In this document: piece after piece, positions 1-64,000 of the stretch
Layout: the number at the start of each line of letters is the position of its first letter
Position numbering within the stretch: position 1 is the stretch's first letter
Virus record (IMG/VR): IMGVR_UViG_3300047510_001118
Location: 62,001-126,000 of that record
Direction: 5' to 3' (one strand)
Length of the DNA: 64,000 nucleotides
The notes under the pieces: generated by a model
The model's input: only the letters and a program-made list of their open reading frames with translations
Databases searched by the model: none
What the model was told of the DNA's origin: nothing
Made by a program: the position numbers and the translations under genes

Positions 1-1227
1 CATTATTTGATAGCGTCCTGCAGCACTGGAACCTGCTCTACGAGCATGTGCTAACTGATAAGATGCTAACTCTTCCATAGTCATATTTAAAATAGCCGGA
101 TCACGTTTGCCACCAAACATTATATCATATTGGCCGCCACTTTCTGGACCAGCAACAAAATTAAGCACTTGTCCAACTTTGCCTTTTGTAACAGCATCAA
201 GTTGTAAAGGTTTGCTGACATCTACCTTGCTTTGAGCTGGTCTAACTTCAGCCTGCGAACTCTTTTTCAATGTAGCCAATAGTTCTGGTTTGGCTTTAAG
301 CATGGCATTCATCTTATCAACTGTTGCTTTGTCAGCATCACCAGTGGCCGGCAATCCATTCTTTTCTTGGAATGTTCTAATAGCAGCCGTTGTTTCTTTT
401 CCTTGTAAGCCGTCAACACCAAATTTTGGTAATGGAACACCTAATGCTATCAATGCCTTCTGTACGTCAGCAGTTTGTGGGCTTCTTAAACTTGGTGGAA
501 CTTCAACTACAAAGGATTGTTTATTAGGATCTTGTTCTTTATCACCTAACCCAACTTTGTTTAATACTTTATTACCAAATCTATCAAGAGAAGATTTTGG
601 TTCTTTTGGTTCTTCTTTTGAACTTGATCCTGGTTCATTACTTCCAAAAGCAGTTGGTTTGGCTGAACTAACTACCTGTGATGCTACAACCTTATATGTA
701 GACATACCAGCATGTACACCATCAGTTAGTGGTTTGCCGTTGATGTCAATAATCGGTATACCGCCAAGAGCACTTCTAATTGCAGCACGTACCTCTTCTT
801 GAAACTCACCACCATAGAACTTGGCTTCTTTACTACCTCGTCCTGGACCGTTAGGGAATAATAAGAAAAGTACTTTTGAAGGTTGCTGTGCGTTAATTCT
901 ATCTACCACACTGGAAACATCAGATGCGATTGATTGAGCAGTGCGGGATGGTTTTCCCGGAACCATGGCGTTAGCAGTATCGTTGGCTCCTAACGCTACT
1001 AATACCACAGAACCTTTGGGTATTTTTGGAATATTGGCCAACATCTGTTGTGTTCTTGGTGCTGGACCTTTGCTGGCCGCTGAAGGCACTCCTAAATTAA
1101 GCCATTTTACGCCTTTCATTACACCGCCCATTACGCCTACTGCATGTGCGTGGCTGTCACCGATAGCAACATAGACTGGTTCGGGTTCTGATTCAAAAAT
1201 TTGGGTTATAAATTCACGTGCTCTCAT
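1..1227 (-). CDS. SGNH/GDSL hydrolase + PG-binding + lysozyme-like (lambda/T4-type muramidase or transglycosylase) fusion; 3' end runs off the window
   Basis: Not in the ORF track; translated by hand from ATG at 1227 and open to base 1. Contains SGNH blocks (AIGDSHA, LGANDT, TDGVHA), a PG_binding_1-like segment (VQKALIALG..GVDGLQGKETTAAIRTFQEKNGLPATG) and a lysozyme-like start (ESGGQYDIMFGG...SSAAGRYQIM). TAAATA late motif upstream at 1235-1240. Confidence 0.8.
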   Translation of the reverse strand, partial: MRAREFITQIFESEPEPVYVAIGDSHAHAVGVMGGVMKGVKWLNLGVPSAASKGPAPRTQQMLANIPKIPKGSVVLVALGANDTANAMVPGKPSRTAQSIASDVSSVVDRINAQQPSKVLFLLFPNGPGRGSKEAKFYGGEFQEEVRAAIRSALGGIPIIDINGKPLTDGVHAGMSTYKVVASQVVSSAKPTAFGSNEPGSSSKEEPKEPKSSLDRFGNKVLNKVGLGDKEQDPNKQSFVVEVPPSLRSPQTADVQKALIALGVPLPKFGVDGLQGKETTAAIRTFQEKNGLPATGDADKATVDKMNAMLKAKPELLATLKKSSQAEVRPAQSKVDVSKPLQLDAVTKGKVGQVLNFVAGPESGGQYDIMFGGKRDPAILNMTMEELASYQLAHARRAGSSAAGRYQIM

Positions 1228-1272
1228 AGTACAGTATTTAGTATTTTTTATCTTTGACTAATAAATATTTTT

Positions 1273-1704
1273 GTGAAGGACATCTACGTTCGTACTTTTT
1301 ACACGCTGATCAAAGAGCGTGAACAGGAAACGGGATTTACTATGCCCGAACCAGTAGAACACTACTGTGTATTTTTGTTGGCAGAACGGGTTGAAAAAAC
1401 AGAGTTAATACCAGATCCTAGTTTTGCTGAAAAATATCTACAACTATACAGTGCCAAAGATCATACTGAAATAAAACATTTTGCTGACGACTGTTTATTT
1501 TTTACCAGTATACTTCCAGACTATGGAAAAAGACGCGGGTTAAACATGGACTACTACGCTACGTTAGGCATTAGCAGTTATTATGCTTATGGAGATCTAG
1601 TTAATGAATCGCTGTATACACACCTAGGAAATTACTTTTACCATCTACAAAAGTTTTTAGAATCAACGATCAAAAACAGACCGCTAATTAGTTTTGTTCT
1701 CTAA
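1273..1704 (+). CDS. hypothetical protein
   Basis: 143-aa ORF with GTG start just after TAAATA (1262-1267). Confidence 0.65.
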   Translation: MKDIYVRTFYTLIKEREQETGFTMPEPVEHYCVFLLAERVEKTELIPDPSFAEKYLQLYSAKDHTEIKHFADDCLFFTSILPDYGKRRGLNMDYYATLGISSYYAYGDLVNESLYTHLGNYFYHLQKFLESTIKNRPLISFVL

Positions 1705-2842
1705 CTTTTTCTACAGTAAAATCATCTCTGGTTAACGAAGGGTGACGTTCAATTACTCTATTAATAATATCTTCTTTGCTCTCGCCTTCAATTCTAGCCT
1801 GTTTACCATTTCTAGTCAGTGTAACAACATAGGTGCCAGGGCCTTGATCTTGGTCAACTTCTTCGTCATCTTTCTTTTCTTCTTCGCCGGAAGCAAAACT
1901 TAGAGGAAATCTCTGTTTTAGATCTTCAATTGCTGTGCCAACATCGTAGCCACCTGGAACTATTTCTTTGCTGGCGTCTTTGATTTCAGCAGCCTTAGAT
2001 TTAATGGCCGCTACAATTTTCTTCATTAGACCCGGAAACAATTCAGCAAACTTTTCGTCTCTGCGTACAGTTTGATTACCATTGTTGATTTGATTAGTTG
2101 GAGCATGAATCTGCCATTTACCATTAACATCTTCGTAGTTGTCTTTATCTACTACACTGATCACAGGACCGTCTTTAGCATAGCGATCAAACCATGTTGC
2201 TCCTGAACTAGAGCCTGTACAGAAACTTGCTTTGAATCCAGCACTGTTGTTAAATGTATAACAACTACCGTAGTTCATTGGCACAACAACTAGATACCGT
2301 TCATCGTCAATAAGTTCTACTTCTTTACGCTCACGCTTATGACGCTCAATAGTTTCCTGATCTTTAATTTTTTCTAATTCGTTGCGATATTCACGACTTT
2401 GAATTATGCTCTGTAGTTGACGCAGATTTTTAAATCTATTAAAATCTTGATGTTCTGGTTTTAATTTACCGCGAATACTCAGAGCCTTCCAAGCACCTAG
2501 AGCATCGCCGCCTTCACCGTTGATATCTTCGTAGTCTAGTATGCCATTCATATAAAGACGTGTCAGCCAATCATCAAACTTGCCGTCTGCTGATATATCA
2601 CCGTAGTCCGTTGATCGTAGACTGTTATCTAATAATTCACTCCAAAGATTAAGAAGTTTTTGATTGTTTTCTTCCTGTTTAGCAGGATCTGATTCACTGC
2701 GAAACACAGATGAACCTAGTGCCGCTACTTTATTTTTAGGCAGAGTAGCATCATGACGCATGGCAATACCAATCATCTTAATGGTCTTAGGATCTTTAAT
2801 TTTAGCCGCTACGTTGGCTTCTAATAAATGTATGACTTTCAT
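1688..2842 (-). CDS. hypothetical, probable virion/internal head protein
   Basis: 384-aa ORF, N-terminus MKVIHLLEA, coupled to upstream gene. Confidence 0.7.
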   Translation of the reverse strand: MKVIHLLEANVAAKIKDPKTIKMIGIAMRHDATLPKNKVAALGSSVFRSESDPAKQEENNQKLLNLWSELLDNSLRSTDYGDISADGKFDDWLTRLYMNGILDYEDINGEGGDALGAWKALSIRGKLKPEHQDFNRFKNLRQLQSIIQSREYRNELEKIKDQETIERHKRERKEVELIDDERYLVVVPMNYGSCYTFNNSAGFKASFCTGSSSGATWFDRYAKDGPVISVVDKDNYEDVNGKWQIHAPTNQINNGNQTVRRDEKFAELFPGLMKKIVAAIKSKAAEIKDASKEIVPGGYDVGTAIEDLKQRFPLSFASGEEEKKDDEEVDQDQGPGTYVVTLTRNGKQARIEGESKEDIINRVIERHPSLTRDDFTVEKVREQN

Positions 2843-3723
2843 CCTGATATCAATGTCCTTTTAAAGAATCCTAAAACGGTTCCAAGTTTCTTTTGGTCGC
2901 CATTAGATATATCTTGAAGTAGTTTAGTGACTCCTTCTGATCGTTCTGGTTGATAATTTCCGCTATAGGCTCTTCTTATTTCACCGGTTTCGTTTGGATA
3001 ATGATAACTAGCAGCCATCATGATTGCGGTATTAACTGAAGATCGTACTGAGTCAGGACCATTTGAGTCTATGTTTCCAGATTCAAGACCTTCTATAGAA
3101 TTTTGTAATTTTTCAACTCTTTCTATTTTCTTTTTGGCTTTATCAAAGGCATCGTTCTTAATCATATTAGCCACGTGACCTTTGATATCTGCTATGGCAG
3201 CAGTTAACGCTCTTACCCATAAAGGTTTAAACTTTTTAACCAAGGTTTCCACATTCATTGGTTGAGGACCAACACCTTGTTGTCTATCTTTACGCTGACG
3301 TTGCTTGTCTGTTACTGCGGTTGTATTTCTAGAAGAAAAGAATTTTACAGGTTTGCCTACTTCTGATTTGATAAAATCTAAAATTGTGCCGCCGCGGCCG
3401 TCGGAAACTGATCGTGTTTCCCCGCCATCACTGACTACTGCTGTGTATGAACCTGTTGTTCCGCCTGTGGCTTTGATCGCGGCAGTACCATTTGAACAGC
3501 GCATGATTACCCAAGCACCTCTGTAACTGTCTTTTAAGTCACTCCAGGAAATCTTAGGTATTTCTTGATACTCTAAATTATGAGCTAACGACATACCTTG
3601 ATGTAGTTTTTTAATAACCTGCTGACCACCTGGATGATCTGTTATTAAATTCATAGATGTGCTGGCTTCTGTGATAGATTCACAGAGATGAGCAAATGCT
3701 TTGTAGGCTTGAGCTGTTAACAT
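2839..3723 (-). CDS. hypothetical, probable virion/internal head protein
   Basis: 294-aa ORF, N-terminal LCESITEAS, 4-nt overlap with next gene. Confidence 0.7.
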   Translation of the reverse strand: MLTAQAYKAFAHLCESITEASTSMNLITDHPGGQQVIKKLHQGMSLAHNLEYQEIPKISWSDLKDSYRGAWVIMRCSNGTAAIKATGGTTGSYTAVVSDGGETRSVSDGRGGTILDFIKSEVGKPVKFFSSRNTTAVTDKQRQRKDRQQGVGPQPMNVETLVKKFKPLWVRALTAAIADIKGHVANMIKNDAFDKAKKKIERVEKLQNSIEGLESGNIDSNGPDSVRSSVNTAIMMAASYHYPNETGEIRRAYSGNYQPERSEGVTKLLQDISNGDQKKLGTVLGFFKRTLISG

Positions 3724-4158
3724 TTAATTACACCAACTTTGTTTTGCGTCACCATAGTATTCTCTAGCAAAGCCGTTGGCAATGAGTTGACTACGTAGAC
3801 TTTGTCCGTTTAGAATGATGTCGCCTAGAACACGCCCACCAAACTTATCCCATCCATAAAGGACCACTTGTCGTTTTTGACTGGCTTGAACGAGATTTTT
3901 AGTAAAAACTGATGCGGCTTCTCCTCGTTGTTTTTCACTATCGCATTGTCCACGAAAGCCTTTTTCGGGTGTGTCAACTCCGTAGATACGTACAGCAAGT
4001 TCTGGTTTAAGAGGCTGTGGGAGAAAGGGAGCGGCAATTACAATAGTATCGCCATCGCTTACTCTTAGTATTTGTGCGTCATACATAACGCCCTGCGGTG
4101 TTTTTTGTGCCAGTGCTAGTGTAGGAATTGCCAACAATAATAGTAGTAGTTTTTTCAT
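3724..4158 (-). CDS. thermonuclease (SNase-like) with signal peptide
   Basis: RVSDGDT, VRIYGVDTPE, DKFGGRVLG motifs; hydrophobic N-terminus. Confidence 0.9.
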   Translation of the reverse strand: MKKLLLLLLAIPTLALAQKTPQGVMYDAQILRVSDGDTIVIAAPFLPQPLKPELAVRIYGVDTPEKGFRGQCDSEKQRGEAASVFTKNLVQASQKRQVVLYGWDKFGGRVLGDIILNGQSLRSQLIANGFAREYYGDAKQSWCN

Positions 4159-4190
4159 CAGTGAACCTTTGGATTAATATGAATATTTAT

Positions 4191-4814
4191 CTATACAGAT
4201 TTTTCTGTGTATTCTGCTTTGGTCCACCCTATTAAACTGCTGGCTTTCCAATGATTTTGTTCAAATCCCTGTAAGGTCTGCCATAGACTGCGAGTATTCC
4301 ATATATATTTGGCCGCATCCTGCCAATCTGTGTGCCGTACTGTGTAGTCAAAATTTATCATTCGATCTTTAAAATGATCGTAATCATAGTTGTCGTACTC
4401 AACATGTAGAACTTCAAATACTGTTCCATCTTCTGAGACAGCATCTAGGGCAAAATCAAACCCCCATTTTGCTTTTGTGCGTATAAGGTAATCAGCAGTT
4501 GGTATAGATTGTTTGAGTTTTTTTAATTGATCTAGTGCTTCGCCGTTATAAGAGCAACGACATAAAAACATACTGTGATCAAGTATTAAATTCAGATTAT
4601 CGTGTTCTAATTCAAACCAAGGCTCTTGCCAACACGTATGATTTAACAGTGGATATTGAATAGGATGACCCATAGCAGAATAAAACTTCTGTTCTGCTCG
4701 ATTTAATTCAAATCCATCTTTGTCGTAGTATTGAAAATCGTTAGATTCAATATCAAGTACTGGTTTTAAACAAAGCGGATTTGACATCAATGTAACATTG
4801 TGTCTACGAAACAT
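4191..4814 (-). CDS. hypothetical protein
   Basis: 207-aa ORF within the operon. Confidence 0.7.
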   Translation of the reverse strand: MFRRHNVTLMSNPLCLKPVLDIESNDFQYYDKDGFELNRAEQKFYSAMGHPIQYPLLNHTCWQEPWFELEHDNLNLILDHSMFLCRCSYNGEALDQLKKLKQSIPTADYLIRTKAKWGFDFALDAVSEDGTVFEVLHVEYDNYDYDHFKDRMINFDYTVRHTDWQDAAKYIWNTRSLWQTLQGFEQNHWKASSLIGWTKAEYTEKSV

Positions 4815-4820
4815 TTGTTA

Positions 4821-4943
4821 TTACACTTGATCAAGGTTGTCGTGCTCGCAGAGATCACAAGCACATTCAGTACAGTGGTCACAGGTATCATCTAAACAAC
4901 TGTGTCCACAGTGAGCCGTATGTTTACAACTGTTACATATCAT
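4821..4943 (-). CDS. 40-aa Cys/His-rich metallothionein-like peptide
   Basis: Hand translation MICNSCKHTAHCGHSCLDDTCDHCTECACDLCEHDNLDQV (9 Cys, 5 His); fills the gap exactly between neighbouring genes. Confidence 0.65.
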   Translation of the reverse strand: MICNSCKHTAHCGHSCLDDTCDHCTECACDLCEHDNLDQV

Positions 4944-4944
4944 T

Positions 4945-5370
4945 TCATTCTGTTCTGTCTTTGTCATCTATCGCTCCTCCAGTGACCCATGCTGTACAAC
5001 TACGTGTGCCAGCGCATTTAAAATGTAAAAAGTTACAGTAACCTAAATCTGCCTTGTGTATTGTAGCCATAGCATCTGCTGATTTCTCGTCACCCTTAAT
5101 ACCATCTTCAATACAAGACCACATCTTATCTGAAACATCAAAGGCCGCACAGTTACCGCAACGCATTGTCTTAGCAGTCTTTTCGTCTATGTCCCAACGC
5201 TTGGCCGCATCCTTCCAGTAGTTACCTGACTCTTCAGGATTCGCAGGTCCATAATGATATTCGTCTATGGCTTTCTGACGATTTTTTAAGTTGACATCTA
5301 TGTCGTAGGTAGCAATGGGACAGCCTTTATTGGCTGCTTCTACTATGTTGATATATTTTCTGTAGATCAT
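4945..5370 (-). CDS. conserved phage Cys-containing hypothetical protein
   Basis: 141 aa, CGNC and C..H..C..TRSC motifs; N-terminus INIVEAA. Confidence 0.75.
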   Translation of the reverse strand: MIYRKYINIVEAANKGCPIATYDIDVNLKNRQKAIDEYHYGPANPEESGNYWKDAAKRWDIDEKTAKTMRCGNCAAFDVSDKMWSCIEDGIKGDEKSADAMATIHKADLGYCNFLHFKCAGTRSCTAWVTGGAIDDKDRTE

Positions 5371-6680
5371 AATTCATCCCATCCTATAGCCCAGCATTGT
5401 TGAGTTGAGTTAGTAGTTGTAGTTACAGCAATAAGAAACTCGTAATTTACACCTGTGAATGTGTTACGTTCTAACTGAAACTTGAAAGGAAATCCAGCCA
5501 GTGATGGTGCTATACTAGCCTGATTAGTGGCTATAACATACCCTTCATCAATCAGCCTACCGTTAGTATAACTAGTGGGTGTTAGGTTGTATTCTACTGA
5601 AGATGTTGTGCCGGTGTCTTGCCATTCACCACCAGTGGTGATAGCCTGCTGTATAATAAAGTATTGATAATTGGCTCCAGTTAATGGAGCAAAACTAAAA
5701 TTAGTAGGCACTACTATGGCGTTGTTTCTTCCTGCTTTGAGTCTTATACTGATCATAGGAACAGGAGTATTGACCTGTGCTTGGTTAGTAGTTCTCGGTG
5801 CGGTTATGTTATGGCCAATAACTCTAGGGCGACCTATGAGTTCATAGCCGCCTTCTGATATCACAGATTGGCAGATAAATTTTAGCGTGTCGCTGACTCC
5901 GGTGGCGCTGGTATTTTCTATCTCATAGCGAATAGGCAGTCGTGCTGTGCCCATATAGGTTGTGGTTATGCCAGCGTTGTTAGCATGATCCCATCTATGG
6001 CAGGGTATAAACTGTCCGTTGATTACAAATCCCATAGTCACTGATCCTACACCTAACCATTCTAAGTTGATATAAAGTATCTGCGATGTGGCTAGATTTA
6101 ATACGATCTTATCTGCGTCTGTGCCATCTAGTTTACTAATATTCCAATCTGCTTTGGCAATGCGAGTTGTATCTAAACTACCACTAGAACTGCTTCTTCG
6201 CACAAAGTAAACATCTGTTCCATCCTGTTCTAGATAGAAACCGTTGTCATTGTCAAAATATCCCACACGCTGTCTCAGTCCCACTCGGGCCTGTGCCATA
6301 CAGAATGTTTCTAATATCAACAAACTCTTGCCTGGTTGGTAGGCAAATGCCCTTGTACTTTCTCTGTAGACCTTACTGCCAGCGGTGCCATCTACGGTCA
6401 TTGCTAGGGCACTAGAATTTGTATTGTGTAAGGTACTGCCTCCGCTGGCAGTGAAGTTCACAAATCCATCTAAGTTGTCGTAGTACTTGCTGGAGTTGTC
6501 AAAAAGTGTAAAAGGCTCACTAGTACGAAATCGTCCAAACGCATCTACCGCCGTAGGACCTAATGTAGTTCTAATTATAGGGCGACCAAGTACATCGTAC
6601 TGCATGGCCATAGTTAAGTCATTGGTGTTTGGTTCGTAACTATGAAAGTAGTTGGTTGAGTTAGGATTTAAATTAGCCAT
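5367..6680 (-). CDS. virion structural protein (T4-like/cyanophage type)
   Basis: 437 aa, beta-rich, DAFGRFRTSEPFTLFD motif typical of such structural proteins. Confidence 0.6.
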   Translation of the reverse strand: MANLNPNSTNYFHSYEPNTNDLTMAMQYDVLGRPIIRTTLGPTAVDAFGRFRTSEPFTLFDNSSKYYDNLDGFVNFTASGGSTLHNTNSSALAMTVDGTAGSKVYRESTRAFAYQPGKSLLILETFCMAQARVGLRQRVGYFDNDNGFYLEQDGTDVYFVRRSSSSGSLDTTRIAKADWNISKLDGTDADKIVLNLATSQILYINLEWLGVGSVTMGFVINGQFIPCHRWDHANNAGITTTYMGTARLPIRYEIENTSATGVSDTLKFICQSVISEGGYELIGRPRVIGHNITAPRTTNQAQVNTPVPMISIRLKAGRNNAIVVPTNFSFAPLTGANYQYFIIQQAITTGGEWQDTGTTSSVEYNLTPTSYTNGRLIDEGYVIATNQASIAPSLAGFPFKFQLERNTFTGVNYEFLIAVTTTTNSTQQCWAIGWDEL

Positions 6681-6681
6681 A

Positions 6682-7134
6682 TCAAATCCAAGGCCTTCCT
6701 TGTACTAATCCGCTTGTGTTGACGTTATCGTCTGCGCCCGAAACATTACCGTTGTAAGTATCAGGCAACTGTGTTATATCGTAGGTATCTCTAGTATTAC
6801 CATCGCGTGTGCGTTTCTTCGCAGATATTTCAAGTTTTACAACTTGACGCTGTTGTTTGGTTAATCCTTCGTCTAGGGGGCGGGCAATGAATACGTCGCC
6901 CGGAACTAAAGTAATTCCTAAATCTGTTTCGATATCATCAAAAAAATCTGTTGGATAGTCTACACTGTTAAATCTACCGTCTCTTGCTAGGCTTAGATAA
7001 TAGTAACTCGAAGGTAAATCCTCTGCTAGGCGGATCACTTCGATATAGGCGTTAAACGTTGCAGTTTCCGTTCCTATGTTTAAAGTAGTCGGAGTTCTTA
7101 ATAACCCGTAGTATGTTGTATCAAAACTTGGCAT
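6682..7134 (-). CDS. hypothetical virion-associated protein
   Basis: 150-aa ORF after late motif TAAATA (7154-7159, minus strand). Confidence 0.6.
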   Translation of the reverse strand: MPSFDTTYYGLLRTPTTLNIGTETATFNAYIEVIRLAEDLPSSYYYLSLARDGRFNSVDYPTDFFDDIETDLGITLVPGDVFIARPLDEGLTKQQRQVVKLEISAKKRTRDGNTRDTYDITQLPDTYNGNVSGADDNVNTSGLVQGRPWI

Positions 7135-7175
7135 TTATTTTTCCTCGATACGATATTTATCGTTAAATATTGCTT

Positions 7176-7784
7176 ATGAAACCTTTGTTGATGATACATG
7201 AAGTTCGAGAATGGATGTTTGATCTTCCATTAAATGACTACATCCTAACCTTTGATGACGGACTTTACAGCCAGTATTATTACAACGATCGTTTCAAACA
7301 ATTAACTACACAGAGAATATACTACATCAGTTCGGGTATTGTTAGCAGTGGTAAACAAAACTTAGATTTTCCAACCTGTGTAGATGCTCACATAAAAGCT
7401 CGCCAGGGCAACACAGAAGACTACATGACTGTTGCCCAGATCAAAGAACTGATGAAAGACCCAAACGTAATCATTGGCGCACACAGTCACAGTCATATTC
7501 GCTTGGATAACTTTACTAGTCTAGCAGAAAAGGTTAGATATATCAATGAAGATACAGAGCAGATGATACAGTGGTTTGAAACAAACTTAGGATTTAAACC
7601 CACACACTTCTGTTTCCCTTACAACGAAGATCCACACGGACTGTACAAAGGACTAGTTAAAAAATTTGGGATTACGAACTGCGTTGGATACGGTCGAACA
7701 CCAATCGAAACGCTTCGGCATAATGTAAGCCAACTTGATAGCCTCGATATTTTGCCAGCGTGGTCATTGCCTCGATACTCCTAG
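7176..7784 (+). CDS. polysaccharide deacetylase (NodB/CE4 family)
   Basis: LTFDDG, HSHSH, FCFPY motifs; ATG 7176 preferred over the 7170 TTG. Confidence 0.85.
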   Translation: MKPLLMIHEVREWMFDLPLNDYILTFDDGLYSQYYYNDRFKQLTTQRIYYISSGIVSSGKQNLDFPTCVDAHIKARQGNTEDYMTVAQIKELMKDPNVIIGAHSHSHIRLDNFTSLAEKVRYINEDTEQMIQWFETNLGFKPTHFCFPYNEDPHGLYKGLVKKFGITNCVGYGRTPIETLRHNVSQLDSLDILPAWSLPRYS

Positions 7785-8331
7785 CGTCCGGAAACTCGTA
7801 AGTTTCTGTTTGATACCTTGACAGCGCCTGTTTCTTAACTTCAATATAATCACTGATGTCTATATAGGTAGTAGGTTGAAACGCAGGTGTTAGTTGATTA
7901 AATGTCCAATCTGTGCTAGACGGTACTTCAAAGAAATAAAGTCGATTAACAGTGCTATCCGGTTTAGGACGACTGGCTATCATAACAGCGTCTGCTAATA
8001 CTCTGTGGTCGTGATTGATATCTGATATGTTATGTGTGTAAACTACTTCAGGTTTATGTTGAGCAAATAACTGTGTGAGTAAATGAGCAGTATCATTGAG
8101 CTCTAGACTTAGATCTTTGTTATTCCAAATTTTCCATTCTATTCCTAGATGCTCGCAGTTGGCTTTGAGAGCAAACACTCTGTCAGCGGCCACTTGTTCA
8201 AAGCCCGGACGTTCTCCGTTACACAAACAGAACAGTGTGACCTTATGTCCTTCTGCTACCATTCTAGCCATAGTACCATACGGACCATATGCTTCATCGT
8301 CAGGGTGTGCTAGGACGAACAATATGTTCAC
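7672..8331 (-). CDS. PIG-L/LmbE family N-acetylsugar deacetylase
   Basis: LAHPDDE and DINHDH motifs. Confidence 0.9.
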   Translation of the reverse strand: MNILFVLAHPDDEAYGPYGTMARMVAEGHKVTLFCLCNGERPGFEQVAADRVFALKANCEHLGIEWKIWNNKDLSLELNDTAHLLTQLFAQHKPEVVYTHNISDINHDHRVLADAVMIASRPKPDSTVNRLYFFEVPSSTDWTFNQLTPAFQPTTYIDISDYIEVKKQALSRYQTETYEFPDARSIEAMTTLAKYRGYQVGLHYAEAFRLVFDRIQRSS

Positions 8332-9200
8332 AGCATGTCCCTGATGATGTCGTCTACACTGTGTCTTGCTACAAATCCTGTCATGTACTTTACTTTGGTT
8401 AGGTCAGGTACTCTGCTGATAATGTCACTGTGCGGTGTAGGTATGTACTGTATCTTAGAACTGGATCCAGACAATTCAATTACACGTTCTGCTAGACGTT
8501 TGATAGTAATAACACTGTCACTGCCTATGTTAAAAATTTCACCATTAATATTTTCTATCTTGAGCATAGTATCTATAGCATCTTCGATATGGCAGAAACT
8601 TCTAACCTGGTTGCCGTCACCGTAGACTGTGAGGTCTTTACCAGACTTAGCCGCATCAACAAATCGTGGCAGTACCATGCCGTGGTCTCCTATCTGTCCT
8701 GGGCCCGTGACATTAAAGAATCTAATTATAGTGTAAGGGAATGTACCTGCGGAGATCATAAACTCTGTTGCTAGTTTAGCAGCCGCATATCCCCAACGCA
8801 GGTCAGTGGGCGGACCTATGTGTAGAGTACTGTCTTCGCTAAATGGACCATCACCATAGACTTCCGATGTGGAACTAAAGATTACTTTCTTTTGATACCT
8901 TTCAAACAAAGGTATCAAACGAGACATTAGTTCTATGTTATTATGTAATGTTGTTGTTGGATTGTTGACGATGTTAGCAACGCCTACAGAGCCTGCTAGG
9001 TAATATACTACATCAGCATCTAACAGCAGTTCATCTAATGGAGCATATCTAATATCTGTTTTAATAAATTTAACAGGGAATGTCGGAGCCTTTGAAGTTA
9101 TCAGTGAATCTACTATTGTAACATCGTGTCCGTCTTTAATTAATCGCTGTGCTAAGTGGGCGCCAATAAATCCAGCGCCACCTAATAGTAGATACTTCAT
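8328..9200 (-). CDS. NAD-dependent nucleotide-sugar epimerase/dehydratase
   Basis: GGAGFIG, SSTSEVYG, YAAAK, RFFNVTGP. Confidence 0.92.
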   Translation of the reverse strand: MKYLLLGGAGFIGAHLAQRLIKDGHDVTIVDSLITSKAPTFPVKFIKTDIRYAPLDELLLDADVVYYLAGSVGVANIVNNPTTTLHNNIELMSRLIPLFERYQKKVIFSSTSEVYGDGPFSEDSTLHIGPPTDLRWGYAAAKLATEFMISAGTFPYTIIRFFNVTGPGQIGDHGMVLPRFVDAAKSGKDLTVYGDGNQVRSFCHIEDAIDTMLKIENINGEIFNIGSDSVITIKRLAERVIELSGSSSKIQYIPTPHSDIISRVPDLTKVKYMTGFVARHSVDDIIRDML

Positions 9201-9985
9201 AGATTAACGATTTCTACCGACCTCTGGAACTCGCCTTCCATAGCAGTAAGTTTTGTAACGAATTCAGTCTGTTCTGCGGTCAATGGGGCAAAGGGAAAGA
9301 AATAAGCCTTTGTCGCGTCGTACTTCTCTGATTCGCTAGGGACCATTATGACACCAAATTTAGCAGTAGGATTCTCGTCAAATATCATTAAATCAACACA
9401 ACTGATTTGATCGTTCTTGATAAACAGCCGGTCATTTAAGTTACTTAATAATGGATTTACATCTCCGTTAAAAGTATTTTTAATCTTATCTAATGTTGTC
9501 TTATCAAGGCTATCTATAGTAATTTTTACTCCTGGATCGTCAAACTGAAGAAACTGCGGAGTTTCAATTAGAAATTTAGGAAATCCTCCAGGAGGATTTT
9601 GAATTAAAGATTTTATAGCATCGACACTATCAGCACCAGCAATGGCATTTTTTGATGTTAAGACAGACTTTAAAAAATTATCAACTTCAACTTGATCAGA
9701 GTTTTGAACATCGGCGGCTCGATTTTGAGCATCTTCTGTGTAAAATTGTTCTAGGAAATTTTTGTAATAGTACATTTTACCTTCGTGTAAACAGTAAAGG
9801 TCCCACACTCCCCAAACCATTTCGGGGTCAACAAAGGTATCAAATTCTGCTTCAAGAGCAAAGATTGTATTTGTTCTGCGGCAGCCTTTTTGAGACTCTG
9901 TATCGTATTCACAAAGTCTGTAAGGATTGTCTTTTGAATTTTCTACCTGTGTTGCTGGGATAGAAATTTGTTCATGTTCTGTCAT
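9197..9985 (-). CDS. hypothetical protein
   Basis: 262-aa ORF coupled within the operon. Confidence 0.7.
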   Translation of the reverse strand: MTEHEQISIPATQVENSKDNPYRLCEYDTESQKGCRRTNTIFALEAEFDTFVDPEMVWGVWDLYCLHEGKMYYYKNFLEQFYTEDAQNRAADVQNSDQVEVDNFLKSVLTSKNAIAGADSVDAIKSLIQNPPGGFPKFLIETPQFLQFDDPGVKITIDSLDKTTLDKIKNTFNGDVNPLLSNLNDRLFIKNDQISCVDLMIFDENPTAKFGVIMVPSESEKYDATKAYFFPFAPLTAEQTEFVTKLTAMEGEFQRSVEIVNL

Positions 9986-9994
9986 GGTTGTTCC

Positions 9995-10639
9995 TCAATA
10001 TTCTATAATATTAGCATCTAATACAGGATAGTCAATACCCAAATGATCAGCAATGGGCTCCATATTTGTGCCTTTTTTAACGTATAGTGTATTTACCCTA
10101 TTATCTTCGTTGTAAAGGTAGATAAAGAAAGGCTTAGAATCCTTGGGTTCAAAGTGCTTAAAATCAATTAATTTAATTTGATCTCCGTTTCTAGCCAAAT
10201 TGTATGTCATACTGTTATAGAACGGAGTAAGTGCCAACTGCTCGTGCTGAGCGTTCAAATACTGAAACTCTTGCGCTGAGATTGATTCCACAGGGTCACC
10301 TTCCCAATACTCATAGACTAGGAAACTGTCGTTGCTTTCTAATAGTTTTGGTAACAGTGTTCCTTGATAGGATTCAAGAAATGTATAGATATCTGGAGGA
10401 CTAGTTTGTTTTGTTAGATAGCAGTAATAGGGATCAACTTCTTTGGTATATGTATCAGCATTAGTATAGACAAAGTTCAAAGCACGTTTGTGAATGTACT
10501 TTTTATTGTTGTGTTCAAAAAAATAAAAATATATCTTACGTGTAAAAGGAGTATGATCTAAGCCGTAGATTCTTTTAAAATCGTCACGGGCTTCTTTGAT
10601 AAAACGAACTTTGCTGTTAGTAAGATATGTATTGGTCAT
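9995..10639 (-). CDS. hypothetical, possible kinase-like fold
   Basis: LPKLL...LVYEY..G and IKLIDF segments; the catalytic HxD is not evident. Confidence 0.45.
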   Translation of the reverse strand: MTNTYLTNSKVRFIKEARDDFKRIYGLDHTPFTRKIYFYFFEHNNKKYIHKRALNFVYTNADTYTKEVDPYYCYLTKQTSPPDIYTFLESYQGTLLPKLLESNDSFLVYEYWEGDPVESISAQEFQYLNAQHEQLALTPFYNSMTYNLARNGDQIKLIDFKHFEPKDSKPFFIYLYNEDNRVNTLYVKKGTNMEPIADHLGIDYPVLDANIIEY

Positions 10640-11690
10640 CGCGTACTAAATCCAAAGTTGAACAGTGGATGCCGCCGGCAAAGATTTCTCCGTGCTCTAA
10701 TTTAACAGGAATAACTGTGAAGCCATTCTTGTCTAGTATATCAGAAACTCCTACGGCACGTTCTGTAACTAACACAGTATTTTCGTCAACGCTTAGTACA
10801 TTAACGTCCATACCACGACTGCTGGCCAGTCTAATATCGATGTCAGTCATACCACGCACATCAATGTTTGCTGTTAGGTCTTTAGGATATAGATAAGTCC
10901 AGTTGCGAAACTTACTAGGCAATAAATCTTTAATGTTTGGATATAAAGGATTAACTAAGAATACTCCTGGACGTAAACAAATCAAACAACCGTCAATATG
11001 ATTGTCTGCTACATGTAACACATGGAAGTCTGTATCCGGATAAAAGCTCTTGATCCACTCATAGCCCAAGTATTGATTGTAACTGTTGATATTGACTATA
11101 CAGTCTTTACCCATGCGTAGGAACTGTGCGCCATCTACGGCCATTACATAGTTACTGGGAATATTTGTATAGTCACGACTATCTCCCCAGTGTCCTAGAT
11201 CGATAGTGTCTTCTGTTAACTCAGTGTGCGGAGCCTTAATCCATTGCCCGCCACGTCCTCGGTCCCAGGCACGACTATACACATCATGTAACAAAGTATT
11301 CTCATAATAACGATTGCGTACAAACGTAGGAGTTTCAATTAACTTGTTACCATATACCAGTGTTAGGTCTCTAACATTACTTGCTGAACTTAGTTCGCTA
11401 CGAAAACTAGGAGTAGTAAACGGAACAATCTTATCTAACACATCGGGTCTGTGTACTGTTACTCCTAGACCTTCTAGAGTCTTTGCCAATCCATCTAACT
11501 GTTCATTACGCTGGTCAATCAACTCCATGCTGACTGTATAGTTTTCAAATGGTGCTTCGTAGATGCGTTCGTCTAAGGCTTCTCTATAAAACTGTTTGAA
11601 TGTAATGTCGCTGATACGCTTGGCTAGTTTTAATTCTCTGCCAACTACAACTTCTTTTAACCGACCAAAACTTGTGTGTGAGTTAATCAC
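10617..11690 (-). CDS. amidinotransferase (StrB1/glycine amidinotransferase family)
   Basis: NSHTSFGRLKEVVVG, HIDG, GGIHCSTLDLVR. Confidence 0.9.
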   Translation of the reverse strand: MINSHTSFGRLKEVVVGRELKLAKRISDITFKQFYREALDERIYEAPFENYTVSMELIDQRNEQLDGLAKTLEGLGVTVHRPDVLDKIVPFTTPSFRSELSSASNVRDLTLVYGNKLIETPTFVRNRYYENTLLHDVYSRAWDRGRGGQWIKAPHTELTEDTIDLGHWGDSRDYTNIPSNYVMAVDGAQFLRMGKDCIVNINSYNQYLGYEWIKSFYPDTDFHVLHVADNHIDGCLICLRPGVFLVNPLYPNIKDLLPSKFRNWTYLYPKDLTANIDVRGMTDIDIRLASSRGMDVNVLSVDENTVLVTERAVGVSDILDKNGFTVIPVKLEHGEIFAGGIHCSTLDLVRDDQYISY

Positions 11691-12531
11691 TTAACTTCCT
11701 CATTCTATTAAAGTATTCTACTTTCTCTCTAACCTTATCGTACACAGGATCGTGTATAAGATGTTCGTGCCAAAAGTATACTGTTCTAAGTTCATCATCT
11801 GTGAACTCCTTTACTGGAGTATACCACTCGCCTATCTGATACTTTTGTATTGGCTGTACTGGCCACAGTTTGTTGTTATAGATCTTGTCCATAACGTATT
11901 CTTCTAAGTAGTAGTCTCCGCTGACCGCACGAACCTTCTCCCACTCGGGATCATGGTTAGTCATAGTATCTGTTAGCACATCAAAGAAGAACTTGTAGAA
12001 ACCACTGTCACGTCTGCTAATGGTAAAGCCCGTGTCAAACGGATTGCTCCATCCTTCTTTAACTGTGCGCTGTTGTGCTGTACAGTAGTCATCGTACTGT
12101 CCGCAGATTAATGTTTCACTGTTAACCAACTGTTCAGGCAAGGGCTTGATCAAATTCATGTCTAGGTCTATTTTGATTAAGACATCCTCTGTAAGTCTCT
12201 GCTCTAACAACATACCCACTAACGGAACATTTAAGAAACCGCTGATAAATGTTTCTGTGATAGGCTGATACTCTTCTATGTAAGTTACATTTAATTCTTT
12301 AAATTGTTCTTTTGTTTTGTCAGTTACAACGTTGTGCGTGGGACAAAAGGTATAGATAGCACAGTCTTTTAACCATCCCGCATTCTTACGCCAGTTTTCA
12401 AAGCACAGTGTGGCTTCGCTTTCAAACAAACGTCTAGTGCCAACAATGCCTTTCTGTTCGTTAAGGTTGTTAGCATCTCCTTCGATGGCTGTGATCAAGG
12501 CATACTTCATAGAGCATAGTCCTTCAAACAC
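11683..12531 (-). CDS. putative GT-A-type glycosyltransferase
   Basis: KIDLDM DxD-like motif after a hydrophobic strand; sugar-pathway context. Confidence 0.4.
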   Translation of the reverse strand: MFEGLCSMKYALITAIEGDANNLNEQKGIVGTRRLFESEATLCFENWRKNAGWLKDCAIYTFCPTHNVVTDKTKEQFKELNVTYIEEYQPITETFISGFLNVPLVGMLLEQRLTEDVLIKIDLDMNLIKPLPEQLVNSETLICGQYDDYCTAQQRTVKEGWSNPFDTGFTISRRDSGFYKFFFDVLTDTMTNHDPEWEKVRAVSGDYYLEEYVMDKIYNNKLWPVQPIQKYQIGEWYTPVKEFTDDELRTVYFWHEHLIHDPVYDKVREKVEYFNRMRKLSD

Positions 12532-13142
12532 GCAAACTTTGAAATGTCTGGATAGTCTTTGTGTGATCCGTTAGTGTAATGTTCGCTGAGTTGATTAAGC
12601 AACAGTGTGCCACGTGCGGCTTCGTCTGGACTCATGTACATATGATAGCCCATAATGATGCCTGTGTCTTCTGCTGTGGGTATACTACTGTCTCTGCCAT
12701 CATGTCGCATACGTTTTAACTTTTCATACATCTCTTTGTCATCTAATAGTATGGCTCCGCCTTTGCCTATGTTTAATCTTTTCTTTTGCTGAAAACTTAG
12801 ACACTGTACCTGTCCTGGTACATACATATTCTTTTCAAAGCCCACAGCATAGTCATAGACATTAGTATGTCCAATGCGATAGTGCTCACTCCATTGAATG
12901 TTTTCTAACCAAACATTGTAGCCGTAGTTGATTAAAGTCATCGGAACGCTGAGATAAGTCTGCTTGGGTAACGTTACCTTATGTCTTTTATGTCCGTAGT
13001 ATTCCATTGCTAATAAGATAGCATTGGTACAACGATCTACGGCTACAGCATAGGGAGCGCCTGTGTACTCACAGAGTCGTTGCTCAAATAGTTCTACAAA
13101 ATCGTTGTTGTTGTGATAATTTCGTTCAATGTCTTTAGACAT
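12507..13142 (-). CDS. short DegT/DnrJ/EryC1/StrS PLP aminotransferase
   Basis: FEQRLCEYTGAPYAVAVDRCT and LSFQQKKRLNIGKGGAI; only 211 aa. Confidence 0.85.
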   Translation of the reverse strand: MSKDIERNYHNNNDFVELFEQRLCEYTGAPYAVAVDRCTNAILLAMEYYGHKRHKVTLPKQTYLSVPMTLINYGYNVWLENIQWSEHYRIGHTNVYDYAVGFEKNMYVPGQVQCLSFQQKKRLNIGKGGAILLDDKEMYEKLKRMRHDGRDSSIPTAEDTGIIMGYHMYMSPDEAARGTLLLNQLSEHYTNGSHKDYPDISKFACLKDYAL

Positions 13143-14083
13143 ATCTTATCCTTCTTTAGTTCATCAAGCAAAGTAACTATGTTAGTTATCATAGATACTG
13201 GGCGCCACTCAACTTTCTTAATCAAAGCATTGCCAGTATCCAGTAGTTGTTCGTAATCGTAGACTAATTCTTCTTGTAGTTTTTCTCCAGGTCTACGGCC
13301 AATTATAAGTTGCGGATAGTTCTTGGGTACTAAGTCCATTATAGATTGTTCTTCGCCCATGTCTAAGATATAAGTTGCTTTGGCAAACTCTAAGTGAACA
13401 ACATTAATGATCAACGACACAGCATCCTGTACTGAAATAAAATAACGTTTCATTTCAGGATCTGTAATAGTAATAGGCAAGTTGTTTGCTACCTGCCATT
13501 CTAAGGTTTCAACAAAGGAACCCGACGATTTATAAACATTGCCAAATCTTACTATCTTTATTTCTGCGTCAGAAGTTCTAGCATATTGTTGTACAATACG
13601 TTCACACCATAGTTTAGTATATCCCATGTTGTTAGTAGGATTAACTGCTTTGTCGCTGGATATGTGTATCATGGACTTGACTTGGTCAGCATGATCACAT
13701 AAGTTAATAACAGATAGAATATTATTCTTAACAACTGAATAAAAGTTATTTTCGTCTTCTAGTGTGTCTACATGTTTGTAAGCCGCGGCATTAAAAACGT
13801 AATCTATTTGATACTTGTTGAATATTAAATCTACTAGTTTCTTATCGCTAACATCTCCGACTATACAATGTACGTTCTTAGTGCCAATGCCGCGTTGTAG
13901 TTTATAGATAGCGTACTCGCTGATGTCAACTGCTATGATAGTTTTTGCCTGTATCTGATTTACCAGTTCACTGCCAATAGTTCCACCGGCGCCTGTCACT
14001 AGCACAGTGCTGTCCTTAAAACTTACAGGCTGATGTATTGGCAGTTTATTCTTCATTTTAATAGAAATTCCATTACTAGACAC
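13094..14083 (-). CDS. CapD/PglF-like UDP-GlcNAc 4,6-dehydratase
   Basis: VTGAGGTIGSEL, AAAYKHV, ISSDKAVNP, MGYTK, RFGNV, GRRPGEKL; real start probably MKNKL. Confidence 0.9.
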   Translation of the reverse strand: MSSNGISIKMKNKLPIHQPVSFKDSTVLVTGAGGTIGSELVNQIQAKTIIAVDISEYAIYKLQRGIGTKNVHCIVGDVSDKKLVDLIFNKYQIDYVFNAAAYKHVDTLEDENNFYSVVKNNILSVINLCDHADQVKSMIHISSDKAVNPTNNMGYTKLWCERIVQQYARTSDAEIKIVRFGNVYKSSGSFVETLEWQVANNLPITITDPEMKRYFISVQDAVSLIINVVHLEFAKATYILDMGEEQSIMDLVPKNYPQLIIGRRPGEKLQEELVYDYEQLLDTGNALIKKVEWRPVSMITNIVTLLDELKKDKICLKTLNEIITTTTIL

Positions 14084-14709
14084 AATCGATGGTCGTCACT
14101 CTTGTGTTCTCCAACTGCGTGTGGAAGGTCAACTTTATGTATAACTAGATCTCCGGTTTTAACTGACACAGGAAATATTTCTTCCTTAGGTATGGATCGA
14201 GGATCTATACCCATCTCACAATATCTTCTAGTATTTTTTAAAATTAGTAAATCAGCACTGTTATCCGGTGCTTGTAGATAAAAGATTGCTACGACTTTTT
14301 TAGGTGAATTAGGATCGCTGTCATCGTCGTGCGTATGACAATTACCAAAGGATCCGTTATACATTACATTCATCCAGTTGATAGTTAACTGCGGTTTAGA
14401 TGTCAAATCTAAATCAAAGTGCTCTGCTACGGACTGTACTTTTTCTGATATCCATTCTAACAACATTTCTGAATTTTGAAAATCAAAAAAAGACCTTGCT
14501 GGAGTTTCAAAACTACTCCATACTAATGTTTCTCCGCTGACGCTATTTTTGTCTAGGTTACATGACTGATTATCTCTTATATTTGAATCTTTAAGTTCTT
14601 TTAAGGCAGAATCAATCCAGACTGGTTGTATATGTTTTCCGTCGTCGGCCAAGTTAAACTTGTAAATGTCATAGCCAAATGCTGATATTTTCTCTTTAAA
14701 ATTGTTCAT
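14053..14709 (-). CDS. putative 2OG-Fe(II) oxygenase
   Basis: HTHD...H...R pattern (CHTHD, LPHAV, HRL). Confidence 0.7.
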   Translation of the reverse strand: MNNFKEKISAFGYDIYKFNLADDGKHIQPVWIDSALKELKDSNIRDNQSCNLDKNSVSGETLVWSSFETPARSFFDFQNSEMLLEWISEKVQSVAEHFDLDLTSKPQLTINWMNVMYNGSFGNCHTHDDDSDPNSPKKVVAIFYLQAPDNSADLLILKNTRRYCEMGIDPRSIPKEEIFPVSVKTGDLVIHKVDLPHAVGEHKSDDHRLCLVMEFLLK

Positions 14710-16217
14710 TTGAAACTGTATCCTAGTTTATTATTTTTATAGTTTTCTAAAAATATAGGAAAATTTCTATAGTAAGGACCTAAAGACTTAGCACTTCCCC
14801 TTATTTTTTCTTTTAATGAAATAATTTTTCCATTATCATCTGGTAATATATTTGAAAGATAAAAAGGATCTAACCTTGACAAATCGTGCTGTCCTACTTT
14901 CCAAATATCGAAAAACTCTTTTACCCATTTATGAACTTGAATAACATTTAAATGATCATTTTCCCATGCTATGCTTCCAAAACTGCTGTGCTTAATCATA
15001 TCTTTAAATGCGGCTTTTACTTTTTCATCATCTGTTATATTCATCTCTCTGTAGCCATATTTTTTATAATCTAGTGATAACTCTGATGGCCTAAACTCAT
15101 CTGCTATTCGTTGTATCTCTAATGTATTAGCCATAGCCACTTGATCTGTCCAGTTTTTTCTAAACCAGTCACTTGTTTCATTTAAAGATTCAATAGTCTC
15201 ATACGGCAATCCACCGATCATTGCGATTATAGCACGATATAATCCATTGGATTTTTCTGTAAAGTATTTTTTAACTTCTATTAGTCCTTCTTTTACTTTA
15301 TCCGGATGCATGCCTTTGCCAATGACTTTTCCGCTTGCGTGGTTAAATGTTTCAACACCGTAAAAGTGTCCTAGAAACCCCATACGGATTAAATGATCCC
15401 AATCTTGTCTACGACTAATCAATAAGTCTGCTCTTATATAACCTGTAAAATATGGTTTGAATGGCAATGTTTCAACAACGTCAGCAAATTTAATAATTTT
15501 TTCTGTATGATCATTAAACGTTTCATCTGATACAATATAATTTTCAATTCCAAACTCGTCGTAATTTCTTAATAATTGATTTTTTACACTATCAGCATCT
15601 CTAGTATGATCCTCTTTAACTCCTAAGATAGGATAGTTACAGTACAAACATTTAAATTTACATCCCCTAGTAAACTCAATCATACCCCACTCGCCTGGTT
15701 GAATAAAATCTCGTTTTTCGTAAAAGATTGTTGCGTCTTTAAAAGGATAAGCCGGATACATATGAAGCGCATTAATAATTTTTGTATTGCCTTTAGATCT
15801 AACTACGTCAAATTTGGGTTTTTCGCCGTTACTAAACAAATATTTTAGAAGGGCATCTAAAGCATATTCTCCATACCCGGCAATATGATAATCAAAGTGT
15901 TTCATATCGGGTAGCATAGTTTGACCGCCGGACATTAACACAATATTGGGATATTTTTCTTTAATCCAAACACATAAATCTCGTATCTTATTTTCCGCAT
16001 CGGCATTGTTAAACAAAAAACTAAAACCAAAAAATTTCATGTTTTCGTCAACTCTGCTATCTACTAATTCTTTTAGTTCTTCTAATTCCCAGTAATCAAC
16101 AAAGTCTATAACTTCAACATCCCAGTCTTGTTTTCTAAGGTGAGTAGCGATTCTGTGAGCGCCAGAACTTCTATACATTGTATAATTGTTAACGGTAAAA
16201 AATAAACTTTTGTTCAT
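14706..16217 (-). CDS. B12-binding-domain radical SAM enzyme (class B-like)
   Basis: N-terminal Rossmann-like domain with GYGEY; EFTRGCKFKCLYC; DETFN; GVETF. Confidence 0.85.
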   Translation of the reverse strand: MNKSLFFTVNNYTMYRSSGAHRIATHLRKQDWDVEVIDFVDYWELEELKELVDSRVDENMKFFGFSFLFNNADAENKIRDLCVWIKEKYPNIVLMSGGQTMLPDMKHFDYHIAGYGEYALDALLKYLFSNGEKPKFDVVRSKGNTKIINALHMYPAYPFKDATIFYEKRDFIQPGEWGMIEFTRGCKFKCLYCNYPILGVKEDHTRDADSVKNQLLRNYDEFGIENYIVSDETFNDHTEKIIKFADVVETLPFKPYFTGYIRADLLISRRQDWDHLIRMGFLGHFYGVETFNHASGKVIGKGMHPDKVKEGLIEVKKYFTEKSNGLYRAIIAMIGGLPYETIESLNETSDWFRKNWTDQVAMANTLEIQRIADEFRPSELSLDYKKYGYREMNITDDEKVKAAFKDMIKHSSFGSIAWENDHLNVIQVHKWVKEFFDIWKVGQHDLSRLDPFYLSNILPDDNGKIISLKEKIRGSAKSLGPYYRNFPIFLENYKNNKLGYSFK

Positions 16218-17125
16218 ATAATGTATCTTAAGTCTTTCTTATCACATAGCTCTATTACAGCACGATCACAATACTTACAGACTTCGTACTGCATACTTAG
16301 AATCTTTTCGTAGTCGCCATCCCATTCTTTGCCTTTGCTGGCTTCTAAGAAGAGATAACAGGGATATACTTTGCCGTTTATGTCTACCTGCTGACTCTTG
16401 TTTTCCCAACTCATACAGTAAGCCTTACCTTTGACAGGACTAGCATATTTGGCCCTAGCAAACTTATCCATGTACATGTAATCATCGATCTTTTTAGGAT
16501 TAGGACGCAGTTTAATTAAGTTTGTTTTGTCCACATAGTTGGCTTCATCTTTCTGTAAGAAAGTCTCAGTCCAATACACATGACTAAACTCACTAACCAT
16601 TTCTTTAAATTTAGGACTGTCAAAGTCCTCCGAGTTGTAGTAGAACCTGATACACTGGGCATAGTCATTTTTACTAGGTCCACGGAAAGCGCGAGCATTT
16701 TCTAATATCCTTTTTAAATTTGTTCCTGTACGATAAATTTCGTGTAGTTCTTGTGTGCTACCGCAGATACTAAAATATACTTTGTCGTTGGCATTCATCA
16801 GTGTGGCTAGCTCTGCCCACCATTCTGGCTTGTGCGTATCTCCGTTAGTACAGATTTCAATCTTTAATCCTCGATCCTTCATGTACTTGACTAAAGGAAA
16901 GAAATATTTGTACATGGTAGGTTCTGATATAGTACCAACAAGACGTATCCATTCTAAATCAGGGAAGGTTTCTAACTGTGCTATAACTTCATCCAAGGGT
17001 CTAACTTTATCTTCGGGATAGTGTTCTTTAAATGCTGTGTAGTTACGATAACACAGGCCGCACTTGGCATTACAGTATGTTGTAAGTTCTAACTCTAGGT
17101 CAATGACCTTAGGCATCTTCAGCAT
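16214..17125 (-). CDS. radical SAM protein (paralogue A1)
   Basis: CNAKCGLC, SEPT, TNG; C-terminal Cys cluster. Confidence 0.9.
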   Translation of the reverse strand: MLKMPKVIDLELELTTYCNAKCGLCYRNYTAFKEHYPEDKVRPLDEVIAQLETFPDLEWIRLVGTISEPTMYKYFFPLVKYMKDRGLKIEICTNGDTHKPEWWAELATLMNANDKVYFSICGSTQELHEIYRTGTNLKRILENARAFRGPSKNDYAQCIRFYYNSEDFDSPKFKEMVSEFSHVYWTETFLQKDEANYVDKTNLIKLRPNPKKIDDYMYMDKFARAKYASPVKGKAYCMSWENKSQQVDINGKVYPCYLFLEASKGKEWDGDYEKILSMQYEVCKYCDRAVIELCDKKDLRYII

Positions 17126-18048
17126 ACAAAGTCCAATCCCATTTTATCAATAAAGGTACGTGTGCGCTTCTCACATAGGAAACAATCTGGAAACTTAAAG
17201 GATAGGATATCACCGTAGTCCATGTCATCCTTGTCTGCTGGAAAGTAGTCTTGCTCGTTCTCAGCGTGAGTATAGCAGGCACTGACCTGTCCCCATTGAT
17301 TGATATAAATCTTTTTAGATTGCATACTACGACATTGTATGGTATATTGTTTTCCATCATTAGGCTCTGGGCGATTCTTAAACAACAACTTGATAGTTTG
17401 CTCCCGGGTCTTAACTGGACGAATGCCTAGTTCCACTTCTTTATTGTAGACGTTTACTCTACGCACACCTTCTGTTTCAACTTTCATTACACGACTAAAT
17501 TGATCAAAGATTGCTTTCATCGCAGGGCTTTCTCTATCCTCAGCATTGTACTCAAATCGTATATGTTGTATCCAATCGTTCTTGCGACCATTTTTACGAA
17601 AAGCAGCCGCATTATCTAATATTTGTTGTAGGTCACTGCCCACACGATACTTGGCATGTATTTCCTGTGTACTTCCGCAAACAGTAAAACAACACATACA
17701 CTTTTCAGGTACGATACTGCCTAACTGTTCCCACCATTCAGTATCGCGTGTATTGCCGTTGGTAAAGATTTCATAATAGATGTCACGACTGTTTAGGTAT
17801 TCAATAAACTTAATAAAGTCTTTGTACATTGTAGGTTCACTGACTACACCCGCAACAAAGAAACGTTTAAGTCCCGTGTATTGATCTAATTGTTTAATAA
17901 TAGTATCAATGTCACGTACATTCTTTTCTACTAGATGATTTGCGTGTTGATAGTTACGAGTACATAGTGGGCAGGAAAGGTTACAGACTCCTGTTAAGTC
18001 CATTTCCATTTCTTCCACTTCACTCTTTTTCATCGTAACCTGCGTCAT
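17119..18048 (-). CDS. radical SAM protein (paralogue A2)
   Basis: CNLSCPLC, SEPT, TNG; C-terminal Cys cluster. Confidence 0.9.
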   Translation of the reverse strand: MTQVTMKKSEVEEMEMDLTGVCNLSCPLCTRNYQHANHLVEKNVRDIDTIIKQLDQYTGLKRFFVAGVVSEPTMYKDFIKFIEYLNSRDIYYEIFTNGNTRDTEWWEQLGSIVPEKCMCCFTVCGSTQEIHAKYRVGSDLQQILDNAAAFRKNGRKNDWIQHIRFEYNAEDRESPAMKAIFDQFSRVMKVETEGVRRVNVYNKEVELGIRPVKTREQTIKLLFKNRPEPNDGKQYTIQCRSMQSKKIYINQWGQVSACYTHAENEQDYFPADKDDMDYGDILSFKFPDCFLCEKRTRTFIDKMGLDFVC

Positions 18049-18962
18049 CCCATTCGCTCCATACCATTACTTTCTAACATTGTCTTAGTCATGCTTTCGC
18101 ATTCGTAGCAGTAACGATTATTAAATTCAAATATATCGCTGTAGTCGTTGTGATCAAACGTCCTATTGTCATATATTCTATGTAGGAAGCAAGGATGCTC
18201 TCCTCCAAAATTATCAACAAACAAAAATTTTAATTCAAAACTCTTACATTTCATTGAACACTTAGTTCCGCTGTCATATCGTTTAAGGACAGCATTACGA
18301 ATTACATTGTATTTTTCACCCAACTTGCCGGCCATCTTTATATCGTTGTTAGGATCTTTAATTATATTAAACCGTTCTTGATAAGGAGCAGACTCGCAGA
18401 CATACAAATGATTAAATTCTTTAATAATCTTTTTCATGTCATCTGATTCTAGATTATCTTTGTTGTATTCAAAACGGATCAACTGTATCCAGTCGCTGGT
18501 ACATCCCGATTTACGAAATGCTTCAGCATGTCTTAACACTTGTTCTAAACTAGAATTGACACGATATTTTTCGTGTAACTCTTGTGTTGTGCCACAGACT
18601 GTAAACAGCACACGGTCTCTATCTTTAACTAGAGTTCCTAGTTCTTCCCACCACTCTTCTTTGTGTGTGTTAGCATTAGTGTATAGATCAAAACAAATGT
18701 TTCTAGAATTGAGGTATTTTATTAACTCTAAGAATTCTTTGTACATTGTAGGTTCACTGACTGCTCCACTTAGACAAGTGTATTTTAAATTTGGAAAACT
18801 ATCTAGGTGAGCAATCCATTCCTCTAAAGGACGGATGTGCTTGACATTAAGATGTTTAGCATTTTCATAACTTCTAGAACAAAGTGGGCAATCAAGATTA
18901 CAAGTACCCGTAAGCTCAAGTTCCAATTCTAGTATTTCTTCGCGTTTTAATCCAATAGTCAT
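18045..18962 (-). CDS. radical SAM protein (paralogue A3)
   Basis: CNLDCPLC, SEPT; C-terminal Cys cluster. Confidence 0.9.
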   Translation of the reverse strand: MTIGLKREEILELELELTGTCNLDCPLCSRSYENAKHLNVKHIRPLEEWIAHLDSFPNLKYTCLSGAVSEPTMYKEFLELIKYLNSRNICFDLYTNANTHKEEWWEELGTLVKDRDRVLFTVCGTTQELHEKYRVNSSLEQVLRHAEAFRKSGCTSDWIQLIRFEYNKDNLESDDMKKIIKEFNHLYVCESAPYQERFNIIKDPNNDIKMAGKLGEKYNVIRNAVLKRYDSGTKCSMKCKSFELKFLFVDNFGGEHPCFLHRIYDNRTFDHNDYSDIFEFNNRYCYECESMTKTMLESNGMERMG

Positions 18963-19582
18963 AGGTATATTATACTGTCAAAGTCTTTCTCTTTAAACAC
19001 TCTCATTTTTGATTCTTCGCTCATTCTGTTATGGTGTTTGGCCAGCATGGCGTGTTTTAATTTGGTAGATAGTATTACTCCATTAATACCTTCTGGATTA
19101 GTAGCCGCAACAAGATGGAACTGTATCTGTGGGTATTTATTGAGGAACGCTTCTAGATTTTTAAAATTGTTATCTGTTACTATTAATAGATACTGTAAAT
19201 TTAATTCTGAATCAATTATTATATCGTCCTCCGGATCTAAGTTCTCGCTACAGTGATATAGGACAGTATCAAAACGAGGCAACAGATCACGATAGCGTTT
19301 GATAAACAGTCCGTTAGTGTTGATGCTAGGACGGCAACCTTTCTTCTCTAGTTCGTCTAGGATGTATTCAATGTCTTTGCGTTTCATACTACCCACTTCA
19401 CCGCCACTGAGTGTTACATTATATCCAGGAATAACTTTATCTAACTTGGCTTTTACTTCATCCATGGTCAGTGTAGGACGATTGTGTGTATCAACACAGC
19501 AATAGTCACAGTGCCAGTTACATACCCATGTAACAACTAATTCAATTTCTCGTTCTTGTGCGTGAATTGCCATTAGTGCCAC
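18959..19582 (-). CDS. short radical SAM protein (paralogue B1)
   Basis: CNWHCDYC, SGGE, NTNG. Confidence 0.88.
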   Translation of the reverse strand: MALMAIHAQEREIELVVTWVCNWHCDYCCVDTHNRPTLTMDEVKAKLDKVIPGYNVTLSGGEVGSMKRKDIEYILDELEKKGCRPSINTNGLFIKRYRDLLPRFDTVLYHCSENLDPEDDIIIDSELNLQYLLIVTDNNFKNLEAFLNKYPQIQFHLVAATNPEGINGVILSTKLKHAMLAKHHNRMSEESKMRVFKEKDFDSIIYL

Positions 19583-20151
19583 CTTGCCACAACTGTGATG
19601 AATTCTTGTAATGATCCTGGATGTACTTTATCTCCGTGTTCATTAAAGAAGTCCATCATTAAGTTTAAGTTAATCTTCTTTTGACTACGCACATCTGGTA
19701 ACAACAGAAACTTAATGTGCGGATAACGTCTAATCATTTCATGTATGCTTCCATCTAAGAAGTTTGTGTTTGTAACTACAAGTCCGTAGGCTACATGATC
19801 TAACTGTAAGTCCGGAAACTCTATGTCGTCGGGCAAGTATTCAACACAATGATAATGTATCTTACCAAACTCGTGTACCAACGGCATATGACGTTTAAAG
19901 AACAGTCCGTTGGTTAATAAATCAATTACACAGTCTTTATTTTTCAAGATGCCAATTATTTCTTCTAACTGTTCACGCTTTAACAGTCCAGGTTCACCAC
20001 CACCAAAGGTAACTTCTGTGCCTGGTTCGATGGCATGTACTCTACGCAGAACTTCTTCGTAAGGCAACTCTGGACGATTGTGTGTGTCTGCTACACAATA
20101 GTCACAGTGCCAATTACACTTATAAGTTAAAGGAAGTTCTATTTCTTTCAT
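19573..20151 (-). CDS. short radical SAM protein (paralogue B2)
   Basis: CNWHCDYC, GGGEP, LTNG. Confidence 0.88.
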   Translation of the reverse strand: MKEIELPLTYKCNWHCDYCVADTHNRPELPYEEVLRRVHAIEPGTEVTFGGGEPGLLKREQLEEIIGILKNKDCVIDLLTNGLFFKRHMPLVHEFGKIHYHCVEYLPDDIEFPDLQLDHVAYGLVVTNTNFLDGSIHEMIRRYPHIKFLLLPDVRSQKKINLNLMMDFFNEHGDKVHPGSLQEFITVVARWH

Positions 20152-20816
20152 CTCAGTGCTTTTAATTTCCGTATATCATTTACTTCTCTACAGGTCGTAA
20201 TCAAATGTATGTAACTGTTTGGATCAATACGATCTTTAAATTCTTGATACACTTTAAATCCGTTTGTTCTACTAAGTCCTTTGCCAATAACGTTATCTGC
20301 GCCAAATACTAAAAATTTAATATCTGGATACTTGTTGATATAGTATTCTAATCTATTCATAGTATCATCGGTGATTACTAATTGGAAGTCTATCCTAGAC
20401 TGTTCAACATAATTTGGAATCCATATTTCATCGTCATCCAGGTGCTCACTACAGTGATATAAAAAACTATCAGGTATATGGCAAAGGTTACGATGCTTTT
20501 TAAAAAATGTACCATTGGTGTTTACATTTATGAAACAGCCCTTGTCTTTCAATGTAGTCAGTAGCCAAAGCATTACTTCTTTGTTTAATGTTCCGGGCTC
20601 ACCGCCTGTAATGGCCACATCTGCTCCCTGAGGTATCTTATCTACTTTCTCTTTTAATTGCTCAATCGTTATATCTTTTCTATTATGTGTATCTTCACTA
20701 CAGTAATCGCAGAACCAATTACATTTGTAAGTCACATAGAGAGTATAGGAATTGGCTCCGTCTAGGCCTCCTTGAAAGAACTCGTAGTTTTCGTGTAGAT
20801 TATTCCCAGCAATCAT
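20148..20816 (-). CDS. short radical SAM protein (paralogue B3)
   Basis: CNWFCDYC, TGGEP, NTNG; start placed at MIAG (20816) to avoid a long overlap with the SDR gene. Confidence 0.85.
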   Translation of the reverse strand: MIAGNNLHENYEFFQGGLDGANSYTLYVTYKCNWFCDYCSEDTHNRKDITIEQLKEKVDKIPQGADVAITGGEPGTLNKEVMLWLLTTLKDKGCFINVNTNGTFFKKHRNLCHIPDSFLYHCSEHLDDDEIWIPNYVEQSRIDFQLVITDDTMNRLEYYINKYPDIKFLVFGADNVIGKGLSRTNGFKVYQEFKDRIDPNSYIHLITTCREVNDIRKLKALR

Positions 20817-21432
20817 ATACTCTTCCGTTCTGTGTATCGCCAAATATGTGTTCGTAAACTGTGTTAAATTGTCTGTGATACTTTTCTTTGTCTTCATAGT
20901 CAAACATAGGACTCACTGAACTAACATTTACACCTTTGTCGTTATGTTCAGCCAAGGCTAACATTAACTGATGTTGATAGGCTTTGCCGCCATAATATCC
21001 TAACTTGTCTAAACCAAAACTACGTTCTCTATCGTAAATTACATCAGTGGTCATGAACACAATTTTAGATTGACTGTTCATTTTCTTTAATGCTTCTATG
21101 GATAACGTGTGTGGTATAATTGTCTGTACATAAAATCCCTGTATGTATAACTTTTCTTTTATTATTCCTTTGCTGGTAAAAGAGTCAGGTTCATTGGGAT
21201 ATCCTTTATAAGCAGAGTTGTATAATAAAATATCAATTGTATCTAAGTCCTCTGTTACGGTATTAAATTTAACAACCGCATCTTCCGCAGTTAAGAATGT
21301 TAAAGTCGCATCAGTATCGTTGCCAGTCCTATGAGATAGTACACGAACAGCATGTCCGTTGGACTTTGCTTGGCGAACAAAGTCGTTACCAAATTGTCCA
21401 AACCTACTGCCGCCGACTACAACAATATTCAT
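20800..21432 (-). CDS. SDR-like NAD(P)-dependent oxidoreductase
   Basis: VVVGGSRFGQFG, YYGGK. Confidence 0.7.
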   Translation of the reverse strand: MNIVVVGGSRFGQFGNDFVRQAKSNGHAVRVLSHRTGNDTDATLTFLTAEDAVVKFNTVTEDLDTIDILLYNSAYKGYPNEPDSFTSKGIIKEKLYIQGFYVQTIIPHTLSIEALKKMNSQSKIVFMTTDVIYDRERSFGLDKLGYYGGKAYQHQLMLALAEHNDKGVNVSSVSPMFDYEDKEKYHRQFNTVYEHIFGDTQNGRVYDCWE

Positions 21433-22454
21433 TTGTAGTATCCTTGTCTATAGAAGTTTACCTGATCAATCTTTTCGCCAGGTTCGGGTCTCAGTGTTAC
21501 ATTCTTAATCTGTTTCTCTACACCGTCACAGATATAGTAATGCTTACAGTTTAAACAGTCTTTGGTTTTATAATAAGTTCTATTGCGTTTGAATGCCGCC
21601 GCATCATACAGAGCCTTGTGTGGGTCCGCACGATACACCTGTGGATCTATGTCACCATTGTACACAGCAATATTCCAATCGTAGATGTCATAGATATGTT
21701 GATAGTAATTACAGACATACTGCTCATAGCCCTTCATAAAACAATAGGGCGTGTATCGAACATTGATCTTCTCTACAATATCTTTAAGTAAGTCTATGGC
21801 CTGATGTACATAGGGAGTAACTTCAGCATAGTCTATGGTTTCCTGTGCGCCAGCATCGTCCCAATAGTTCAGTGTTAGGAAGTTTACTTCAAATGGTTTG
21901 AGTTCTTTGACTAGCTCAACAAACTTAGTAGGCAAGCTCTTATAATTCTTATGTGTGACTGTACAGTTAACTCTAACCAACACTCCTAGTTCGTGTGCGT
22001 TTTTAATTGCCTGTACAATGTTCTCAAAGCCTTTGCGATGTCCTACTAGGATGTTGTGGCTTTCTTTATCATAGCCGTGTACTGAGAACAGTATTTCTTC
22101 TAAGCCGTGCTCTTTGCTTTTACGTAAGAACTCTTTGTCGGCAAACTTGTAGCCGTTGCTCAGTGTGCTGACCTTTAGTCCTTTACTCTTACAGTAGTCC
22201 AGTATGTCAAACCATTGCTTGTGTATACTACTTTCTCCGCCACTGAGATCTGCTTCTTTGATGCCGCAGGCTACAAGATAGTCTATTCGTTGTCGTATGG
22301 CATCGAACTCAGTTACATCATTTAACTGTGTTTTGTAATAGCAGAATTCGCAACGATAGTTACAGTGAGTGCCAGTGTCTAACTTGGCACGTTCACAGAT
22401 TGGTTCGTCACGGTCTATCTGTAACTTGTTGCTGAGTTCGTTGTAAAGTCTCAC
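21429..22454 (-). CDS. radical SAM protein with C-terminal Cys cluster
   Basis: CNYRCEFC, SGGE, SNG; CLNCKHYYICDG. Confidence 0.9.
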   Translation of the reverse strand: MRLYNELSNKLQIDRDEPICERAKLDTGTHCNYRCEFCYYKTQLNDVTEFDAIRQRIDYLVACGIKEADLSGGESSIHKQWFDILDYCKSKGLKVSTLSNGYKFADKEFLRKSKEHGLEEILFSVHGYDKESHNILVGHRKGFENIVQAIKNAHELGVLVRVNCTVTHKNYKSLPTKFVELVKELKPFEVNFLTLNYWDDAGAQETIDYAEVTPYVHQAIDLLKDIVEKINVRYTPYCFMKGYEQYVCNYYQHIYDIYDWNIAVYNGDIDPQVYRADPHKALYDAAAFKRNRTYYKTKDCLNCKHYYICDGVEKQIKNVTLRPEPGEKIDQVNFYRQGYYK

Positions 22455-23271
22455 GTTCTATCTCTTGGTATTGTTGATCAACTGGCACAGGATTGATCAT
22501 ATATTTCTTTTTACTTTCGGCCATTAGTTTAAAACTGCTGATGCTTTCCTTGTAACAGGTTCTACTAAAACTACTACAGTGTTTGACACAGATGCTTTGA
22601 CTGTCAAAAAACTTGTAGCGTATTGGATCTGTCAGTGCGTCTTTTAATGATGTATTGTGTAAGTTAGCAAAGGCTACCCTATCGTTAGGTGGTGTGTTGT
22701 CTTTGACAAACTTACAGAATACTACATCGCCATTGGCCATAATCTTAGGCATACTATGGAAGTGGCATTTGAGTTTAGGATCAAACTCTTCTGTTATCTT
22801 TGTGCCTGTGTAGTTAAACTCGTAACCATAATCTCTACGCTCTAGTTTATATTGTATGCCGTTAGCATCTAATTCTTCTAAACGTTTATGTACAATATCA
22901 AATAGATTCTTATCCATTGCTGTTAGTTCTTTGAAACGAGCAGGAGTATCTCCGTAGTAACTGACACAGAGTTTAATATTGTTCATAGGAACTTCTGCCA
23001 ACTTACGTACATTAACTGCGGTAACATTAGTAAACACAATGGTATACTTCATATGTTCGTTGAGGAACGCTAACATTTCATAGATGTCAGGATGTAAGAA
23101 TGGCTCTCCCTTTGCGGGGATAAGATCTATTTCAGTAATGCCCATTTCCTTTGCTTCAAGTATTATTCGTTTGAACAAGTCCAACGGCATATACTTTGGT
23201 TCAGTAATGTCTTTGGCTTTACAAAAATAACACTTGAAGTTACAGTACTCTAGGATCTCTACAACAATCAT
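22408..23271 (-). CDS. radical SAM protein with twitch/SPASM-like C-terminus
   Basis: CNFKCYFC, KGEPFLHP; C...GDVVFC...C. Confidence 0.88.
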   Translation of the reverse strand: MIVVEILEYCNFKCYFCKAKDITEPKYMPLDLFKRIILEAKEMGITEIDLIPAKGEPFLHPDIYEMLAFLNEHMKYTIVFTNVTAVNVRKLAEVPMNNIKLCVSYYGDTPARFKELTAMDKNLFDIVHKRLEELDANGIQYKLERRDYGYEFNYTGTKITEEFDPKLKCHFHSMPKIMANGDVVFCKFVKDNTPPNDRVAFANLHNTSLKDALTDPIRYKFFDSQSICVKHCSSFSRTCYKESISSFKLMAESKKKYMINPVPVDQQYQEIERETLQRTQQQVTDRP

Positions 23272-24164
23272 ATTATACCTTTAAGTATGTTCACAAGGTC
23301 GTCACTGGGTCTTAGACACAGACTATCAAAGTCGTTTTCTATATCCCAGTTGCGCCAGTACAATCCGCGATCCTCGTCCCAATAATCGATATTGTGGAAA
23401 ATTACGGATTTACCGTAATATTTACATTCTGCTATGAACCTGGGACTACAATCCCATTTACGCTTAACTGGAGTATAGACGTAAGTGCCAAACTGTTCAA
23501 ACAAGTCGTTCACAGGAGGAATTACAAAAGTAAATCCATTTATAGATTTAGGCATATTCTCTTTGTTTGTTATAACTAGGATGTCATTGCCGTACTGCGT
23601 TAGTTCTTCATAGGAGTCTAACTGTCTACAGTTCTTAGTAGCATAGACCAACACTGAATCCTTACTAGGACCCAGTGTTTTTAATCTATCAAATAGAATC
23701 TTCTTTTTATAATTGACACCGTTTTTCTTTACAAGTTCGTAGACGCGATTGTCTTGTAAGATCCATACATTATCTTTGTCGTTGTCTTTGATTTCTTTAT
23801 TGCCGCAGGCAAAGTAAAAGATGTTATCAAATAACAGTGTCACCGGCCGCATATTAACTATGCCGCCGTCTGTGAATATTATGTTGCGTCCCTTGACCAA
23901 TGTAGGTCTATTGGCAAACACTGTGTTAGATTTGATATCCTCTATCTCTTCGTCTGTGAAATTGTATTTGCCACGGATACTGGATTCAAACGTTGGCCAG
24001 TCAATGTCTTCGCAGAGCAGTACTCCAACTTTGAAATCATTTCTTAGAGTAAAGTAATAATCTATAACTTCATAGGTGTGTCCACAGATGCCATGATTGT
24101 TATTGCTCCAAGAGTAACTAAGCCAAAGATCATAGGAGTCGTCTAACTGTGTTATCTTAGACAT
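23268..24164 (-). CDS. hypothetical, possible GT-B-like glycosyltransferase
   Basis: C-terminal SPRFIAECKYYGK resembles the GT-B donor-binding E..G motif. Confidence 0.4.
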   Translation of the reverse strand: MSKITQLDDSYDLWLSYSWSNNNHGICGHTYEVIDYYFTLRNDFKVGVLLCEDIDWPTFESSIRGKYNFTDEEIEDIKSNTVFANRPTLVKGRNIIFTDGGIVNMRPVTLLFDNIFYFACGNKEIKDNDKDNVWILQDNRVYELVKKNGVNYKKKILFDRLKTLGPSKDSVLVYATKNCRQLDSYEELTQYGNDILVITNKENMPKSINGFTFVIPPVNDLFEQFGTYVYTPVKRKWDCSPRFIAECKYYGKSVIFHNIDYWDEDRGLYWRNWDIENDFDSLCLRPSDDLVNILKGII

Positions 24165-24940
24165 GCTCGCACCATAGGACAGTTTTCTGTGAGAGTATAG
24201 TTACCTAGTCCGTTGACAACTATATCGTTGTAGCGTAATTGTATCGAGTCAGTGTTGAGATTGTAGGGTTCTTCTACAGTCACAGTCTTACCATAAAAGA
24301 ATCCTTCTGGTATGATCCTGTTGTTGGTATCTCTGACTACATGGATGTAATGAACAGCATCAATTTGATCAAATAGATCTCCAATGCCTGTATGTTGTTT
24401 TTTTAATAAGATAGGACGATTGAATTGTGTCTTTAATCTTTCATATTCATAGCGTATGTACTTTGGATCAAGACAACTGACAAATACGCCAGATTGACTC
24501 TTACAGGGTCTGAATATTTCAAAGTTTAATTTTAAGATACATTCTACATCGTAGCGTTGATATGGATACAATCCATAGTAGGTAACTGTGCGATTATTCT
24601 TATAACGAAACATCTCGTGTGTGTCATTGCTGAAACAATGTATTTCGTTGGTTAAGAATTCTTTACAGTCATAGAAAGTGTTTACATCGAGGATGAGTGT
24701 ACGATCAAGATTGAGTTTATATAACTCAACTAAGGTAACTGGAATTATGTTGTCAACTACAGTGTCGTATTTTGCCGTAAGGATTTCAACGACTAGTTCT
24801 AGATCCTTTGCGTCTATACCAACAATATAAAACTTTGCGTCAACATACTTTCTTAGAAATTTAAAGTATTCGAAACAGTAAAACAATGTTCCGTTGATCT
24901 TATTGTGTGGTTTAAACTTGTATACAACACCATAGTTCAT
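24152..24940 (-). CDS. hypothetical, paralogue of 23268-24164
   Basis: GTLFYCFEYF and NNRIIPEGFFYGK align with the neighbour's GHTYEVIDYY and SPRFIAECKYYGK. Confidence 0.45.
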   Translation of the reverse strand: MNYGVVYKFKPHNKINGTLFYCFEYFKFLRKYVDAKFYIVGIDAKDLELVVEILTAKYDTVVDNIIPVTLVELYKLNLDRTLILDVNTFYDCKEFLTNEIHCFSNDTHEMFRYKNNRTVTYYGLYPYQRYDVECILKLNFEIFRPCKSQSGVFVSCLDPKYIRYEYERLKTQFNRPILLKKQHTGIGDLFDQIDAVHYIHVVRDTNNRIIPEGFFYGKTVTVEEPYNLNTDSIQLRYNDIVVNGLGNYTLTENCPMVRACLR

Positions 24941-24942
24941 TA

Positions 24943-25560
24943 TCAGAAGTTTGCGTAGAATCGCTCTAAGAATCGCTCTTCTATGGCTTTGATTTCTTCA
25001 ACTGTGGTAGCCGCACGTATTTCATTTCTAAATGCCGTGAACTTACGTTCTAAGTGTGCCACTGCTTCAATTTCGTCTTTGTAGTTGAGATAATCTTCTA
25101 ACTTGGCGATTAGTTTTTCGTCGCCAGTTTCTAAAATTTCTAGATACTTTTCTTCACGATTTTCATTAGTGATAAAATATCCGTTGGCGGCCATGTCGTT
25201 GTTTAATACAATAAATCCGTACATGGCAAAGCCGCTGATCTTAGATAGTTCTGGAGTTACCAGCATACGTATTTTGACTACAGACGCATCTCTGGCTTCT
25301 TGAATTGGATCTGTTTCTTTTAGATCAATGACATCAAACTCTCCAGGTAATACTTCTCCTGTCTGTAGAGTCTTGTGGATGTGTACTCGCTTGCCTTCCA
25401 TCAGTGCCTGTTTGATCAACTGATGGCTCATGTAAGAAAGACGCAGAATCTTTTCGTCTTTGTCTGCTTGATTATCTAGTGTGTTTTGAGTTACGTTTGT
25501 TACAAACCAATGTGTGCCACGGTCTTGTACTGTGGCTAAATCATATATGATGCTACTCAT
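24943..25560 (-). CDS. hypothetical protein adjacent to the Cys-rich S74 protein
   Basis: 205-aa ORF with a helical C-terminus. Confidence 0.65.
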   Translation of the reverse strand: MSSIIYDLATVQDRGTHWFVTNVTQNTLDNQADKDEKILRLSYMSHQLIKQALMEGKRVHIHKTLQTGEVLPGEFDVIDLKETDPIQEARDASVVKIRMLVTPELSKISGFAMYGFIVLNNDMAANGYFITNENREEKYLEILETGDEKLIAKLEDYLNYKDEIEAVAHLERKFTAFRNEIRAATTVEEIKAIEERFLERFYANF

Positions 25561-25561
25561 C

Positions 25562-26350
25562 TTATTCCTTTACTGTTGTTGGTTCGCTCCAAAGTTCTCC
25601 GTTGTTAGGTAGTCTGTCGTAGTGTACTCTAAAGAACCCTTGCTCATCGATTTCAACAGCATGAGAGTATTCGCTTTGTAATATCTCTCCAGCCATAACA
25701 CCGATATACTTTGTTTCAGGATCCCATGTATAAGTGTAACTGTAGATATTAATTCCTTCACGTGTGCCAAGGAATTTGATGTTTTGTTTTAGACGCTCGT
25801 CACTGTAGTTACAGCCGCAGTCTCTGTGGCAGTTACATACAGCATTACAGGTACAGTCTGAGTTACAAATACAATCTTGACGCATGATGTTGTATTTGTC
25901 ACGTAGAGCAATCCAGTGACTGTCGTCAATTAGTGCGCCTGAGCTATAACTATTGGCAGGAGTCGTAGCATCTGCCGGGTTAGTATACACAGCCGCGGTG
26001 CTACCTACAGGCTCAGTAACGTTATTTGTCTGTTGAACCATTAATTCTAAATCGTTAATCTGTGCGGCGGAAATAACAGTGCTAGTGCCGAACGCACTAG
26101 TTTGGCGATTAGCAACACCGCTGAAATGATTAACTGTTCCGCTGTTAGTTGTATGTGTTTTATAGCGGTCTAATTCTGCATTTATTTTACTACGTAAATC
26201 TTCGATATCAGCCGCAGTAACACGACCTGTGGTTACAGCAAATTCTGTACTAGATGACAATGGTCTGTTTGTAGAGCAGGCTCCACGATGATTTGAACAG
26301 GTTGTTGTTCCTGAACTATTTAAATTACAAAATGTTCCGCTACAAGCCAT
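25562..26350 (-). CDS. Cys-rich fibre-like protein with C-terminal S74 intramolecular chaperone/autoprotease
   Basis: (CxCxxx)4 at 25802-25873 immediately followed by YSDERLKQNI...GVMAGE...VHY. Confidence 0.8.
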   Translation of the reverse strand: MACSGTFCNLNSSGTTTCSNHRGACSTNRPLSSSTEFAVTTGRVTAADIEDLRSKINAELDRYKTHTTNSGTVNHFSGVANRQTSAFGTSTVISAAQINDLELMVQQTNNVTEPVGSTAAVYTNPADATTPANSYSSGALIDDSHWIALRDKYNIMRQDCICNSDCTCNAVCNCHRDCGCNYSDERLKQNIKFLGTREGINIYSYTYTWDPETKYIGVMAGEILQSEYSHAVEIDEQGFFRVHYDRLPNNGELWSEPTTVKE

Positions 26351-26351
26351 T

Positions 26352-27524
26352 TTAATATATTTCCTCTTGTTTGATTTCCTCGGGCTTTTTGGCTAGTTCT
26401 TTGTCTAGATAAGCCTGAACTGTGCGATCGATTTCCCCAAATGCTTTGTAGAAACCGCACATGTTATTTACCCAACGATCAGTCCAACGATCAAAGTAAT
26501 CTTCTTTCTTGCTGTTATCTAAGCTCGAAACAGGGCAAATCATACAGGTTGTGGCCACACAGCCCTTACAGATATCGCTGACTTCACGTGCTTTTGGCTG
26601 ATAAGTTGTGGCCATTTTAATAACTTTATCGATAAAATCAGCATCATCGATATTGCCGCCCGATGCCATTTGCTCTTTATTTGGACTATATAACGAACCG
26701 TGGCAAGCGTAACTGTTACCATCTACGTTGATAGCATGCATTGATGCTCCGCTTTGGCAATGACTCTTAGCATCCCCACCGTCAAACCAAGTACACAAAT
26801 GATGTCCGTATTTTTTAACAAACGCAATCTCTTCCTTGGCAATCATCAACATCTCTTTGCGGAAGTCTGCTACCATATCCGGCATTTTATCTATAGGAAG
26901 ATCTGTTACGTAGTCAATCGTAGGTGCGTACTCAACGCGGCAGTTAGGGCCAATGTCTTTGAATCTCTCATACAATGTTTTATAATCTTGCCAAGCATTG
27001 TAGATACCTCTCATTGTTGATAGGGGAACTGTGGCCTTTAGGCTTAGGTTAACACCCTTGCGAGCAAAGTATTCAAAGTTCTCAATAACCTGTGCTGATG
27101 TAGGTTTACCGCTGTGTGTTAATCGGAACTTGTCGTTGATGTTCTTACCATCGTAACTAAACTGAATGTTTAGTTTTTTAATATTGATATTATCTAATAC
27201 ATGTTCTAAACGTTTACGATTGTAACCGTTGGTATAGATATGGAATCCAATGTTTTCAATGTGTTGGAATTCCTTCATAATATCAATAATTAGATCTCCA
27301 TTAAGGGTTGGCTCACCGCCCCAAAAGTCGATCATCAGTTCATCATAGTTCTCTTTGAACCAAGCACTTTCGTAGAACTCTCTGATACGTACTTTTAAAA
27401 TATCTACTTTATCGTCGAGTCGGCGTGTATCTGTCTTTACACCTTCGAAGCAATATGAGCAACCTAGATTACACAGTGCTGTGGTTGTAACTTCTAGTGT
27501 AAATGATCCTTTTGATACTTTCAT
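26352..27524 (-). CDS. radical SAM/SPASM maturase
   Basis: CNLGCSYC, FWGGEP, YTNG; SPASM-like CQSG...GNSYACH...CKGC...CMIC...C. Confidence 0.92.
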   Translation of the reverse strand: MKVSKGSFTLEVTTTALCNLGCSYCFEGVKTDTRRLDDKVDILKVRIREFYESAWFKENYDELMIDFWGGEPTLNGDLIIDIMKEFQHIENIGFHIYTNGYNRKRLEHVLDNINIKKLNIQFSYDGKNINDKFRLTHSGKPTSAQVIENFEYFARKGVNLSLKATVPLSTMRGIYNAWQDYKTLYERFKDIGPNCRVEYAPTIDYVTDLPIDKMPDMVADFRKEMLMIAKEEIAFVKKYGHHLCTWFDGGDAKSHCQSGASMHAINVDGNSYACHGSLYSPNKEQMASGGNIDDADFIDKVIKMATTYQPKAREVSDICKGCVATTCMICPVSSLDNSKKEDYFDRWTDRWVNNMCGFYKAFGEIDRTVQAYLDKELAKKPEEIKQEEIY

Positions 27525-27751
27525 TTGATATCCTCAATGTTTAATATTTCGTCTAAGACTGACATCATTGTTTCCTCGCTGACCTTTTCTGGTTCTTCTT
27601 GGATGATGCCTAGCATATCTTCAGCAAGTTTGGCTAGATATTCTGCTTCCTCTTGAAACAGTTCTTCGTTGGACAAATGCTTGCTGGCTTCTAATAAGTG
27701 GAAGCTCGCATTGTATAGTGCCCTATTCATTTTCTTAATACTCGTAGCCAT
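27521..27751 (-). CDS. small acidic helical protein between two SPASM enzymes
   Basis: 76 aa, overlaps both neighbours. Confidence 0.65.
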   Translation of the reverse strand: MATSIKKMNRALYNASFHLLEASKHLSNEELFQEEAEYLAKLAEDMLGIIQEEPEKVSEETMMSVLDEILNIEDIK

Positions 27752-28760
27752 CTTCGTATTCCTTTTCCATTTCTTCTTTAACGACTTGTTTAAAATCTGG
27801 GTTATTTTTTAGGGCCGCTGTCATGCGTTTAACTTCTCTATACGTATATTTATAGATATCGCAGAGCTCGACTATAGGACCTTGGTTTTTAATCTGCTCA
27901 AATAAACAGCCCTTTTTACAGTAATTCTTAACTTCACAGGTCTGACAAACGGGCATTTGGGCATATTTGGGTATAGCCGCTATCATGTCCGGACTGTCTT
28001 TAAAACGTGTACAGGGCACAACTTTGTTTTCGCTGAACATAAACATATTTGTACCAGCACCGCAGTTATCCGTAGTAACACCTTTGCTGTGATAATCCAA
28101 AAAGTGTCTTAGATAGAACAGCACAAAGTAAGGCATGCCCTGTTCTGGATTGGCAATATACCAGTCAAACATCTCAGTAATGCCTACTTTGAGTTTATCA
28201 ACGCTGTCCTGATCCCAAGTACCTACGTCACGTACCAGTGTAAGTTCTGGGTTAAATCCAAAGTGCTCTTTGATCCATAGATGATTTTCCAATAAGTTAT
28301 AACAGCCTTTGGTTATCATGCTGTGGCAACTGACTTCGGGTAACTTCTTAAACAGTTCTCGCTTTTCAAAGAAACGTTGTTTAGTTCCTTTGCCGTTTAA
28401 CTGTAGTCTATTCTTATCCTGCCATAGTCCATCAAAACTGATAGAAACTTCTATGTTGTTTCTAACTAGGAAGTCTACAGTTTCTTCTGTAAGCAGTAAT
28501 CCATTTGTAGGCATGAATAGTTTGATGTTGCCATCATCACGCACACCTTCTAGTATCTCTTCTATCAAATCTATCTGTAGCAAGGGCTCGCCACCAAAGA
28601 AGTCTATCTTAATTGTTTCATCTGGATATTGCTCACGCATCTTACGGAACTCAGCCAAATACAACACAGGGTCAATACGATTCTTAGACCACTTGTCTAC
28701 TCCGCAATATGAGCAGTTAAGATTACATTTTTCGGATAGAACAACTAATAATGTCTTCAC
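27735..28760 (-). CDS. radical SAM/SPASM maturase
   Basis: CNLNCSYC, FFGGEP, PTNG; CGAG...VVPC...CQTC...CKKGC...C. Confidence 0.92.
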   Translation of the reverse strand: MKTLLVVLSEKCNLNCSYCGVDKWSKNRIDPVLYLAEFRKMREQYPDETIKIDFFGGEPLLQIDLIEEILEGVRDDGNIKLFMPTNGLLLTEETVDFLVRNNIEVSISFDGLWQDKNRLQLNGKGTKQRFFEKRELFKKLPEVSCHSMITKGCYNLLENHLWIKEHFGFNPELTLVRDVGTWDQDSVDKLKVGITEMFDWYIANPEQGMPYFVLFYLRHFLDYHSKGVTTDNCGAGTNMFMFSENKVVPCTRFKDSPDMIAAIPKYAQMPVCQTCEVKNYCKKGCLFEQIKNQGPIVELCDIYKYTYREVKRMTAALKNNPDFKQVVKEEMEKEYEDGYEY

Positions 28761-29494
28761 TGTCTATATACCTTGTTTAACAACAGCACAACATCTAGCA
28801 AAGGTACATCAAACTCTTTGGCCAATACTTCTGTGTCTTTGGGTAGGCATGGGCCTCCGAACCCTCGCTCTCCATCTGGTCCCGGCACTTCAAAATGATG
28901 TGTGCCCATCCATGGATGATTGCGTAGGATACCTGTAACCATTGGCCAGTCTGCGCCTACTTGATTTGCCACATCATACATCTGATTCATAAATGTAAGT
29001 TTGGTAGCATAAAAACTGTTCATACAGTATTTGGCCATACAGGCATTTTCCACTGTGGTCAACACTACTCTGTCTAAATTAACTGTGCTCAGTGTTTCAT
29101 ATATATTTAATAGACGCTGTGCTTTATCCGAGTCTCCACCTATGATCACCATAGGAGGATTTACAAAGTCTTCGTTGGCTGTGGCTCTACTTAAAAACTC
29201 AGGATTAAACAACACGTCATAATCTTTGATATACTTTGGCAGTATCGTACTCTTAACTACTGTGATGCCTTGATAGCCTGTGGCTTTGATTTGATCCAGC
29301 ACAGAGGTCAGTGTGGAATAATTACTGTCATCTGTAGGTGTAGGTACACAGACAAATATAGCCAGGGGCTCTTGTCTACAGATTGCTTCAACAGTTACAG
29401 TATTATATTTTGGGTCTGAGTAAACAGCAGTGGTTTTAGAAAAGCCAAACTTTACTGCCTTGCCCACCATGCCTAGGCCAATTATTCCAATCAT
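28757..29494 (-). CDS. UDP-glucose/GDP-mannose dehydrogenase family (short)
   Basis: [29 protein letters not shown]. Confidence 0.92.
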
Positions 29495-29500
29495 CTTATT

Positions 29501-29528
29501 ATTATACTTTCTTATTTGTAATTGTCAA
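29501..29528 (-). promoter_or_regulatory. sigma70 promoter for the biosynthetic island (probably leaderless)
   Basis: TTGACA-16-TATAAT on the minus strand; ATG 7 nt after the -10 box; a late TAAATA also lies at 29551-29556. Confidence 0.7.
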
Positions 29529-29574
29529 CTCTTTTAACATATTTGTGGAATATTTATTGGTTAAATACTATACT

Positions 29575-30777
29575 ATGATTAACAAAGATCCCTTCAAAAA
29601 ACTAATCCAAGACATGAAAGACAACGGCAAATACCGTGTCTTCAACGACATTGTACGCGAAAACGGCAAGTTCCCACAGGCAATATGGTACGGCCCGTAC
29701 AATATTAAAAACATCATCAATTGGTGTTCAAACGACTATCTAGGCATGGGACAGCATAAAGTTGTTCTTGATGCCATGCACACCGCTCTTGACCATACAG
29801 GATCGGGATCAGGCGGTACTCGTAACATTGGCGGTACCAGTCACTATCACGTTGCTCTAGAGCGTGAACTAGCCAGTCTACATAATAAGACAGGCGCACT
29901 GTTATTCAGCAGTGCCTATGTGGCTAACGAATGGACTTTAATTGCCCTATCGAAGATCATAGACAATATAGAATTCATATCAGATGCCAATAATCATAAC
30001 AGTCTTATTATTGGTATGAGTCACAGTCGTGCGCCCAAACAGGTATTCAAACACAACGACCTAGCAGACTTAGAAAACAAATTAGCCAACAGTAAACTCA
30101 GTGGACGCACTCCTTGTATTGTATTCGAAAGTGTTTACAGTATGGACGGAGATGTGGGATTGATTGAGGAAATCTGTGATCTAGCAGATAGATATCATGC
30201 CATTACATATATTGATGAAGTACACGCTGTGGGACTATATGGTGACGAAGGCGCAGGTAAATTAGAAGAGTTGGGCTTACAGGATCGTGTTGACATAGTT
30301 AACGGTACACTTGGTAAAGCATTTGGTACACAAGGTGGGTACATTGCCGCAGACAAAACAGTGGTAGATGCTATTCGTAGTGTGGCTGCTGGCTTTATCT
30401 TTACAACGAGTATGAGTCCAGTTACCTGTGCTGGAGCCTTGGCCGCAGTAAAATATCTACGTGAACATCAAGACGTTCGCGATCAACATCAACGACAGGC
30501 TCGTAAACTCAAAGAAGAATTAAAGAAAGCAGACTTGCCAGTAATGGACTGTTCAACTACACACATTGTTCCTGTGCTTGTTGGTGATGCTAAACGTTGT
30601 AAGGCAATGAGTGATAAACTGTTAGAACAGTTTAATATCTATGTACAGCCTATTAACTATCCAACTGTAGATGTGGGAACGGAGCGGTTACGTTTCGCAC
30701 CTACTCCGTTTCATGATGATGGAATGATTGAGGATCTAGTTAATGCGTTGAAAGTTGTGTTTAAAGAAAATTATTAA
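29575..30777 (+). CDS. hemA: 5-aminolevulinate synthase
   Basis: [53 protein letters not shown]; ATG 29575 follows TAAATA (29562-29567). Confidence 0.93.
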
Positions 30778-31231
30778 ACCAACCAATCTTGCGACCTTCG
30801 GCGATTCTCTTGTCGTGTTCTTCAACTGAACTAGGATAACGCCAAGCCCACACAGCAACCAATGCCATAAAGATTGCTGTACTAATAATACCAATTGGTT
30901 TAACTCCGCCAGTATACATCAGCACCAAACTCAACGACATCATGCCTAGCATGAAGTATTTCATCTTTAATGGGAACACACGCTTTTGGTTCCAGTTGGT
31001 TAGGAACGGACCAAACAGTTTATGATTGTATAGCCAAGCATGCATCTTAGGACTGCCTTTGGCAAAACAGTATGCGGCAAATACAACAAATGGACTGTAG
31101 GGGATGCCTGGTGTGACAACCCCTACATACGCCATTCCTAGGCTACAGAATCCTAGTATTTTCCAAAAGAATTTTTTCATATAATTATTTAATATAGTCA
31201 AGCCAACTAGGATGACGAACTTGAAAATCAA
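30761..31231 (-). CDS. YbaN/DUF454 membrane protein
   Basis: [35 protein letters not shown]; start probably MKKFF. Confidence 0.85.
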
Positions 31232-31697
31232 GTTGTTTCCGTTTATTGACTAACTCCCAATAGTCTGGCTTCTGAGGTTTAGTCAACGGTTTGATTTTTT
31301 TGTTGTTACCTTTGCTGGCATTACATGGACCGCAGGCAGTAACAGTATTATCAAATGTAGTCTTACCACCGTGGCTGACTGGCAGTACATGATCTAAAGT
31401 ACATTCGCGTTTCTCTAACTTATCACTACAGTATTGACAGGTATATTTGTCACGTAGGAACACGTTGCCTTTAGAAAATCTAACAGTCATCTTTGGCTTC
31501 ATATACTCAGTCAGCATCATCACTGCCGGAACTGGGGTTTCCCATCTAGCCGATCTAACGATCCAACCGTCGTGCCACTCCAGTACTCGTGCTTTGTCGA
31601 GTACCATATATTTGATAGCATCCTGCCAGGTCAATGTGCTCAAAGGCAACCATGACGCTGGTTGGGCATCACTGTTAAGCAAAAGAGTGTCAGCCAT
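31185..31697 (-). CDS. HNH endonuclease
   Basis: RDKYTCQYC...TLDHVLPVSHGG...ACGPCN. Confidence 0.92.
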   Translation of the reverse strand: MADTLLLNSDAQPASWLPLSTLTWQDAIKYMVLDKARVLEWHDGWIVRSARWETPVPAVMMLTEYMKPKMTVRFSKGNVFLRDKYTCQYCSDKLEKRECTLDHVLPVSHGGKTTFDNTVTACGPCNASKGNNKKIKPLTKPQKPDYWELVNKRKQLDFQVRHPSWLDYIK

Positions 31698-31768
31698 TTT
31701 GATTCTGCGTTTAAGTTATTTATAATGTTAGTATTTTATGGCCAAGTAACAGCCATTGTCAACCGTTT

Positions 31769-32326
31769 TTAGATAGAAAAGTAACTGCTGACCATGTCTT
31801 TGGCGGCAAGATCTATACTTCGTTTCCAAATACGTTCACCGTCCTTGCCGAATAAGATTGATTCGTTAGTCGGAGCAGTTACCCAGGAATTCTTTTTGTT
31901 CCATGGAGGACTACCTTTGAGTTCACCTTCTAACTGCATTGGTGCCCATACTGTCATGCCAAGAAATAGTTTCCATTTCTTTGGAGCATCACCTTCGGTT
32001 AATCTTTCAATCATATCTCGATCAGAACTGATCATTATGTTTCCAGATATGTGCATGGTGTTCTTTGAAGACCAGTCGTCTGTGTGTAGCATTATAAGAC
32101 TGGATGGATTTACTGGCCCGCCTACGTAGAGAGGTTCGGCGCCATCATAGTGGTGTCCGTGATGTGTGGCCAGTTCAGACACATAACGTTCGCTGGGTTT
32201 ATTCAGCATTAGTCCTACTATACTGGCTGGGGATTTTTCGTAGATATAGATTACTGCGTGTTCCCAGTAATCGTCCTTCTGTGCGGGTGGCGCAACGAGA
32301 AGCGTACCAATCATTGTTAACTCCAA
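31769..32326 (-). CDS. YqgE/AlgH (DUF179) family protein
   Basis: LLVAPP, GLMLNKP, YVGGPV, W...QLEGE...W. Confidence 0.88.
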   Translation of the reverse strand: MELTMIGTLLVAPPAQKDDYWEHAVIYIYEKSPASIVGLMLNKPSERYVSELATHHGHHYDGAEPLYVGGPVNPSSLIMLHTDDWSSKNTMHISGNIMISSDRDMIERLTEGDAPKKWKLFLGMTVWAPMQLEGELKGSPPWNKKNSWVTAPTNESILFGKDGERIWKRSIDLAAKDMVSSYFSI

Positions 32327-32562
32327 TCAGGCAATGGCCCGCCGTAGCGTTTTCCTTTGATCTTTTTGCCGCCCACCGTTTTGCGAGTCTTGCCGACCAA
32401 ATGACTTTTCTTTCCGTCTCGAGCTCTTAGTCCTTGGCTTTTACAACTAGCCAAATTAGAAGCGCCAAGTTCGGAATCGGACTTTTGACTCGCACAGAGT
32501 TTTCTGGAAGCCTTTTCGTCCAACGCTGTTTCAATGTTTTCGATTATTTCAATTACTCGCAT
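32317..32562 (-). CDS. small late protein
   Basis: 81 aa, TAAATA at 32571-32576, N-terminal ALDEKA. Confidence 0.65.
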   Translation of the reverse strand: MRVIEIIENIETALDEKASRKLCASQKSDSELGASNLASCKSQGLRARDGKKSHLVGKTRKTVGGKKIKGKRYGGPLPDWS

Positions 32563-32563
32563 A

Positions 32564-32779
32564 TTATCTATATTTATCTGCTGGGTTAAGCCAGTCCTCT
32601 GCGTAGGTTGGAGCCAATTTAAACGTAAGTGCTTTCCTTGGTCCTTTTGTTGTGTTTATTGTTACTTCTCCACTCTTTTCATGATACTCAATTTTAGTAA
32701 TTGTAGCATGTTCGTCATTTGGGCCCACTACAATTTCTTGACCTACTACCAAATTAATGGCAAGATTACGCAGGGTCAT
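32564..32779 (-). CDS. hypothetical protein
   Basis: 71-aa ORF. Confidence 0.6.
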   Translation of the reverse strand: MTLRNLAINLVVGQEIVVGPNDEHATITKIEYHEKSGEVTINTTKGPRKALTFKLAPTYAEDWLNPADKYR

Positions 32780-32827
32780 GATTATCTCCTTTTGGACACA
32801 AACTTATTTATTGGGTTTGGGTTTTAG

Positions 32828-32856
32828 TTGACAAATTCTGTGAATGGTCATATAAT
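32828..32856 (+). promoter_or_regulatory. sigma70 promoter
   Basis: TTGACA-17-TATAAT. Confidence 0.85.
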
Positions 32857-32888
32857 AATAACATCATAAACACACAGACACTAGATCA

Positions 32889-33083
32889 ATGCGCCCAATT
32901 TTGGTATTATTAACTGCTGTTATTTTAACTGGTTGTGCTTCTACAGAATGGATGACTGTGGATAACTGTAGTTATGGTTATCGACCAGAGGATCCAAAAA
33001 TTCGCTGTGGTGAAAAATGGGATCAAGTACATCGACATCCGTTTGATGCTCAAATTCGTAGAGCTCGAGGAGAACAATGGTGA
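32889..33083 (+). CDS. small lipoprotein-like protein
   Basis: LTGC lipobox after a hydrophobic stretch. Confidence 0.6.
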   Translation: MRPILVLLTAVILTGCASTEWMTVDNCSYGYRPEDPKIRCGEKWDQVHRHPFDAQIRRARGEQW

Positions 33084-33424
33084 AGCTCAAAGTCTACAAT
33101 ACAATGTATGAACGCAGGACTTCATACTTCTTTGAAATACCTGAATTCAATTACTATGAAGGCGATGAAGTTAAAGTCAAATGGGTAAAACCTGAAGAGA
33201 TTGCTCTGAGTACAGGACTCAAAGACTTTTCATTTCGTGTCATACAAAGAAAATACATTAGAGAAATAGATGGTAAGCCTTATTCATTTGAAGTCAAGGA
33301 TAAGAAAGAAGAAGTTCGATTGGTACAGGGCAGTAATGGCAAGGTATACGAAGTAACCAGTCATAGTTGTACTTGTCCGGGGTTCACGTTTAGAGGTTCA
33401 TGTAAACATATAGGAGTTAAATGA
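33077..33424 (+). CDS. SWIM zinc-finger protein
   Basis: CTCPGF..RGSCKH. Confidence 0.8.
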   Translation: MVKLKVYNTMYERRTSYFFEIPEFNYYEGDEVKVKWVKPEEIALSTGLKDFSFRVIQRKYIREIDGKPYSFEVKDKKEEVRLVQGSNGKVYEVTSHSCTCPGFTFRGSCKHIGVK

Positions 33425-33666
33425 TGACTGAAGTTTTATTTGCGTTAATGCTAGTGTCTAAGACACCAAATTTTCCTGACCAACAAGTGGCTGTGTTTGC
33501 CAGTCGATCCGAATGTGTTAAAGAAGCACAGGCCATCATACAACAAGGACCTAGTGCCTATTGTGTTCCTGTTAACCAACAACCCAGTCCTGAAGAAGCA
33601 ATTAAAAGAATGACTGCTTTAATGAAAACTATGATGAAGGAAATGGAAAATGGGAACCGTAATTGA
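33421..33666 (+). CDS. hypothetical protein
   Basis: coupled ORF with GGAG RBS. Confidence 0.6.
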   Translation: MMTEVLFALMLVSKTPNFPDQQVAVFASRSECVKEAQAIIQQGPSAYCVPVNQQPSPEEAIKRMTALMKTMMKEMENGNRN

Positions 33667-34006
33667 TTTTGAAAAGGAACGCGATCTCCGATATATGGGG
33701 ATGGAGATTCCTGAACATACCAAAGACAGTCTAGATCGTTATTTCGTTAATGGATTACGTCCAGGAGGCTTCTGTGAAGCCATGCTGGCACAGGATTACG
33801 ATCGAGCTCTTACTATAGCAGACACAGCCAATCGACAGATGTTTTGGGCTATTGCTACTTGGATTAGAGAAAATGCTCCGTTGGGCAGTGCTGGCAATTA
33901 CTCTATTATCGATGACTGGATTAAAGATAAAAACTCAGTTCGTTCAACCTTTGCTCGTCGAGCAGAAAAAGATTACACATGGCGAAGTCTAAAAAACGTG
34001 GACTAG
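33650..34006 (+). CDS. hypothetical protein
   Basis: 118-aa coupled ORF. Confidence 0.65.
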   Translation: MGTVIDFEKERDLRYMGMEIPEHTKDSLDRYFVNGLRPGGFCEAMLAQDYDRALTIADTANRQMFWAIATWIRENAPLGSAGNYSIIDDWIKDKNSVRSTFARRAEKDYTWRSLKNVD

Positions 34007-34317
34007 GTTATTATCTAGCATATTTTGATAGCCTAGGATTTGAAACTATAATTGATCTCAGTGCCTACGAAAAGGATCTTACCTGGGCGGCACTTAAAGG
34101 TGAACAACCAAAAATGAAATTGCCTGTAGGAATGTTAATCATGCGAGCCAAAGCCAATCCACAACGATTTCCAGAGATTTGGACATTTCAATCAGAGGTT
34201 GACATAAAGACATTAAGACAGTATAGTATTGACTCGCCGCAGGGCCTGGCTGACTTGATACGTGAGCACGGATCTAAGGTATTTGTGACTCTTAGAGAAA
34301 AGGAAGTAATTCAATGA
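33979..34317 (+). CDS. hypothetical protein
   Basis: 112-aa coupled ORF. Confidence 0.65.
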   Translation: MAKSKKRGLGYYLAYFDSLGFETIIDLSAYEKDLTWAALKGEQPKMKLPVGMLIMRAKANPQRFPEIWTFQSEVDIKTLRQYSIDSPQGLADLIREHGSKVFVTLREKEVIQ

Positions 34318-34934
34318 TCACACTAAAAGAATATATGGAGTTGGTGAACTACAGAATCACCGAAGGTAGTAACTACTGCTGGGACTGCTATGGCAATGAT
34401 GCTTATAGATTGGACAGTTGGAATCAAGATCAAAATGGACACACTGTCAGCATTGTGTTTGATACTAGAACTCAAACAGTCTACGAAGCAAGTGCCTATG
34501 ACTACAGTCGTAATCGTGCTTACAGATTGATCAATCCAGAATTCAAACATTATCATGACCAAGAAGCAGAAGTGCGGGGCATAGATGCCAATGAAGCATG
34601 GGATGATGTCAAATATATTGATTTGGATGTGGACGATGACTTTATCCAAAAAGCATTGGCCATTGTTGCTGGTGAAGATTATGATGATCGTGTAAAAGTT
34701 CCTATTGAACTTACAGATGAAGAACTACTGGAATACATGAAACTGGCACATGAGCGTGATATTACTTTCAATCAATTAGTTGAAGAAGCACTACGACATG
34801 CCATTGACGATTTACAACGTGATCCTGAAGGCATGAAAGCAAGAGCCGAACAATGGAAGTCTGTTCATGTGTCTAACACAGACAATCCTATAGATTTTCC
34901 TGTACCAAAAAAGAAAAGAAAAGGTAAGAAATGA
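34314..34934 (+). CDS. hypothetical protein
   Basis: 206-aa coupled ORF. Confidence 0.7.
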   Translation: MITLKEYMELVNYRITEGSNYCWDCYGNDAYRLDSWNQDQNGHTVSIVFDTRTQTVYEASAYDYSRNRAYRLINPEFKHYHDQEAEVRGIDANEAWDDVKYIDLDVDDDFIQKALAIVAGEDYDDRVKVPIELTDEELLEYMKLAHERDITFNQLVEEALRHAIDDLQRDPEGMKARAEQWKSVHVSNTDNPIDFPVPKKKRKGKK

Positions 34935-35149
34935 TTACTAAACTATTAAAACCGCAACCAAATTTTTCTTATCCATTAATGCGAGATCCTAAGCGTAATC
35001 CCAAATGTTATGAAATGACCGACGAAGAACGTAAAGAAGCAACTCAACGAGTAGAAAAAATCTTGGCTAATAAAAAGTCAGAACCTTATTTTGTCAATGA
35101 GTCCGGTCTTAAAATTAGTGCTGTTACCGGAGAATTAGTTAATGACTAA
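34931..35149 (+). CDS. hypothetical protein
   Basis: 72-aa coupled ORF. Confidence 0.6.
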   Translation: MITKLLKPQPNFSYPLMRDPKRNPKCYEMTDEERKEATQRVEKILANKKSEPYFVNESGLKISAVTGELVND

Positions 35150-35264
35150 GATTAGAATAGCCCTTGCTCGTTGGATATTGGGTAAACATTGTCCTTGCTA
35201 CAAAATGGGCTATCATAATCTCTGTGACTATAGAAAACACAGAATCGGAAACAAAAATATTTAA
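35142..35264 (+). CDS. 40-aa small protein
   Basis: hand-translated, fills the gap: MTKIRIALARWILGKHCPCYK... Confidence 0.5.
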   Translation: MTKIRIALARWILGKHCPCYKMGYHNLCDYRKHRIGNKNI

Positions 35265-35290
35265 TTATCTCAAAAAGAAAGGGCACTAAT

Positions 35291-35551
35291 TTGTCAATAA
35301 ACGAAAACGAAGCATTTGAATATAACAATGAAGAAGAAGCCGAAATGGCTCAACTTCATAGTATCCATTTACATTTGAACGCAATTGGTAAAGTTCAAGA
35401 ACAGTTAGCCAAACAGCGTAGTCAACCTAGTTTAGAAGAGTGCGAAGACTGCGGAGAAGAAATTCCCAAAGCACGGCAAGAAGCACAGCCAGGTGTAACT
35501 CGCTGTATCTACTGCCAAGAAAAATTTGAACGTAAACAACGAGGCCTATGA
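35291..35551 (+). CDS. TraR/DksA C4-type zinc-finger protein
   Basis: CEDCGEEIPKARQEAQPGVTRCIYCQ. Confidence 0.9.
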   Translation: MSINENEAFEYNNEEEAEMAQLHSIHLHLNAIGKVQEQLAKQRSQPSLEECEDCGEEIPKARQEAQPGVTRCIYCQEKFERKQRGL

Positions 35552-36030
35552 AAAAACAAACCATATTCTACAAAAAAGCAGGACGTAGATATGTTCCCGT
35601 GTCAGAATATGACAGCGAGTATTGTGATAGTTACCCCAAAGGCAGTCATCTTGTAGTATCAAAACCTGGATCGACTATGCGTATGTTTAATATTGATCCT
35701 GCCCTGGCTCCTATGGTTGCCGCAGGAACTTACGCCTTAGATGAAATCAGCGATAAAATTAGACAGGCCACAGAACTGCGCCCAGTTAATAGAGAAATGA
35801 CTGAAGAAGATAATCGTCGTTGGAAAGAGTTTATTAAGACCATGCCCGACGACATGCGGTTCATGATGACACACGGGTCAGCACGTGATGCTGCCGAAGC
35901 CGGTGTCAAAGCCATGACCAAAGAAGTAGAAAAACTTATGTCCAACCCGGCAGTGCGTAAAGCCTATGAAAGGTTTATGTTTGTCTGCCAACTTACTAAA
36001 GAAAGTGAGCGTAGTAAAAATGAGCAGTGA
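35548..36030 (+). CDS. hypothetical protein
   Basis: 160-aa coupled ORF. Confidence 0.7.
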   Translation: MKKQTIFYKKAGRRYVPVSEYDSEYCDSYPKGSHLVVSKPGSTMRMFNIDPALAPMVAAGTYALDEISDKIRQATELRPVNREMTEEDNRRWKEFIKTMPDDMRFMMTHGSARDAAEAGVKAMTKEVEKLMSNPAVRKAYERFMFVCQLTKESERSKNEQ

Positions 36031-36316
36031 ATTATTATGTAAAGATTGTAAACATAGTTTTAGAACCATCTCTAGTATTATAACACACGGCTTTAACAGT
36101 GAGTATGCTTACCAGTGCCGAAAAAGTTTTAAAGAAACGCATATTGAACCTAATCCTGTTGTAGGATCTAAAAAGGTACTAGCCAAATACGATTCCTGCG
36201 GTGTTACCCGAATTGGTCGTCCAGACAGAGATGATCGATGTGGTGAATTAGGTAAGTGGTGGGAACCCAAGAGCAAAAAGTTTTTGTTCCTACAGATTAA
36301 ACACAGTGAACAATGA
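36020..36316 (+). CDS. Cys-containing hypothetical protein
   Basis: CKDC...C...C...C; start placed at MSSELLC. Confidence 0.6.
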   Translation: MSSELLCKDCKHSFRTISSIITHGFNSEYAYQCRKSFKETHIEPNPVVGSKKVLAKYDSCGVTRIGRPDRDDRCGELGKWWEPKSKKFLFLQIKHSEQ

Positions 36317-36585
36317 GTCGTAAAAGACAGATCGCCGAAATGGTTGCCGAGGATATGGCCAAGGATATGTCCGCGGCCATTGACTTTGAAGTCCTAGCAG
36401 GTATGTTAGTGGAACTTGGTTGGATCAGAGTTGACCTTATCTATACTCCTCCCGAACGTGCCTGGTATAAGATAAAAGATTGGGTTGATCAAAACTGTCA
36501 AGGGCATCATGAAGAACACATGGGAACATGGGTGTTTGAAAAGCAACAAGATGCCAATTGGTTTGTGCTAAGGTGGGGAAACTAA
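36313..36585 (+). CDS. small protein, WFxL(R/K)W family
   Basis: ends DANWFVLRWG. Confidence 0.65.
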   Translation: MSRKRQIAEMVAEDMAKDMSAAIDFEVLAGMLVELGWIRVDLIYTPPERAWYKIKDWVDQNCQGHHEEHMGTWVFEKQQDANWFVLRWGN

Positions 36586-36881
36586 TGTCCTTGAAATTAG
36601 AATTTGACATTGACAAAGGTTACACAAACATTGTAACAAGGCAGGTATTGATACTCGAAGACTATCTCTGTCAACCAGTTATATCCTGGTGCCATGAAAG
36701 GATTGGACCAATGCTGTGGCCCAAAGACGTCAATGAAATACTTAGAGGCGACGGTTGGGAGATATCAGCAGACTGGAACACATGGATATACGATCATGAT
36801 AAAAAGCCTAGGACCAGTGTTATAATTCACAAAGACATAGACCCGCAACTGATTACAGAATTTTGGATGAGGTTTCAATAA
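36585..36881 (+). CDS. small protein, WFxL(R/K)W family
   Basis: SWCHERIG...EFWMRF; start placed at MSLKL. Confidence 0.55.
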   Translation: MSLKLEFDIDKGYTNIVTRQVLILEDYLCQPVISWCHERIGPMLWPKDVNEILRGDGWEISADWNTWIYDHDKKPRTSVIIHKDIDPQLITEFWMRFQ

Positions 36882-37195
36882 TGCCACGTAAAAAGAAAAC
36901 AGTCAACACACAGACAGTGAATACAGCAGTCACTAATCCCAGTGCTATTTTTAACAACATCACACTGCCCGCTCCATCAGGCGAAGATAAAAAAGGTCCT
37001 AAGATTGAAACCTGTGAAGTTGGTATGTTTAGACTTCCCGGAGTGAAACTGGATTTAGAACAGTTCACAGAAGACCAAATTAATGAAATGCGTAGTTGGG
37101 CCAAAGACAATGGCGCATACACTGATCCCGGCAATGGACTTTTCAGTTGGAAGGATCCTGCTAAACGTGATTGGTTTATACTCAAATGGAGTTAA
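36881..37195 (+). CDS. small protein, WFxL(R/K)W family
   Basis: ends KRDWFILKWS. Confidence 0.65.
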   Translation: MPRKKKTVNTQTVNTAVTNPSAIFNNITLPAPSGEDKKGPKIETCEVGMFRLPGVKLDLEQFTEDQINEMRSWAKDNGAYTDPGNGLFSWKDPAKRDWFILKWS

Positions 37196-37439
37196 TGTTG
37201 TGGGCACATCTAAAGAAGAACGTGATAGATACTTTAATTCTATTCGCAGAATGCGGCGTGAATATATCGAAGAGCACAAAGGTATCTATGATCTAACTGC
37301 TAGGCCCACGGTACATCATTGGGCAGAAAAGAAATACGGATTTGCCATGGCACTGGATGGCACTGGTAATTACACAGCCGATTATACTGTAACCAATCCA
37401 AAGAAGTTTATGTTGTTTCAAATAAAGTATTGGAAATGA
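37185..37439 (+). CDS. small protein, WFxL(R/K)W family (start uncertain)
   Basis: HWAEKKYG...FMLFQIKYW. Confidence 0.5.
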   Translation, partial: NGVNVVGTSKEERDRYFNSIRRMRREYIEEHKGIYDLTARPTVHHWAEKKYGFAMALDGTGNYTADYTVTNPKKFMLFQIKYWK

Positions 37440-37445
37440 AATAAT

Positions 37446-37486
37446 TTGACAAAAACAACACAGTGACAGTATAATGCTATTAAATA
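37446..37486 (+). promoter_or_regulatory. tandem sigma70 + late-type promoter
   Basis: TTGACA-18-TATAAT followed by TAAATA at 37481. Confidence 0.7.
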
Positions 37487-37505
37487 CACACACAGGAGTG
37501 AGATT

Positions 37506-37940
37506 ATGGACATACTAGGATTTTTGATTCAAGTGGCTTTATTTTATGCTGTTTTTAAATTAGGTCAGTGGAGTATCCTAGTACCTATGAAATTAACACT
37601 TGCGAAATTGGCAAAAGAAAAAGGTATTGATCTTGAAAAGGTATTAGAAGAACTAAGATCTGAACAAGAAGATGAAGTAACAGAAGTAAGTAAGCAAGAA
37701 GAATTTCTAGATATTGAACGAGTAGACGGAGTTTATTTTGCCTATGGCGATCAGGGCAGATTCCTAGCACAGGGCGCAGACTTCCGATCTATGTTTGAAA
37801 ACGTCAAACAGCGATTTCCTGGAAAGAGTTTTCGTGTCAATAACTACAATGCTAATCTCACAGAAGAAGAAGCAGGTCGTTTAGTCAAGGCTGTTTTTGA
37901 AACTTTTGGAGGAAATAATGACGCAGGTAGAACAAGGTAG
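37506..37940 (+). CDS. membrane-anchored hypothetical protein
   Basis: AGGAG RBS, N-terminal TM segment. Confidence 0.7.
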   Translation: MDILGFLIQVALFYAVFKLGQWSILVPMKLTLAKLAKEKGIDLEKVLEELRSEQEDEVTEVSKQEEFLDIERVDGVYFAYGDQGRFLAQGADFRSMFENVKQRFPGKSFRVNNYNANLTEEEAGRLVKAVFETFGGNNDAGRTR

Positions 37941-38121
37941 TCGTTGGTACGGCAACACTAGAGATTTTTATCACGTGCTCAGCGTGGTCGAAATAAACGG
38001 ACAGACTTGGGTACACTATCGTAGAGAAAATCCCTCTTCTGAAACACACAATGTAGAATTCAGTTGTTACTTAGAAAGTTTTCTTAGTAGGTTCTCTAGA
38101 TATGAAAACACCAGTCGTTAA
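37918..38121 (+). CDS. hypothetical protein
   Basis: GGAGG RBS before MTQVEQG. Confidence 0.6.
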   Translation: MTQVEQGSRWYGNTRDFYHVLSVVEINGQTWVHYRRENPSSETHNVEFSCYLESFLSRFSRYENTSR

Positions 38122-38278
38122 GAATTTTAGAACCTGGGCACAGGAAATATGGTTCCAAAACTGTGAGGAACACGACTTATACTATCTGCCCAGATATACA
38201 CAACAAGAGTATTTTCATCAGTATAAATGGTGGCTTCGAGCTCGTTATCAACAGCTCAAACGCCAAGGGCTAGTATGA
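38102..38278 (+). CDS. 58-aa hypothetical protein
   Basis: hand-translated gap-filling ORF with ATGA coupling. Confidence 0.55.
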   Translation: MKTPVVKNFRTWAQEIWFQNCEEHDLYYLPRYTQQEYFHQYKWWLRARYQQLKRQGLV

Positions 38279-38622
38279 CACTATCAGAATTAGAAACATT
38301 GGCCGGACGACCCAGAGGCGGCAATCAGATCACTGAGTGGCAGTGCTGGGGCGATGATCCCTGTTATTACATCGACTGGGGCACAGAAGACAGTCACCTA
38401 ATGAGTGTGGTAGCCCTGGAAAACGAAACAGTGGTCTGCGTTGAACTGTTTGCGGCCAATGGTGCGTTTCGTTGGATTGAATCAGAATTCCGCAATGACT
38501 TTATGACAGAATGTCTAAACAAAAAGATAGATCCAGAGGACTCAGGTTGGGGACTTTGGCAAGATATTCAAGACCCGCAACAGATCCTAGTACTGTTAGC
38601 ACATATCACAGGTGAACTATGA
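38275..38622 (+). CDS. hypothetical protein
   Basis: start placed at MTLSE. Confidence 0.6.
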   Translation: MTLSELETLAGRPRGGNQITEWQCWGDDPCYYIDWGTEDSHLMSVVALENETVVCVELFAANGAFRWIESEFRNDFMTECLNKKIDPEDSGWGLWQDIQDPQQILVLLAHITGEL

Positions 38623-38933
38623 CACTGCCAGATGAACGTTATCGTGCTGTTTTGTGGGCTGGTAGATTCCTACAGAGCCTCTGCTACAGCAGTGAAACAC
38701 CACGTGTGCCCTTAAAGATTCGACAAGAAGCACGTAGCATACTTAGGCACTTTCCCAGCCAATGGGACATGGATCGTGCCAGCACAGCCGCACCAGATGT
38801 ATTCCAACAACAGATGGAAGCCGTTAGTCGCTTGTTCGCCCAATACGAGTTAAATAAACTAAAGGAGAACACAAATGGCACAGATTTGGACAGTGATGGC
38901 ATTCAGTCCGTCAAAAAATCAACTACAGCGTGA
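38619..38933 (+). CDS. conserved phage hypothetical protein
   Basis: MTLPDERYRAV...LRHFP. Confidence 0.7.
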   Translation: MTLPDERYRAVLWAGRFLQSLCYSSETPRVPLKIRQEARSILRHFPSQWDMDRASTAAPDVFQQQMEAVSRLFAQYELNKLKENTNGTDLDSDGIQSVKKSTTA

Positions 38934-39087
38934 GTTTGACGAAGACAGCCTCAAAGGGCGTCATACCCAGGATCGCAAGTTGGCTCAGCAAAAAGCAGAG
39001 AGTTTCGCACAGCGCCTGAATCAACGTCAGTTCCTACGCACACAGGACTGGCAACCTAAAGTCGAATTAATCGAAACACTGATTTAA
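38875..39087 (+). CDS. hypothetical protein
   Basis: AAGGAG RBS. Confidence 0.6.
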   Translation: MAQIWTVMAFSPSKNQLQREFDEDSLKGRHTQDRKLAQQKAESFAQRLNQRQFLRTQDWQPKVELIETLI

Positions 39088-39089
39088 GG

Positions 39090-39118
39090 TTGACAGCCCA
39101 GGTCTAGTATTGTATAAT
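39090..39118 (+). promoter_or_regulatory. sigma70 promoter (leaderless start at 39125)
   Basis: TTGACA-17-TATAAT, ATG 7 nt later. Confidence 0.8.
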
Positions 39119-39124
39119 ACTAGC

Positions 39125-39808
39125 ATGAGTAAACAATTTCACCAAGCCCTCAAGACTATACTTGACATGCCCTACTATAAGAACGACCAAGCTCGTTCTG
39201 GGGCCACAGACGCAGGACACGAACAGGCCGTGGCCGACAGAGTTGAATCCGCAGGATTCACAGCAGTGTCCAAAGCACAACACCCAAAACTGACCAAAAG
39301 CCTACTGCGTCGATGGGCAGAGGGTGGCAGCGATCAAGACCTACGTCGAGCCACAGAAGGCATGCCTCCGGGTTCATTTATTGTACAGCCCGCAGGATCA
39401 CAGGGCTTTCCAGATATCCTAGTTCGAGACTTCAACGACAGATTCATAGCCCTTGAATGTAAAAGCGGTAAAAATGGACAGTGTCCCATGTGGAATGACA
39501 ACACTCCCAAACCCATGGCTATCTATGTGCTGAGTTCGGGCGTACAGAACAGCACCACAGTGTTCATGGGTCGTGATGTGATCACAGCAGAAGAACAGAG
39601 CCTAATGGATGAGCTACAGACCAAACTCACAGCCATAGTCAAAGAGTATGCTGTGAAGTTAACCAAAGTAGATCGTTTTAACAGGGGTTGGATACAAAAG
39701 GCACGTAAACAACATTTTCAAGGCGGGGGCTCGGAAAAGACTAATTACTTTACACACAGCCAACGATCAATCTGCGAAAAGAATGCCCTAGACTATGCCC
39801 AACAGTAA
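39125..39808 (+). CDS. putative PD-(D/E)xK restriction endonuclease
   Basis: GFPDILV...ALECKS; directly upstream of and overlapping an MTase. Confidence 0.65.
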   Translation: MSKQFHQALKTILDMPYYKNDQARSGATDAGHEQAVADRVESAGFTAVSKAQHPKLTKSLLRRWAEGGSDQDLRRATEGMPPGSFIVQPAGSQGFPDILVRDFNDRFIALECKSGKNGQCPMWNDNTPKPMAIYVLSSGVQNSTTVFMGRDVITAEEQSLMDELQTKLTAIVKEYAVKLTKVDRFNRGWIQKARKQHFQGGGSEKTNYFTHSQRSICEKNALDYAQQ

Positions 39809-40748
39809 ACCATTAAAGCCAGTTAACCTACACCTAAACTCTGTGACCCTCACAGACATTGAAAATCATAAGAACATCACTACCAAAGAACTGCGCAGGG
39901 ATTTGGATAACCTGAATCGCTTTGACGCCCGAGCCAATGCCAACAACTTTGCGGGCAATCCATTCCTTTATCACTATCAGTTTAAGAATCTGCTGAAATG
40001 CCGCAGACAGGATGGCAAGACCATCTATGACATACACAGTGACCCCCAGGCCTGGGCTAAACTGATTGCGGATACCAAAGTACGCAATCGCGGGGGTCGT
40101 ACTGCCGCAGGCAACGTGTTTGAGTGCTTTCGTATCAACTTGGGCAGTATCGTAATGTTCAAGGCCACCACTGCCAAATACCTGTATAAAAAGTATCGTG
40201 CTAAGAGTGTGTTAGACCCTACTGCGGGTTGGGGTGGACGTATGTTGGGTGCTTGGAGCCTGGGCATTGACTACACAGGCATTGACACCAACGTGGAAAT
40301 GAAGCCAGCATACGCAGACATGATGGCATTCTTAAAAGCAGAAACGGGCTTTGACAATGCCCTGTTTGAAGTAGACAACGGGTCTAAGTTAAACATGATT
40401 TGGCGTAGTTGCCTAGACGTAGACTTCAGCGAGCTTGACTACGACTTTGTATTAACCAGCCCACCCTATGTTAATCTAGAGCTCTACGAGCACATGACAC
40501 CCTGGCAACGGGATGAAGACTTTTACACAAACTTCTTTATACCCTTACACACCAAATGTGTCACACACATTAGGCCAGGCGGGCATGTGGCATTTAACAT
40601 TAGCCCAAAGATGTACGCAGATGCTGTCAAGCACGGACTTAGACCCTGTGATGAAGAAGAGGATCTAAAACAGCAGATGGGCCAAAAGGTGGCTGCTCTA
40701 AAAAAGGGTAAAAAGTCGCAGGACAAGATCTACGTTTGGCAGTGCTAG
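39795..40748 (+). CDS. amino (N4-C/N6-A) DNA methyltransferase
   Basis: motif I VLDPTAGWGGR, motif IV DFVLTSPPY. Confidence 0.88.
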   Translation: MPNSKPLKPVNLHLNSVTLTDIENHKNITTKELRRDLDNLNRFDARANANNFAGNPFLYHYQFKNLLKCRRQDGKTIYDIHSDPQAWAKLIADTKVRNRGGRTAAGNVFECFRINLGSIVMFKATTAKYLYKKYRAKSVLDPTAGWGGRMLGAWSLGIDYTGIDTNVEMKPAYADMMAFLKAETGFDNALFEVDNGSKLNMIWRSCLDVDFSELDYDFVLTSPPYVNLELYEHMTPWQRDEDFYTNFFIPLHTKCVTHIRPGGHVAFNISPKMYADAVKHGLRPCDEEEDLKQQMGQKVAALKKGKKSQDKIYVWQC

Positions 40749-40750
40749 TG

Positions 40751-40924
40751 TCACTGTAGTTCAATCCAAGTGGCCATGCGATCATCACACTCTACCAGTG
40801 TAACATAGTGATCAGTGAGATCGTCATACATGATGTGTATGATGCGAAAGTAGCCCTGGAACCGGAGATCCTGTACACGATTCAATTGGCTGAGGTTAAG
40901 GTCAAAGGTCCTGATTCTAGTCAT
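40751..40924 (-). CDS. 57-aa hypothetical protein
   Basis: hand-translated ORF with TAAATA (40932-40937) upstream. Confidence 0.45.
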   Translation of the reverse strand: MTRIRTFDLNLSQLNRVQDLRFQGYFRIIHIMYDDLTDHYVTLVECDDRMATWIELQ

Positions 40925-40952
40925 GGTCAAATATTTATGGATAACTACTGAT

Positions 40953-41243
40953 ATGAACTTATTACGTGCAACCCGTGACTTCTGGGTGAGAAGTTATACT
41001 AGTGATCGCAGGGCATTTTACTATGAAACCATAGCCGCAGTATGCCTATTCACATCAACTACCTATTTGGCAGTCACTGCCAATCAACCCTTGATGTACT
41101 ACATATATCCCATAAACTTCCTGGGTGCGATCTTTAGTATCTTGAGTTTCCTACGCAGAGGCGCAGGCTGGCCCTTGGTCATGACCATATATTTCGCACA
41201 CCTACACGTATTTGGCTTTGGACGCAGTCTAGGCTTTTGGTAG
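40953..41243 (+). CDS. small multi-TM membrane protein
   Basis: three hydrophobic segments. Confidence 0.65.
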   Translation: MNLLRATRDFWVRSYTSDRRAFYYETIAAVCLFTSTTYLAVTANQPLMYYIYPINFLGAIFSILSFLRRGAGWPLVMTIYFAHLHVFGFGRSLGFW

Positions 41244-41244
41244 A

Positions 41245-41436
41245 CTAGGCCACGTGGTCTTTACGGGGCACAGGTGTCATCTCTGGGTCTATCATCAGGG
41301 CCCAAAATACCCGATCTTCCCGTATGTAGAACTCTGCGTATGGCTCCACGGCGCAGGCATGTACCCACTCTGCGCACTGCCATAACTGCTCCTGAACACC
41401 CTCGGGTGCCGAAGTTCTATAACAACGTATGTACAT
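41245..41436 (-). CDS. hypothetical protein
   Basis: AGGAGCGAA RBS (41439-41447) before ATG 41436. Confidence 0.65.
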   Translation of the reverse strand: MYIRCYRTSAPEGVQEQLWQCAEWVHACAVEPYAEFYIREDRVFWALMIDPEMTPVPRKDHVA

Positions 41437-41496
41437 AATTCGCTCCTCGCTCACTGTTATTTACACAGAGCTTTAAATACTTCAAGGAGCGGGATT

Positions 41497-41709
41497 ATGA
41501 CCAAACAACAGCAGAGAACTCAGCGAATCATAGCACAGATGCGGATTCTAGCAGAAACACGCTACAGAGATCGAAATCTACAGCAGTTATATATGGTGGG
41601 ATTTCTAGCAGAACACCTGAGCAGGGCCATGGGTCAAGACAGCAAGGTCTACACAGACTTTTGGGATAATATTCAAGAGCTGGGACTTACAGAACCCGGC
41701 CCCAACTGA
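41497..41709 (+). CDS. hypothetical protein
   Basis: TAAATA at 41474, AAGGAG RBS. Confidence 0.6.
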   Translation: MTKQQQRTQRIIAQMRILAETRYRDRNLQQLYMVGFLAEHLSRAMGQDSKVYTDFWDNIQELGLTEPGPN

Positions 41710-41896
41710 TTCTAGCCCATATACGATCATAAAGATAGTAGGATGTCATCCAAACAGCATTGATGATCAAGGTGGGCACTAGAGCGGATTCCAAGCTCTG
41801 CCCTGTGACCAATAACATAATATAGGTAGTGATCAAAACCCATATTCTGTATATGACAGTTTTAACTAGACTGCGAGTAGGTGTTTCGTAGAGCAT
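41687..41896 (-). CDS. DUF2061-like membrane protein
   Basis: ETPTRSLVKTVIYR...YYLYDRIWARISWG. Confidence 0.75.
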   Translation of the reverse strand: MLYETPTRSLVKTVIYRIWVLITTYIMLLVTGQSLESALVPTLIINAVWMTSYYLYDRIWARISWGRVL

Positions 41897-41949
41897 AAAT
41901 TCCCGTTCAAGAGTCCCCTAAGCCCTAGAAGGGCCAGCGCAAAAATTTT

Positions 41950-42135
41950 TTAGTGTATGTACTCTATATAATAAGCAACAGCAGACAATAACAAAGTCAC
42001 ATATATCCAACCAAACTGTGATAAATGACCCAACTCTTCTGGCTCCGGTACTGGATAATAGCAGTCATAGTCCGGGTCATAGCGATACCGTCGGCCACTG
42101 CGTACTATGTATTCGTTGTATAGATCGTTGTTCAT
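41950..42135 (-). CDS. hypothetical protein with C-terminal TM
   Basis: 61-aa ORF. Confidence 0.5.
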   Translation of the reverse strand: MNNDLYNEYIVRSGRRYRYDPDYDCYYPVPEPEELGHLSQFGWIYVTLLLSAVAYYIEYIH

Positions 42136-42525
42136 ATTAGACTAGATCACTGGCCAGTTCGCGAGCTAGATCCTGACTGGGATCTCTTGACAAATACAAA
42201 ACAGCAAATACTGACCAAAACAACCCAAATGCTAGATAACCTATCATATAGTTTACTCCTTTGTAGTATATATGCGATGCCATTTTGGCTAGCACAGAGT
42301 CTGAATAGCCGCGAAGCGGCAGCGCCGCGGTTTTTTTGGCCTCCTAACTTCAACAGTGTATACACTATATTCTACTGTACTCACACTGTACGCTACTGTA
42401 CGCTACTGTATACGCAGCCTAAACGCACTGGCCCCGCTGCACCCACCTAGACCCATTGGTGTAATCTACCTGAGTGAACTGCCAAACTCCATTGACCCCG
42501 CTGCACTGATCTAGTATAATAAGGG

Positions 42526-42825
42526 ATGGACTCTAGACTTAGACAGTTTCTCTTGGGAATTTTGGCTATGTGCACAGTTGTGACCCTATGGCTGTGGGTC
42601 TCTGCCATAGAGATTGAAGAAGAGTTGATGGAACCTGAGTGGACAGTGCCGGAACGGTTCCTTAAGCCCGAAATCGCTGGCCCTAACTCAGTAGAAGATG
42701 ACGTAGACACTACAAAGATCTTAGAGCCCGAACCCCAGCATGGGTGGATAGTGCCTCCAGAACCCCTACGCAAGGCTGCGGGTAAGGTTAAACGGAAGAT
42801 CAAAAAGACTGTGAAAAAAGGGTGA
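42526..42825 (+). CDS. membrane-anchored hypothetical protein
   Basis: TTGACC-17-TATAAT at 42492-42520, ATG 6 nt later; N-terminal TM. Confidence 0.65.
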   Translation: MDSRLRQFLLGILAMCTVVTLWLWVSAIEIEEELMEPEWTVPERFLKPEIAGPNSVEDDVDTTKILEPEPQHGWIVPPEPLRKAAGKVKRKIKKTVKKG

Positions 42826-42847
42826 GAGTATTTGAACTATGCCTATC

Positions 42848-43416
42848 ATCGGTACGGACCGGTCAAGAAAAATATTGCTCATATCCTAGGTTTACCAGTA
42901 GCGACCGGTTGGGAAAACAGTGGCCGGTAGTGACCGCCGGTGTCTACCACCGTGAACCGGTATAGACCGAAACAGTGTTTTCACCATAAAAATCCCCTAG
43001 ATCGATGATAAATTACCATTCGGTCGCGACCGGTTCAAGGGTCTTTTAACCCTAGACACGGTAGGGTCACAGAGGATCTAAGTTAGTGTACGCTAACTCT
43101 AGATGCGAATAGTTCTTATCTACAGCGAAAAAACCGTTGTTCAAAAGCCACATCGGTCTCGACCGGCGGGTTAGTTAGTGCTTACTTAGAGAGAAAGTTA
43201 GTTGGCGCTTACATTTCTAGAAATGACAGGCACCCTCCACGTCCACCCCCGGACTGCCCGATCGAACGCATGTAGGACTAAGGTGTTATTATTATCGCTC
43301 TCTTAGTGTTTGCAGTATACTGTCACTCAGAGATTCTGTCAACCGGTAGTGACCGAATAGTTGAGTAGACTCTAGGGCTTTTCGGTAGTGACCGGTTGAC
43401 ATCGGTAGCGACCGGT
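42848..43416. repeat. non-coding hub of ACCGGT-N4-ACCGGT-like operator repeats
   Basis: copies at 42848, 42894, 42923, 42956, 43019, 43152, 43342, 43381, 43401; no credible ORF. Confidence 0.8.
43314..43342 (-). promoter_or_regulatory. leftward sigma70 promoter into the non-coding hub
   Basis: TTGACA-17-TATACT on the minus strand, with no start codon after its RBS-like AAGAGAGCGA. Confidence 0.7.
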
Positions 43417-43456
43417 GTTATACTATAGACTAGTTAATTAATTCAGGAGCGAACTG

Positions 43457-44158
43457 ATGAAACTGTTAAGTACTGCCAACCCAAAGATCCAGAAGGGTAC
43501 GAAACTGGGTTACTTGAGCTTTATCCTACACCTTGCGCCCGCAGATCTCAGTGGTCGTGAGACTTGCCCCAAGCGCACTCAAGGCTGCACCAGTGCATGT
43601 CTTAATACAGCGGGTCGTGGGGGTATGTTTAAACGGGGTGAAACGACTAACATGATCCAACAAGCTCGCATTCGTAAGACAAGGATGTTCTTTGAAGCTC
43701 GCGACGAATTCATGGCTCAACTAGAGAAAGACATTCGTTTAGGTATTAAGCAGGCCTCTAAGTTGGGATTGACACCCGTATTCCGTTTAAATGGTACCAG
43801 CGATCTTGCCTGGGAGAAGTACGGGATCATTGACAAGTTCCCAGGTGTACAGTTCTATGACTATACTAAGGTTTTGGGTCGCAAGGTCAGCCACTTAAAG
43901 AACTATCACTTGACGTTTTCAGCGGCAGATGGCAACGACAGAGATGTCCAAAAGGCCGTAGATCAAGGCATGAATGTGGCTGTGGTGTTCGATCGTTTGC
44001 CCGAAACTTACATGGGCAGGCGTGTGGAAGACGCTGATCAGCACGATCTGCGCTTCTTAGACCCTAAGGGTACAGTGGCAGGACTCAAAGCCAAGGGCCG
44101 TGCTAAGAAGGACACCACCGGATTTGTTCGTAAGACTATTATCTTGGAGGTTGCATAA
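43457..44158 (+). CDS. GP88-like phage protein
   Basis: CPKRTQGCTSACLNTAGRG, FRLNGTSD, FYDYTK, DLRFLDP. Confidence 0.75.
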   Translation: MKLLSTANPKIQKGTKLGYLSFILHLAPADLSGRETCPKRTQGCTSACLNTAGRGGMFKRGETTNMIQQARIRKTRMFFEARDEFMAQLEKDIRLGIKQASKLGLTPVFRLNGTSDLAWEKYGIIDKFPGVQFYDYTKVLGRKVSHLKNYHLTFSAADGNDRDVQKAVDQGMNVAVVFDRLPETYMGRRVEDADQHDLRFLDPKGTVAGLKAKGRAKKDTTGFVRKTIILEVA

Positions 44159-44346
44159 TGGCTCAATATGATCCGCAGGACGATCTACTGTTAGAGGACT
44201 TGGAGTATCGTAAGCAGATGGCCGTGGCCACCCTAAACGATGCCATCAATCAGATCTATAACATAGAGGGCGATCGCTGGCAAATGGCCTATGATACCCT
44301 GGAAGCCGTCATGGGTAATCTCAAGATAGAGGTTGACAACCGGTAG
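44158..44346 (+). CDS. hypothetical early protein
   Basis: GGAGG RBS; ends EVDNR. Confidence 0.6.
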   Translation: MAQYDPQDDLLLEDLEYRKQMAVATLNDAINQIYNIEGDRWQMAYDTLEAVMGNLKIEVDNR

Positions 44347-44391
44347 GGACCGGTGCTATACTATAGGCTAGATAGTTAAAAAGGAGCGAAG

Positions 44392-44655
44392 ATGTTTACA
44401 GTTGAAATCTACAAGAAGGATGCCCGTACTAAAGTGGGTGAGCGCATGGTCCACAAGGCAGATCATAATACCGATAACCTCTCAATGCTAGAGCACTCTG
44501 TGAAGAATACTTGGCGTGCATCACAGGGCTATCGCTACGAGATCCACGAGACCTATGTAACCCGACGGAACTTGATGGGCGGTGCGGAGTTCAAAGAACG
44601 CTATGACACGCCCTACTATTGCTCACCCAGTTCTGAATCTTATTGGAGTATGTGA
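44392..44655 (+). CDS. hypothetical early protein
   Basis: AAGGAGCGAA RBS; ends SPSSESYWSM. Confidence 0.75.
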   Translation: MFTVEIYKKDARTKVGERMVHKADHNTDNLSMLEHSVKNTWRASQGYRYEIHETYVTRRNLMGGAEFKERYDTPYYCSPSSESYWSM

Positions 44656-44656
44656 T

Positions 44657-44854
44657 ATGGCTACTGTAGACGGCGTAAGAGTACAGGTAGGGGACTGGGT
44701 CTCGTTTAAGAGCGACATAGAACAGTCGGGCAAGATCCAAGCAGTACTGTCGGGCAATAGGTTAGTGCTCACTAACCCTAACGGATTCCAGGGTGACTAC
44801 ATTGGTGGCTCGGAGACTACGATAGAACGTGCAGAGGACTGTTGGATCGAATAG
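44657..44854 (+). CDS. hypothetical early protein
   Basis: GGAG RBS before MATVDG. Confidence 0.6.
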   Translation: MATVDGVRVQVGDWVSFKSDIEQSGKIQAVLSGNRLVLTNPNGFQGDYIGGSETTIERAEDCWIE

Positions 44855-44916
44855 TGGTTGACAACCGGTACTGACCGGTTGTATACTGCAGTTATAGTAA
44901 ACAAAAAGGAGCGAAG

Positions 44917-45180
44917 ATGAATATCAGTACACTGCAAGCATTGGTAGAACAAGAGAATCGTTGGGGTAAATTGTTTGGGCGTCGTGAGCTCAGCCTGCTC
45001 CGCGCAGAAGATCGTCAGAAGATCGCTGGGATCATTGACAGCAGACTCAGCCCTGAGAACTTGACCTGCGATGGCGAGTTAAGCCGTGCAGAAGTGAACA
45101 GTCGCTATCGTCAATTGACCCGTGCGGCAGAAGAGTTGTTGAGCATTGACTCTAGTGTGACCTTTTACGAATTTAACTAA
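44917..45180 (+). CDS. hypothetical early protein
   Basis: AAGGAGCGAA RBS; LSPENLTCDGE. Confidence 0.75.
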   Translation: MNISTLQALVEQENRWGKLFGRRELSLLRAEDRQKIAGIIDSRLSPENLTCDGELSRAEVNSRYRQLTRAAEELLSIDSSVTFYEFN

Positions 45181-45190
45181 GGAGATTGAT

Positions 45191-45328
45191 ATGAACACCT
45201 ATCGTATTCAAGTGCGACTCAGTAACGGTATGGTCACTGAGACCGCTGTACAGGCTATTAGCCCTGCGATCGCCCGTGCCATGGTTGAGAGTCAGTATGG
45301 CGCAGGTTCCTTTTTGGGCTACCTTTAA
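45191..45328 (+). CDS. 45-aa early protein
   Basis: hand-translated, AAGGAG RBS. Confidence 0.6.
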   Translation: MNTYRIQVRLSNGMVTETAVQAISPAIARAMVESQYGAGSFLGYL

Positions 45329-45364
45329 TTGACAACCGGTCATGACCGGTAGTAAAGTATAACT

Positions 45365-45655
45365 ATGAAAGCAGTCAAACACACCGACGGAATACGCAGG
45401 ATCACCATGAAGATGGAGGTTGCTGTGGATGTTCGCCACTTGACCCTGTATGCACTGGACATGGTCAAAGGCGAGCAGTTCCCGGTGGACGTGATTTGTT
45501 CTGCTAACAAAAGGGAGATCTTTGCCCTAGCTCGAGCCAATATTCAGTCATTTGGTAAGGACACAGCAATTCAGAACGTGCCGCTGAGTCTAAACCCTGT
45601 AGAGATACAGCGAGCAATGGATCACGTTCGTAGTGTTTTTCCGGAGATTGATTAA
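45365..45655 (+). CDS. hypothetical early protein (leaderless)
   Basis: ATG 7 nt after the -10 box. Confidence 0.6.
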   Translation: MKAVKHTDGIRRITMKMEVAVDVRHLTLYALDMVKGEQFPVDVICSANKREIFALARANIQSFGKDTAIQNVPLSLNPVEIQRAMDHVRSVFPEID

Positions 45656-45960
45656 TGAATTCGATGCTTAGTTTGTATGGTAGACCTGTGGTCATGTTCG
45701 ATGTTAAGAACAAAGAACATCGTAGGATGGCACACCGGTTCTTGGTGGAACGTTCATGGGGTGGGTGCCCGGTGAGATTCGCCCTGCCCATTGGTGAGGG
45801 CAATGTCTACTCTATGGTCATGCGACTGTTGACCCAGTACTATTCTGCCAAAGAGTTTGGCCCTATTCCACAAGAGGACAGCGATCGTTGGCGTGAAGAT
45901 CTTGTGGCAAATACGCCACAGGTTGAATGGCGTAGAGCAACAGAGGTTGACAACCGGTAG
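45655..45960 (+). CDS. hypothetical early protein
   Basis: WGGCPVRF; ends EVDNR. Confidence 0.65.
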   Translation: MNSMLSLYGRPVVMFDVKNKEHRRMAHRFLVERSWGGCPVRFALPIGEGNVYSMVMRLLTQYYSAKEFGPIPQEDSDRWREDLVANTPQVEWRRATEVDNR

Positions 45961-46092
45961 GGACCGGTGCTATACTAATGATACTGTGAAAGTTAAGGGT
46001 GGTTCTGGCAGTCCTAGGTAAAACCTTAATTCAGAGTCAAATCAAGTGCGTGCCAACTCTGAGCCCAACTATTTTTGAAAAGGAGCGAACCT

Positions 46093-46290
46093 ATGTATGA
46101 CATCGTAAAGAACCCAATCCCCCGTAGCGGTCTATTCACTACGCCTACCCTGGAAGAGATCCAACGTCACATCAGCGGTCTACCCAGCGGTGAGCAGGCA
46201 GTGGCCAGCATGGTGTTCATGTTCACGCTGAACGCCTGTAACAAACTCGTAGAAGACGAGATCCTCTCTAAAGATGTATTCGCACAGTAA
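46093..46290 (+). CDS. hypothetical early protein
   Basis: AAGGAGCGAA RBS before MYDIV. Confidence 0.7.
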   Translation: MYDIVKNPIPRSGLFTTPTLEEIQRHISGLPSGEQAVASMVFMFTLNACNKLVEDEILSKDVFAQ

Positions 46291-46300
46291 GGAGCAGACT

Positions 46301-46576
46301 ATGAAGTCAGTACAAGAGATCAACTCAGCAATCATCCAAGGTACCTTTACCAATGACGAGCTCACTAGCATGATTGACGCTGTGAAGTTTGCACGTAGCC
46401 GTCTAAGTAACCAAATCAAATTCCAGGTGCGCAATGGTAGCACAGTGACATTCACTAGCAAACACGGTATGACTTATAGGGGCACTGTGGAGAAGGTGGC
46501 TATCAAATACGCCACAGTCAACACCCAAGTAGGTCGTTACAAGGTTCCTATGAACATGTTAGAGGTTGTTGCGTAA
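46301..46576 (+). CDS. hypothetical early protein (SH3-like C-terminus)
   Basis: AAGGAG RBS. Confidence 0.7.
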   Translation: MKSVQEINSAIIQGTFTNDELTSMIDAVKFARSRLSNQIKFQVRNGSTVTFTSKHGMTYRGTVEKVAIKYATVNTQVGRYKVPMNMLEVVA

Positions 46577-46656
46577 ACGCAACACACCGGTAACTACCGG
46601 TTGACAAGATAGCGGACCGGTAGTATACTATAGGCTAAGTTAACAAGGAGCGAACT

Positions 46657-46926
46657 ATGTTAAACATCAGCAAAATCGTCAAAGTCTACAACGGACGCAT
46701 AGGTTGTATGTGCGGCTGTAACGGAAAATATTCCTATACCGAAGACGGTGCCAGGAACTATGGCCCGGGCTACGACGTCACAGACAGCATCAATGAGCGT
46801 AGTGTGCGCATCATTGCTAAGAAGATCCTCAGCAATCCGAATGTAGAGTTTGAAAACAATTATGCGTTCGTAGAGGATCGCGTTCGTAACAAAATGCAAA
46901 TGGTGGTTTTTAAGGAGCAGGCATGA
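46657..46926 (+). CDS. hypothetical early protein
   Basis: AAGGAGCGAA RBS; GCMCGCNG. Confidence 0.75.
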   Translation: MLNISKIVKVYNGRIGCMCGCNGKYSYTEDGARNYGPGYDVTDSINERSVRIIAKKILSNPNVEFENNYAFVEDRVRNKMQMVVFKEQA

Positions 46927-47273
46927 TTAAATTTAATTGCGTATTAGAGACAGCCGGAAACGGCTACTGGTCGGACGTTGCTAAGTCTGTGAACGTCACT
47001 AAGATCAGCGTACCCTATGTCAACGAAGACGAGGACTTTGGTGAGCTCTGCGTTTACTTTGACAAGCAATGGGACACCCGCAAGGACGGGTTGATCTATA
47101 CGGACAGCCAGTTCCTTACAATGCTGAAAGACCGGCTCACAGAGTGTGGCTTTGATGCCACAGATGTAGACTACTCAGAGCAGGGCATGCAGGGCAACGA
47201 CTACGTGAGCTTAGACGTAGGCGAAAAGTTCCTAAAAAGTTGGTTCAATGTGGTTGACAAAGTTCTGGATTGA
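46923..47273 (+). CDS. hypothetical early protein
   Basis: coupled ORF; YSEQGMQG. Confidence 0.75.
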   Translation: MIKFNCVLETAGNGYWSDVAKSVNVTKISVPYVNEDEDFGELCVYFDKQWDTRKDGLIYTDSQFLTMLKDRLTECGFDATDVDYSEQGMQGNDYVSLDVGEKFLKSWFNVVDKVLD

Positions 47274-47315
47274 GCTTATACTATTAAAACAGTAACAAAT
47301 TAAGGAGCGAAACTT

Positions 47316-47795
47316 ATGGCAACTCGAAGCAGAATTGGCGTCATGCACGGAGATGTGGTCAAACACGTTTACTGTCACTGGGACGGTTATTTGAGCAATA
47401 ATGGTCAAATCCTACAAGAACACTACGATTCAACAAAGGCCAACAACTTGGTCGCGCTGGGTGACATTAGCAGTCTGCGCCCCGACATTGGTGAGAAGCA
47501 CGACTTTAGCCGTTTGGACAGCCCCCTGTCTGAAGACGAGTACGAAAAGCTCTACGGCAACATGACCACGTTCTACGGACGTGATCGCGGCGAAGAGAAC
47601 ACAGGTTGGAAGGTCAGCCACTCGTTTGAGGACTTCTTGGATCACGCTGCCGGATGCGGTGCTGAATGGTACTACATTCTCAGAGACGGTGTTTGGTATT
47701 GTGGCAACTTGTACAGCAGTGATTCACGCCACTACAAGAACTTGGTAGTACTGCGTGACAGCATTGAGTTGGAGTTGGCAGAGGAGGCAGCATGA
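47316..47795 (+). CDS. conserved phage early protein
   Basis: MATRSRIG...VYCHWDGY. Confidence 0.8.
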   Translation: MATRSRIGVMHGDVVKHVYCHWDGYLSNNGQILQEHYDSTKANNLVALGDISSLRPDIGEKHDFSRLDSPLSEDEYEKLYGNMTTFYGRDRGEENTGWKVSHSFEDFLDHAAGCGAEWYYILRDGVWYCGNLYSSDSRHYKNLVVLRDSIELELAEEAA

Positions 47796-48004
47796 AAGTT
47801 ATCGTAGAGACTGTGCTGACCCAAGAGCTTGAGGTTCCTGACAACTGGGATAGGTACGATGTGTTTGACTTCCTAGCAGAGAATCAATCCTTCCGTACAG
47901 CGTTCCAGGGTGTGAGCAACACGGACCAAACAGCCCGCATCATTGACGTGGGTGTGGTAACTGAAACAGTAACCGAAATGGGCGAGGAGGCCTTTGATGA
48001 GTAA
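47792..48004 (+). CDS. hypothetical early protein
   Basis: GGAGG RBS. Confidence 0.65.
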   Translation: MKVIVETVLTQELEVPDNWDRYDVFDFLAENQSFRTAFQGVSNTDQTARIIDVGVVTETVTEMGEEAFDE

Positions 48005-48179
48005 AATGGCAGAATTGGATATGTATGCTTACGATATTGAGCAACTGTATATCGATGGCTTGACTGAAAAGAACATTGCCAAGACCCTGGACATCCCCGT
48101 AGAGTACGTCTACGCTTGGATGGAGATGAATGGTGTGTGCGACGAAGAGTTCAGCCCTAACGCAACTATTAACTCCTAA
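47994..48179 (+). CDS. small HTH-like protein
   Basis: DGLTEKNIAKTLDIPVEYV. Confidence 0.55.
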   Translation: MMSKMAELDMYAYDIEQLYIDGLTEKNIAKTLDIPVEYVYAWMEMNGVCDEEFSPNATINS

Positions 48180-48190
48180 GGCCCCGCTAT

Positions 48191-48418
48191 ATGCAGATCA
48201 CAATTCAGAACCTTAGCCCTGTTGAAATCGAAATTGCGGATGCGCTTTGGGCCTGCGAGGATTTGAATGAGGTCAGAGACTACGTTCTCAGACTGCCAAA
48301 ATCATTGAGAGATCGGGCTCATGCTCTTTATCATACAATGATCTACGAAGTTATTGATCAGGAAATGGATGTTAACGATCTAGAAATGGCGAATCAAGTC
48401 ATTGACAAATATCGTTAA
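48191..48418 (+). CDS. hypothetical early protein
   Basis: 75-aa ORF. Confidence 0.6.
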   Translation: MQITIQNLSPVEIEIADALWACEDLNEVRDYVLRLPKSLRDRAHALYHTMIYEVIDQEMDVNDLEMANQVIDKYR

Positions 48419-48476
48419 TCTGCTATAATAATAAGACGATGCGGAACAGCATCTCTTTAACTACAGAGGAATTAAA

Positions 48477-48752
48477 ATGAAATACACTTTTTCTAAAGAA
48501 AGCAAGACTTTTAAAGTTTTCAACGCTCTTTATCAGGGCGAGCGTTTGACACAGAGCCAAGCCGTTAAACGTTTCGGCGTTAAGAATTTGGCTGCTGAAG
48601 CAAGCCGTATCCGTCAAAACGGTTACGCTGTCTACGCAAAGAGCCGTACTGCTGGTAATGGTGTTACCGTTACTGAGTACGAAATGGGTAATCCAAGTCG
48701 TGAGATCGTTGCTTTAGGTTACAAAGCCAAAGCAATGGGCATCACTATCTAA
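48477..48752 (+). CDS. winged-HTH DNA-binding protein
   Basis: LTQSQAVKRFGVKNLAAEASRIRQNGYAV followed by a beta-hairpin wing; own promoter; strong codon bias. Confidence 0.7.
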   Translation: MKYTFSKESKTFKVFNALYQGERLTQSQAVKRFGVKNLAAEASRIRQNGYAVYAKSRTAGNGVTVTEYEMGNPSREIVALGYKAKAMGITI

Positions 48753-48758
48753 GAATAA

Positions 48759-48895
48759 ACTCGCCGCGATGGCGATGTGAAGTCCTAGGATTCGCTCCCC
48801 TAGGCAACGGCTGAACCGATTCGCTCCCGGGTAGGCCACCGGAAGGGTACTGTAAAAGGTACCCTTCCACCTTATGTGGGTATTCAAAATACCAG
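48759..48895. ncRNA. structured intergenic RNA carrying two hairpins with identical ATTCGCTCC loops
   Basis: hairpins at 48762-48776, 48784-48804, 48809-48837 and 48841-48868 (10-bp perfect stem). Confidence 0.6.
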
Positions 48896-48954
48896 TTGAC
48901 AGTTTGGAGGATCGGCGCTATACTATGCACATAGTAAGAAGTTAGGAGCGAAAG

Positions 48955-49239
48955 ATGGAAAAAGGAACTTGCCCAGTCTGTAATGGATCAACCCGTGTGC
49001 CCGCTGGGGATAACAAATATAAATCAGTTATCGCTGGCTACGACCAGGCTACTGATACTTTTGGTTGTACCAACTGCGGGGGTCAGTATATGTACGGTCG
49101 CCCAACAGGTGAAGTTCGCTTGAACAAGGCGGGAGAGCCCTGCACTCACAAATATTCTTCTAAGACAGTGGGACGGTGCTTGACGGAATACACCTGCGAG
49201 CATTGTGGGGATCGATTCCAGATTGACAGCGGTGACTGA
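48955..49239 (+). CDS. zinc-ribbon early protein
   Basis: CPVC, CTNC, CEHC; AGGAGCGAA RBS. Confidence 0.75.
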   Translation: MEKGTCPVCNGSTRVPAGDNKYKSVIAGYDQATDTFGCTNCGGQYMYGRPTGEVRLNKAGEPCTHKYSSKTVGRCLTEYTCEHCGDRFQIDSGD

Positions 49240-49281
49240 TTGTGCTATACTATAGGTATAGTGAATGATAAGGAGCGAAAA

Positions 49282-49533
49282 ATGTTGACACTAGATAAAA
49301 TCCGTAAAATTGAATTCCGTGGCGAAGAGTTTGAACAGTTCCACGGCAGTCCGTTTGATCGCGGTGCAGCAGATAGTTATTACGGGAGACCTCAGGACCC
49401 GCATTGGTTTCCTGAAGGCACTTACAAGGGACGCCGCATTGACAGCCCTGACATGACTATGAAAGAACTTCGTGCTTACTTCGCAGGCTACGAATACAAC
49501 GAACAGCATGGCGACAAGAAGGACTGGGGTTAA
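49282..49533 (+). CDS. conserved phage early protein
   Basis: HGSPFDRGAADSYYGR; AAGGAGCGAA RBS. Confidence 0.75.
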   Translation: MLTLDKIRKIEFRGEEFEQFHGSPFDRGAADSYYGRPQDPHWFPEGTYKGRRIDSPDMTMKELRAYFAGYEYNEQHGDKKDWG

Positions 49534-49625
49534 TGGCTGACCTTGTAACCTATGTCCTACTTCGCATCATCCAGGTGGCGATACTGGTGTTTGCGATAGC
49601 AGTTTTTATCAACGGTTTTTTCTAA
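49533..49625 (+). CDS. 30-aa hydrophobic peptide
   Basis: hand-translated, coupled ORF. Confidence 0.45.
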   Translation: MADLVTYVLLRIIQVAILVFAIAVFINGFF

Positions 49626-49634
49626 GGAGCGAAT

Positions 49635-50258
49635 ATGCCTAATTGGTGCAATAACAGAGTGGTGATCAGCCACGAAGACTCAAGCAAGATGGAAGCCTTG
49701 GTAGAGGCTATCAAAGATGGTAAGTTCTGTAATCATGTGATTCCTGTGCCCGAAAGTCTACATATCGTAGCAGGCTCTGTAGGTGACCCTGATGAGCAGA
49801 AGAAGCTCGAAGAGGACACAGCCCGTAACCTAGAAGTCCACGGCTATGGCAACTGGTATGACTTCTGTGTGAATCGCTGGGGAACCAAGTGGGATGTAGA
49901 CCCTTACGATCCTACAGATGTTAAGGTTGAGAACAACACCATTGAGTTTGGTTTTGATTCAGCCTGGGCACCACCCGTGGGAGTCTACGATGAACTAGTG
50001 AATCAGGGCTTCGAAGTAGAGGCAACTTACTACGAGCCAGGCATGGCCTTTGTGGGTCGTTGGCATAATGGCTATGATGACTGCGTTGAGTTCGGCGGTG
50101 AGACCTCTGCGACTGTGCGTGATGTCATCGGAGAAGAGCTAGATGATGAGTATGGTATCTCAGAGACCATGGCTGAATACGAAGAGATGGACAAGGACGA
50201 AACTACCCAGTGGTATGAAGAGGGTGTGGAATCCAAAGGTTTAGAGCCACACAAATAA
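49635..50258 (+). CDS. YubB/DUF1281-like ferredoxin-domain protein
   Basis: MPNWCNN, WYDFC...WGTKWD, FDSAWAPP, YYEPG. Confidence 0.8.
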   Translation: MPNWCNNRVVISHEDSSKMEALVEAIKDGKFCNHVIPVPESLHIVAGSVGDPDEQKKLEEDTARNLEVHGYGNWYDFCVNRWGTKWDVDPYDPTDVKVENNTIEFGFDSAWAPPVGVYDELVNQGFEVEATYYEPGMAFVGRWHNGYDDCVEFGGETSATVRDVIGEELDDEYGISETMAEYEEMDKDETTQWYEEGVESKGLEPHK

Positions 50259-50412
50259 CAGCCACTAGGCCCTGCAACACGCCTGGGCACTTCGCTGGTG
50301 TGGCTTTTTTACAACAGGAATACCCTACTTAACCGTAGGGTTTTTCTGCTTTTTGGTTGACGGTTTGGGTGGCCCCTGCTATACTATAGAAACTGTAACA
50401 AAGGAGCGAGCA

Positions 50413-50565
50413 ATGCTGACACTGAAAGACGCTAAGAAACTGTGTGGGATGGATCCGCGCACTACGGCACGTTGGTATGCGCAGGGCTACTATATGAAGG
50501 CTGACGGACGCTGGTACATTACTGTAGGCGGTGTAGAGTATGTGAAATACTACACCGGAAACTAG
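50413..50565 (+). CDS. small early protein
   Basis: AAGGAGCGAG RBS before MLTLKD. Confidence 0.65.
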   Translation: MLTLKDAKKLCGMDPRTTARWYAQGYYMKADGRWYITVGGVEYVKYYTGN

Positions 50566-50610
50566 GGTTTTTGGTTGACAACCGGTAGTGACCGGTGCTA
50601 TAATATGAAC

Positions 50611-50829
50611 ATGAACTTAGAAACTATCGCCAAACACACAGCCCTGTTCTTTACCCTAGTAGGGGCCCTATTCACAGCACTAGCCTGGGATCCCATGAAC
50701 ATCCTGTTCTTGAACTTGGGCAGTCTGCTGTATCTCTTTTGGGCCTACAGGGTTAGGGATTGGAATCTCGTAGCAGTCAATGCAGGACTGTTGACAATCT
50801 ATGTGATTGGCGCTATAATTAGACTATGA
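50611..50829 (+). CDS. small multi-TM protein (PnuC-like segment)
   Basis: three hydrophobic helices; leaderless start. Confidence 0.55.
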   Translation: MNLETIAKHTALFFTLVGALFTALAWDPMNILFLNLGSLLYLFWAYRVRDWNLVAVNAGLLTIYVIGAIIRL

Positions 50830-50972
50830 TGAAACTTCAAGTAAAGATTCCCCAAAAGACTCGTGCACATCGTGTGCTTTGGGACAGAGACTTGCCTTTT
50901 CGTCCAAAAACGGAACAGAGCAAGACACAGTATCGCCGCAAGGCTAAACATCCTAACAAGGAGATTGCATAA
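50826..50972 (+). CDS. 48-aa basic protein
   Basis: hand-translated; RAHRVLWDRDLPFRPK...YRRKAKH. Confidence 0.6.
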   Translation: MMKLQVKIPQKTRAHRVLWDRDLPFRPKTEQSKTQYRRKAKHPNKEIA

Positions 50973-51154
50973 TGAAAGAAGGCTTCATGTTTGTCACTGG
51001 ACTCTTGCTGACGCTGGGCGGAGTGGGTGGAATTGAGAACTCTATGACGGACAGCGAACTGCTCTCATCGCTTGCTGTTGCTGTTGTGGGCTTGGGAATC
51101 TTTGGTTGTTCTGCTCTGATGATTCAGCAGAAAGAATTGGACAACCAAATCTAA
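50972..51154 (+). CDS. two-TM small protein
   Basis: AAGGAG RBS. Confidence 0.65.
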   Translation: MKEGFMFVTGLLLTLGGVGGIENSMTDSELLSSLAVAVVGLGIFGCSALMIQQKELDNQI

Positions 51155-51249
51155 AATATTGGTTGACACCCAATCCAAACGGTGTTACAATATGGATACA
51201 GTGAAAGGTTCACTGTTAACTTTAGGCAACTATAGAAAGGCAACTTAAA

Positions 51250-51618
51250 ATGGCAACTAGTAAACTGTACAACGTGGTAGGTATCTCTACCCTCAATGGC
51301 GACGCCAAAGTTCGCTTCGCAAATGATGTGATGCGCATCAAAGTGTTGGCTAAGAATGGTCACACTGACATCAATCTTGTAGAGCTTCCCTCTGCGATGT
51401 TGAAAACTGATGCAGCTCGCTTCTTGAGCAATCTCCCTGAGTTCCAAACTGCTGTGGCCAAGGCTGCTGTAGCAGAGTACCTTGACAAGAACGATCGTGC
51501 TCCTAAGGCACGTGTCGAAGTCAAGACTGCGGTGAAGAAAGCCGTTGAGACCAAGCCCGCAAAGGCCAAGGCTCCACGTGTGACTACTCCTGCTGAGGAC
51601 GAAGACGCACCCTTCTAA
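51250..51618 (+). CDS. hypothetical early protein with Ala/Lys-rich tail
   Basis: own promoter at 51163. Confidence 0.7.
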   Translation: MATSKLYNVVGISTLNGDAKVRFANDVMRIKVLAKNGHTDINLVELPSAMLKTDAARFLSNLPEFQTAVAKAAVAEYLDKNDRAPKARVEVKTAVKKAVETKPAKAKAPRVTTPAEDEDAPF

Positions 51619-51689
51619 GGTAGGGATCAAAAGCGGTTGACAACAGCCGCTTTTGGTGCTATACTTTAACAAATAGTAAGGAGCGTGAG

Positions 51690-51824
51690 ATGGAACTTAT
51701 TCTAGCATTCGTAGCAGGACTCATCGTAATGGATCTTCTCTGGGCTTGGCGCATGGGCATTCCCCAAATGCTTTGGGCTCGTTGGAAGTATCGTAAATCT
51801 CTCAAAGATCAGGAGCAATCATGA
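51690..51824 (+). CDS. 44-aa membrane peptide
   Basis: AAGGAGCGTG RBS. Confidence 0.55.
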   Translation: MELILAFVAGLIVMDLLWAWRMGIPQMLWARWKYRKSLKDQEQS

Positions 51825-51949
51825 CCAGTCATATCATAGCATTCATCGCAGGTGTCGTAGTGGCCACAGTAGGTTTCACAGGCGTGGCTCAGATCGCAGA
51901 CTCAGGCATCCAGAAGGTTCAGGCAATATCAAAAGAAGCGGCTAAGTAA
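51821..51949 (+). CDS. 42-aa membrane peptide
   Basis: AGGAG RBS, ATGA coupling. Confidence 0.55.
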   Translation: MTSHIIAFIAGVVVATVGFTGVAQIADSGIQKVQAISKEAAK

Positions 51950-51956
51950 TCAACCT

Positions 51957-52034
51957 GGGCCTCTAGCTCATGTTGGTTAGAGCAGTGGACTCATAATCCA
52001 TTGGTGCGGAGTTCGACTCTCCGGGGGCCCACCA
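51957..52034 (+). tRNA. tRNA CAT anticodon, probably Ile2 (lysidine, reads AUA)
   Basis: cloverleaf with GTGGA-CTCATAA-TCCAT arm, GTTCG T-loop, encoded CCA; resembles ileX rather than Met tRNAs. Confidence 0.9.
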
Positions 52035-52038
52035 GATC

Positions 52039-52123
52039 GCGACTGTGGTGAAATCGGTAGACACAAGAGACTTAAAATCTCTCGCTGCAAGGCGTGCCAG
52101 TTCGATTCTGGCCAGTCGCACCA
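52039..52123 (+). tRNA. tRNA-Leu(TAA)
   Basis: AGAGA-CTTAAAA-TCTCT arm, long variable arm, CCA. Confidence 0.93.
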
Positions 52124-52129
52124 AACAAT

Positions 52130-52206
52130 CTGCCCGTAGCTCAACCGGATAGAGCAACGGCCTTCTAAGCCGTAGGTTGGGGGTTCGATTCCCTCCGGGC
52201 AGGCCA
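52130..52206 (+). tRNA. tRNA-Arg(TCT)
   Basis: ACGGC-CTTCTAA-GCCGT arm, CTGCCCG/CGGGCAG acceptor stem, CCA. Confidence 0.93.
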
Positions 52207-52291
52207 GTGTTGCGAAAAAACAACACATTTTTTGGTTGACAATTTGGCTGACCCCTGCTATACTATTGATACTGTGATAACGAAGGAGCGA

Positions 52292-52633
52292 ATGATGATA
52301 CTAGTAATCGACACACAATACATGGAAAACTACGGTGCCCACGATTGGGACGGCAAGGGCGAGTGCCCCCAGTACTGGAAGATGAAGGGCGGCAGTTCCT
52401 ACAAGATCACCGGCATTCCTTCCGGTGTAGACTTCCAGGCAGTCATCGAACAGGTGACCCCAGAGATCGAGCGTAGCAACGACTACTGCCGTGAATACAT
52501 CATCGGCACCCACAGTGAAGCAGATGACTACCTCTCTGAGTTTGAGAAGAGCCAACTGGACTACGAGGGTGAGATCCAGTTTCCGGAACCCACAATCCAG
52601 TACGGGTCTTTGGTTGACAAAGTCGCGGCTTGA
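52292..52633 (+). CDS. conserved phage early protein
   Basis: TQYMENYGAHDWDGKGECPQYWKMKGG. Confidence 0.75.
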   Translation: MMILVIDTQYMENYGAHDWDGKGECPQYWKMKGGSSYKITGIPSGVDFQAVIEQVTPEIERSNDYCREYIIGTHSEADDYLSEFEKSQLDYEGEIQFPEPTIQYGSLVDKVAA

Positions 52634-52671
52634 TCGTATACTATTAAAACTGTAACTAAGGAGCGAACCAA

Positions 52672-53004
52672 ATGACAGACATCAAAACTATCGTAGATCA
52701 AGCAGTGGCCCTGGCTCAGGACGCTAGCCAGCAGTACTTCCAAAACACACTGAAAGGCCAGGATCAATTCGCCTGCGGCTTTGCCTGGGTTGATGTATAC
52801 GTAGAGCGTACCAATTCAAAAGAAGCCAAAGAGCTAATCGCTGCAGGCTTTAAGAAAGACTACAAGCCCAAGTGCTTGAGCATGTGGAACCCAGGCGGTA
52901 TCAACGTACAGAACATTGACACCAAAGAAGCGGGTGCTGATGCTATGGCTCGTTATCTACAGGCCCAGGGCTTCAAAGCCTACGCAGGCAGTCGATTAGA
53001 CTAA
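52672..53004 (+). CDS. conserved phage early protein
   Basis: ACGFAWV...QNIDTKEAGA. Confidence 0.75.
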   Translation: MTDIKTIVDQAVALAQDASQQYFQNTLKGQDQFACGFAWVDVYVERTNSKEAKELIAAGFKKDYKPKCLSMWNPGGINVQNIDTKEAGADAMARYLQAQGFKAYAGSRLD

Positions 53005-53064
53005 GTATTGACAGCCCCCAGGGGGCTGTAGTATAATTACATTTTTAACAGAGAAAGAGCGAAC

Positions 53065-53916
53065 ATGACTAATTTGGCAACTAAACCCGCAGGCTATCGT
53101 GTACTGAGTCTTGAGCAAGAAAGTCCTGCTCAAACACGTGAAACAGACGCAGAGATCATTGAACGCTTGCGTGAGCGTTTTGACATCCTTGATGACATGA
53201 CTCGTGCTGTAAAGAAAGGCGCTGTACGTGCAATGATCGTCAGTGGTGCTCCAGGCGTAGGTAAGAGCTTTGGTGTTGAGAAAGTTCTGGGCAAGCATGA
53301 TCTAATGGCCAATATCGCCAACGATGAAAAGCTCAAGAAGTACGAGATCGTCAAGGGTGCGATGTCAGCAATTGGCTTGTACTCAAAGCTCTATGAGTTC
53401 TCAGCAGAGAAGAACATCCTAGTGTTCGACGACTGTGACTCAGTACTGTTAGATGATCTTAGCCTTAACATTCTAAAGGCTGCTCTAGATACAAGTAAGA
53501 AGCGTACCATCCATTGGAACACTGACAGCAGACTGTTACGCAGTGAAGGTGTGCCCAATTCGTTTGAGTTCAAGGGTGGTGCTATCTTTATTACCAATAT
53601 CAACTTTCAGAACATCAAGAGCAAGAAGTTACAGGATCACTTGGCAGCTCTGGAAAGCCGTTGCCACTACATTGATCTAACCATACACACAGAGCGTGAG
53701 AAGATGTTGCGCATCAAACAGATCGTAGGCGATGGCATGCTCAACGAGTATGAGTTCTCAGAAGAGCAGACAGCAGAGCTTATTGGGTTTATTGACCTTA
53801 ACAAGAAGCGTCTACGCGAGCTGAGCCTGCGTACAGTACTAAAGACTGCAGACCTTATGCGCAGTTTCCCTGGGGACAAATGGCAGCGTGTAGCACAGAT
53901 CAGCCTAATGAAGTAA
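53065..53916 (+). CDS. P-loop AAA-like ATPase
   Basis: Walker A GAPGVGKS, Walker B LVFDDCD, FITN. Confidence 0.85.
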   Translation: MTNLATKPAGYRVLSLEQESPAQTRETDAEIIERLRERFDILDDMTRAVKKGAVRAMIVSGAPGVGKSFGVEKVLGKHDLMANIANDEKLKKYEIVKGAMSAIGLYSKLYEFSAEKNILVFDDCDSVLLDDLSLNILKAALDTSKKRTIHWNTDSRLLRSEGVPNSFEFKGGAIFITNINFQNIKSKKLQDHLAALESRCHYIDLTIHTEREKMLRIKQIVGDGMLNEYEFSEEQTAELIGFIDLNKKRLRELSLRTVLKTADLMRSFPGDKWQRVAQISLMK

Positions 53917-53917
53917 C

Positions 53918-53934
53918 GCTAGTTCGCTCCTAGC
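53918..53934. other. hairpin displaying TTCGCTC(C), antisense to the early RBS
   Basis: GCTAG-TTCGCTC-CTAGC. Confidence 0.6.
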
Positions 53935-53937
53935 CTT

Positions 53938-53965
53938 AGAGGATCCTTCGGGGTCCTCTTTTTTT
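53938..53965 (+). terminator. intrinsic terminator ending the early array
   Basis: AGAGGATCC-TTCG-GGGTCCTCT followed by a T-run. Confidence 0.9.
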
Positions 53966-54176
53966 ATCAAAAATTTTTTCGTCGAGGAGGTTAGAAAAAA
54001 TCTTTTCGAAAAAAAATTCGGTGAGGGGTAGTAAAATAAAACTGTTGTAAAAAAACAACATAGTGGTAACAAATCACCAGGCCACCGAAAAAATACCCTA
54101 TACTTTAATTTTTTACGGTGCAGTTTTTTAAAACCAGAGTGGACCCATTCGGGCCAAGTTCCTCGCTATATACTGT

Positions 54177-54398
54177 ATGATCAGATTCCCCCAAGAAACT
54201 ATCCAAAAGATTGTTCAAACACTCGCAGCCATAACAGCCACAGGTTTTATTACCTTTACAGTAACGCACCTACATGCGCCATTGATATCCTGGCTGTTAT
54301 GGTTTACACATTGGATTGTTGCCATCCCCATAGCCTTAGGCACTGTGTTTTGGCTAGCACCCCTATACAGTCGGTGGCTTAAAAAACTGGTTGGATAA
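54177..54398 (+). CDS. two-TM small protein (DUF2798-like)
   Basis: hydrophobic 73-aa ORF. Confidence 0.55.
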   Translation: MIRFPQETIQKIVQTLAAITATGFITFTVTHLHAPLISWLLWFTHWIVAIPIALGTVFWLAPLYSRWLKKLVG

Positions 54399-54469
54399 GT
54401 ATATAAGTACTCCGCAAATTTTTTTTGCGGGCTATTTTTTAAAACCGGGCAGGACCCATTGGAGCAACT

Positions 54470-54748
54470 GTGGCAAAACGTAAATCTGCAACTGTAGACA
54501 TAGAAACAAACCTCCCCAACGACGACTTTTCAAAACTCACTGAAGACCAAACTCTGGATCTATTAGAACTAACGTTCACAGCACTGTGTCAACGCTTAGA
54601 GCAAGGTGGAGTAGACCCAGAACTGATCACTGGCACACTGTTTGGCATATTTGCTGATCGTATGGCTGAGCTAGGAGATCGTGAATCATTTGACTGTATG
54701 TTAGCCGAAGCCATCGAAACACCATGGCAGGACTATACTCTACACTAA
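54470..54748 (+). CDS. hypothetical protein
   Basis: GGAG RBS, GTG start. Confidence 0.65.
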   Translation: MAKRKSATVDIETNLPNDDFSKLTEDQTLDLLELTFTALCQRLEQGGVDPELITGTLFGIFADRMAELGDRESFDCMLAEAIETPWQDYTLH

Positions 54749-54869
54749 CGAGTTTCTGTACAGTCTTTTAATGATATTCACTATGTACTTTATGGTCATT
54801 TAGTCATATAATACTGATACATACTAATGCAATACCTAGTATGTTTTATCAACACAAAGGAGTATTATT

Positions 54870-54941
54870 ATGTGGACCAAACCAACTGCAACTGAAATGC
54901 GTTACGGTTTTGAAGTAACCATGTACATCATGAACAGATAA
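54870..54941 (+). CDS. pqqA: PQQ precursor peptide
   Basis: hand translation MWTKPTATEMRYGFEVTMYIMNR with the conserved E-x3-Y; AAGGAG RBS. Confidence 0.92.
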   Translation: MWTKPTATEMRYGFEVTMYIMNR

Positions 54942-54965
54942 TCTCTGTCACTGTGTATAAGGAAC

Positions 54966-54989
54966 AGCCCACATAATAGTGGGCTTTTT
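54966..54989 (+). terminator. intrinsic terminator after pqqA
   Basis: AGCCCAC-ATAATA-GTGGGCT-TTTT. Confidence 0.8.
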
Positions 54990-55042
54990 CTTGGCTAAAA
55001 ATTTGTTTTTGACCGCTACGCGGCTTCGCCGCTACGTGACTC

Positions 55043-56482
55043 TCAGACAGGATCACCTGTGCCAATATTACTGAGGAATTGGCGCAGTTTAGTTGAATCT
55101 GCCTGTGCCCGTATTTTGGGCAAGGGTGCGCCCTGTGTGGGATCAGTGACTTCTCCAGTTTCTGGATCTGTTGCCGTATTACTGGTGCGTTTGATCTGAT
55201 CTAATATAGCAGTACTCTTGGGTCTATAGTCTGTGTCGCCTTCTATGCCCGGATCTGTGATACGCAGTGTGTCAATGTCAAAGTCTAGATCAATCTTCAT
55301 GCCCACACCACTTGATGAGCGTGTCTTCATCAACTGTATCTGATACTTGCCACGCTCACGCATAGCACGGCTGGTAAAGATACCTATGACGTTGTCTGCT
55401 GTTTGAATTTTACTGAGTCCGCCTGAAATGTGGCTGTGATCAAACTCTACTTCTTCTACAGCCGCACGGTTTAACTGGCTGGCAGTGACAAACACACACT
55501 GTTTTTCCATGGCTAGATTTCTGAGTTCTTCACTGACAAACTTGTCCTTGACAAACAGATCTGCGGGGCTGATCTTTTTGTTTATGGGCATCATTAGATC
55601 TAGGTAGTCCACTAATAACACGTCTACTTTACGATCTGTTTTGATTTCATACTCTTTTAAGTAAGCACGTATGTCATTGGCGTTCTTGCCTGAAGCCATG
55701 TATTTGACTTGGAATGCGCCCGATTTCTTGCCAATCATCTTGACCTTCATTTCCACGCCGTCTAAATCTTTGAAAATGTCCTTGGTTGATATGCCCGTGG
55801 TCATTGAATCTACACGCATACTTACCAGTGCTTCACTGAGCTCAAAGGTCAAGTACATGACGTTCAAGCCCGCCAGGGCCCAATTAACGCCCAAGTTGGC
55901 CAAGAATAGACTTTTACCTGCGCCCGAACCGCCAGCAAAGATATTCAACTCTCCGCGATTCATTCCGCCAAATAGGCGTTTGTCCACAGTTTCCCAACCA
56001 GTCTTTACCTGTCCGTTTTTGTCTTTTAGGCCTAGTAGTCTGCCCTTGGGATCACGCCAGTAGTCTGTGCCCAGATCTTTTTGAAGTCCTATCTGTACGG
56101 CCTGTTTGATCATGTCTTCCACAGGACCATAGTTGCCTTCTTCCAGCATGTCTGCGGCTTTGAGTATGGCACGTTCTAGACCCTTGTGTCGGGTAAATGT
56201 TTCAAACTCTGTGAGCAGCCAATCATAGTGCTCGTCTTTGAGCTGTCCTGGATCTTTGAGTTCTGTTTTGGTTGCGGCCACCACCATGTCAAATGTGGGC
56301 AGAGCATTGTGTTCTGACACATAGTTGTTGATGAATTCCGCTGAGTCCTGTAGTCTGCGATCAAATAGAGTGTGATCAAAAATGCTTTGGCAGCGCACAA
56401 AAGTGGCGGCATCACTGAGCATCATTTCCAAATACAGTTTCTGTATGTCATGTCCGTAGTCTGTGTTTTGTCTTGTTGTCAT
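55043..56482 (-). CDS. replicative DnaB/gp41-like helicase
   Basis: GGSGAGKS, VDYLD, TASQLNR, LMKTR. Confidence 0.93.
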   Translation of the reverse strand: MTTRQNTDYGHDIQKLYLEMMLSDAATFVRCQSIFDHTLFDRRLQDSAEFINNYVSEHNALPTFDMVVAATKTELKDPGQLKDEHYDWLLTEFETFTRHKGLERAILKAADMLEEGNYGPVEDMIKQAVQIGLQKDLGTDYWRDPKGRLLGLKDKNGQVKTGWETVDKRLFGGMNRGELNIFAGGSGAGKSLFLANLGVNWALAGLNVMYLTFELSEALVSMRVDSMTTGISTKDIFKDLDGVEMKVKMIGKKSGAFQVKYMASGKNANDIRAYLKEYEIKTDRKVDVLLVDYLDLMMPINKKISPADLFVKDKFVSEELRNLAMEKQCVFVTASQLNRAAVEEVEFDHSHISGGLSKIQTADNVIGIFTSRAMRERGKYQIQLMKTRSSSGVGMKIDLDFDIDTLRITDPGIEGDTDYRPKSTAILDQIKRTSNTATDPETGEVTDPTQGAPLPKIRAQADSTKLRQFLSNIGTGDPV

Positions 56483-56490
56483 ATACTATA

Positions 56491-57483
56491 TTATATCTCC
56501 GAGAACCAACGTTTTGCCATTAATTTGACTTTTAATTCTGACTGCTCCCTGTGCTGATAGATCTGCTCCAAACACCAAATCTTACCATAGCGTTGAACAG
56601 CATCATGTGCGTCTTTGCAGCCTGGAAACTCAGGCAGGCTCACTGACCAACCCAATTCCAGTGCTCGTGACACTGTGCGACTGCCATCTGTGTCACGATC
56701 TGGAACCAGTATGATTTCACGATCCAATCTATTGATCAGCATGGCCTGTTTTTCCATGACGTCTGCGCCCAATATGGCCACACCGTCAATGCTGAGTGCG
56801 TCCATGGGTCCTTCAACCACTACCACAAACTGTCTGTCACCCTGCTGATCTAAATTGAACACATAGCCTGGCTTTTGATCTGAAATGTACTTGGGCTTGC
56901 CCTCTACGACCTTGCGGGCAGTATTGCCCACTATGTTGCCTTGATAACGGAATGGTATGATCACACGATCTTGATAGCCATTTAAGGGTGTCCAATAGAA
57001 GTCATCCATGGGGTCAAAGCCTCGACTGTACACATAGTCTATGACCTGATTGAACCACTCTGCCAAATCCGGGGGCAGTTGATCTAAACTGATCAACCAC
57101 TGCCTGATTGGCAAACTGCCCTGGGGCAATTCACGCTGTTCAAACGTGGGCAGAGTCACAGCGGCCAGGGCCTGCTCATCTGCTTCTATTTTCATGGCTT
57201 CAAGGCTGAGTTTGGTTATGGCATCGTCTGGTGCGCCCATCCACTGCAGCAGTTGACGCATCTTACGTGGCAAATGACGCCCTGCTACATAACTGGCTTT
57301 GTATCCACAGTTAAAGCAGTGATAACTACAGCCGTCACTGTTGCGTATAATACCGCCACGCTGACGTGTGTCTAGGGTAGTGCCGTTATGATGGCAGCAC
57401 ACAGCGTTGAACTTGGTCCAACCGCTGGGTGTCTGTTTCCGTTTTGCGGGAAGGTACGTATAGATCGCATCGACGATACTCAT
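56491..57483 (-). CDS. DNA primase (gp61-like)
   Basis: N-terminal CCHH...HCFNC Zn finger; TOPRIM VEGPMDAL, DRDTDG. Confidence 0.9.
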   Translation of the reverse strand: MSIVDAIYTYLPAKRKQTPSGWTKFNAVCCHHNGTTLDTRQRGGIIRNSDGCSYHCFNCGYKASYVAGRHLPRKMRQLLQWMGAPDDAITKLSLEAMKIEADEQALAAVTLPTFEQRELPQGSLPIRQWLISLDQLPPDLAEWFNQVIDYVYSRGFDPMDDFYWTPLNGYQDRVIIPFRYQGNIVGNTARKVVEGKPKYISDQKPGYVFNLDQQGDRQFVVVVEGPMDALSIDGVAILGADVMEKQAMLINRLDREIILVPDRDTDGSRTVSRALELGWSVSLPEFPGCKDAHDAVQRYGKIWCLEQIYQHREQSELKVKLMAKRWFSEI

Positions 57484-57492
57484 ACATACATT

Positions 57493-58557
57493 TTAGTTTC
57501 TTATTCGGATTTTGTCAATGGGATTGGGCGGTCTGCCTACGGGATCTGTGCCAATACTTTCATAGACATTGGAACCACTGGTGCCAGTGCCAGTCCAAGA
57601 AATTGTGTCTATGTTGCCCTGAGTGGTCACGCCGTTGATTAGGCCTGTGACTGTGACAGTGATGTCGTTGAGTCCATTTACACCACCTAGGAAACTGCCC
57701 AATATGGTCAATGTATCACCAACTAGATAGTTCTGCCCACGCAGTACAGGGGTTACTGCTGAGTAGACGCCCGCAGTTTTGGTCACTGCGAATCGTGCGC
57801 CTGAACCAGCACCTGAACCTCTATTTCTAAAGATACGGAAACGAACAAATCTCCAATCGCCTGTGAGCGTTTTGGTAGTGTCTACACCAGTGTCCCAAAC
57901 ACCAATATTTGTCCAAGTAACGCTGTTGGCTGTGCTCTTATCACGTGTGGCTTCAACAATAATGCCGCCTTCGTATGTGCCTTCGTAATCTACAGTTATG
58001 GTTCTAGTGGCGCCTATATCATCATTGATGCTGTTGCCAAACCGTCCAACTTCACTGACATATTCTTTGCGATCAAATTCATAGTTAAACACTGTAAGTT
58101 CTTCGATCACAGTGCCTGCGGCATTGAGTTCATTGTAGCCATTTAGTACTTCTACAGATCCAAACAATTCAAACTGTCCGTCAATATACAGTGGAGTAGT
58201 ATCGTCATCACCGTCAACTAATCTAACAGCCATCAACAGTTGTTGTGGATCTACGTCATCTAATGTTGCTGTGGGTATAACCATGGATAACTGTCCAGGT
58301 TGACTGACAATAGGTGTAGCAGTGACTTCAAACAGTTTTTTGTGTTCACTGTCAAAAAATAACACATCAGCAGTGTAGCCTACAACATTCTGCTTACGCT
58401 GTTCTGAATTGCGTACATCTATCTGTATGGCATTGTCCGTGCCTTTGTATAATTTTAATTTGCGCTGATACACTTTTCTAAACTCCGTGTTGAATCCTAC
58501 TCGATCTGTAGTAACTGTAATCCTATTTGGTACTAAATAAAACTGAATTTTTTGCAT
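57493..58557 (-). CDS. probable virion structural protein
   Basis: beta-rich, Gly/Thr-rich C-terminal segment; TAAATA at 58588-58593. Confidence 0.55.
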   Translation of the reverse strand: MQKIQFYLVPNRITVTTDRVGFNTEFRKVYQRKLKLYKGTDNAIQIDVRNSEQRKQNVVGYTADVLFFDSEHKKLFEVTATPIVSQPGQLSMVIPTATLDDVDPQQLLMAVRLVDGDDDTTPLYIDGQFELFGSVEVLNGYNELNAAGTVIEELTVFNYEFDRKEYVSEVGRFGNSINDDIGATRTITVDYEGTYEGGIIVEATRDKSTANSVTWTNIGVWDTGVDTTKTLTGDWRFVRFRIFRNRGSGAGSGARFAVTKTAGVYSAVTPVLRGQNYLVGDTLTILGSFLGGVNGLNDITVTVTGLINGVTTQGNIDTISWTGTGTSGSNVYESIGTDPVGRPPNPIDKIRIRN

Positions 58558-58592
58558 TGGGATAATTCACTCAATTTGTAGTTATTGTATTT

Positions 58593-58964
58593 ATGGTAAA
58601 ACTAACGGAAGAAATCAGAGAAAACTTTCCTTTTATTTCAGTGGTCCACTACGGGGGCTTGGAATACGTGGGAATCGTGATCAATCAAGATCAATATGTA
58701 ACCAGCCTTTATAATTATGAAGCTCTAAGGTCTGACCTTGAAAAACGCCAGTTTTTAGAGTTAGGCGAAGCGTGGTGGTGGGAAAGTAATCGCACTATTC
58801 CAATTAACATTTTCTTAAAAATAGAAATGGAACCCTACAAATACAGCATCATGACCATGAATACCAAAGATGTTAATGTGGTATTTGGTCCTACTATAAA
58901 CATTCACAATATTTCTATTAAACGTGTAAAACGCAAGGTCATACAGTTAATACGCAAACGTTAA
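58593..58964 (+). CDS. hypothetical protein
   Basis: 123-aa ORF. Confidence 0.7.
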   Translation: MVKLTEEIRENFPFISVVHYGGLEYVGIVINQDQYVTSLYNYEALRSDLEKRQFLELGEAWWWESNRTIPINIFLKIEMEPYKYSIMTMNTKDVNVVFGPTINIHNISIKRVKRKVIQLIRKR

Positions 58965-59539
58965 CTGTATCCGTAACTGAGACCTTCACAGATTAAATTC
59001 ATGTGTACTACCACAGCCATAGCGTAGCTCATCGCATGTGCTTTTTTAAAGTAGTATTCACCGTTCGCTGGTTTCGTCCAAATCTCCTGCCCAATCTCTG
59101 TCCAAGTCTTCCCAACTAGATGTCTCTTCGCCGGGCGGATCAAAGCGAGCAACATTGCCAACTCTTCTATACTGCGGGGTTTCATTTGTCTCAGCAACCC
59201 ACCGTGCCCATTTACGTGGAATAGTAAATCCGTGAACTCGTCCTGCTCTAGTAGATCCCATAGCGGTTCAGTCTCCATTAGTTCTGTGAGATGTTCTTCA
59301 TTGCGAACACCTGTATATATCCCTACATTTAAAAAGTCTATTTTAAAGTAGCCGCGCTGTTCAGCATCCTTGTAATCGATAGTTGATTGATTAGTTCTAT
59401 AATCTTTGGGAATAGGTGTAACATATATGCCTGTGTTATGAGGCTTTACTTCGCCGCGATCTTCTCGTACGGCCACAGTGTGTTCGAATAATTCTAAGGC
59501 TCGACTTCTATCAGCAAAGTCTATGTCAATGTCCGGCAT
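58961..59539 (-). CDS. minimal DnaE (Pol III alpha)-like catalytic core
   Basis: MPDIDIDF, HNTG, FKIDFL, FKKAHAMSY in 192 aa. Confidence 0.85.
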   Translation of the reverse strand: MPDIDIDFADRSRALELFEHTVAVREDRGEVKPHNTGIYVTPIPKDYRTNQSTIDYKDAEQRGYFKIDFLNVGIYTGVRNEEHLTELMETEPLWDLLEQDEFTDLLFHVNGHGGLLRQMKPRSIEELAMLLALIRPAKRHLVGKTWTEIGQEIWTKPANGEYYFKKAHAMSYAMAVVVHMNLICEGLSYGYS

Positions 59540-59706
59540 GTTTCAACCTTTTTCCAATCCTGAGATCCGTTAGTGTGATGTCCAATATAGCGTTCACCCG
59601 TTTCAAGATCTATTAACATCCATTTCTCTGGACACTTGGTTTTAACAACCAATGTCTTTGGTTCTGCCAATTCTTGAACTTCTTTTCCGTCTAACAGTTT
59701 TCTCAT
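59521..59706 (-). CDS. hypothetical protein
   Basis: 61-aa coupled ORF. Confidence 0.6.
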   Translation of the reverse strand: MRKLLDGKEVQELAEPKTLVVKTKCPEKWMLIDLETGERYIGHHTNGSQDWKKVETCRTLT

Positions 59707-60437
59707 AGTTTTCCTTCTTCAACAACACTACGAACCATTTCCATGTCAACTGGATAAATTCTAAATCGTTTAGACCAAAACTCTGGCTCTAACACAGCAA
59801 ATACAATGGCCAGTTGTTCGTCGTTGAATTTACTCAACAGTTGACGTCCTGACTCACAGTTTAACACTAACCAAGGACTGATTTTTCCGTCCTTAATATC
59901 ATAGACTGCTCTGTTAACACTGACGTATTTGAAATAATGATTCCATTGACTTTGATTATTATCTGCCCAGGCCATCATAGTTGATATAGATCGTTGTAGG
60001 GCCACATCAGCAGGTTCTTTCTTGATAAGGTCTAGAACATAGTCATAGTACAGTTCTTCTCTACACCAATGATCTAATTTAACTCCACTGGTTACTACAA
60101 AATCAATATATCGATCTGTATACAACGGATTAACGTTGCTTAGAAAACTGCCAAACTTGACAAAAGCATTGTAGTAAGGACTTTTGGCAAATTCTTCGTA
60201 GGTTTTTTGATTTTTTACTTTTTGCGTTAGTTGAAAAAATCTCACATAGGTCTGATAGCCTAATAAGACATGTTTCTCATCTTTGGCTAAATGTCTACGT
60301 TTCTGTTCGCACATGTGAACAGACAGAGTACTTTCTTTGGTGTACCCATTGTTACAGTACTGACAGACATATGGTTTTTCAACGGCAGTCAATTTTATCT
60401 TGATTCCTTTGTGTTTCTCGAAAACATCTAAATTCAT
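59703..60437 (-). CDS. protein with N-terminal C2H2-like zinc finger
   Basis: EKPYVCQYCNNGYTKESTLSVHMC. Confidence 0.65.
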   Translation of the reverse strand: MNLDVFEKHKGIKIKLTAVEKPYVCQYCNNGYTKESTLSVHMCEQKRRHLAKDEKHVLLGYQTYVRFFQLTQKVKNQKTYEEFAKSPYYNAFVKFGSFLSNVNPLYTDRYIDFVVTSGVKLDHWCREELYYDYVLDLIKKEPADVALQRSISTMMAWADNNQSQWNHYFKYVSVNRAVYDIKDGKISPWLVLNCESGRQLLSKFNDEQLAIVFAVLEPEFWSKRFRIYPVDMEMVRSVVEEGKL

Positions 60438-60901
60438 AATAATTTTTTAATTTCTTTGTCATCGTAACCTAGGTCTTTGGCTATTTCCTTAATTTCTTTT
60501 TCTGAAGTGATCTTTGCTAATAATTCTAATTCATCTGTTTTCATGTCAGGATAAACAGTTTCTAAAAACTTAAGAACTTTATTATTTTCACTTTTCTTTT
60601 TATAGCCAATCCATTCATGAAAGTAAATTTTCTTTTCTTCGTTGCCAGTCATACAGACTAGATACCATAATAGTTTAGGGTGCTTGCTGATATCAAAAAA
60701 GTTTTTATTATAGTATTCGTTGGTTTTAAACACAGCCAACTCTTGTGCGTCTCTATCGCTGGTTTTAATAGAACTGGCATATCGTAACAGAAGATAAAGA
60801 CTAATCTGTTTTCTTTGATCATCTGTGAAGTTATCCCAGAGATCTCTAGCACCCATATCAATGGCTGCGGTTTCGTCTTTGATAGTTAGTTTATCACTCA
60901 T
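60434..60901 (-). CDS. possible clamp-loader small subunit (gp62-like)
   Basis: size and NKNFFDISKHPKLLW segment; replication context. Confidence 0.4.
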   Translation of the reverse strand: MSDKLTIKDETAAIDMGARDLWDNFTDDQRKQISLYLLLRYASSIKTSDRDAQELAVFKTNEYYNKNFFDISKHPKLLWYLVCMTGNEEKKIYFHEWIGYKKKSENNKVLKFLETVYPDMKTDELELLAKITSEKEIKEIAKDLGYDDKEIKKLL

Positions 60902-61520
60902 CTTTAGGTCTCAATAATGCGTCAAAGGCCATAACAGTTCTAGTTCCTGTACCTGTCCACGGATATACAGTGTGCGGTATATGACTAGGGAATACTATTA
61001 TTGTGCCCGGATTTGGTGTGTATTTCCAAACATCGTTCATTACAAATTTAGTAATGTCTTTGGTCTGTGGCATTCTAAAAAGAATCTGTCCGTCCGATAC
61101 TTTTTTATTTTCATCAAAGTCTGGAGCAGTAATATACATGTTTCCACTGATATGTCCTCCAGGATGACTATGAAGTTCTTGATATTCGCCTTCGTGTTGT
61201 TGTATAGTCCAGATGCTGGTTATCAACGGTTTACATAATTTTAATTCTTCAGCACCACTTTGTGCTGTGACAAGGTCCATGTATCCTTGGCAGACATATT
61301 CCAAATACTTTACCAACCAACTGACGTCTATGTCTAATTGATTAGGATATACCTGTATTTGTTGTCCCCCACGCAGGCTGATGTTAGGATCACCGCCATC
61401 GTTTAATTCCGGGTGACTGTGAAACTCGTCAGCCAACTTATGAATTTTTACAAAGGTGGATGCTGGGATATCATCTAATGCTATAACAGTGGGTTGAAAG
61501 TATGCTACCTTAAATGCCAT
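60894..61520 (-). CDS. putative 2OG-Fe(II) oxygenase
   Basis: QELHSHPGGHISG...FPSHIPHTV...RTVMAF. Confidence 0.8.
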   Translation of the reverse strand: MAFKVAYFQPTVIALDDIPASTFVKIHKLADEFHSHPELNDGGDPNISLRGGQQIQVYPNQLDIDVSWLVKYLEYVCQGYMDLVTAQSGAEELKLCKPLITSIWTIQQHEGEYQELHSHPGGHISGNMYITAPDFDENKKVSDGQILFRMPQTKDITKFVMNDVWKYTPNPGTIIVFPSHIPHTVYPWTGTGTRTVMAFDALLRPKDE

Positions 61521-61795
61521 TATTTGTCCTTGATTGTCTGATATATTAGTATAGCACGGTCTAGGGCTTTTTGTAAAGTAGGATTGGTACGTGCTTCTCT
61601 CCGAATTTCACCCCACATCTTATCTTCCATTACGTGATCGTGTAACGGTCGTCCATCAACGGTTCTTGGATCATTTTTATCGTATTCCCAACCGATTGGT
61701 TTTCTTGTATCGGGGGCCGCACCAATCTCTCGAGCATAGACAGTGTTGCCGTCACGCTCGTATATGTAAGTTGCCCCAGGTGTTAGCGATCCCAT
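61520..61795 (-). CDS. hypothetical protein
   Basis: start placed at MGSLTPGATYIYER. Confidence 0.65.
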   Translation of the reverse strand: MGSLTPGATYIYERDGNTVYAREIGAAPDTRKPIGWEYDKNDPRTVDGRPLHDHVMEDKMWGEIRREARTNPTLQKALDRAILIYQTIKDK

Positions 61796-61796
61796 A

Positions 61797-62303
61797 TTAT
61801 AATAACTTGTAATGGTTGATAATTTCGCTCTGTCTACTAATGTCTTTAGTAAAAAACGCACACATAGGTTTTGGCCCATCAGTTAACGGTACGCTGAGCA
61901 ATTGATTATTTTTCATTTTAGGAAAGTACCATTTAACATCACTGTAAATGTTTACTATTTCAATCTGAGCATACTCGTGTTTAAATGCGCTCAATGGATT
62001 AAAAATAAATGCTTCAAATCCTCTGTCGTTTAAACTAGTCAAAGGTAGAACTTCTAACTCGTTTCCGCACTCACTGTCCCCTACTGCTATGCTCCAATCT
62101 ATAGGCATAGTTACTTCGTTGCCTCCAATGTTTAATACCATTGCTGGACTATTAAAACTTTCTAAAAAGATTAATGGAATAAAAAAGAAATCGGGATTAT
62201 TTGGATCGTTGTTATCTAGAACACTAAATCTAATATCTTCCTCAACTTCATCTGGCATTTTTGATAAATCAAATGTCTTGTTGTCTATTGTTAAAATTAA
62301 CAT
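61797..62303 (-). CDS. conserved hypothetical protein
   Basis: 168-aa coupled ORF. Confidence 0.7.
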   Translation of the reverse strand: MLILTIDNKTFDLSKMPDEVEEDIRFSVLDNNDPNNPDFFFIPLIFLESFNSPAMVLNIGGNEVTMPIDWSIAVGDSECGNELEVLPLTSLNDRGFEAFIFNPLSAFKHEYAQIEIVNIYSDVKWYFPKMKNNQLLSVPLTDGPKPMCAFFTKDISRQSEIINHYKLL

Positions 62304-62315
62304 CTTATCTCCGAG

Positions 62316-63776
62316 TTACAGCCAATTTATCTTTTCAAGAGTAAAAGGATACTTGGCTTCTTTGTAAAATTTTTTTCGCTCTGTTAAGTGTCGTTTCGCG
62401 TATTTGCACGTTGACGTGATGTCCCAGATTTGTACAAAGTCTTTATCTTCTGCCTTTCTAATCCCTCGCCCAATGCTTTGTATAACGCGGACAAAGCTCT
62501 TTCCGGGTTCAAGAAGAACCAGATTAAAAATCCTTGGAATATTAAGACCCACAGCGGCCACACCATAAGTCGCCACAATAACCTTGCTATCAGATTCTTT
62601 AACTTCATCATAATGTTCTTTTCTCTCTGTTAATTTAACTTCGCCGCTGATAAACACTGAATCTGGAATCGCTTCAACGATTTGTTTGCCTGCGTCTAGC
62701 CTATCTACTAATATTAATGTATTGCCTGCATCTTTTATTGAATTACATAATTTTGCGATATATCCTATACGTTCACTGTCTGTGACAAGATATTTTAATT
62801 CTTCTTGATAGGTTCTAAATTCTTTTACATCTAGCATCTGTACAATGTTAACATGACATTGTGCCAACACACCTCGCTCTTGTAGTTGATGTGCCGCTAT
62901 TCTATTAACCACTGGGCCAATTGTGGCTAGGATACTATGAAAATTAATTTCTTCTTTGGGTATAGTTCCTGTAAGTCCCCAACGTATAGGAGCATGAGCC
63001 ATGTTTTGACTCAGTAGTTTCTTTAACACATCTGCCTTGGCCTGGTGAACTTCGTCTATGATTACACAGACTACACCTTCTAAGAATTCCGCCAATGACA
63101 GTGTTTCAGAATCGTAACTTTTCTTATCTAGTATGTTTAAACTTTGCCAAGTACAGATAGTATGTGTACGATTTAATTCTTTTCTATCTCCAAAATATAC
63201 CCCAACATCTAACCCAACATTGCGATAGTCTTCTTCTGTTTGAACAACTAGGCTCTTATTTGGAACAATAACTAATGTTCGACCGTAAGGTTCACACAGT
63301 GCTGATAGAGTGGCTGTGATAATTGTTTTACCTGCGCCAGTGGCTAACTCTTGTAACCCTTGCGGGTTATCCATAAAGTTATTAATCGCATCTAGTTGAT
63401 AGTCACGTAATACAATAGGTTGCCCAGCCATAGGGTGACCTTTTGGCCATGTCTTACCTTGTTCAGCCCAATATTGATCTGTGATTTTAGCAAAATCAAA
63501 TTTGTGTGTTTGGCGTAGATCTTCAATTTCTTCAACGCTGACGTCGCACTCTTCTAATATAGGAAGAATAGTTTCTAAGTGATTTAGATAACCATTGCCT
63601 CCAAGACCAAAGAACGTAGTAGTACCATCCCATCGTCCTAATTTGTATTGTGGCATGTGACGAGCATATGGAAGCTCAAATTTTAATGCGTTAGAAATTT
63701 TCCTCCGTATTTCAACTGGAAGACCTTCTATTTTAATATTGACTTCGTCTCGAATAATTATTTTACAACTGTACAA
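62316..63776 (-). CDS. UvsW-like SF2 DNA helicase
   Basis: LRDYQ, ATGAGKT, IIDEVH, GLTGT, QSIGRGIR. Confidence 0.92.
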   Translation of the reverse strand: MYSCKIIIRDEVNIKIEGLPVEIRRKISNALKFELPYARHMPQYKLGRWDGTTTFFGLGGNGYLNHLETILPILEECDVSVEEIEDLRQTHKFDFAKITDQYWAEQGKTWPKGHPMAGQPIVLRDYQLDAINNFMDNPQGLQELATGAGKTIITATLSALCEPYGRTLVIVPNKSLVVQTEEDYRNVGLDVGVYFGDRKELNRTHTICTWQSLNILDKKSYDSETLSLAEFLEGVVCVIIDEVHQAKADVLKKLLSQNMAHAPIRWGLTGTIPKEEINFHSILATIGPVVNRIAAHQLQERGVLAQCHVNIVQMLDVKEFRTYQEELKYLVTDSERIGYIAKLCNSIKDAGNTLILVDRLDAGKQIVEAIPDSVFISGEVKLTERKEHYDEVKESDSKVIVATYGVAAVGLNIPRIFNLVLLEPGKSFVRVIQSIGRGIRKAEDKDFVQIWDITSTCKYAKRHLTERKKFYKEAKYPFTLEKINWL

Positions 63777-64000
63777 TTACTGAATTTCCTTTTCTAGTGT
63801 AATTAGAACGTAAGTTATTATTATAATAGTAAACTGTTAAAAAGTCACTGATATACGCAGATGTTTTTCCATATTCATATGTGGTCGCCACAACAGCAGT
63901 GTGTGGTTTCCAATCAGCATTTAACAAAGGTTTAGGAATACGATTTTTTGTGATAAAAACCACCTTAGTATCCGGACCAATGTAACTGTTCAATTTTTGA
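63763..64000 (-). CDS. partial hypothetical protein (5' end outside window)
   Basis: frame open at the right edge, overlapping the helicase start. Confidence 0.5.
   Translation of the reverse strand, partial: QKLNSYIGPDTKVVFITKNRIPKPLLNADWKPHTAVVATTYEYGKTSAYISDFLTVYYYNNNLRSNYTRKGNSVIVQL

What the first reader, a model, noticed from the sequence alone, without database searches (positions are those of the whole stretch)
1..1227. SGNH esterase fused to a PG-binding domain and a lysozyme-like domain
Seen: this ORF, missed by the track, joins an intact SGNH module (GDSH, GAND, DGVH), a PG_binding_1-like module and a lysozyme-like domain start. Established: MurNAc O-acetylation blocks lysozymes and lytic transglycosylases, and Ape1-type SGNH enzymes remove it. 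Inference: a self-priming wall-degrading enzyme that de-O-acetylates and then cleaves, probably packaged in the virion given its late promoter and IxE-type N-terminus.
Basis: partly seen in the sequence, partly recalled or inferred. Interest (0 to 1): 0.7.

Follow-up and report, generated by a model that had tools for sequence, protein, structure and literature searches.

The report
Tagged esterase–lytic transglycosylase of a jumbo phage
A giant freshwater phage related to T4 encodes a three-part cell-wall enzyme (acetyl-esterase, wall-binding module, lambda-type wall cutter) whose first 12 residues resemble the T4 signal that loads proteins into the phage head, so it is probably carried in the virion to breach the wall at infection.

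Summary
A minus-strand ORF starts at window 1227 and runs off the left edge. The full gene (G000:C1:61692-63227) encodes 511 aa: a 12-residue N-terminal tag, a compact SGNH esterase with GDSH, GAND and DGVH motifs, a disordered linker, a PG_binding_1 domain, and a lambda-lysozyme-type (GH104-like) lytic transglycosylase with an invariant Glu362.

The host genome is a T4-superfamily jumbo phage from freshwater, about 380 kb, encoding a gp23-like capsid protein and a gp21-like prohead protease. At least 169 uncultured relatives keep the tag, SGNH and PG-binding chassis but swap the C-terminal module among five glycan-cleaving folds.

The tag (MRAREFITQIFE) resembles the T4 capsid targeting sequence MKTYQEFIAE and ends in the gp21-type [LI]xE motif. 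It is retained in relatives that lack the SGNH domain. It also heads unrelated proteins, including an M23 peptidase. Five ORFs in this genome start with it, against 0.02 expected.

Esterase substrate, packaging and cleavage remain inferred, and membership of the Ape1 family is not supported. This is also the only recognisable wall-cleaving enzyme in the 278-kb record, so an endolysin role is not excluded.

The parts
1235..1240 (-). T4-late-like promoter element TAAATA (context ACTAAATAC). It ends 7 nt before the ATG, which implies a leaderless or near-leaderless late transcript.
   Evidence: 63 of the 156 TAAATA copies in the genome lie within 60 nt upstream of an ORF on the sense strand, against 5.3 expected. 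There are two spacing classes, 4-8 nt and 16-30 nt. No transcript data could be obtained.
1192..1227 (-). Start codon and 12-residue N-terminal tag MRAREFITQIFE, resembling the T4 capsid targeting sequence. It ends in IFE, an [LI]xE prohead-protease motif.
   Evidence: pLDDT is below 50 for residues 1-12. The tag is conserved in 164 of 169 relatives, including members without the SGNH domain. It is shared with unrelated proteins. T4 CTS = MKTYQEFIAE (PMC8442874).
643..1191 (-). SGNH esterase domain, residues 13-195. Ser25 (1153-1155), Asn82 (982-984), Asp169 (721-723), His172 (712-714).
   Evidence: The catalytic residues are invariant or at least 90% conserved. The block II Gly (at least 90% of the family) is Ser49 in this protein.
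508..642 (-). Low-complexity disordered linker, residues 196-240, rich in Ser, Lys, Glu and Pro.
   Evidence: pLDDT is below 50 for residues 196-235. Length and sequence vary in the alignment.
310..483 (-). PG_binding_1 domain, residues 249-306.
   Evidence: Pfam E 3e-13. Own-genome search places it at C1:62310-62483. The profile matches the PG-binding domain of phiKZ gp144 (3bkh; 9xps chain S).
205..309 (-). Second linker, residues 307-341. This is where relatives switch to other C-terminal domains.
   Evidence: The alignment of P0001 with P0012 ends at residue 329. pLDDT is below 50 for residues 332-338.
1..204 (-). N-terminal part (residues 342-409) of the lambda-lysozyme-type (GH104-like) lytic transglycosylase domain. 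The catalytic Glu362 codon is at 142-144. The domain continues to residue 511, outside the window (to G000:C1:61692).
   Evidence: E362, S363, G365, Y367 and the GRYQ motif are invariant.

Best explanation
The gene encodes a late-expressed, 511-aa peptidoglycan-attacking enzyme of an uncultured freshwater T4-superfamily jumbo phage.

Shown:
- The architecture is an N-terminal 12-residue tag, an SGNH serine esterase, a PG_binding_1 domain and a lambda-R-type lytic transglycosylase.
- Catalytic residues are conserved in both enzymatic domains.
- The tag is a portable module. It resembles the T4 capsid targeting sequence and ends in the [LI]xE motif cut by gp21-type prohead proteases, and this phage encodes such a protease.

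Inferred mechanism:
1. The tag docks the protein into the scaffolding core of the prohead.
2. The protease removes it after Glu12.
3. The mature enzyme stays in the head and is expelled at infection.
4. The PG-binding domain anchors it to the sacculus.
5. The SGNH domain removes 6-O-acetyl groups from MurNAc. These groups block lytic transglycosylases, which need the free C6 hydroxyl.
6. The C-terminal domain cleaves the glycan strand.

An additional or alternative role in lysis from within cannot be excluded.
For: Architecture and residues.

T4-type head machinery in the same genome:
- Gp23 capsid protein, E 6e-99.
- Peptidase_S77 (gp21), E 6e-27.
- The scaffold homologue carries 20 [LI]xE sites in 363 aa, i.e. 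5.5 per 100 aa against 0.99 for the proteome.
- The capsid protein N-terminus has such sites at residues 6, 18 and 41.

The tag:
- It is present in 164 of 169 relatives and in 60 of 72 representatives at the 50% identity level.
- It is kept in about 300-aa relatives that have no SGNH domain (P0064, P0084, P0098).
- It is kept at 28% overall identity.
- In a related 364-kb phage, three adjacent genes carry it: an 86-aa protein, an M23 peptidase with a PG-binding domain, and the SGNH lysin.
- It also heads DUF6321 proteins and others.
- In this genome, 5 ORF starts match the tag pattern against 0.02 expected, and 0 of 1432 internal Met positions match.
- T4 CTS MKTYQEFIAE is cleaved once and is sufficient for packaging (PMC8442874). 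T-even internal proteins share only the CTS (PMC3012670). T4 Alt is cut at ITE-6 (PMC5694885).
- The mature part of the family is depleted in [LI]xE (observed/expected 0.60), whereas [LI]xD is at 1.39.

Esterase–glycosidase coupling:
- C-terminal modules among 169 relatives are 89 GH104-like, 31 Phage_lysozyme2, 30 Hydrolase_2, 10 SLT and 7 GH19.
- A relative whose SGNH domain is 92-93% identical carries GH19 instead.
- All partner domains of this SGNH subfamily are wall-binding or wall-cleaving.
- Structural neighbours are acetyl-specific SGNH enzymes, including PatB, with weak sequence links to PatB/DUF459.

Other: a late-type promoter element. No holin, spanin or membrane protein lies next to the gene.
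Against: - There is no biochemical, proteomic or transcript evidence. No RNA run was listed.
- Co-folding the protease with the tag peptide gave no answer.
- The SGNH fold matches many esterase families equally well (Z 13-15), so the substrate is not pinned down.
- The block II Gly is Ser in this protein.
- A few subfamily members are fused to peptidases (M23, M15), so the pairing with glycan cleavers is not absolute.
- Whether the unknown host O-acetylates its peptidoglycan is not known.
- No other muralytic domain was found in the 278-kb record, which is 75% of the genome. The phage may therefore need this enzyme as its endolysin.
- Head-internal proteins of T4 go to the cytoplasm, and delivery to the periplasm from a contractile-tailed phage is not established.
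- Cultured relatives (PA5oct, CBB, Vibrio 2.275.O, Phosso) lack the tag.
- The homologues are related to each other, so the conservation and depletion statistics are not independent samples.
Confidence: 0.5

Rival explanations
1. It is the phage's ordinary endolysin. It accumulates in the cytoplasm late in infection and reaches the wall through a holin encoded elsewhere. The conserved N-terminus has some other role (folding, stability, translation of a leaderless mRNA) and does not load the protein into heads. The esterase still helps to degrade an O-acetylated wall, but from within.
For: - It is the only recognisable muralytic enzyme in the 278-kb record: no PF00959, PF01464, PF01510, PF01551 or PF18013, no second GH104-like domain, and no match to four relatives' other C-terminal domains (GH19, Hydrolase_2, Phage_lysozyme2, SLT).
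- A PG_binding_1 domain plus a transglycosylase is the layout of jumbo-phage endolysins such as phiKZ gp144.
- It has a late-type promoter.
- It has no signal peptide or membrane segment.
- PHROG matches are mostly labelled endolysin.
Against: - No holin, spanin or membrane protein lies within 6 kb, apart from one 78-aa protein with a single hydrophobic stretch 2.5 kb away.
- The tag is conserved at the peptide level with synonymous codon differences. It also occurs on a translationally coupled gene that has no leaderless promoter.
- The tag ends in the protease motif, is shared with unrelated proteins, and resembles the T4 CTS.
- The mature protein is depleted in [LI]xE sites.
- 25% of the genome is missing, so another endolysin may exist.
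Confidence: 0.3
2. The SGNH domain does not act on peptidoglycan. Instead it deacylates another envelope component, such as O-acetylated LPS or capsule sugars, or a lipid or lipoprotein ester of the outer membrane. It would be an accessory activity comparable in logic to mycobacteriophage LysB.
For: - The fold matches sialate, xylan and other carbohydrate O-acetylesterases, PAF acetylhydrolase and TesA-type lysophospholipases about equally well.
- Phage tail fibres with SGNH deacetylases for surface polysaccharides are documented (PMC11058221; PMC10684548).
- The host is diderm, judging from the phage-borne CsgG and CsgF.
Against: - Across 72 representatives, this SGNH subfamily is fused only to peptidoglycan-binding or peptidoglycan-cleaving domains. 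It is never fused to tail-fibre, receptor-binding or lipid-related modules.
- Its only sequence-level links to characterised proteins are to PatB/DUF459, which works on the MurNAc 6-OH.
- It is tethered to a PG-binding domain.
Confidence: 0.15
3. The SGNH domain is catalytically dead or works as a PatB-like O-acetyltransferase, modifying rather than unmasking the wall.
For: - Block II Gly is replaced by Ser49 in this protein.
- PatB is among the best structural matches and has the highest identity, 20%.
Against: - Ser25, His26, Asn82, Asp83, Asp169 and His172 are invariant or nearly so across the family. That argues for a maintained active site.
- O-acetylating MurNAc would block the transglycosylase fused to it.
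- No acetyl donor system (a PatA-like protein) is linked to it.
Confidence: 0.05

Closest known systems
T4 internal proteins (IPI, IPII, IPIII) and Alt, with their capsid targeting sequence
   Same: - A roughly 10-residue N-terminal tag, M-[KR]-x-x-(x)-E-F-I-x-E, that ends in the [LI]xE motif cut by the gp21 protease. Compare T4 MKTYQEFIAE with MRAREFITQIFE here, MRAKEFILIE at C1:34554-36107 and MRAKEFITE in L059.
- The same tag heads otherwise unrelated proteins of one phage.
- Gp21- and gp23-type head genes are present.
   Different: - The cargo here is a set of wall-degrading enzymes (esterase-transglycosylase, M23 peptidase), not small basic anti-restriction proteins.
- The phage is a distant jumbo relative of T4 (Rak2/GAP32/PA5oct-like capsid protein, 65-71% identity).
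- Packaging and cleavage have not been shown.
Bacteriophage lambda R lysozyme (GH104 lytic transglycosylase; PDB 1am7, 3d3d)
   Same: - The C-terminal domain has the same fold (TM 0.63-0.65).
- It shows profile homology (E 3e-6), an invariant Glu in the first helix, and the GRYQ and QD motifs.
   Different: - Only about 20% identity.
- Here it is the last module of a three-domain protein, and it is interchangeable with four other glycan-cleaving folds.
- The best structural match is actually the lysozyme-like domain of the cyanophage A-1(L) baseplate protein 8kea_A.
phiKZ gp144 and EL gp188 type jumbo-phage endolysins
   Same: An N-terminal PG_binding_1 domain followed by a lytic transglycosylase, in phages of Gram-negative hosts.
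   Different: - gp144 has a GH23/SLT-type catalytic domain and sits in a lysis cassette with a holin and spanins (PMC12894885).
- The present protein has an extra esterase domain and an N-terminal tag, and no lysis cassette around it.
Ape1 O-acetylpeptidoglycan esterase and PatB/OatA O-acetyltransferases (SGNH enzymes acting on MurNAc 6-O-acetyl)
   Same: - SGNH fold with a Ser-His-Asp triad and the block III Asn.
- Peptidoglycan context.
- PatB structures align at Z about 14 with 20% identity, with weak sequence links to DUF459/Cj0610c.
   Different: - No detectable sequence relation to Ape1, and no inserted carbohydrate-binding domain.
- This is a minimal 180-residue SGNH domain forming an isolated subfamily: only 76 clusters at E <= 0.001 among 1.84 billion representatives.
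- It is encoded by phages and fused to the glycan cleaver.
T7 gp16 and other virion-internal lysins
   Same: A peptidoglycan-degrading activity stored inside the capsid and ejected at infection (PMC6116005).
   Different: - gp16 is a large core and channel protein of a podovirus and has no cleavable targeting tag.
- The present protein would be a soluble enzyme loaded by a T4-type tag in a myovirus.
Mycobacteriophage LysB
   Same: The same logic: an accessory esterase removes an ester-linked barrier so that lysis can proceed (PMC6116005).
   Different: LysB has a cutinase-like fold, acts on a mycolyl-arabinogalactan substrate, and is a separate protein in the lysis cassette.

Membership tests
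SGNH/GDSL hydrolase superfamily | Block I GDS with the nucleophile Ser | tested here: met
   GDSH at residues 23-26. G23, D24, S25 and H26 are invariant in 28 homologues. In 72 representatives G23 and D24 stay invariant and S25 and H26 are at least 90% conserved.
SGNH/GDSL hydrolase superfamily | Block II Gly of the oxyanion hole | tested here: not met
   The column is Gly in at least 90% of the subfamily. This protein and its closest relatives have Ser49, in the context NLGVPSAAS. The contribution comes from the backbone NH, so activity may persist.
SGNH/GDSL hydrolase superfamily | Block III GxND and block V DxxH | tested here: met
   G80, N82, D83, D169 and H172 are invariant or at least 90% conserved.
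SGNH/GDSL hydrolase superfamily | Fold and profile match | tested here: met
   The Pfam match is below the cut-off (27.5 vs 32.9 bits). The fold matches at Foldseek E about 1e-5 and VIA Z 13-15.2 over residues 12-191. Relatives pass the Pfam cut-off.
Ape1-type O-acetylpeptidoglycan esterase | Sequence homology to Ape1 and its inserted carbohydrate-binding domain | tested here: not met
   No Ape1 chain appears in the sequence searches or among the best 50 matches shown by the PDB fold searches. The model is a single compact domain of about 180 residues.
Ape1-type O-acetylpeptidoglycan esterase | Hydrolysis of 6-O-acetyl-MurNAc in peptidoglycan | not testable with these tools
   The only evidence is indirect: fusion partners are all wall-targeting, with weak links to PatB/DUF459.
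GH104 (lambda R-type lytic transglycosylase) | Lambda-lysozyme fold with a catalytic Glu in the first helix | tested here: met
   1am7 and 3d3d match at TM 0.63-0.65. The profile matches at E 3e-6. E362 is invariant within PESxG.
GH104 (lambda R-type lytic transglycosylase) | Formation of 1,6-anhydro-MurNAc products | not testable with these tools
   Requires muropeptide analysis.
PG_binding_1 domain proteins | Pfam PF01471 above the gathering score | tested here: met
   50.2 bits against a cut-off of 23, residues 249-306.
T4-type CTS-tagged head-internal proteins | An N-terminal tag of about 10 residues resembling MKTYQEFIAE and ending in [LI]xE | tested here: met
   MRAREFITQIFE. The strict pattern M[RK]x x[ED][FIVL]...[LI]xE is found in about 108 of 120 relatives, and a relaxed form in 164 of 169. 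T4 sequence from PMC8442874.
T4-type CTS-tagged head-internal proteins | The phage encodes a gp21-type prohead protease and a scaffold rich in its sites | tested here: met
   Peptidase_S77 at E 6e-27. The scaffold has 5.5 [LI]xE sites per 100 aa against 0.99 for the proteome.
T4-type CTS-tagged head-internal proteins | The same tag on otherwise unrelated proteins of the phage | tested here: met
   Five tagged ORFs in this genome. In relatives: an M23 peptidase, an 86-aa protein, DUF6321 proteins and others.
T4-type CTS-tagged head-internal proteins | Physical presence in heads and removal of the tag | not testable with these tools
   No proteomics is available. The co-fold of protease and tag gave no answer.
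Canonical holin-dependent endolysin | Location in a lysis cassette with a holin and spanins | tested here: inconclusive
   No adjacent membrane protein or lipoprotein was found. The T4 holin model found nothing, but it also found nothing in the controls. 25% of the genome is missing.

The most novel reading that the evidence does not exclude
A clade of uncultured freshwater jumbo phages has kept a T4-type capsid targeting sequence and uses it to load a kit of wall-remodelling enzymes into the head: an O-acetyl esterase fused to interchangeable glycan cleavers, an M23 peptidase, and other proteins. These are trimmed by the prohead protease and expelled at infection. That would be a head-borne wall-breaching toolkit in a contractile-tailed phage, and it would include the first phage enzyme dedicated to removing peptidoglycan O-acetylation.
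Probability: 0.35. Interest if true: 0.75.

Novelty: new variant of a known kind. Interest (0 to 1): 0.6.

Why it matters
O-acetylation of MurNAc is a widespread bacterial defence against lysozymes, and it is an absolute block to lytic transglycosylases. A phage enzyme that carries its own de-O-acetylase would be a natural answer to that defence. It would also be a ready-made design for engineered lysins.

The interchangeable C-terminal modules show this chassis being re-equipped in nature. There are five folds, and one relative has a 92-93% identical esterase domain with a different cutter.

The conserved tag suggests that the T4 capsid targeting system is much older and more widely used than the T-even internal proteins. 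It also suggests the system can carry enzymes aimed at the cell wall.

I found no description of such a fusion. The literature searches returned none. The esterase part has no match in PHROGs or in 50,697 cultured phage genomes.

Tried and rejected
- **Nucleotide and protein searches against 50,697 phage records.** No close cultured relative was found, and only the C-terminal domain matched (Rhizobium, Synechococcus and Stappia phages).
- **PHROG and Pfam scans of the immediate neighbours.** They were uninformative, apart from a secreted SNase and a virion structural protein.
- **Co-folding the prohead protease with residues 1-25.** The tool returned no answer, so this counts neither for nor against.
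- **RNA sequencing runs.** None was listed. The DNA runs only show a freshwater or lake origin.
- **Tag search in cultured relatives** (PA5oct, CBB, Vibrio 2.275.O, Phosso). Hits were at chance level, with only one doubtful case in Phosso. The tag is therefore not a general trait of the Rak2/GAP32-like supergroup.
- **Strict 'only glycan cleavers' reading.** I had to soften it, because 3-4 of 72 representatives carry peptidase domains.
- **Idea that the conserved N-terminus reflects nucleotide-level constraints of leaderless mRNAs.** I considered and rejected this as the main cause. Codons differ synonymously, and a translationally coupled gene carries the same tag.
- **Idea that tagged proteins are exported by the phage-encoded curli (CsgG/CsgF) system.** I considered and set it aside, because the tagged proteins lack Sec signals.
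- **Fold searches for a specific SGNH neighbour.** They gave a flat ranking (Z 13-15), so no substrate assignment follows from structure.
Full report
**Observation**

The finding describes a real gene, on the minus strand. Translating window 1-1227 in reverse gives 409 codons without a stop, beginning at the ATG at 1225-1227. The window is G000:C1:62001-126000 of a 278,126-bp IMG/VR virus record, estimated 75% complete. The ORF continues 308 nt to the left of the window. The full gene is G000:C1:61692-63227 and encodes 511 aa.

Mechanical ORF lists omit ORFs that run off an end, which likely explains why the track missed it. An identical protein (P0001) lies on a 381,653-bp contig.

I checked their codons against the raw sequence.

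**Anatomy**

Pfam finds PG_binding_1 at residues 249-306 (E 3e-13). It finds a sub-threshold GDSL match at residues 39-163 (27.5 bits against a cut-off of 32.9).

An AlphaFold model built on 28 homologues has mean pLDDT 84.9. It shows:
- a disordered N-terminus, residues 1-12;
- a compact alpha/beta domain, residues 13-190;
- a disordered Ser/Lys/Glu/Pro-rich linker, residues 196-235;
- the three-helix PG-binding module;
- a short linker, residues 332-338;
- a helical C-terminal domain.

In the alignment, G23, D24, S25, H26, G80, N82, D83, D169 and H172 are invariant. In 72 cluster representatives of the esterase subfamily, G23, D24 and G80 stay invariant and S25, H26, N82, D83, D169 and H172 are conserved in at least 90%. 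One departure: the block II glycine, Gly in at least 90% of the subfamily, is Ser49 in this protein and its nearest relatives.

**The esterase domain**

Foldseek and VIA-align place residues 12-191 in the SGNH fold (E about 1e-5; Z up to 15.2). The ranking is flat across many families: aryl esterase, sialate O-acetylesterase, the carbohydrate acetylesterase Est24, acetyl-xylan esterases, PAF acetylhydrolase, TesA, and the peptidoglycan O-acetyltransferase PatB of Neisseria and Campylobacter (Z about 14, 20% identity).

The only sequence-level links to characterised SGNH proteins are weak and point to PatB/DUF459:
- profile against PDB: 8gr2 (Cj0610c), E 0.054;
- two subfamily members match Pfam DUF459 at E 7e-4.

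Ape1 does not appear in the sequence searches or among the best matches shown by the fold searches, and there is no inserted sugar-binding domain. Working like an O-acetyl-peptidoglycan esterase remains plausible. Membership of the Ape1 family is not supported.

The subfamily is small and isolated. An exhaustive HMMER search of 1.84 billion cluster representatives found only 76 at E <= 0.001. The esterase part has no match in PHROGs or in 50,697 cultured phage genomes.

**The C-terminal domain**

A separate model of residues 338-511 has pLDDT 93. Its best matches are the lysozyme-like domain of the cyanophage A-1(L) baseplate protein (8kea_A) and lambda lysozyme (1am7, 3d3d; TM 0.63-0.65), followed by bacterial lytic transglycosylases. 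The family profile hits lambda lysozyme at E 3e-6.

Glu362 (codon at window 142-144), within the motif PES-G-Y, is invariant, as are the GRYQ and QD motifs. Lambda R is a lytic transglycosylase (established knowledge). Such enzymes need the free C6 hydroxyl of MurNAc and are blocked by 6-O-acetylation.

**Family and module exchange**

Two word-indexed searches returned 169 distinct relatives, nearly all from metagenomes, some on contigs of 100-380 kb. All share the N-terminal chassis of tag, esterase and PG-binding domain.

Clustering their last 165 residues gives five C-terminal classes:

| C-terminal class | Number of relatives |
|---|---|
| GH104-like | 89 |
| Phage_lysozyme2 | 31 |
| Hydrolase_2 (SleB-like) | 30 |
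| SLT | 10 |
| GH19 | 7 |

The relative with the most similar esterase domain (P0012, 92-93% identity) carries GH19. Its alignment with the present protein stops at residue 329, in the second linker.

Among 72 representatives at the 50% identity level, the partner domains are as follows:

| Partner domain | Representatives |
|---|---|
| PG_binding_1 | 36 |
| Phage_lysozyme2 | 20 |
| GH104-like | 17 |
| Hydrolase_2 | 9 |
| SLT | 4 |
| GH19 | 2 |
| PG_binding_3 | 2 |
| Peptidases (M23, M15_3, M15_2, M48) | 1 each |

The esterase is thus found essentially only in wall-targeting proteins and mostly next to a glycan-strand cleaver. That is what the self-priming idea predicts, although the pairing is not absolute.

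**The N-terminal tag**

The genome is of the T4 superfamily:
- a Gp23 capsid protein (E 6e-99, C1:205176-206138);
- a gp21-type prohead protease (Peptidase_S77, E 6e-27, C1:207541-207984);
- a portal protein and a scaffold protein in T4 order.

T4 loads its internal proteins through a roughly 10-residue capsid targeting sequence, MKTYQEFIAE. The prohead protease cuts it off once, and it suffices to package foreign proteins (PMC8442874). T-even internal proteins are diverse and share only this tag (PMC3012670). T4 Alt is cut at ITE-6 and LTE-619 (PMC5694885).

The present protein starts MRAREFITQIFE. Five lines of evidence mark this as a portable, protease-linked tag.
- **Conservation.** About 108 of the first 120 relatives start M-R-[FA]-x-[ED]-F followed within a few residues by [LI]-x-E, and 164 of 169 fit a slightly relaxed form. 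So do 60 of 72 representatives. Members at 28% identity still start MRF[FV]EFKE.
- **Independence from the esterase domain.** Three relatives of about 300 aa lack the esterase domain yet keep the tag directly before the PG-binding domain (P0064, P0084, P0098).
- **Occurrence on unrelated proteins.**
  - In a related 364-kb phage, three consecutive genes start MRISEIITE (86 aa), MRFNEFKLFE (M23 peptidase with a PG-binding domain) and MRFKEFKLFE (the esterase-lysin).
  - Other loci have tagged DUF6321 proteins (MRAKEFITE) and small proteins.
  - In this genome the pattern matches five ORF starts: C1:34554-36107, 57962-58234, 61692-63227, 130183-130875 and 273966-274886. That compares with 0.02 expected from composition and 0 of 1432 internal methionines.
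- **Protease motif use elsewhere in the head.** The scaffold homologue has 20 [LI]xE sites in 363 aa (5.5 per 100 aa, against 0.99 for the proteome). The capsid protein has three in its first 41 residues.
- **Depletion in the mature protein.** The present protein has only two such sites: the tag and one inside the folded C-terminal domain. Across the first 120 relatives the mature parts are depleted (observed/expected 0.60), while [LI]xD is not (1.39). The sequences are related, so this last statistic is only suggestive.

Codons of the tag differ synonymously between genes, so the constraint is on the peptide.

**Promoter**

TAAATA, the core of the T4 late promoter TATAAATA (established knowledge), occurs 156 times in the genome. 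Of these, 63 lie within 60 nt upstream of an ORF on the sense strand (5.3 expected). There are two spacing classes.

The present gene has ACTAAATAC with the hexamer at window 1235-1240, ending 7 nt before the ATG. The tagged ORF at C1:34554 has the same layout. No transcript data could be obtained, so 'late' is an inference.

**Context and host**

The capsid protein is 65-71% identical to those of the Rak2/GAP32/CBB/PA5oct-like jumbo phages, Vibrio phage 2.275.O and Sinorhizobium phage Phosso. These cultured phages lack both the esterase-lysin and the tag.

Runs holding the sequence are freshwater and lake metagenomes. The phage carries CsgG, CsgF and a curlin-repeat gene, which implies a diderm host.

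No other muralytic domain was found in the 278-kb record:
- no PF00959, PF01464, PF01510, PF01551 or PF18013;
- no second GH104-like domain;
- no match to four relatives' other C-terminal domains (GH19, Hydrolase_2, Phage_lysozyme2, SLT).

No membrane protein or lipoprotein lies next to the gene.

**Mechanism and rivals**

The best-supported reading has these steps:
1. The protein is made late.
2. It is docked into the prohead core by its tag.
3. It is trimmed after Glu12.
4. It is carried in the head and released at infection.
5. It is anchored to the sacculus by the PG-binding domain.
6. The esterase strips 6-O-acetyl groups so that the transglycosylase can cut.

Shown: the architecture, the conserved catalytic residues, the modular exchange, the portability and specificity of the tag, and the presence of the T4-type protease and its motif usage.

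Inferred: the esterase substrate, packaging, cleavage, and the site of action.

The main rival is an ordinary endolysin role, possibly in addition to the entry role. It is favoured by the absence of any other recognisable lysin. It is weakened by the tag and by the lack of a lysis cassette. A non-peptidoglycan substrate for the esterase, or a transferase or dead domain, is less likely given the fusion partners and the conserved triad.

**Comparison and novelty**

Each module belongs to a known kind: the SGNH fold, PG_binding_1, a GH104-like transglycosylase, and a T4-type targeting tag. What I did not find described is:
- the combination of esterase and glycan cleaver in one phage protein;
- its repeated re-equipment with five cutter folds;
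- a CTS-like tag on wall-degrading enzymes.

The literature searches found none of these. I therefore rate it a new variant of a known kind, of moderate to high interest. The interest would rise if packaging and de-O-acetylation were demonstrated.

Noticed in passing
G000:C1:31119-34490 (outside the window, about 28 kb to its left): Phage-borne curli (type VIII secretion) genes, most with N-terminal signal-peptide-like leaders and all on the minus strand: a FecR-like protein (E 3e-11), a curlin-repeat protein (weak match), CsgG (E 2e-53) and CsgF (E 3e-16). They lie directly downstream of the tagged 517-aa ORF at C1:34554-36107. This implies a diderm host and is unusual for a phage.
   Followed up: partly
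window 3724-4158 (-): A staphylococcal-nuclease homologue with a signal peptide (MKKLLLLLLAIPTLALAQ). It is preceded by a GATAAATA element and is syntenic with the esterase-lysin in a related 364-kb phage (L007:13900-14334).
   Followed up: partly
window 7176-7784 (+): A NodB-type polysaccharide deacetylase (PF01522, E 5e-7) with TAAATA ending 6 nt before its ATG. This is a second deacetylating enzyme, 6 kb from the esterase-lysin.
   Followed up: partly
whole genome; e.g. window 1235-1240, C1:58957-58966, C1:59704-59714: About 20 genes have the late-type TAAATA element ending only 4-8 nt before the ATG and no Shine-Dalgarno sequence. This suggests a class of leaderless late mRNAs. A second class has a spacing of 16-30 nt with a ribosome-binding site.
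   Followed up: partly
G000:C1:56408-59703 (just left of the window): A run of same-strand genes with looser tag-like N-termini: MRVTEFNKKI, MNINEFTRGIE, MKITDLLSE, MLIKEFTVE and MKEFIIRTLVDITE. One of them matches a virion structural protein PHROG. The arrangement is reminiscent of the T4 internal-protein locus.
   Followed up: partly
G000:C1:271360-273768, 276095-277276, 134619-135671: A second shared N-terminal signature, MD[MI][KR]x[IL]L..[LIV]D, on three proteins of 802, 393 and 350 aa. The 802-aa protein contains a PG_binding_1 domain but no recognisable catalytic domain.
   Followed up: no
G000:C1:130878-132947 and 130183-130875: A 689-aa protein with a PG_binding_1 domain and a virion-structural PHROG match. 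It lies next to a tagged 230-aa protein (MRIQEIIKE) that has a hydrophobic segment.
   Followed up: no
window 51957-52206 (+): A cluster of three tRNA genes: Met (cat), Leu (taa) and Arg (tct).
   Followed up: no
L007:14712-15437 region of the related 364-kb phage: A Lipase_3 family gene and a lipoprotein-like gene follow the SNase in the relative. An M23 peptidase precedes the esterase-lysin. Together they form a small cluster of hydrolytic enzymes.
   Followed up: no
window 5367-6680 (-): A 437-aa protein that strongly matches PHROG 1645, virion structural protein (E 1e-102). It is conserved in synteny in relatives.
   Followed up: no

What the first reader, a model, noticed from the sequence alone, without database searches (positions are those of the whole stretch)
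8328..14083. Phage pathway with the logic of guanidino-sugar synthesis
Seen: one operon with a CapD-like 4,6-dehydratase, a DegT aminotransferase, a DxD GT-like protein, an amidinotransferase, a kinase-like ORF, an epimerase and a PIG-L deacetylase; a UDP-sugar dehydrogenase heads the island. Established: dehydratase plus DegT makes 4-amino-6-deoxy sugars, and aminotransferase plus amidinotransferase (StsC/StrB1) builds the guanidino groups of streptidine. Inference: the phage makes a cationic guanidino sugar to decorate virion proteins, DNA or the host surface, a chemistry I do not know from phages.
Basis: partly seen in the sequence, partly recalled or inferred. Interest (0 to 1): 0.78.

Follow-up and report, generated by a model that had tools for sequence, protein, structure and literature searches.

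The report
Phage amino-sugar amidination and radical-SAM cassette

Summary
**Observation: confirmed, with corrections.**
- 10617-11690 is a full-length amidinotransferase. It matches StrB1, HsvA, AGAT and SxtG at about 1e-31, and its Asp-His-Cys triad is invariant.
- 13094-14083 is a soluble PglF/CapD-type 4,6-dehydratase.
- The DegT (12507-13142) is a conserved 211-aa miniature that keeps the PLP lysine.
- The "epimerase" (8328-9200) is closest to UDP-glucuronate decarboxylase (UXS1, 5e-39).
- The "kinase" (9995-10639) has only a weak kinase-like fold.
- The PIG-L deacetylase, a NodB deacetylase and a mini UDP-sugar dehydrogenase are real.

- The operon is the 3' arm of a cassette spanning 7170-29494.
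- That cassette also holds 11 intact radical-SAM genes, two GT-B glycosyltransferases and a Cys-rich protein with a tail-fibre chaperone domain.
- It recurs in about 15 viral contigs.
- It is syntenic in Peredibacter and Halobacteriovorax chromosomes.
- Part of it occurs in Campylobacter Firehammerviruses.

**Support for the interpretation.**
- 24 of 27 amidinotransferase loci also carry a DegT gene. That includes DPANN archaea, where a different kinase sits beside the amidinotransferase. This supports the aminotransferase-to-amidinotransferase logic.
- The conserved sugar route is UGDH, then a UXS/ArnA-like enzyme, then an ArnB-like DegT, which points to a 4-amino-pentose. The CapD dehydratase is accessory.
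- No cassette protein is predicted to span a membrane, so the acceptor is probably cytoplasmic, and I think most likely a protein.

The product and the target remain inference.

The parts
28757..29494 (-). Mini UDP-sugar 6-dehydrogenase (245 aa). It has the NAD-binding and central domains but no C-terminal UDP-binding domain.
   Evidence: Pfam UDPG_MGDP_dh central and N-terminal domains are above cut-off. TIGR03026 gives 118 bits. The same short form (244-264 aa) occurs in L035, L036, L038 and L039, with the Rossmann glycines, K155/N159/K165 and the catalytic C216 conserved.
27735..28760 (-). Radical-SAM/SPASM enzyme, PapB/QhpD-like (rSAM_a)
   Evidence: Pfam Radical_SAM. NCBIfam PapB 1e-32 and QhpD 7e-25, both below their cut-offs. 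CxxxCxxC is intact.
27521..27751 (-). 76-aa acidic helical ORF between the two SPASM enzymes
   Evidence: ORF list. An 80-aa ORF sits in the same place in the Peredibacter locus L012. It matches no family.
26352..27524 (-). Radical-SAM/SPASM enzyme (rSAM_b), like PapB and the CXXX-repeat peptide maturases
   Evidence: PapB 1.4e-22; TIGR04115 9e-18; below cut-offs. Motif intact.
25562..26350 (-). Cys-rich fibre-like protein (u262a). It has an N-terminal Cys motif, a Ser/Thr-rich middle (21%), four CxCxxx repeats, then a Peptidase_S74 self-cleaving chaperone domain. I take it as the candidate substrate.
   Evidence: Sequence. S74 matches: phrog_6121 5.6e-13 and Pfam 0.0016. Halobacteriovorax homologues end exactly at the predicted cleavage site, and the Cys columns are invariant. 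It travels with the cassette in G002, G003, L038, L039 and L012-14.
24943..25560 (-). Conserved 205-aa protein of unknown function (u205)
   Evidence: No Pfam or NCBIfam match. phrog_25260, unknown function. 45-57% identical in L012-14 and L039.
24152..24940 (-). GT-B-like protein (u262b), a paralogue of u298
   Evidence: hhalign against the u298 family gives probability 95.3%, E 2.3e-8, over 239 columns.
23268..24164 (-). Compact GT-B (GT4-like) glycosyltransferase (u298)
16214..23271 (-). Eight radical-SAM genes: SPASM-type 22408-23271, rSAM_c 21429-22454, d 20148-20903, e 19573-20151, f 18959-19582, and the paralogue trio g/h/i 18045-18962, 17119-18048 and 16214-17125. There is also a 210-aa Rossmann-like ORF at 20800-21432.
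   Evidence: Pfam Radical_SAM is above cut-off for each. CxxxCxxC is intact in all. The g/h/i trio and rSAM_c recur in nearly all loci, including CP220. NCBIfam gives only sub-threshold generic matches.
14706..16217 (-). B12-binding radical-SAM enzyme, probably a methyltransferase. Accessory and swapped between close relatives.
   Evidence: Pfam B12-binding plus Radical_SAM. It is 49% identical in L003, where its neighbours are 88-97% identical.
14053..14709 (-). 2OG-Fe(II) oxygenase (accessory)
   Evidence: Pfam PF13759 at 33.4 bits against a cut-off of 27; phrog_81.
13094..14083 (-). Soluble PglF/CapD-type UDP-HexNAc 4,6-dehydratase (accessory)
   Evidence: It is present only in the window's lineage, L010 and L034.
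12507..13142 (-). Miniature DegT-family PLP enzyme (211 aa)
   Evidence: Pfam 75 bits. The PLP lysine K121, S116/F117, G128/G129, D97-x-A99 and T39 are conserved in 15 sequences. Loops and the whole C-terminal domain are missing. A full-length ArnB-like DegT is in the Peredibacter cassette, between kin and PIG-L.
11683..12531 (-). GT-A (GT8-like) glycosyltransferase with a DxD motif
   Evidence: phrog_23758. 35% identical to CP220 gp088, which is annotated with the nucleotide-diphospho-sugar transferase fold. Language-model features 0.96-0.97. D122/D124 and H255/H257 are conserved. It is next to, or within three genes of, the amidinotransferase in all phage and bacterial loci that carry one.
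10617..11690 (-). L-arginine-type amidinotransferase
   Evidence: There are 413 homologues at E<=1e-10 in metagenomes.
9995..10639 (-). Small protein with a protein-kinase-like fold (kin); catalytic competence unclear
   Evidence: The family has only 30 representative clusters. K47/K51 and D159 are conserved, but there is no HxD motif.
9197..9985 (-). Acidic 262-aa protein of unknown function (u262c), fast-evolving and swapped between relatives
   Evidence: No family match. It is 26-50% identical where its neighbours are 85-97% identical. A metatranscriptome contig replaces it with 777 unrelated bases.
8328..9200 (-). UXS/ArnA-type SDR, probably a UDP-glucuronate decarboxylase
   Evidence: Best solved relative UXS1 at 4.9e-39, against ArnA and GalE at about 1e-17 to 1e-29. 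The STSE and YxxxK motifs are conserved in 14 sequences.
7672..8331 (-). PIG-L family de-N-acetylase
   Evidence: Pfam 69.8 bits. The AHPDDE motif and H109 are conserved in 12 sequences.
7170..7784 (+). NodB-type (polysaccharide deacetylase family) enzyme, convergent with PIG-L
   Evidence: Pfam PF01522 at 30.2 bits against a cut-off of 23.1. D29/D30 and H105/H109 are conserved in 13 sequences. It holds the same position in nearly all loci.

Best explanation
The region is the sugar-tailoring arm of a mobile 22-kb cassette (window 7170-29494). The cassette runs entirely in the cytoplasm.

**Proposed route**
1. The mini-UGDH makes UDP-glucuronate.
2. The UXS/ArnA-like SDR oxidatively decarboxylates it to a UDP-4-keto-pentose.
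3. The miniature DegT transaminates this to a UDP-4-amino-4-deoxy-pentose.
4. In this phage lineage, an added PglF-like dehydratase can also feed the DegT a 4-keto-6-deoxy-HexNAc.
5. The amidinotransferase moves the amidino group of L-arginine onto a sugar amine, giving a guanidino sugar. That amine could be the DegT-made one, or one exposed by the PIG-L or NodB deacetylase. A phosphorylation by the kinase-like protein may come first.
6. The GT8-like GT-A and the two GT-B enzymes attach the sugar(s) to a soluble acceptor.
7. The radical-SAM enzymes tailor the sugars further. The two PapB-like SPASM enzymes would act on the Cys-rich tail of the acceptor.

The acceptor I think most likely is the cassette's own Cys-rich, Ser/Thr-rich fibre-like protein (25562-26350). 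In phages that lack it, another virion fibre protein would take its place.

**Shown**: the family assignments, intact catalytic motifs, conserved synteny, co-occurrence, and the absence of membrane proteins.

**Inferred**: every substrate, the order of steps, the guanidino product and the acceptor.
For: **Enzyme identities and motifs**.

**Amidinotransferase-DegT linkage**
- 24 of 27 loci, across three domains of hosts.
- Archaeal loci carry a DegT-NUDIX fusion and a thymidylate-kinase-like kinase beside the amidinotransferase.
- Two unrelated kinase types in the same neighbourhood argue that a phosphorylation step belongs to the pathway.

**UGDH, UXS-like SDR and DegT**
- They recur together without CapD.
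- The bacterial cassette's DegT is closest to ArnB at 1e-80.
- The bacteria have only a housekeeping UGDH elsewhere in the genome, whereas several phage copies carry a mini one inside the cassette.

**Glycosyltransferases**
- No cassette protein has a transmembrane-like segment.

**Fibre-like protein**
- It is co-inherited with the cassette from phage to Peredibacter and Halobacteriovorax.
- It has an S74 tail-fibre chaperone domain.

**Location and variation**
- In this phage, the Campylobacter phages and L031 the cassette lies beside structural, baseplate or fibre genes.
- Three genes (rSAM_g, B12-rSAM, u262c) are replaced by other alleles between near-identical cassettes. This is the pattern expected of a structure under diversifying selection.
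Against: - No product, substrate or acceptor has been measured.
- The closest solved amidinotransferases use a phospho-aminocyclitol, glycine, a polyamine or a toxin intermediate. None uses a nucleotide sugar, and the phage enzyme is equally distant from all of them.
- Campylobacter phages carry the amidinotransferase, GT-A, GT-B and radical-SAM genes but no DegT, SDR, PIG-L or u262a in the locus.
- Archaeal loci have no recognisable homologue of the cassette's GT-A or GT-B genes.
- The mini-DegT lacks a whole domain.
- The kinase-like protein lacks the canonical catalytic Asp.
- The UXS-type enzyme may finish the reaction to UDP-xylose rather than release the keto sugar.
- The complex prediction of the SPASM enzymes with u262a gave no answer.
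- Lying next to tail genes may only reflect a hot spot for insertions.
Confidence: 0.45

Rival explanations
1. The cassette makes a free small molecule, an aminoglycoside-, aminocyclitol- or nucleoside-like guanidino compound. It would act as an antibiotic, a signal or an anti-defence metabolite during infection and would not be attached to a macromolecule.
For: - The gene set mirrors aminoglycoside logic: a DegT-type aminotransferase, an APH/choline-kinase-like fold, an amidinotransferase, a PIG-L deacetylase, twitch/SPASM radical-SAM enzymes and glycosyltransferases.
- Archaeal loci keep only the amidinotransferase, DegT-NUDIX, kinase and radical-SAM genes, with no recognisable homologue of the cassette's glycosyltransferases.
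- The authors of the cyanophage S-SCSM2R paper read their three genes as antibiotic synthesis genes (PMC12801897).
Against: - The Pfam scans of the island ORFs found no cyclitol-forming enzyme (DOI synthase, inositol-phosphate synthase or inositol dehydrogenase), exporter or self-resistance gene. No island protein has a membrane segment.
- A dedicated fibre-like protein and two peptide-type SPASM maturases are co-inherited with the cassette.
- Lytic jumbo phages have little obvious use for a secreted antibiotic.
Confidence: 0.2
2. The amidinotransferase is functionally independent of the sugar genes. It amidinates a non-sugar amine: a polyamine as HsvA does, an amino acid such as Lys or Orn, or a lysine side chain of a protein.
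For: - HsvA and AGAT are as close as StrB1.
- In Campylobacter phages the enzyme occurs with no DegT or nucleotide-sugar enzyme nearby.
- A second amidinotransferase of cyanophage S-SCSM2R was detected in purified virions (PMC12801897).
Against: - The gene overlaps its neighbours in the operon.
- It is next to or near a GT-A in all phage and bacterial loci that carry one, and a DegT is present in 24 of 27 loci across domains.
Confidence: 0.15
3. The cassette remodels the host cell surface (LPS, capsule or S-layer glycan) with a cationic sugar, as Ara4N does on lipid A. This would block superinfection or change the cell envelope.
For: - There is an Arn-like set: UGDH, a UXS/ArnA-like SDR, an ArnB-like DegT, a GT-A and a NodB-type deacylase.
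- LPS-type gene clusters are known in large cyanomyoviruses (from my own knowledge).
Against: - There is no polyprenyl-phosphate transferase, flippase, polymerase, ligase or ArnT-like protein, and no transmembrane segment in any cassette protein.
- There is no formyltransferase.
Confidence: 0.1
4. The cassette hypermodifies phage DNA, putting a glycosylated, amino- or guanidino-bearing group on a base to evade restriction.
For: - Phage DNA glucosyltransferases are GT-B enzymes, and PLP and radical-SAM enzymes take part in thymidine hypermodification (from my own knowledge).
- The genome has a ThyA-family gene.
Against: - The whole cassette sits in bacterial chromosomes between cytochrome bc, FtsK and rpsB genes.
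- Its core occurs in archaeal genomes.
- The Pfam scans of the island ORFs found no base-exchange enzyme, hydroxymethylase, DNA kinase or pyrophosphorylase. The genome has no TGT/DpdA.
- A protein substrate candidate is part of the cassette.
Confidence: 0.07

Closest known systems
Radical-SAM plus 'possible glycine amidinotransferase' module of Campylobacter phages CP220/CPt10 (Firehammervirus; Timms et al. 2010, PMC2853527)
   Same: - Homologous amidinotransferase (43% identity).
- Three paralogous radical-SAM genes of the g/h/i type, plus a SPASM-type one.
- GT-A proteins (35% identity) and u298-type GT-B proteins.
- It lies beside baseplate and tail-fibre genes.
- It was described as an interchangeable module of unknown function.
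   Different: - The Campylobacter module has no DegT, UGDH, UXS-like SDR, PIG-L, NodB, kinase-like gene or Cys-rich fibre protein in the locus.
- The window's version is about twice as large.
Streptidine branch of streptomycin biosynthesis (StsC aminotransferase, inosamine kinase, StrB1 amidinotransferase)
   Same: - Same three enzyme classes in one operon.
- StrB1 is the top solved match, and the catalytic triad and Arg-binding positions align.
- A kinase is linked to the amidinotransferase in most loci.
   Different: - No cyclitol-forming enzymes.
- The context is nucleotide-sugar enzymes (UGDH, UXS-like, PglF-like) and three glycosyltransferases.
- The kinase-like protein is an orphan family without the canonical catalytic loop.
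Arn pathway for 4-amino-4-deoxy-L-arabinose (Ugd, ArnA, ArnB, ArnC, ArnD, ArnT)
   Same: - It has a UGDH, a UXS/ArnA-type decarboxylase-like SDR, a GT-A and a NodB-type deacylase.
- The DegT of the bacterial cassette is closest to ArnB.
   Different: - No formyltransferase domain and no membrane enzymes.
- It adds an amidinotransferase, a PIG-L and 11 radical-SAM enzymes.
PglF-PglE (bacillosamine) and PseB-PseC first steps
   Same: 13094-14083 is closest to PglF (6e-49) and is followed directly by a DegT gene.
   Different: - It has no acetyltransferase.
- The dehydratase lacks the membrane domain.
- The pair is accessory within the cassette family.
- PseB and PseC equivalog scores are far below their cut-offs.
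Radical-SAM/SPASM peptide maturases (PapB ranthipeptide, QhpD, CXXX-repeat systems)
   Same: Two SPASM enzymes flank a small acidic ORF and lie just upstream of a protein with a CxCxxx-repeat tail.
   Different: - The putative substrate is a protein of about 185 aa with a tail-fibre chaperone domain, not a short leader-core peptide.
- The similarities are below the curated cut-offs, and no cross-link has been shown.
Virion protein glycosylation in mycobacteriophages (from my own knowledge, not checked here)
   Same: Phage-encoded soluble glycosyltransferases next to structural genes, acting in the cytoplasm.
   Different: Those systems have no amidinotransferase, radical-SAM enzymes or dedicated sugar-nucleotide tailoring on this scale.

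Membership tests
Amidinotransferase (pentein fold; StrB1/AGAT/HsvA/SxtG) | Full-length sequence homology to solved amidinotransferases | tested here: met
   phmmer against the PDB gives 4.7e-31 to 6e-29 over residues 2-356.
Amidinotransferase (pentein fold; StrB1/AGAT/HsvA/SxtG) | Catalytic Cys-His-Asp triad | tested here: met
   D186, H231 and C343 (in GGIHCSTLD) align with the StrB1 triad. They are invariant or at least 90% conserved in 10 and in 29 sequences.
Amidinotransferase (pentein fold; StrB1/AGAT/HsvA/SxtG) | Identity of the amidino acceptor | not testable with these tools
   The enzyme is equally distant from enzymes with four different acceptors. This needs an enzyme assay.
PglF/CapD UDP-HexNAc 4,6-dehydratase | Polysacc_synt_2 domain with the Asp-Lys catalytic motif | tested here: met
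   Pfam 240 bits. SSDKAV aligns with PglF.
PglF/CapD UDP-HexNAc 4,6-dehydratase | Score above the curated equivalog cut-off (PseB, FnlA) | tested here: not met
   PseB 126.5 bits against 407.75; FnlA 91 against 730. It is a family member, but not one of the named equivalogs.
DegT/DnrJ/EryC1 sugar aminotransferase | Family profile above cut-off, with the PLP-binding lysine | tested here: met
   75.2 bits against 19.8. K121 aligns with the Schiff-base lysine and is conserved in 15 sequences.
DegT/DnrJ/EryC1 sugar aminotransferase | Two-domain architecture of about 360-400 aa | tested here: not met
   It is 211 aa. Two loops of the large domain and the whole C-terminal domain are absent. The same short form (195-242 aa) occurs in more than 10 loci. 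It works like a DegT at best; activity is untested.
UDP-glucuronate decarboxylase (UXS/ArnA C-terminal type) | Closest solved relatives and the T/S-E plus YxxxK catalytic set | tested here: met
   UXS1 at 4.9e-39 is the top match. S110/S112/E113 and Y138/K142 are conserved.
UDP-glucuronate decarboxylase (UXS/ArnA C-terminal type) | Curated equivalog score; release of the 4-keto-pentose versus reduction to UDP-xylose | tested here: inconclusive
   NF008872 93.8 bits against 294; GalE 99.8 against 262. The product cannot be read from the sequence.
Protein-kinase-like (APH/choline kinase/RIO) phosphotransferase | Kinase fold | tested here: inconclusive
Protein-kinase-like (APH/choline kinase/RIO) phosphotransferase | Catalytic-loop HxD...N motif | tested here: not met
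   Only K47/K51, P97, F106 and D159 are near-invariant in 29 sequences, and there is no conserved HxD. HMMER links the family to no kinase family.
GT-A (GT8-like) glycosyltransferase | DxD metal/nucleotide-sugar motif and GT-A fold | tested here: met
   D122-L-D124 and H255/H257 are at least 90% conserved in 22 sequences. The fold is supported only by language-model features (0.96-0.97) and by the SSF53448 annotation of the CP220 homologue. No structure was predicted.
Streptidine-type aminocyclitol pathway | A cyclitol-forming or cyclitol-oxidising enzyme in the cluster | tested here: not met
   No such family turned up in the Pfam scans of the island ORFs. The resemblance is in logic, not in membership.
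Arn (Ara4N) pathway | Formyltransferase, the undecaprenyl-phosphate transferase ArnC and the membrane transferase ArnT | tested here: not met
   No formyltransferase domain was found, and no protein has a transmembrane-like segment.
Phage virion glycosylation system | A glycan on a virion protein | not testable with these tools
   Only context is available: soluble glycosyltransferases, an S74 fibre-like protein and neighbouring structural genes.

The most novel reading that the evidence does not exclude
A horizontally mobile cassette, shared by freshwater jumbo phages, marine and other viral contigs and predatory bacteria (Peredibacter, Halobacteriovorax), builds a guanidino-pentose: an amidinated relative of 4-amino-4-deoxy-arabinose. 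It attaches this sugar, along with radical-SAM thioether cross-links, to a small trimeric fibre protein. If so, this would be the first guanidino sugar I know of in a glycoconjugate and, to my knowledge, the first radical-SAM-tailored virion or adhesin fibre. Allele swapping of three cassette genes would tune the structure in an arms race over adsorption.
Probability: 0.15. Interest if true: 0.9.

Novelty: new variant of a known kind. Interest (0 to 1): 0.68.

Why it matters
All 11 strong radical-SAM genes of this 278-kb phage sit in this one island. The cassette's amidinotransferase has more than 400 metagenomic homologues, and its core (amidinotransferase, DegT, kinase, radical SAM) reaches from phages to bacteria and DPANN archaea. 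Even so, the literature searches I ran found no assigned function, only two papers that noticed some of the genes.

If the model holds, it would add three things:
- a new cationic sugar chemistry, the amidination of an amino sugar;
- a set of miniaturised enzymes (a 211-aa DegT and a 245-aa UGDH) of interest for enzymology;
- a new way for phages and predatory bacteria to decorate fibres.

It is directly testable, because Peredibacter, Halobacteriovorax and Campylobacter phage CP220 can be cultured.

Tried and rejected
- **Megablast of the region against phage records**: no match.
- **Stop-codon recoding** in the GC-rich 38-54 kb stretch that has few long ORFs: rejected. No alternative code lengthens the ORFs.
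- **DegT split by a frameshift into the next ORF**: rejected. The next ORF is a family of its own (phrog_23758), and the short DegT is conserved at the same length elsewhere.
- **Truncated UGDH as a pseudogene**: rejected. The same short form with its catalytic residues is conserved in four other loci.
- **Profile searches of the kinase-like and u298 families against PDB sequences**: nothing significant. A marginal GNAT-like hit (E 0.6) was dropped after the fold results.
- **Complex prediction of the two SPASM enzymes with u262a**: no answer, so I do not use it as evidence.
- **Exact-sequence look-up of an archaeal homologue**: not on record.
- **First structure job**: I removed those rows and sent them nowhere else.
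- **7-deazaguanine DNA modification**: no TGT/DpdA in the genome.
- **Cyanophage identity**: not supported. There is no psbA, and the capsid is nearest to PA5oct/Phosso-type jumbo phages.
- **Promoter and terminator scans**: no more hits than in shuffled sequence.
- **Literature searches** for a described function or for guanidino nucleotide sugars: nothing relevant.

Full report
**What the window is.**
- The window is bases 62001-126000 of a single 278-kb viral contig with GC 0.39, estimated to be about 75% complete.
- It is a T4-core jumbo myovirus. It has a Gp23-type capsid gene whose nearest cultured relatives are Sinorhizobium phage Phosso (75%), Vibrio phage 2.275.O and the Pseudomonas PA5oct group.
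- It has no psbA.
- It comes from freshwater, and near-identical DNA occurs in many lake and pond metagenomes.

**Checking the observation.**
- *Dehydratase (13094-14083).* This is a Polysacc_synt_2 protein (3.9e-71). It is closest to PglF of Campylobacter (6e-49) and keeps the Asp-Lys motif. It consists of the soluble catalytic domain only.
- *DegT (12507-13142).* It scores 75 bits, but it is only 211 aa.
  - Aligned with eight relatives and a full-length DegT, it keeps the PLP lysine (K121), the SF..K..GxGG block, the D-x-A motif and the N-terminal Thr motif.
  - Two loops and the entire C-terminal domain are gone.
  - It is not a broken gene. The same short form (195-242 aa) is conserved in more than ten loci, and the next ORF is a separate family.
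- *"DxD GT-like" ORF (11683-12531).* It belongs to phrog_23758 and is 35% identical to CP220 gp088, which is annotated with the nucleotide-diphospho-sugar transferase fold. It looks like GT8/Nucleotid_trans proteins to a language model (0.96-0.97), and its DxD motif and a C-terminal His pair are conserved.
- *Amidinotransferase (10617-11690).* This assignment is beyond doubt.
  - It gives full-length matches to StrB1, HsvA, AGAT and SxtG at 5e-31 to 6e-29.
  - Its C-terminal GGIHCSTLD aligns to the catalytic Cys motif.
  - The Asp-His-Cys triad is invariant.
  - The Asp and Arg positions that, by my recollection of the StrB1 structure, hold the arginine donor (D108, R127) are also invariant.
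- *"Kinase-like" ORF (9995-10639).* This is the weakest call.
  - A confident AF2 model (pLDDT 91.8) matches only kinases: APH(2'')-Ia, choline kinase, Rio2 and Ark1.
  - The family has only 30 representative clusters among 1.8 billion proteins, and it conserves two Lys and one Asp but no HxD loop.
- *"Epimerase" (8328-9200).* It is much closer to human UDP-glucuronate decarboxylase UXS1 (4.9e-39) than to GalE or ArnA, and it carries the STSE and YxxxK signatures.
- *PIG-L (7672-8331).* It is genuine, and its AHPDDE motif is conserved.
- *NodB deacetylase (7170-7784, plus strand).* A convergent NodB-type deacetylase that was not listed.
- *Dehydrogenase at the head of the island (28757-29494).* It is a 245-aa short UGDH that lacks the UDP-binding domain. 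It keeps the catalytic Cys, and the same short form is conserved in four other loci.

**What lies around it.** Between the dehydrogenase and the sugar genes lie 11 radical-SAM genes, all with an intact CxxxCxxC motif. They are all the strong radical-SAM matches in the genome. The stretch also contains:
- u262b (24152-24940), its paralogue (hhalign 95.3%).
- Two PapB/QhpD-like SPASM enzymes, which flank a 76-aa acidic ORF.
- u262a (25562-26350), which lies just downstream of those SPASM enzymes.
  - It has a conserved N-terminal Cys motif, a Ser/Thr-rich middle and four CxCxxx repeats.
  - It ends with a Peptidase_S74 self-cleaving tail-fibre chaperone domain.
  - In Halobacteriovorax the homologue ends exactly at the predicted cleavage site, so the Cys-rich repeat is the mature C-terminus.
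- No island protein with a transmembrane-like segment.

**The cassette elsewhere.**
- *Viral contigs.* The whole set, in nearly the same order, occurs in about 15 viral contigs, with amidinotransferase identities of 45-97%.
- *Bacterial chromosomes.* It also occurs in the chromosomes of Peredibacter and two Halobacteriovorax (59-61%).
  - There it lies between cytochrome bc, FtsK and rpsB genes, with no sign of a prophage in the flanks examined.
  - A full-length DegT sits between the kinase-like gene and PIG-L in the Peredibacter cassette. Its closest solved relative is ArnB (1e-80).
- *A Sulfurovum contig.* It has the radical-SAM, amidinotransferase, mini-DegT, GT-A and kinase-like genes in a row.
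- *Campylobacter Firehammerviruses.* They carry a reduced version next to baseplate and tail-fibre genes: amidinotransferase at 43%, the three paralogous radical-SAM genes, a SPASM-type one, GT-A and GT-B.
- *Cyanophage S-SCSM2R.* It has the mini-DegT (41%), a radical-SAM gene, glycosyltransferases, 2OG oxygenases and a distant amidinotransferase.
- *DPANN archaea.* They have the amidinotransferase (33-35%) flanked by a radical-SAM gene, a thymidylate-kinase-like kinase, a DegT (in one case fused to NUDIX) and a B12-radical-SAM gene.
- *Counts.* Over 27 loci, a DegT-family gene is within 10 kb in 24. The exceptions are two Campylobacter phages and one short contig.
- *Variable parts.* CapD occurs only in the window's lineage, L010 and L034. 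The UXS-like SDR is in 13 of the 18 non-archaeal loci, and the mini-UGDH is in the window and four of the viral loci whose 10-kb flanks reach it.

**Reading.**
The two genes stay together across phages, bacteria and archaea. A kinase of one of two unrelated folds usually accompanies them, as in the streptidine pathway.
- The particular sugar proposed is probably not the conserved one. The recurrent feedstock enzymes are UGDH and a UXS/ArnA-type decarboxylase, and the ancestral-looking DegT is ArnB-like. That points to a 4-amino-4-deoxy-pentose.
- The PglF-like dehydratase, the B12-radical-SAM enzyme and the 2OG oxygenase are lineage-specific additions.
- There are three soluble glycosyltransferases and no membrane machinery, so the sugar is most simply transferred to a cytoplasmic acceptor.
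- A fibre-like, Ser/Thr- and Cys-rich protein is inherited with the cassette, together with peptide-type SPASM maturases. The cassette also sits among structural genes in three phage lineages. I therefore favour a decorated fibre protein as the acceptor, with overall confidence 0.45 in the model and about 0.3 in that particular acceptor.
- The rivals, in order of my confidence, are a free aminoglycoside-like metabolite, an amidinotransferase acting on a non-sugar amine, host-surface remodelling, and DNA hypermodification. Each is set out with its evidence in the Rival explanations section.

**Diversification.**
- Between the window and L003/L006 most cassette genes are 82-97% identical, but rSAM_g (32%), the B12-radical-SAM gene (49%) and u262c (49%) have been replaced by distant alleles.
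- A riverine metatranscriptome contig joins the SDR and kinase-like genes around 777 unrelated bases in place of u262c.
- The same RNA libraries hold contigs about 90% identical to the kinase-like gene, amidinotransferase and GT-A (on one 2,062-nt contig), the mini-DegT and CapD. This is compatible with expression of relatives but does not prove it, since DNA may be present in such libraries.

**Prior knowledge.**
- Timms et al. (PMC2853527) reported five radical-SAM genes plus a putative glycine amidinotransferase as an exchangeable module in CP220 and CPt10, and they suggested a metabolic benefit.
- The S-SCSM2R paper (PMC12801897) called its mini-DegT, radical-SAM gene and amidinotransferase "antibiotic synthesis genes". 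It also detected another amidinotransferase in purified virions.
- I found no paper that assigns a function or describes a guanidino nucleotide sugar.

**Verdict.**
- The region is a new, larger variant of an uncharacterised and widespread cassette built from known enzyme families.
- The product is unknown.
- The cassette is directly testable in culturable carriers.

Noticed in passing
window 25562-26350 (-): A small protein with an N-terminal Cys motif, four CxCxxx repeats and a C-terminal Peptidase_S74 self-cleaving chaperone domain. It lies just downstream of two PapB-like SPASM radical-SAM genes. Its homologues in Halobacteriovorax end exactly at the predicted cleavage site.
   Followed up: partly
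window 29545-30777 (+): A phage-encoded 5-aminolevulinate synthase (TIGR01821 569 bits against a cut-off of 339), immediately upstream of the island and divergent from it. By my own knowledge this type of ALA synthase is typical of Alphaproteobacteria, which may hint at the host.
   Followed up: no
window 9197-9985, 14706-16217 and 18045-18962 (-): Three cassette genes (u262c, the B12-radical-SAM gene and rSAM_g) are only 32-49% identical to those of L003/L006, while their neighbours are 82-97% identical. This looks like allelic replacement inside an otherwise near-identical cassette. A metatranscriptome contig also swaps u262c.
   Followed up: partly
window 12507-13142 and 28757-29494 (-): Two miniaturised enzymes: a 211-aa DegT without its C-terminal domain and a 245-aa UGDH without its UDP-binding domain. 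Both are conserved at these sizes in several viral loci and keep their catalytic residues.
   Followed up: partly
window 51957-52206 (+): A cluster of three tRNA genes: Met-CAT, Leu-TAA and Arg-TCT.
   Followed up: no
window about 38000-54000: A stretch with higher GC (0.46-0.49, against 0.39 for the genome) and mostly short plus-strand ORFs. No alternative genetic code lengthens them.
   Followed up: partly
L019:11706-13856 (+), Woesearchaeota MAG: A DegT aminotransferase fused to a NUDIX domain. It lies next to a thymidylate-kinase-like kinase, the amidinotransferase and a B12-radical-SAM gene.
   Followed up: no
L038:13588-14304 (+): An ORF with a Tad6 (Thoeris inhibitor) domain (5.5e-26) is inserted inside the cassette of another viral contig, between the mini-DegT and the SDR.
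   Followed up: no
L012:17331-18401 (+), Peredibacter: Just downstream of the bacterial cassette there is a protein with a type IV pilin-like N-terminal methylation motif and a Peptidase_S74 chaperone domain.
   Followed up: no
L031:13086-13403 (+): A small Fe-S cluster assembly (IscA/HesB-type) gene follows the cassette in another viral contig. Giant ORFs of 1515 aa and of at least 1966 aa come after it.
   Followed up: no
L030:8995-10772 (+), phage CP220: A second u298-type GT-B gene (gp184) is paired with another radical-SAM gene (gp183), far from the main module. This suggests that the GT-B and a radical-SAM enzyme work as a unit.
   Followed up: no
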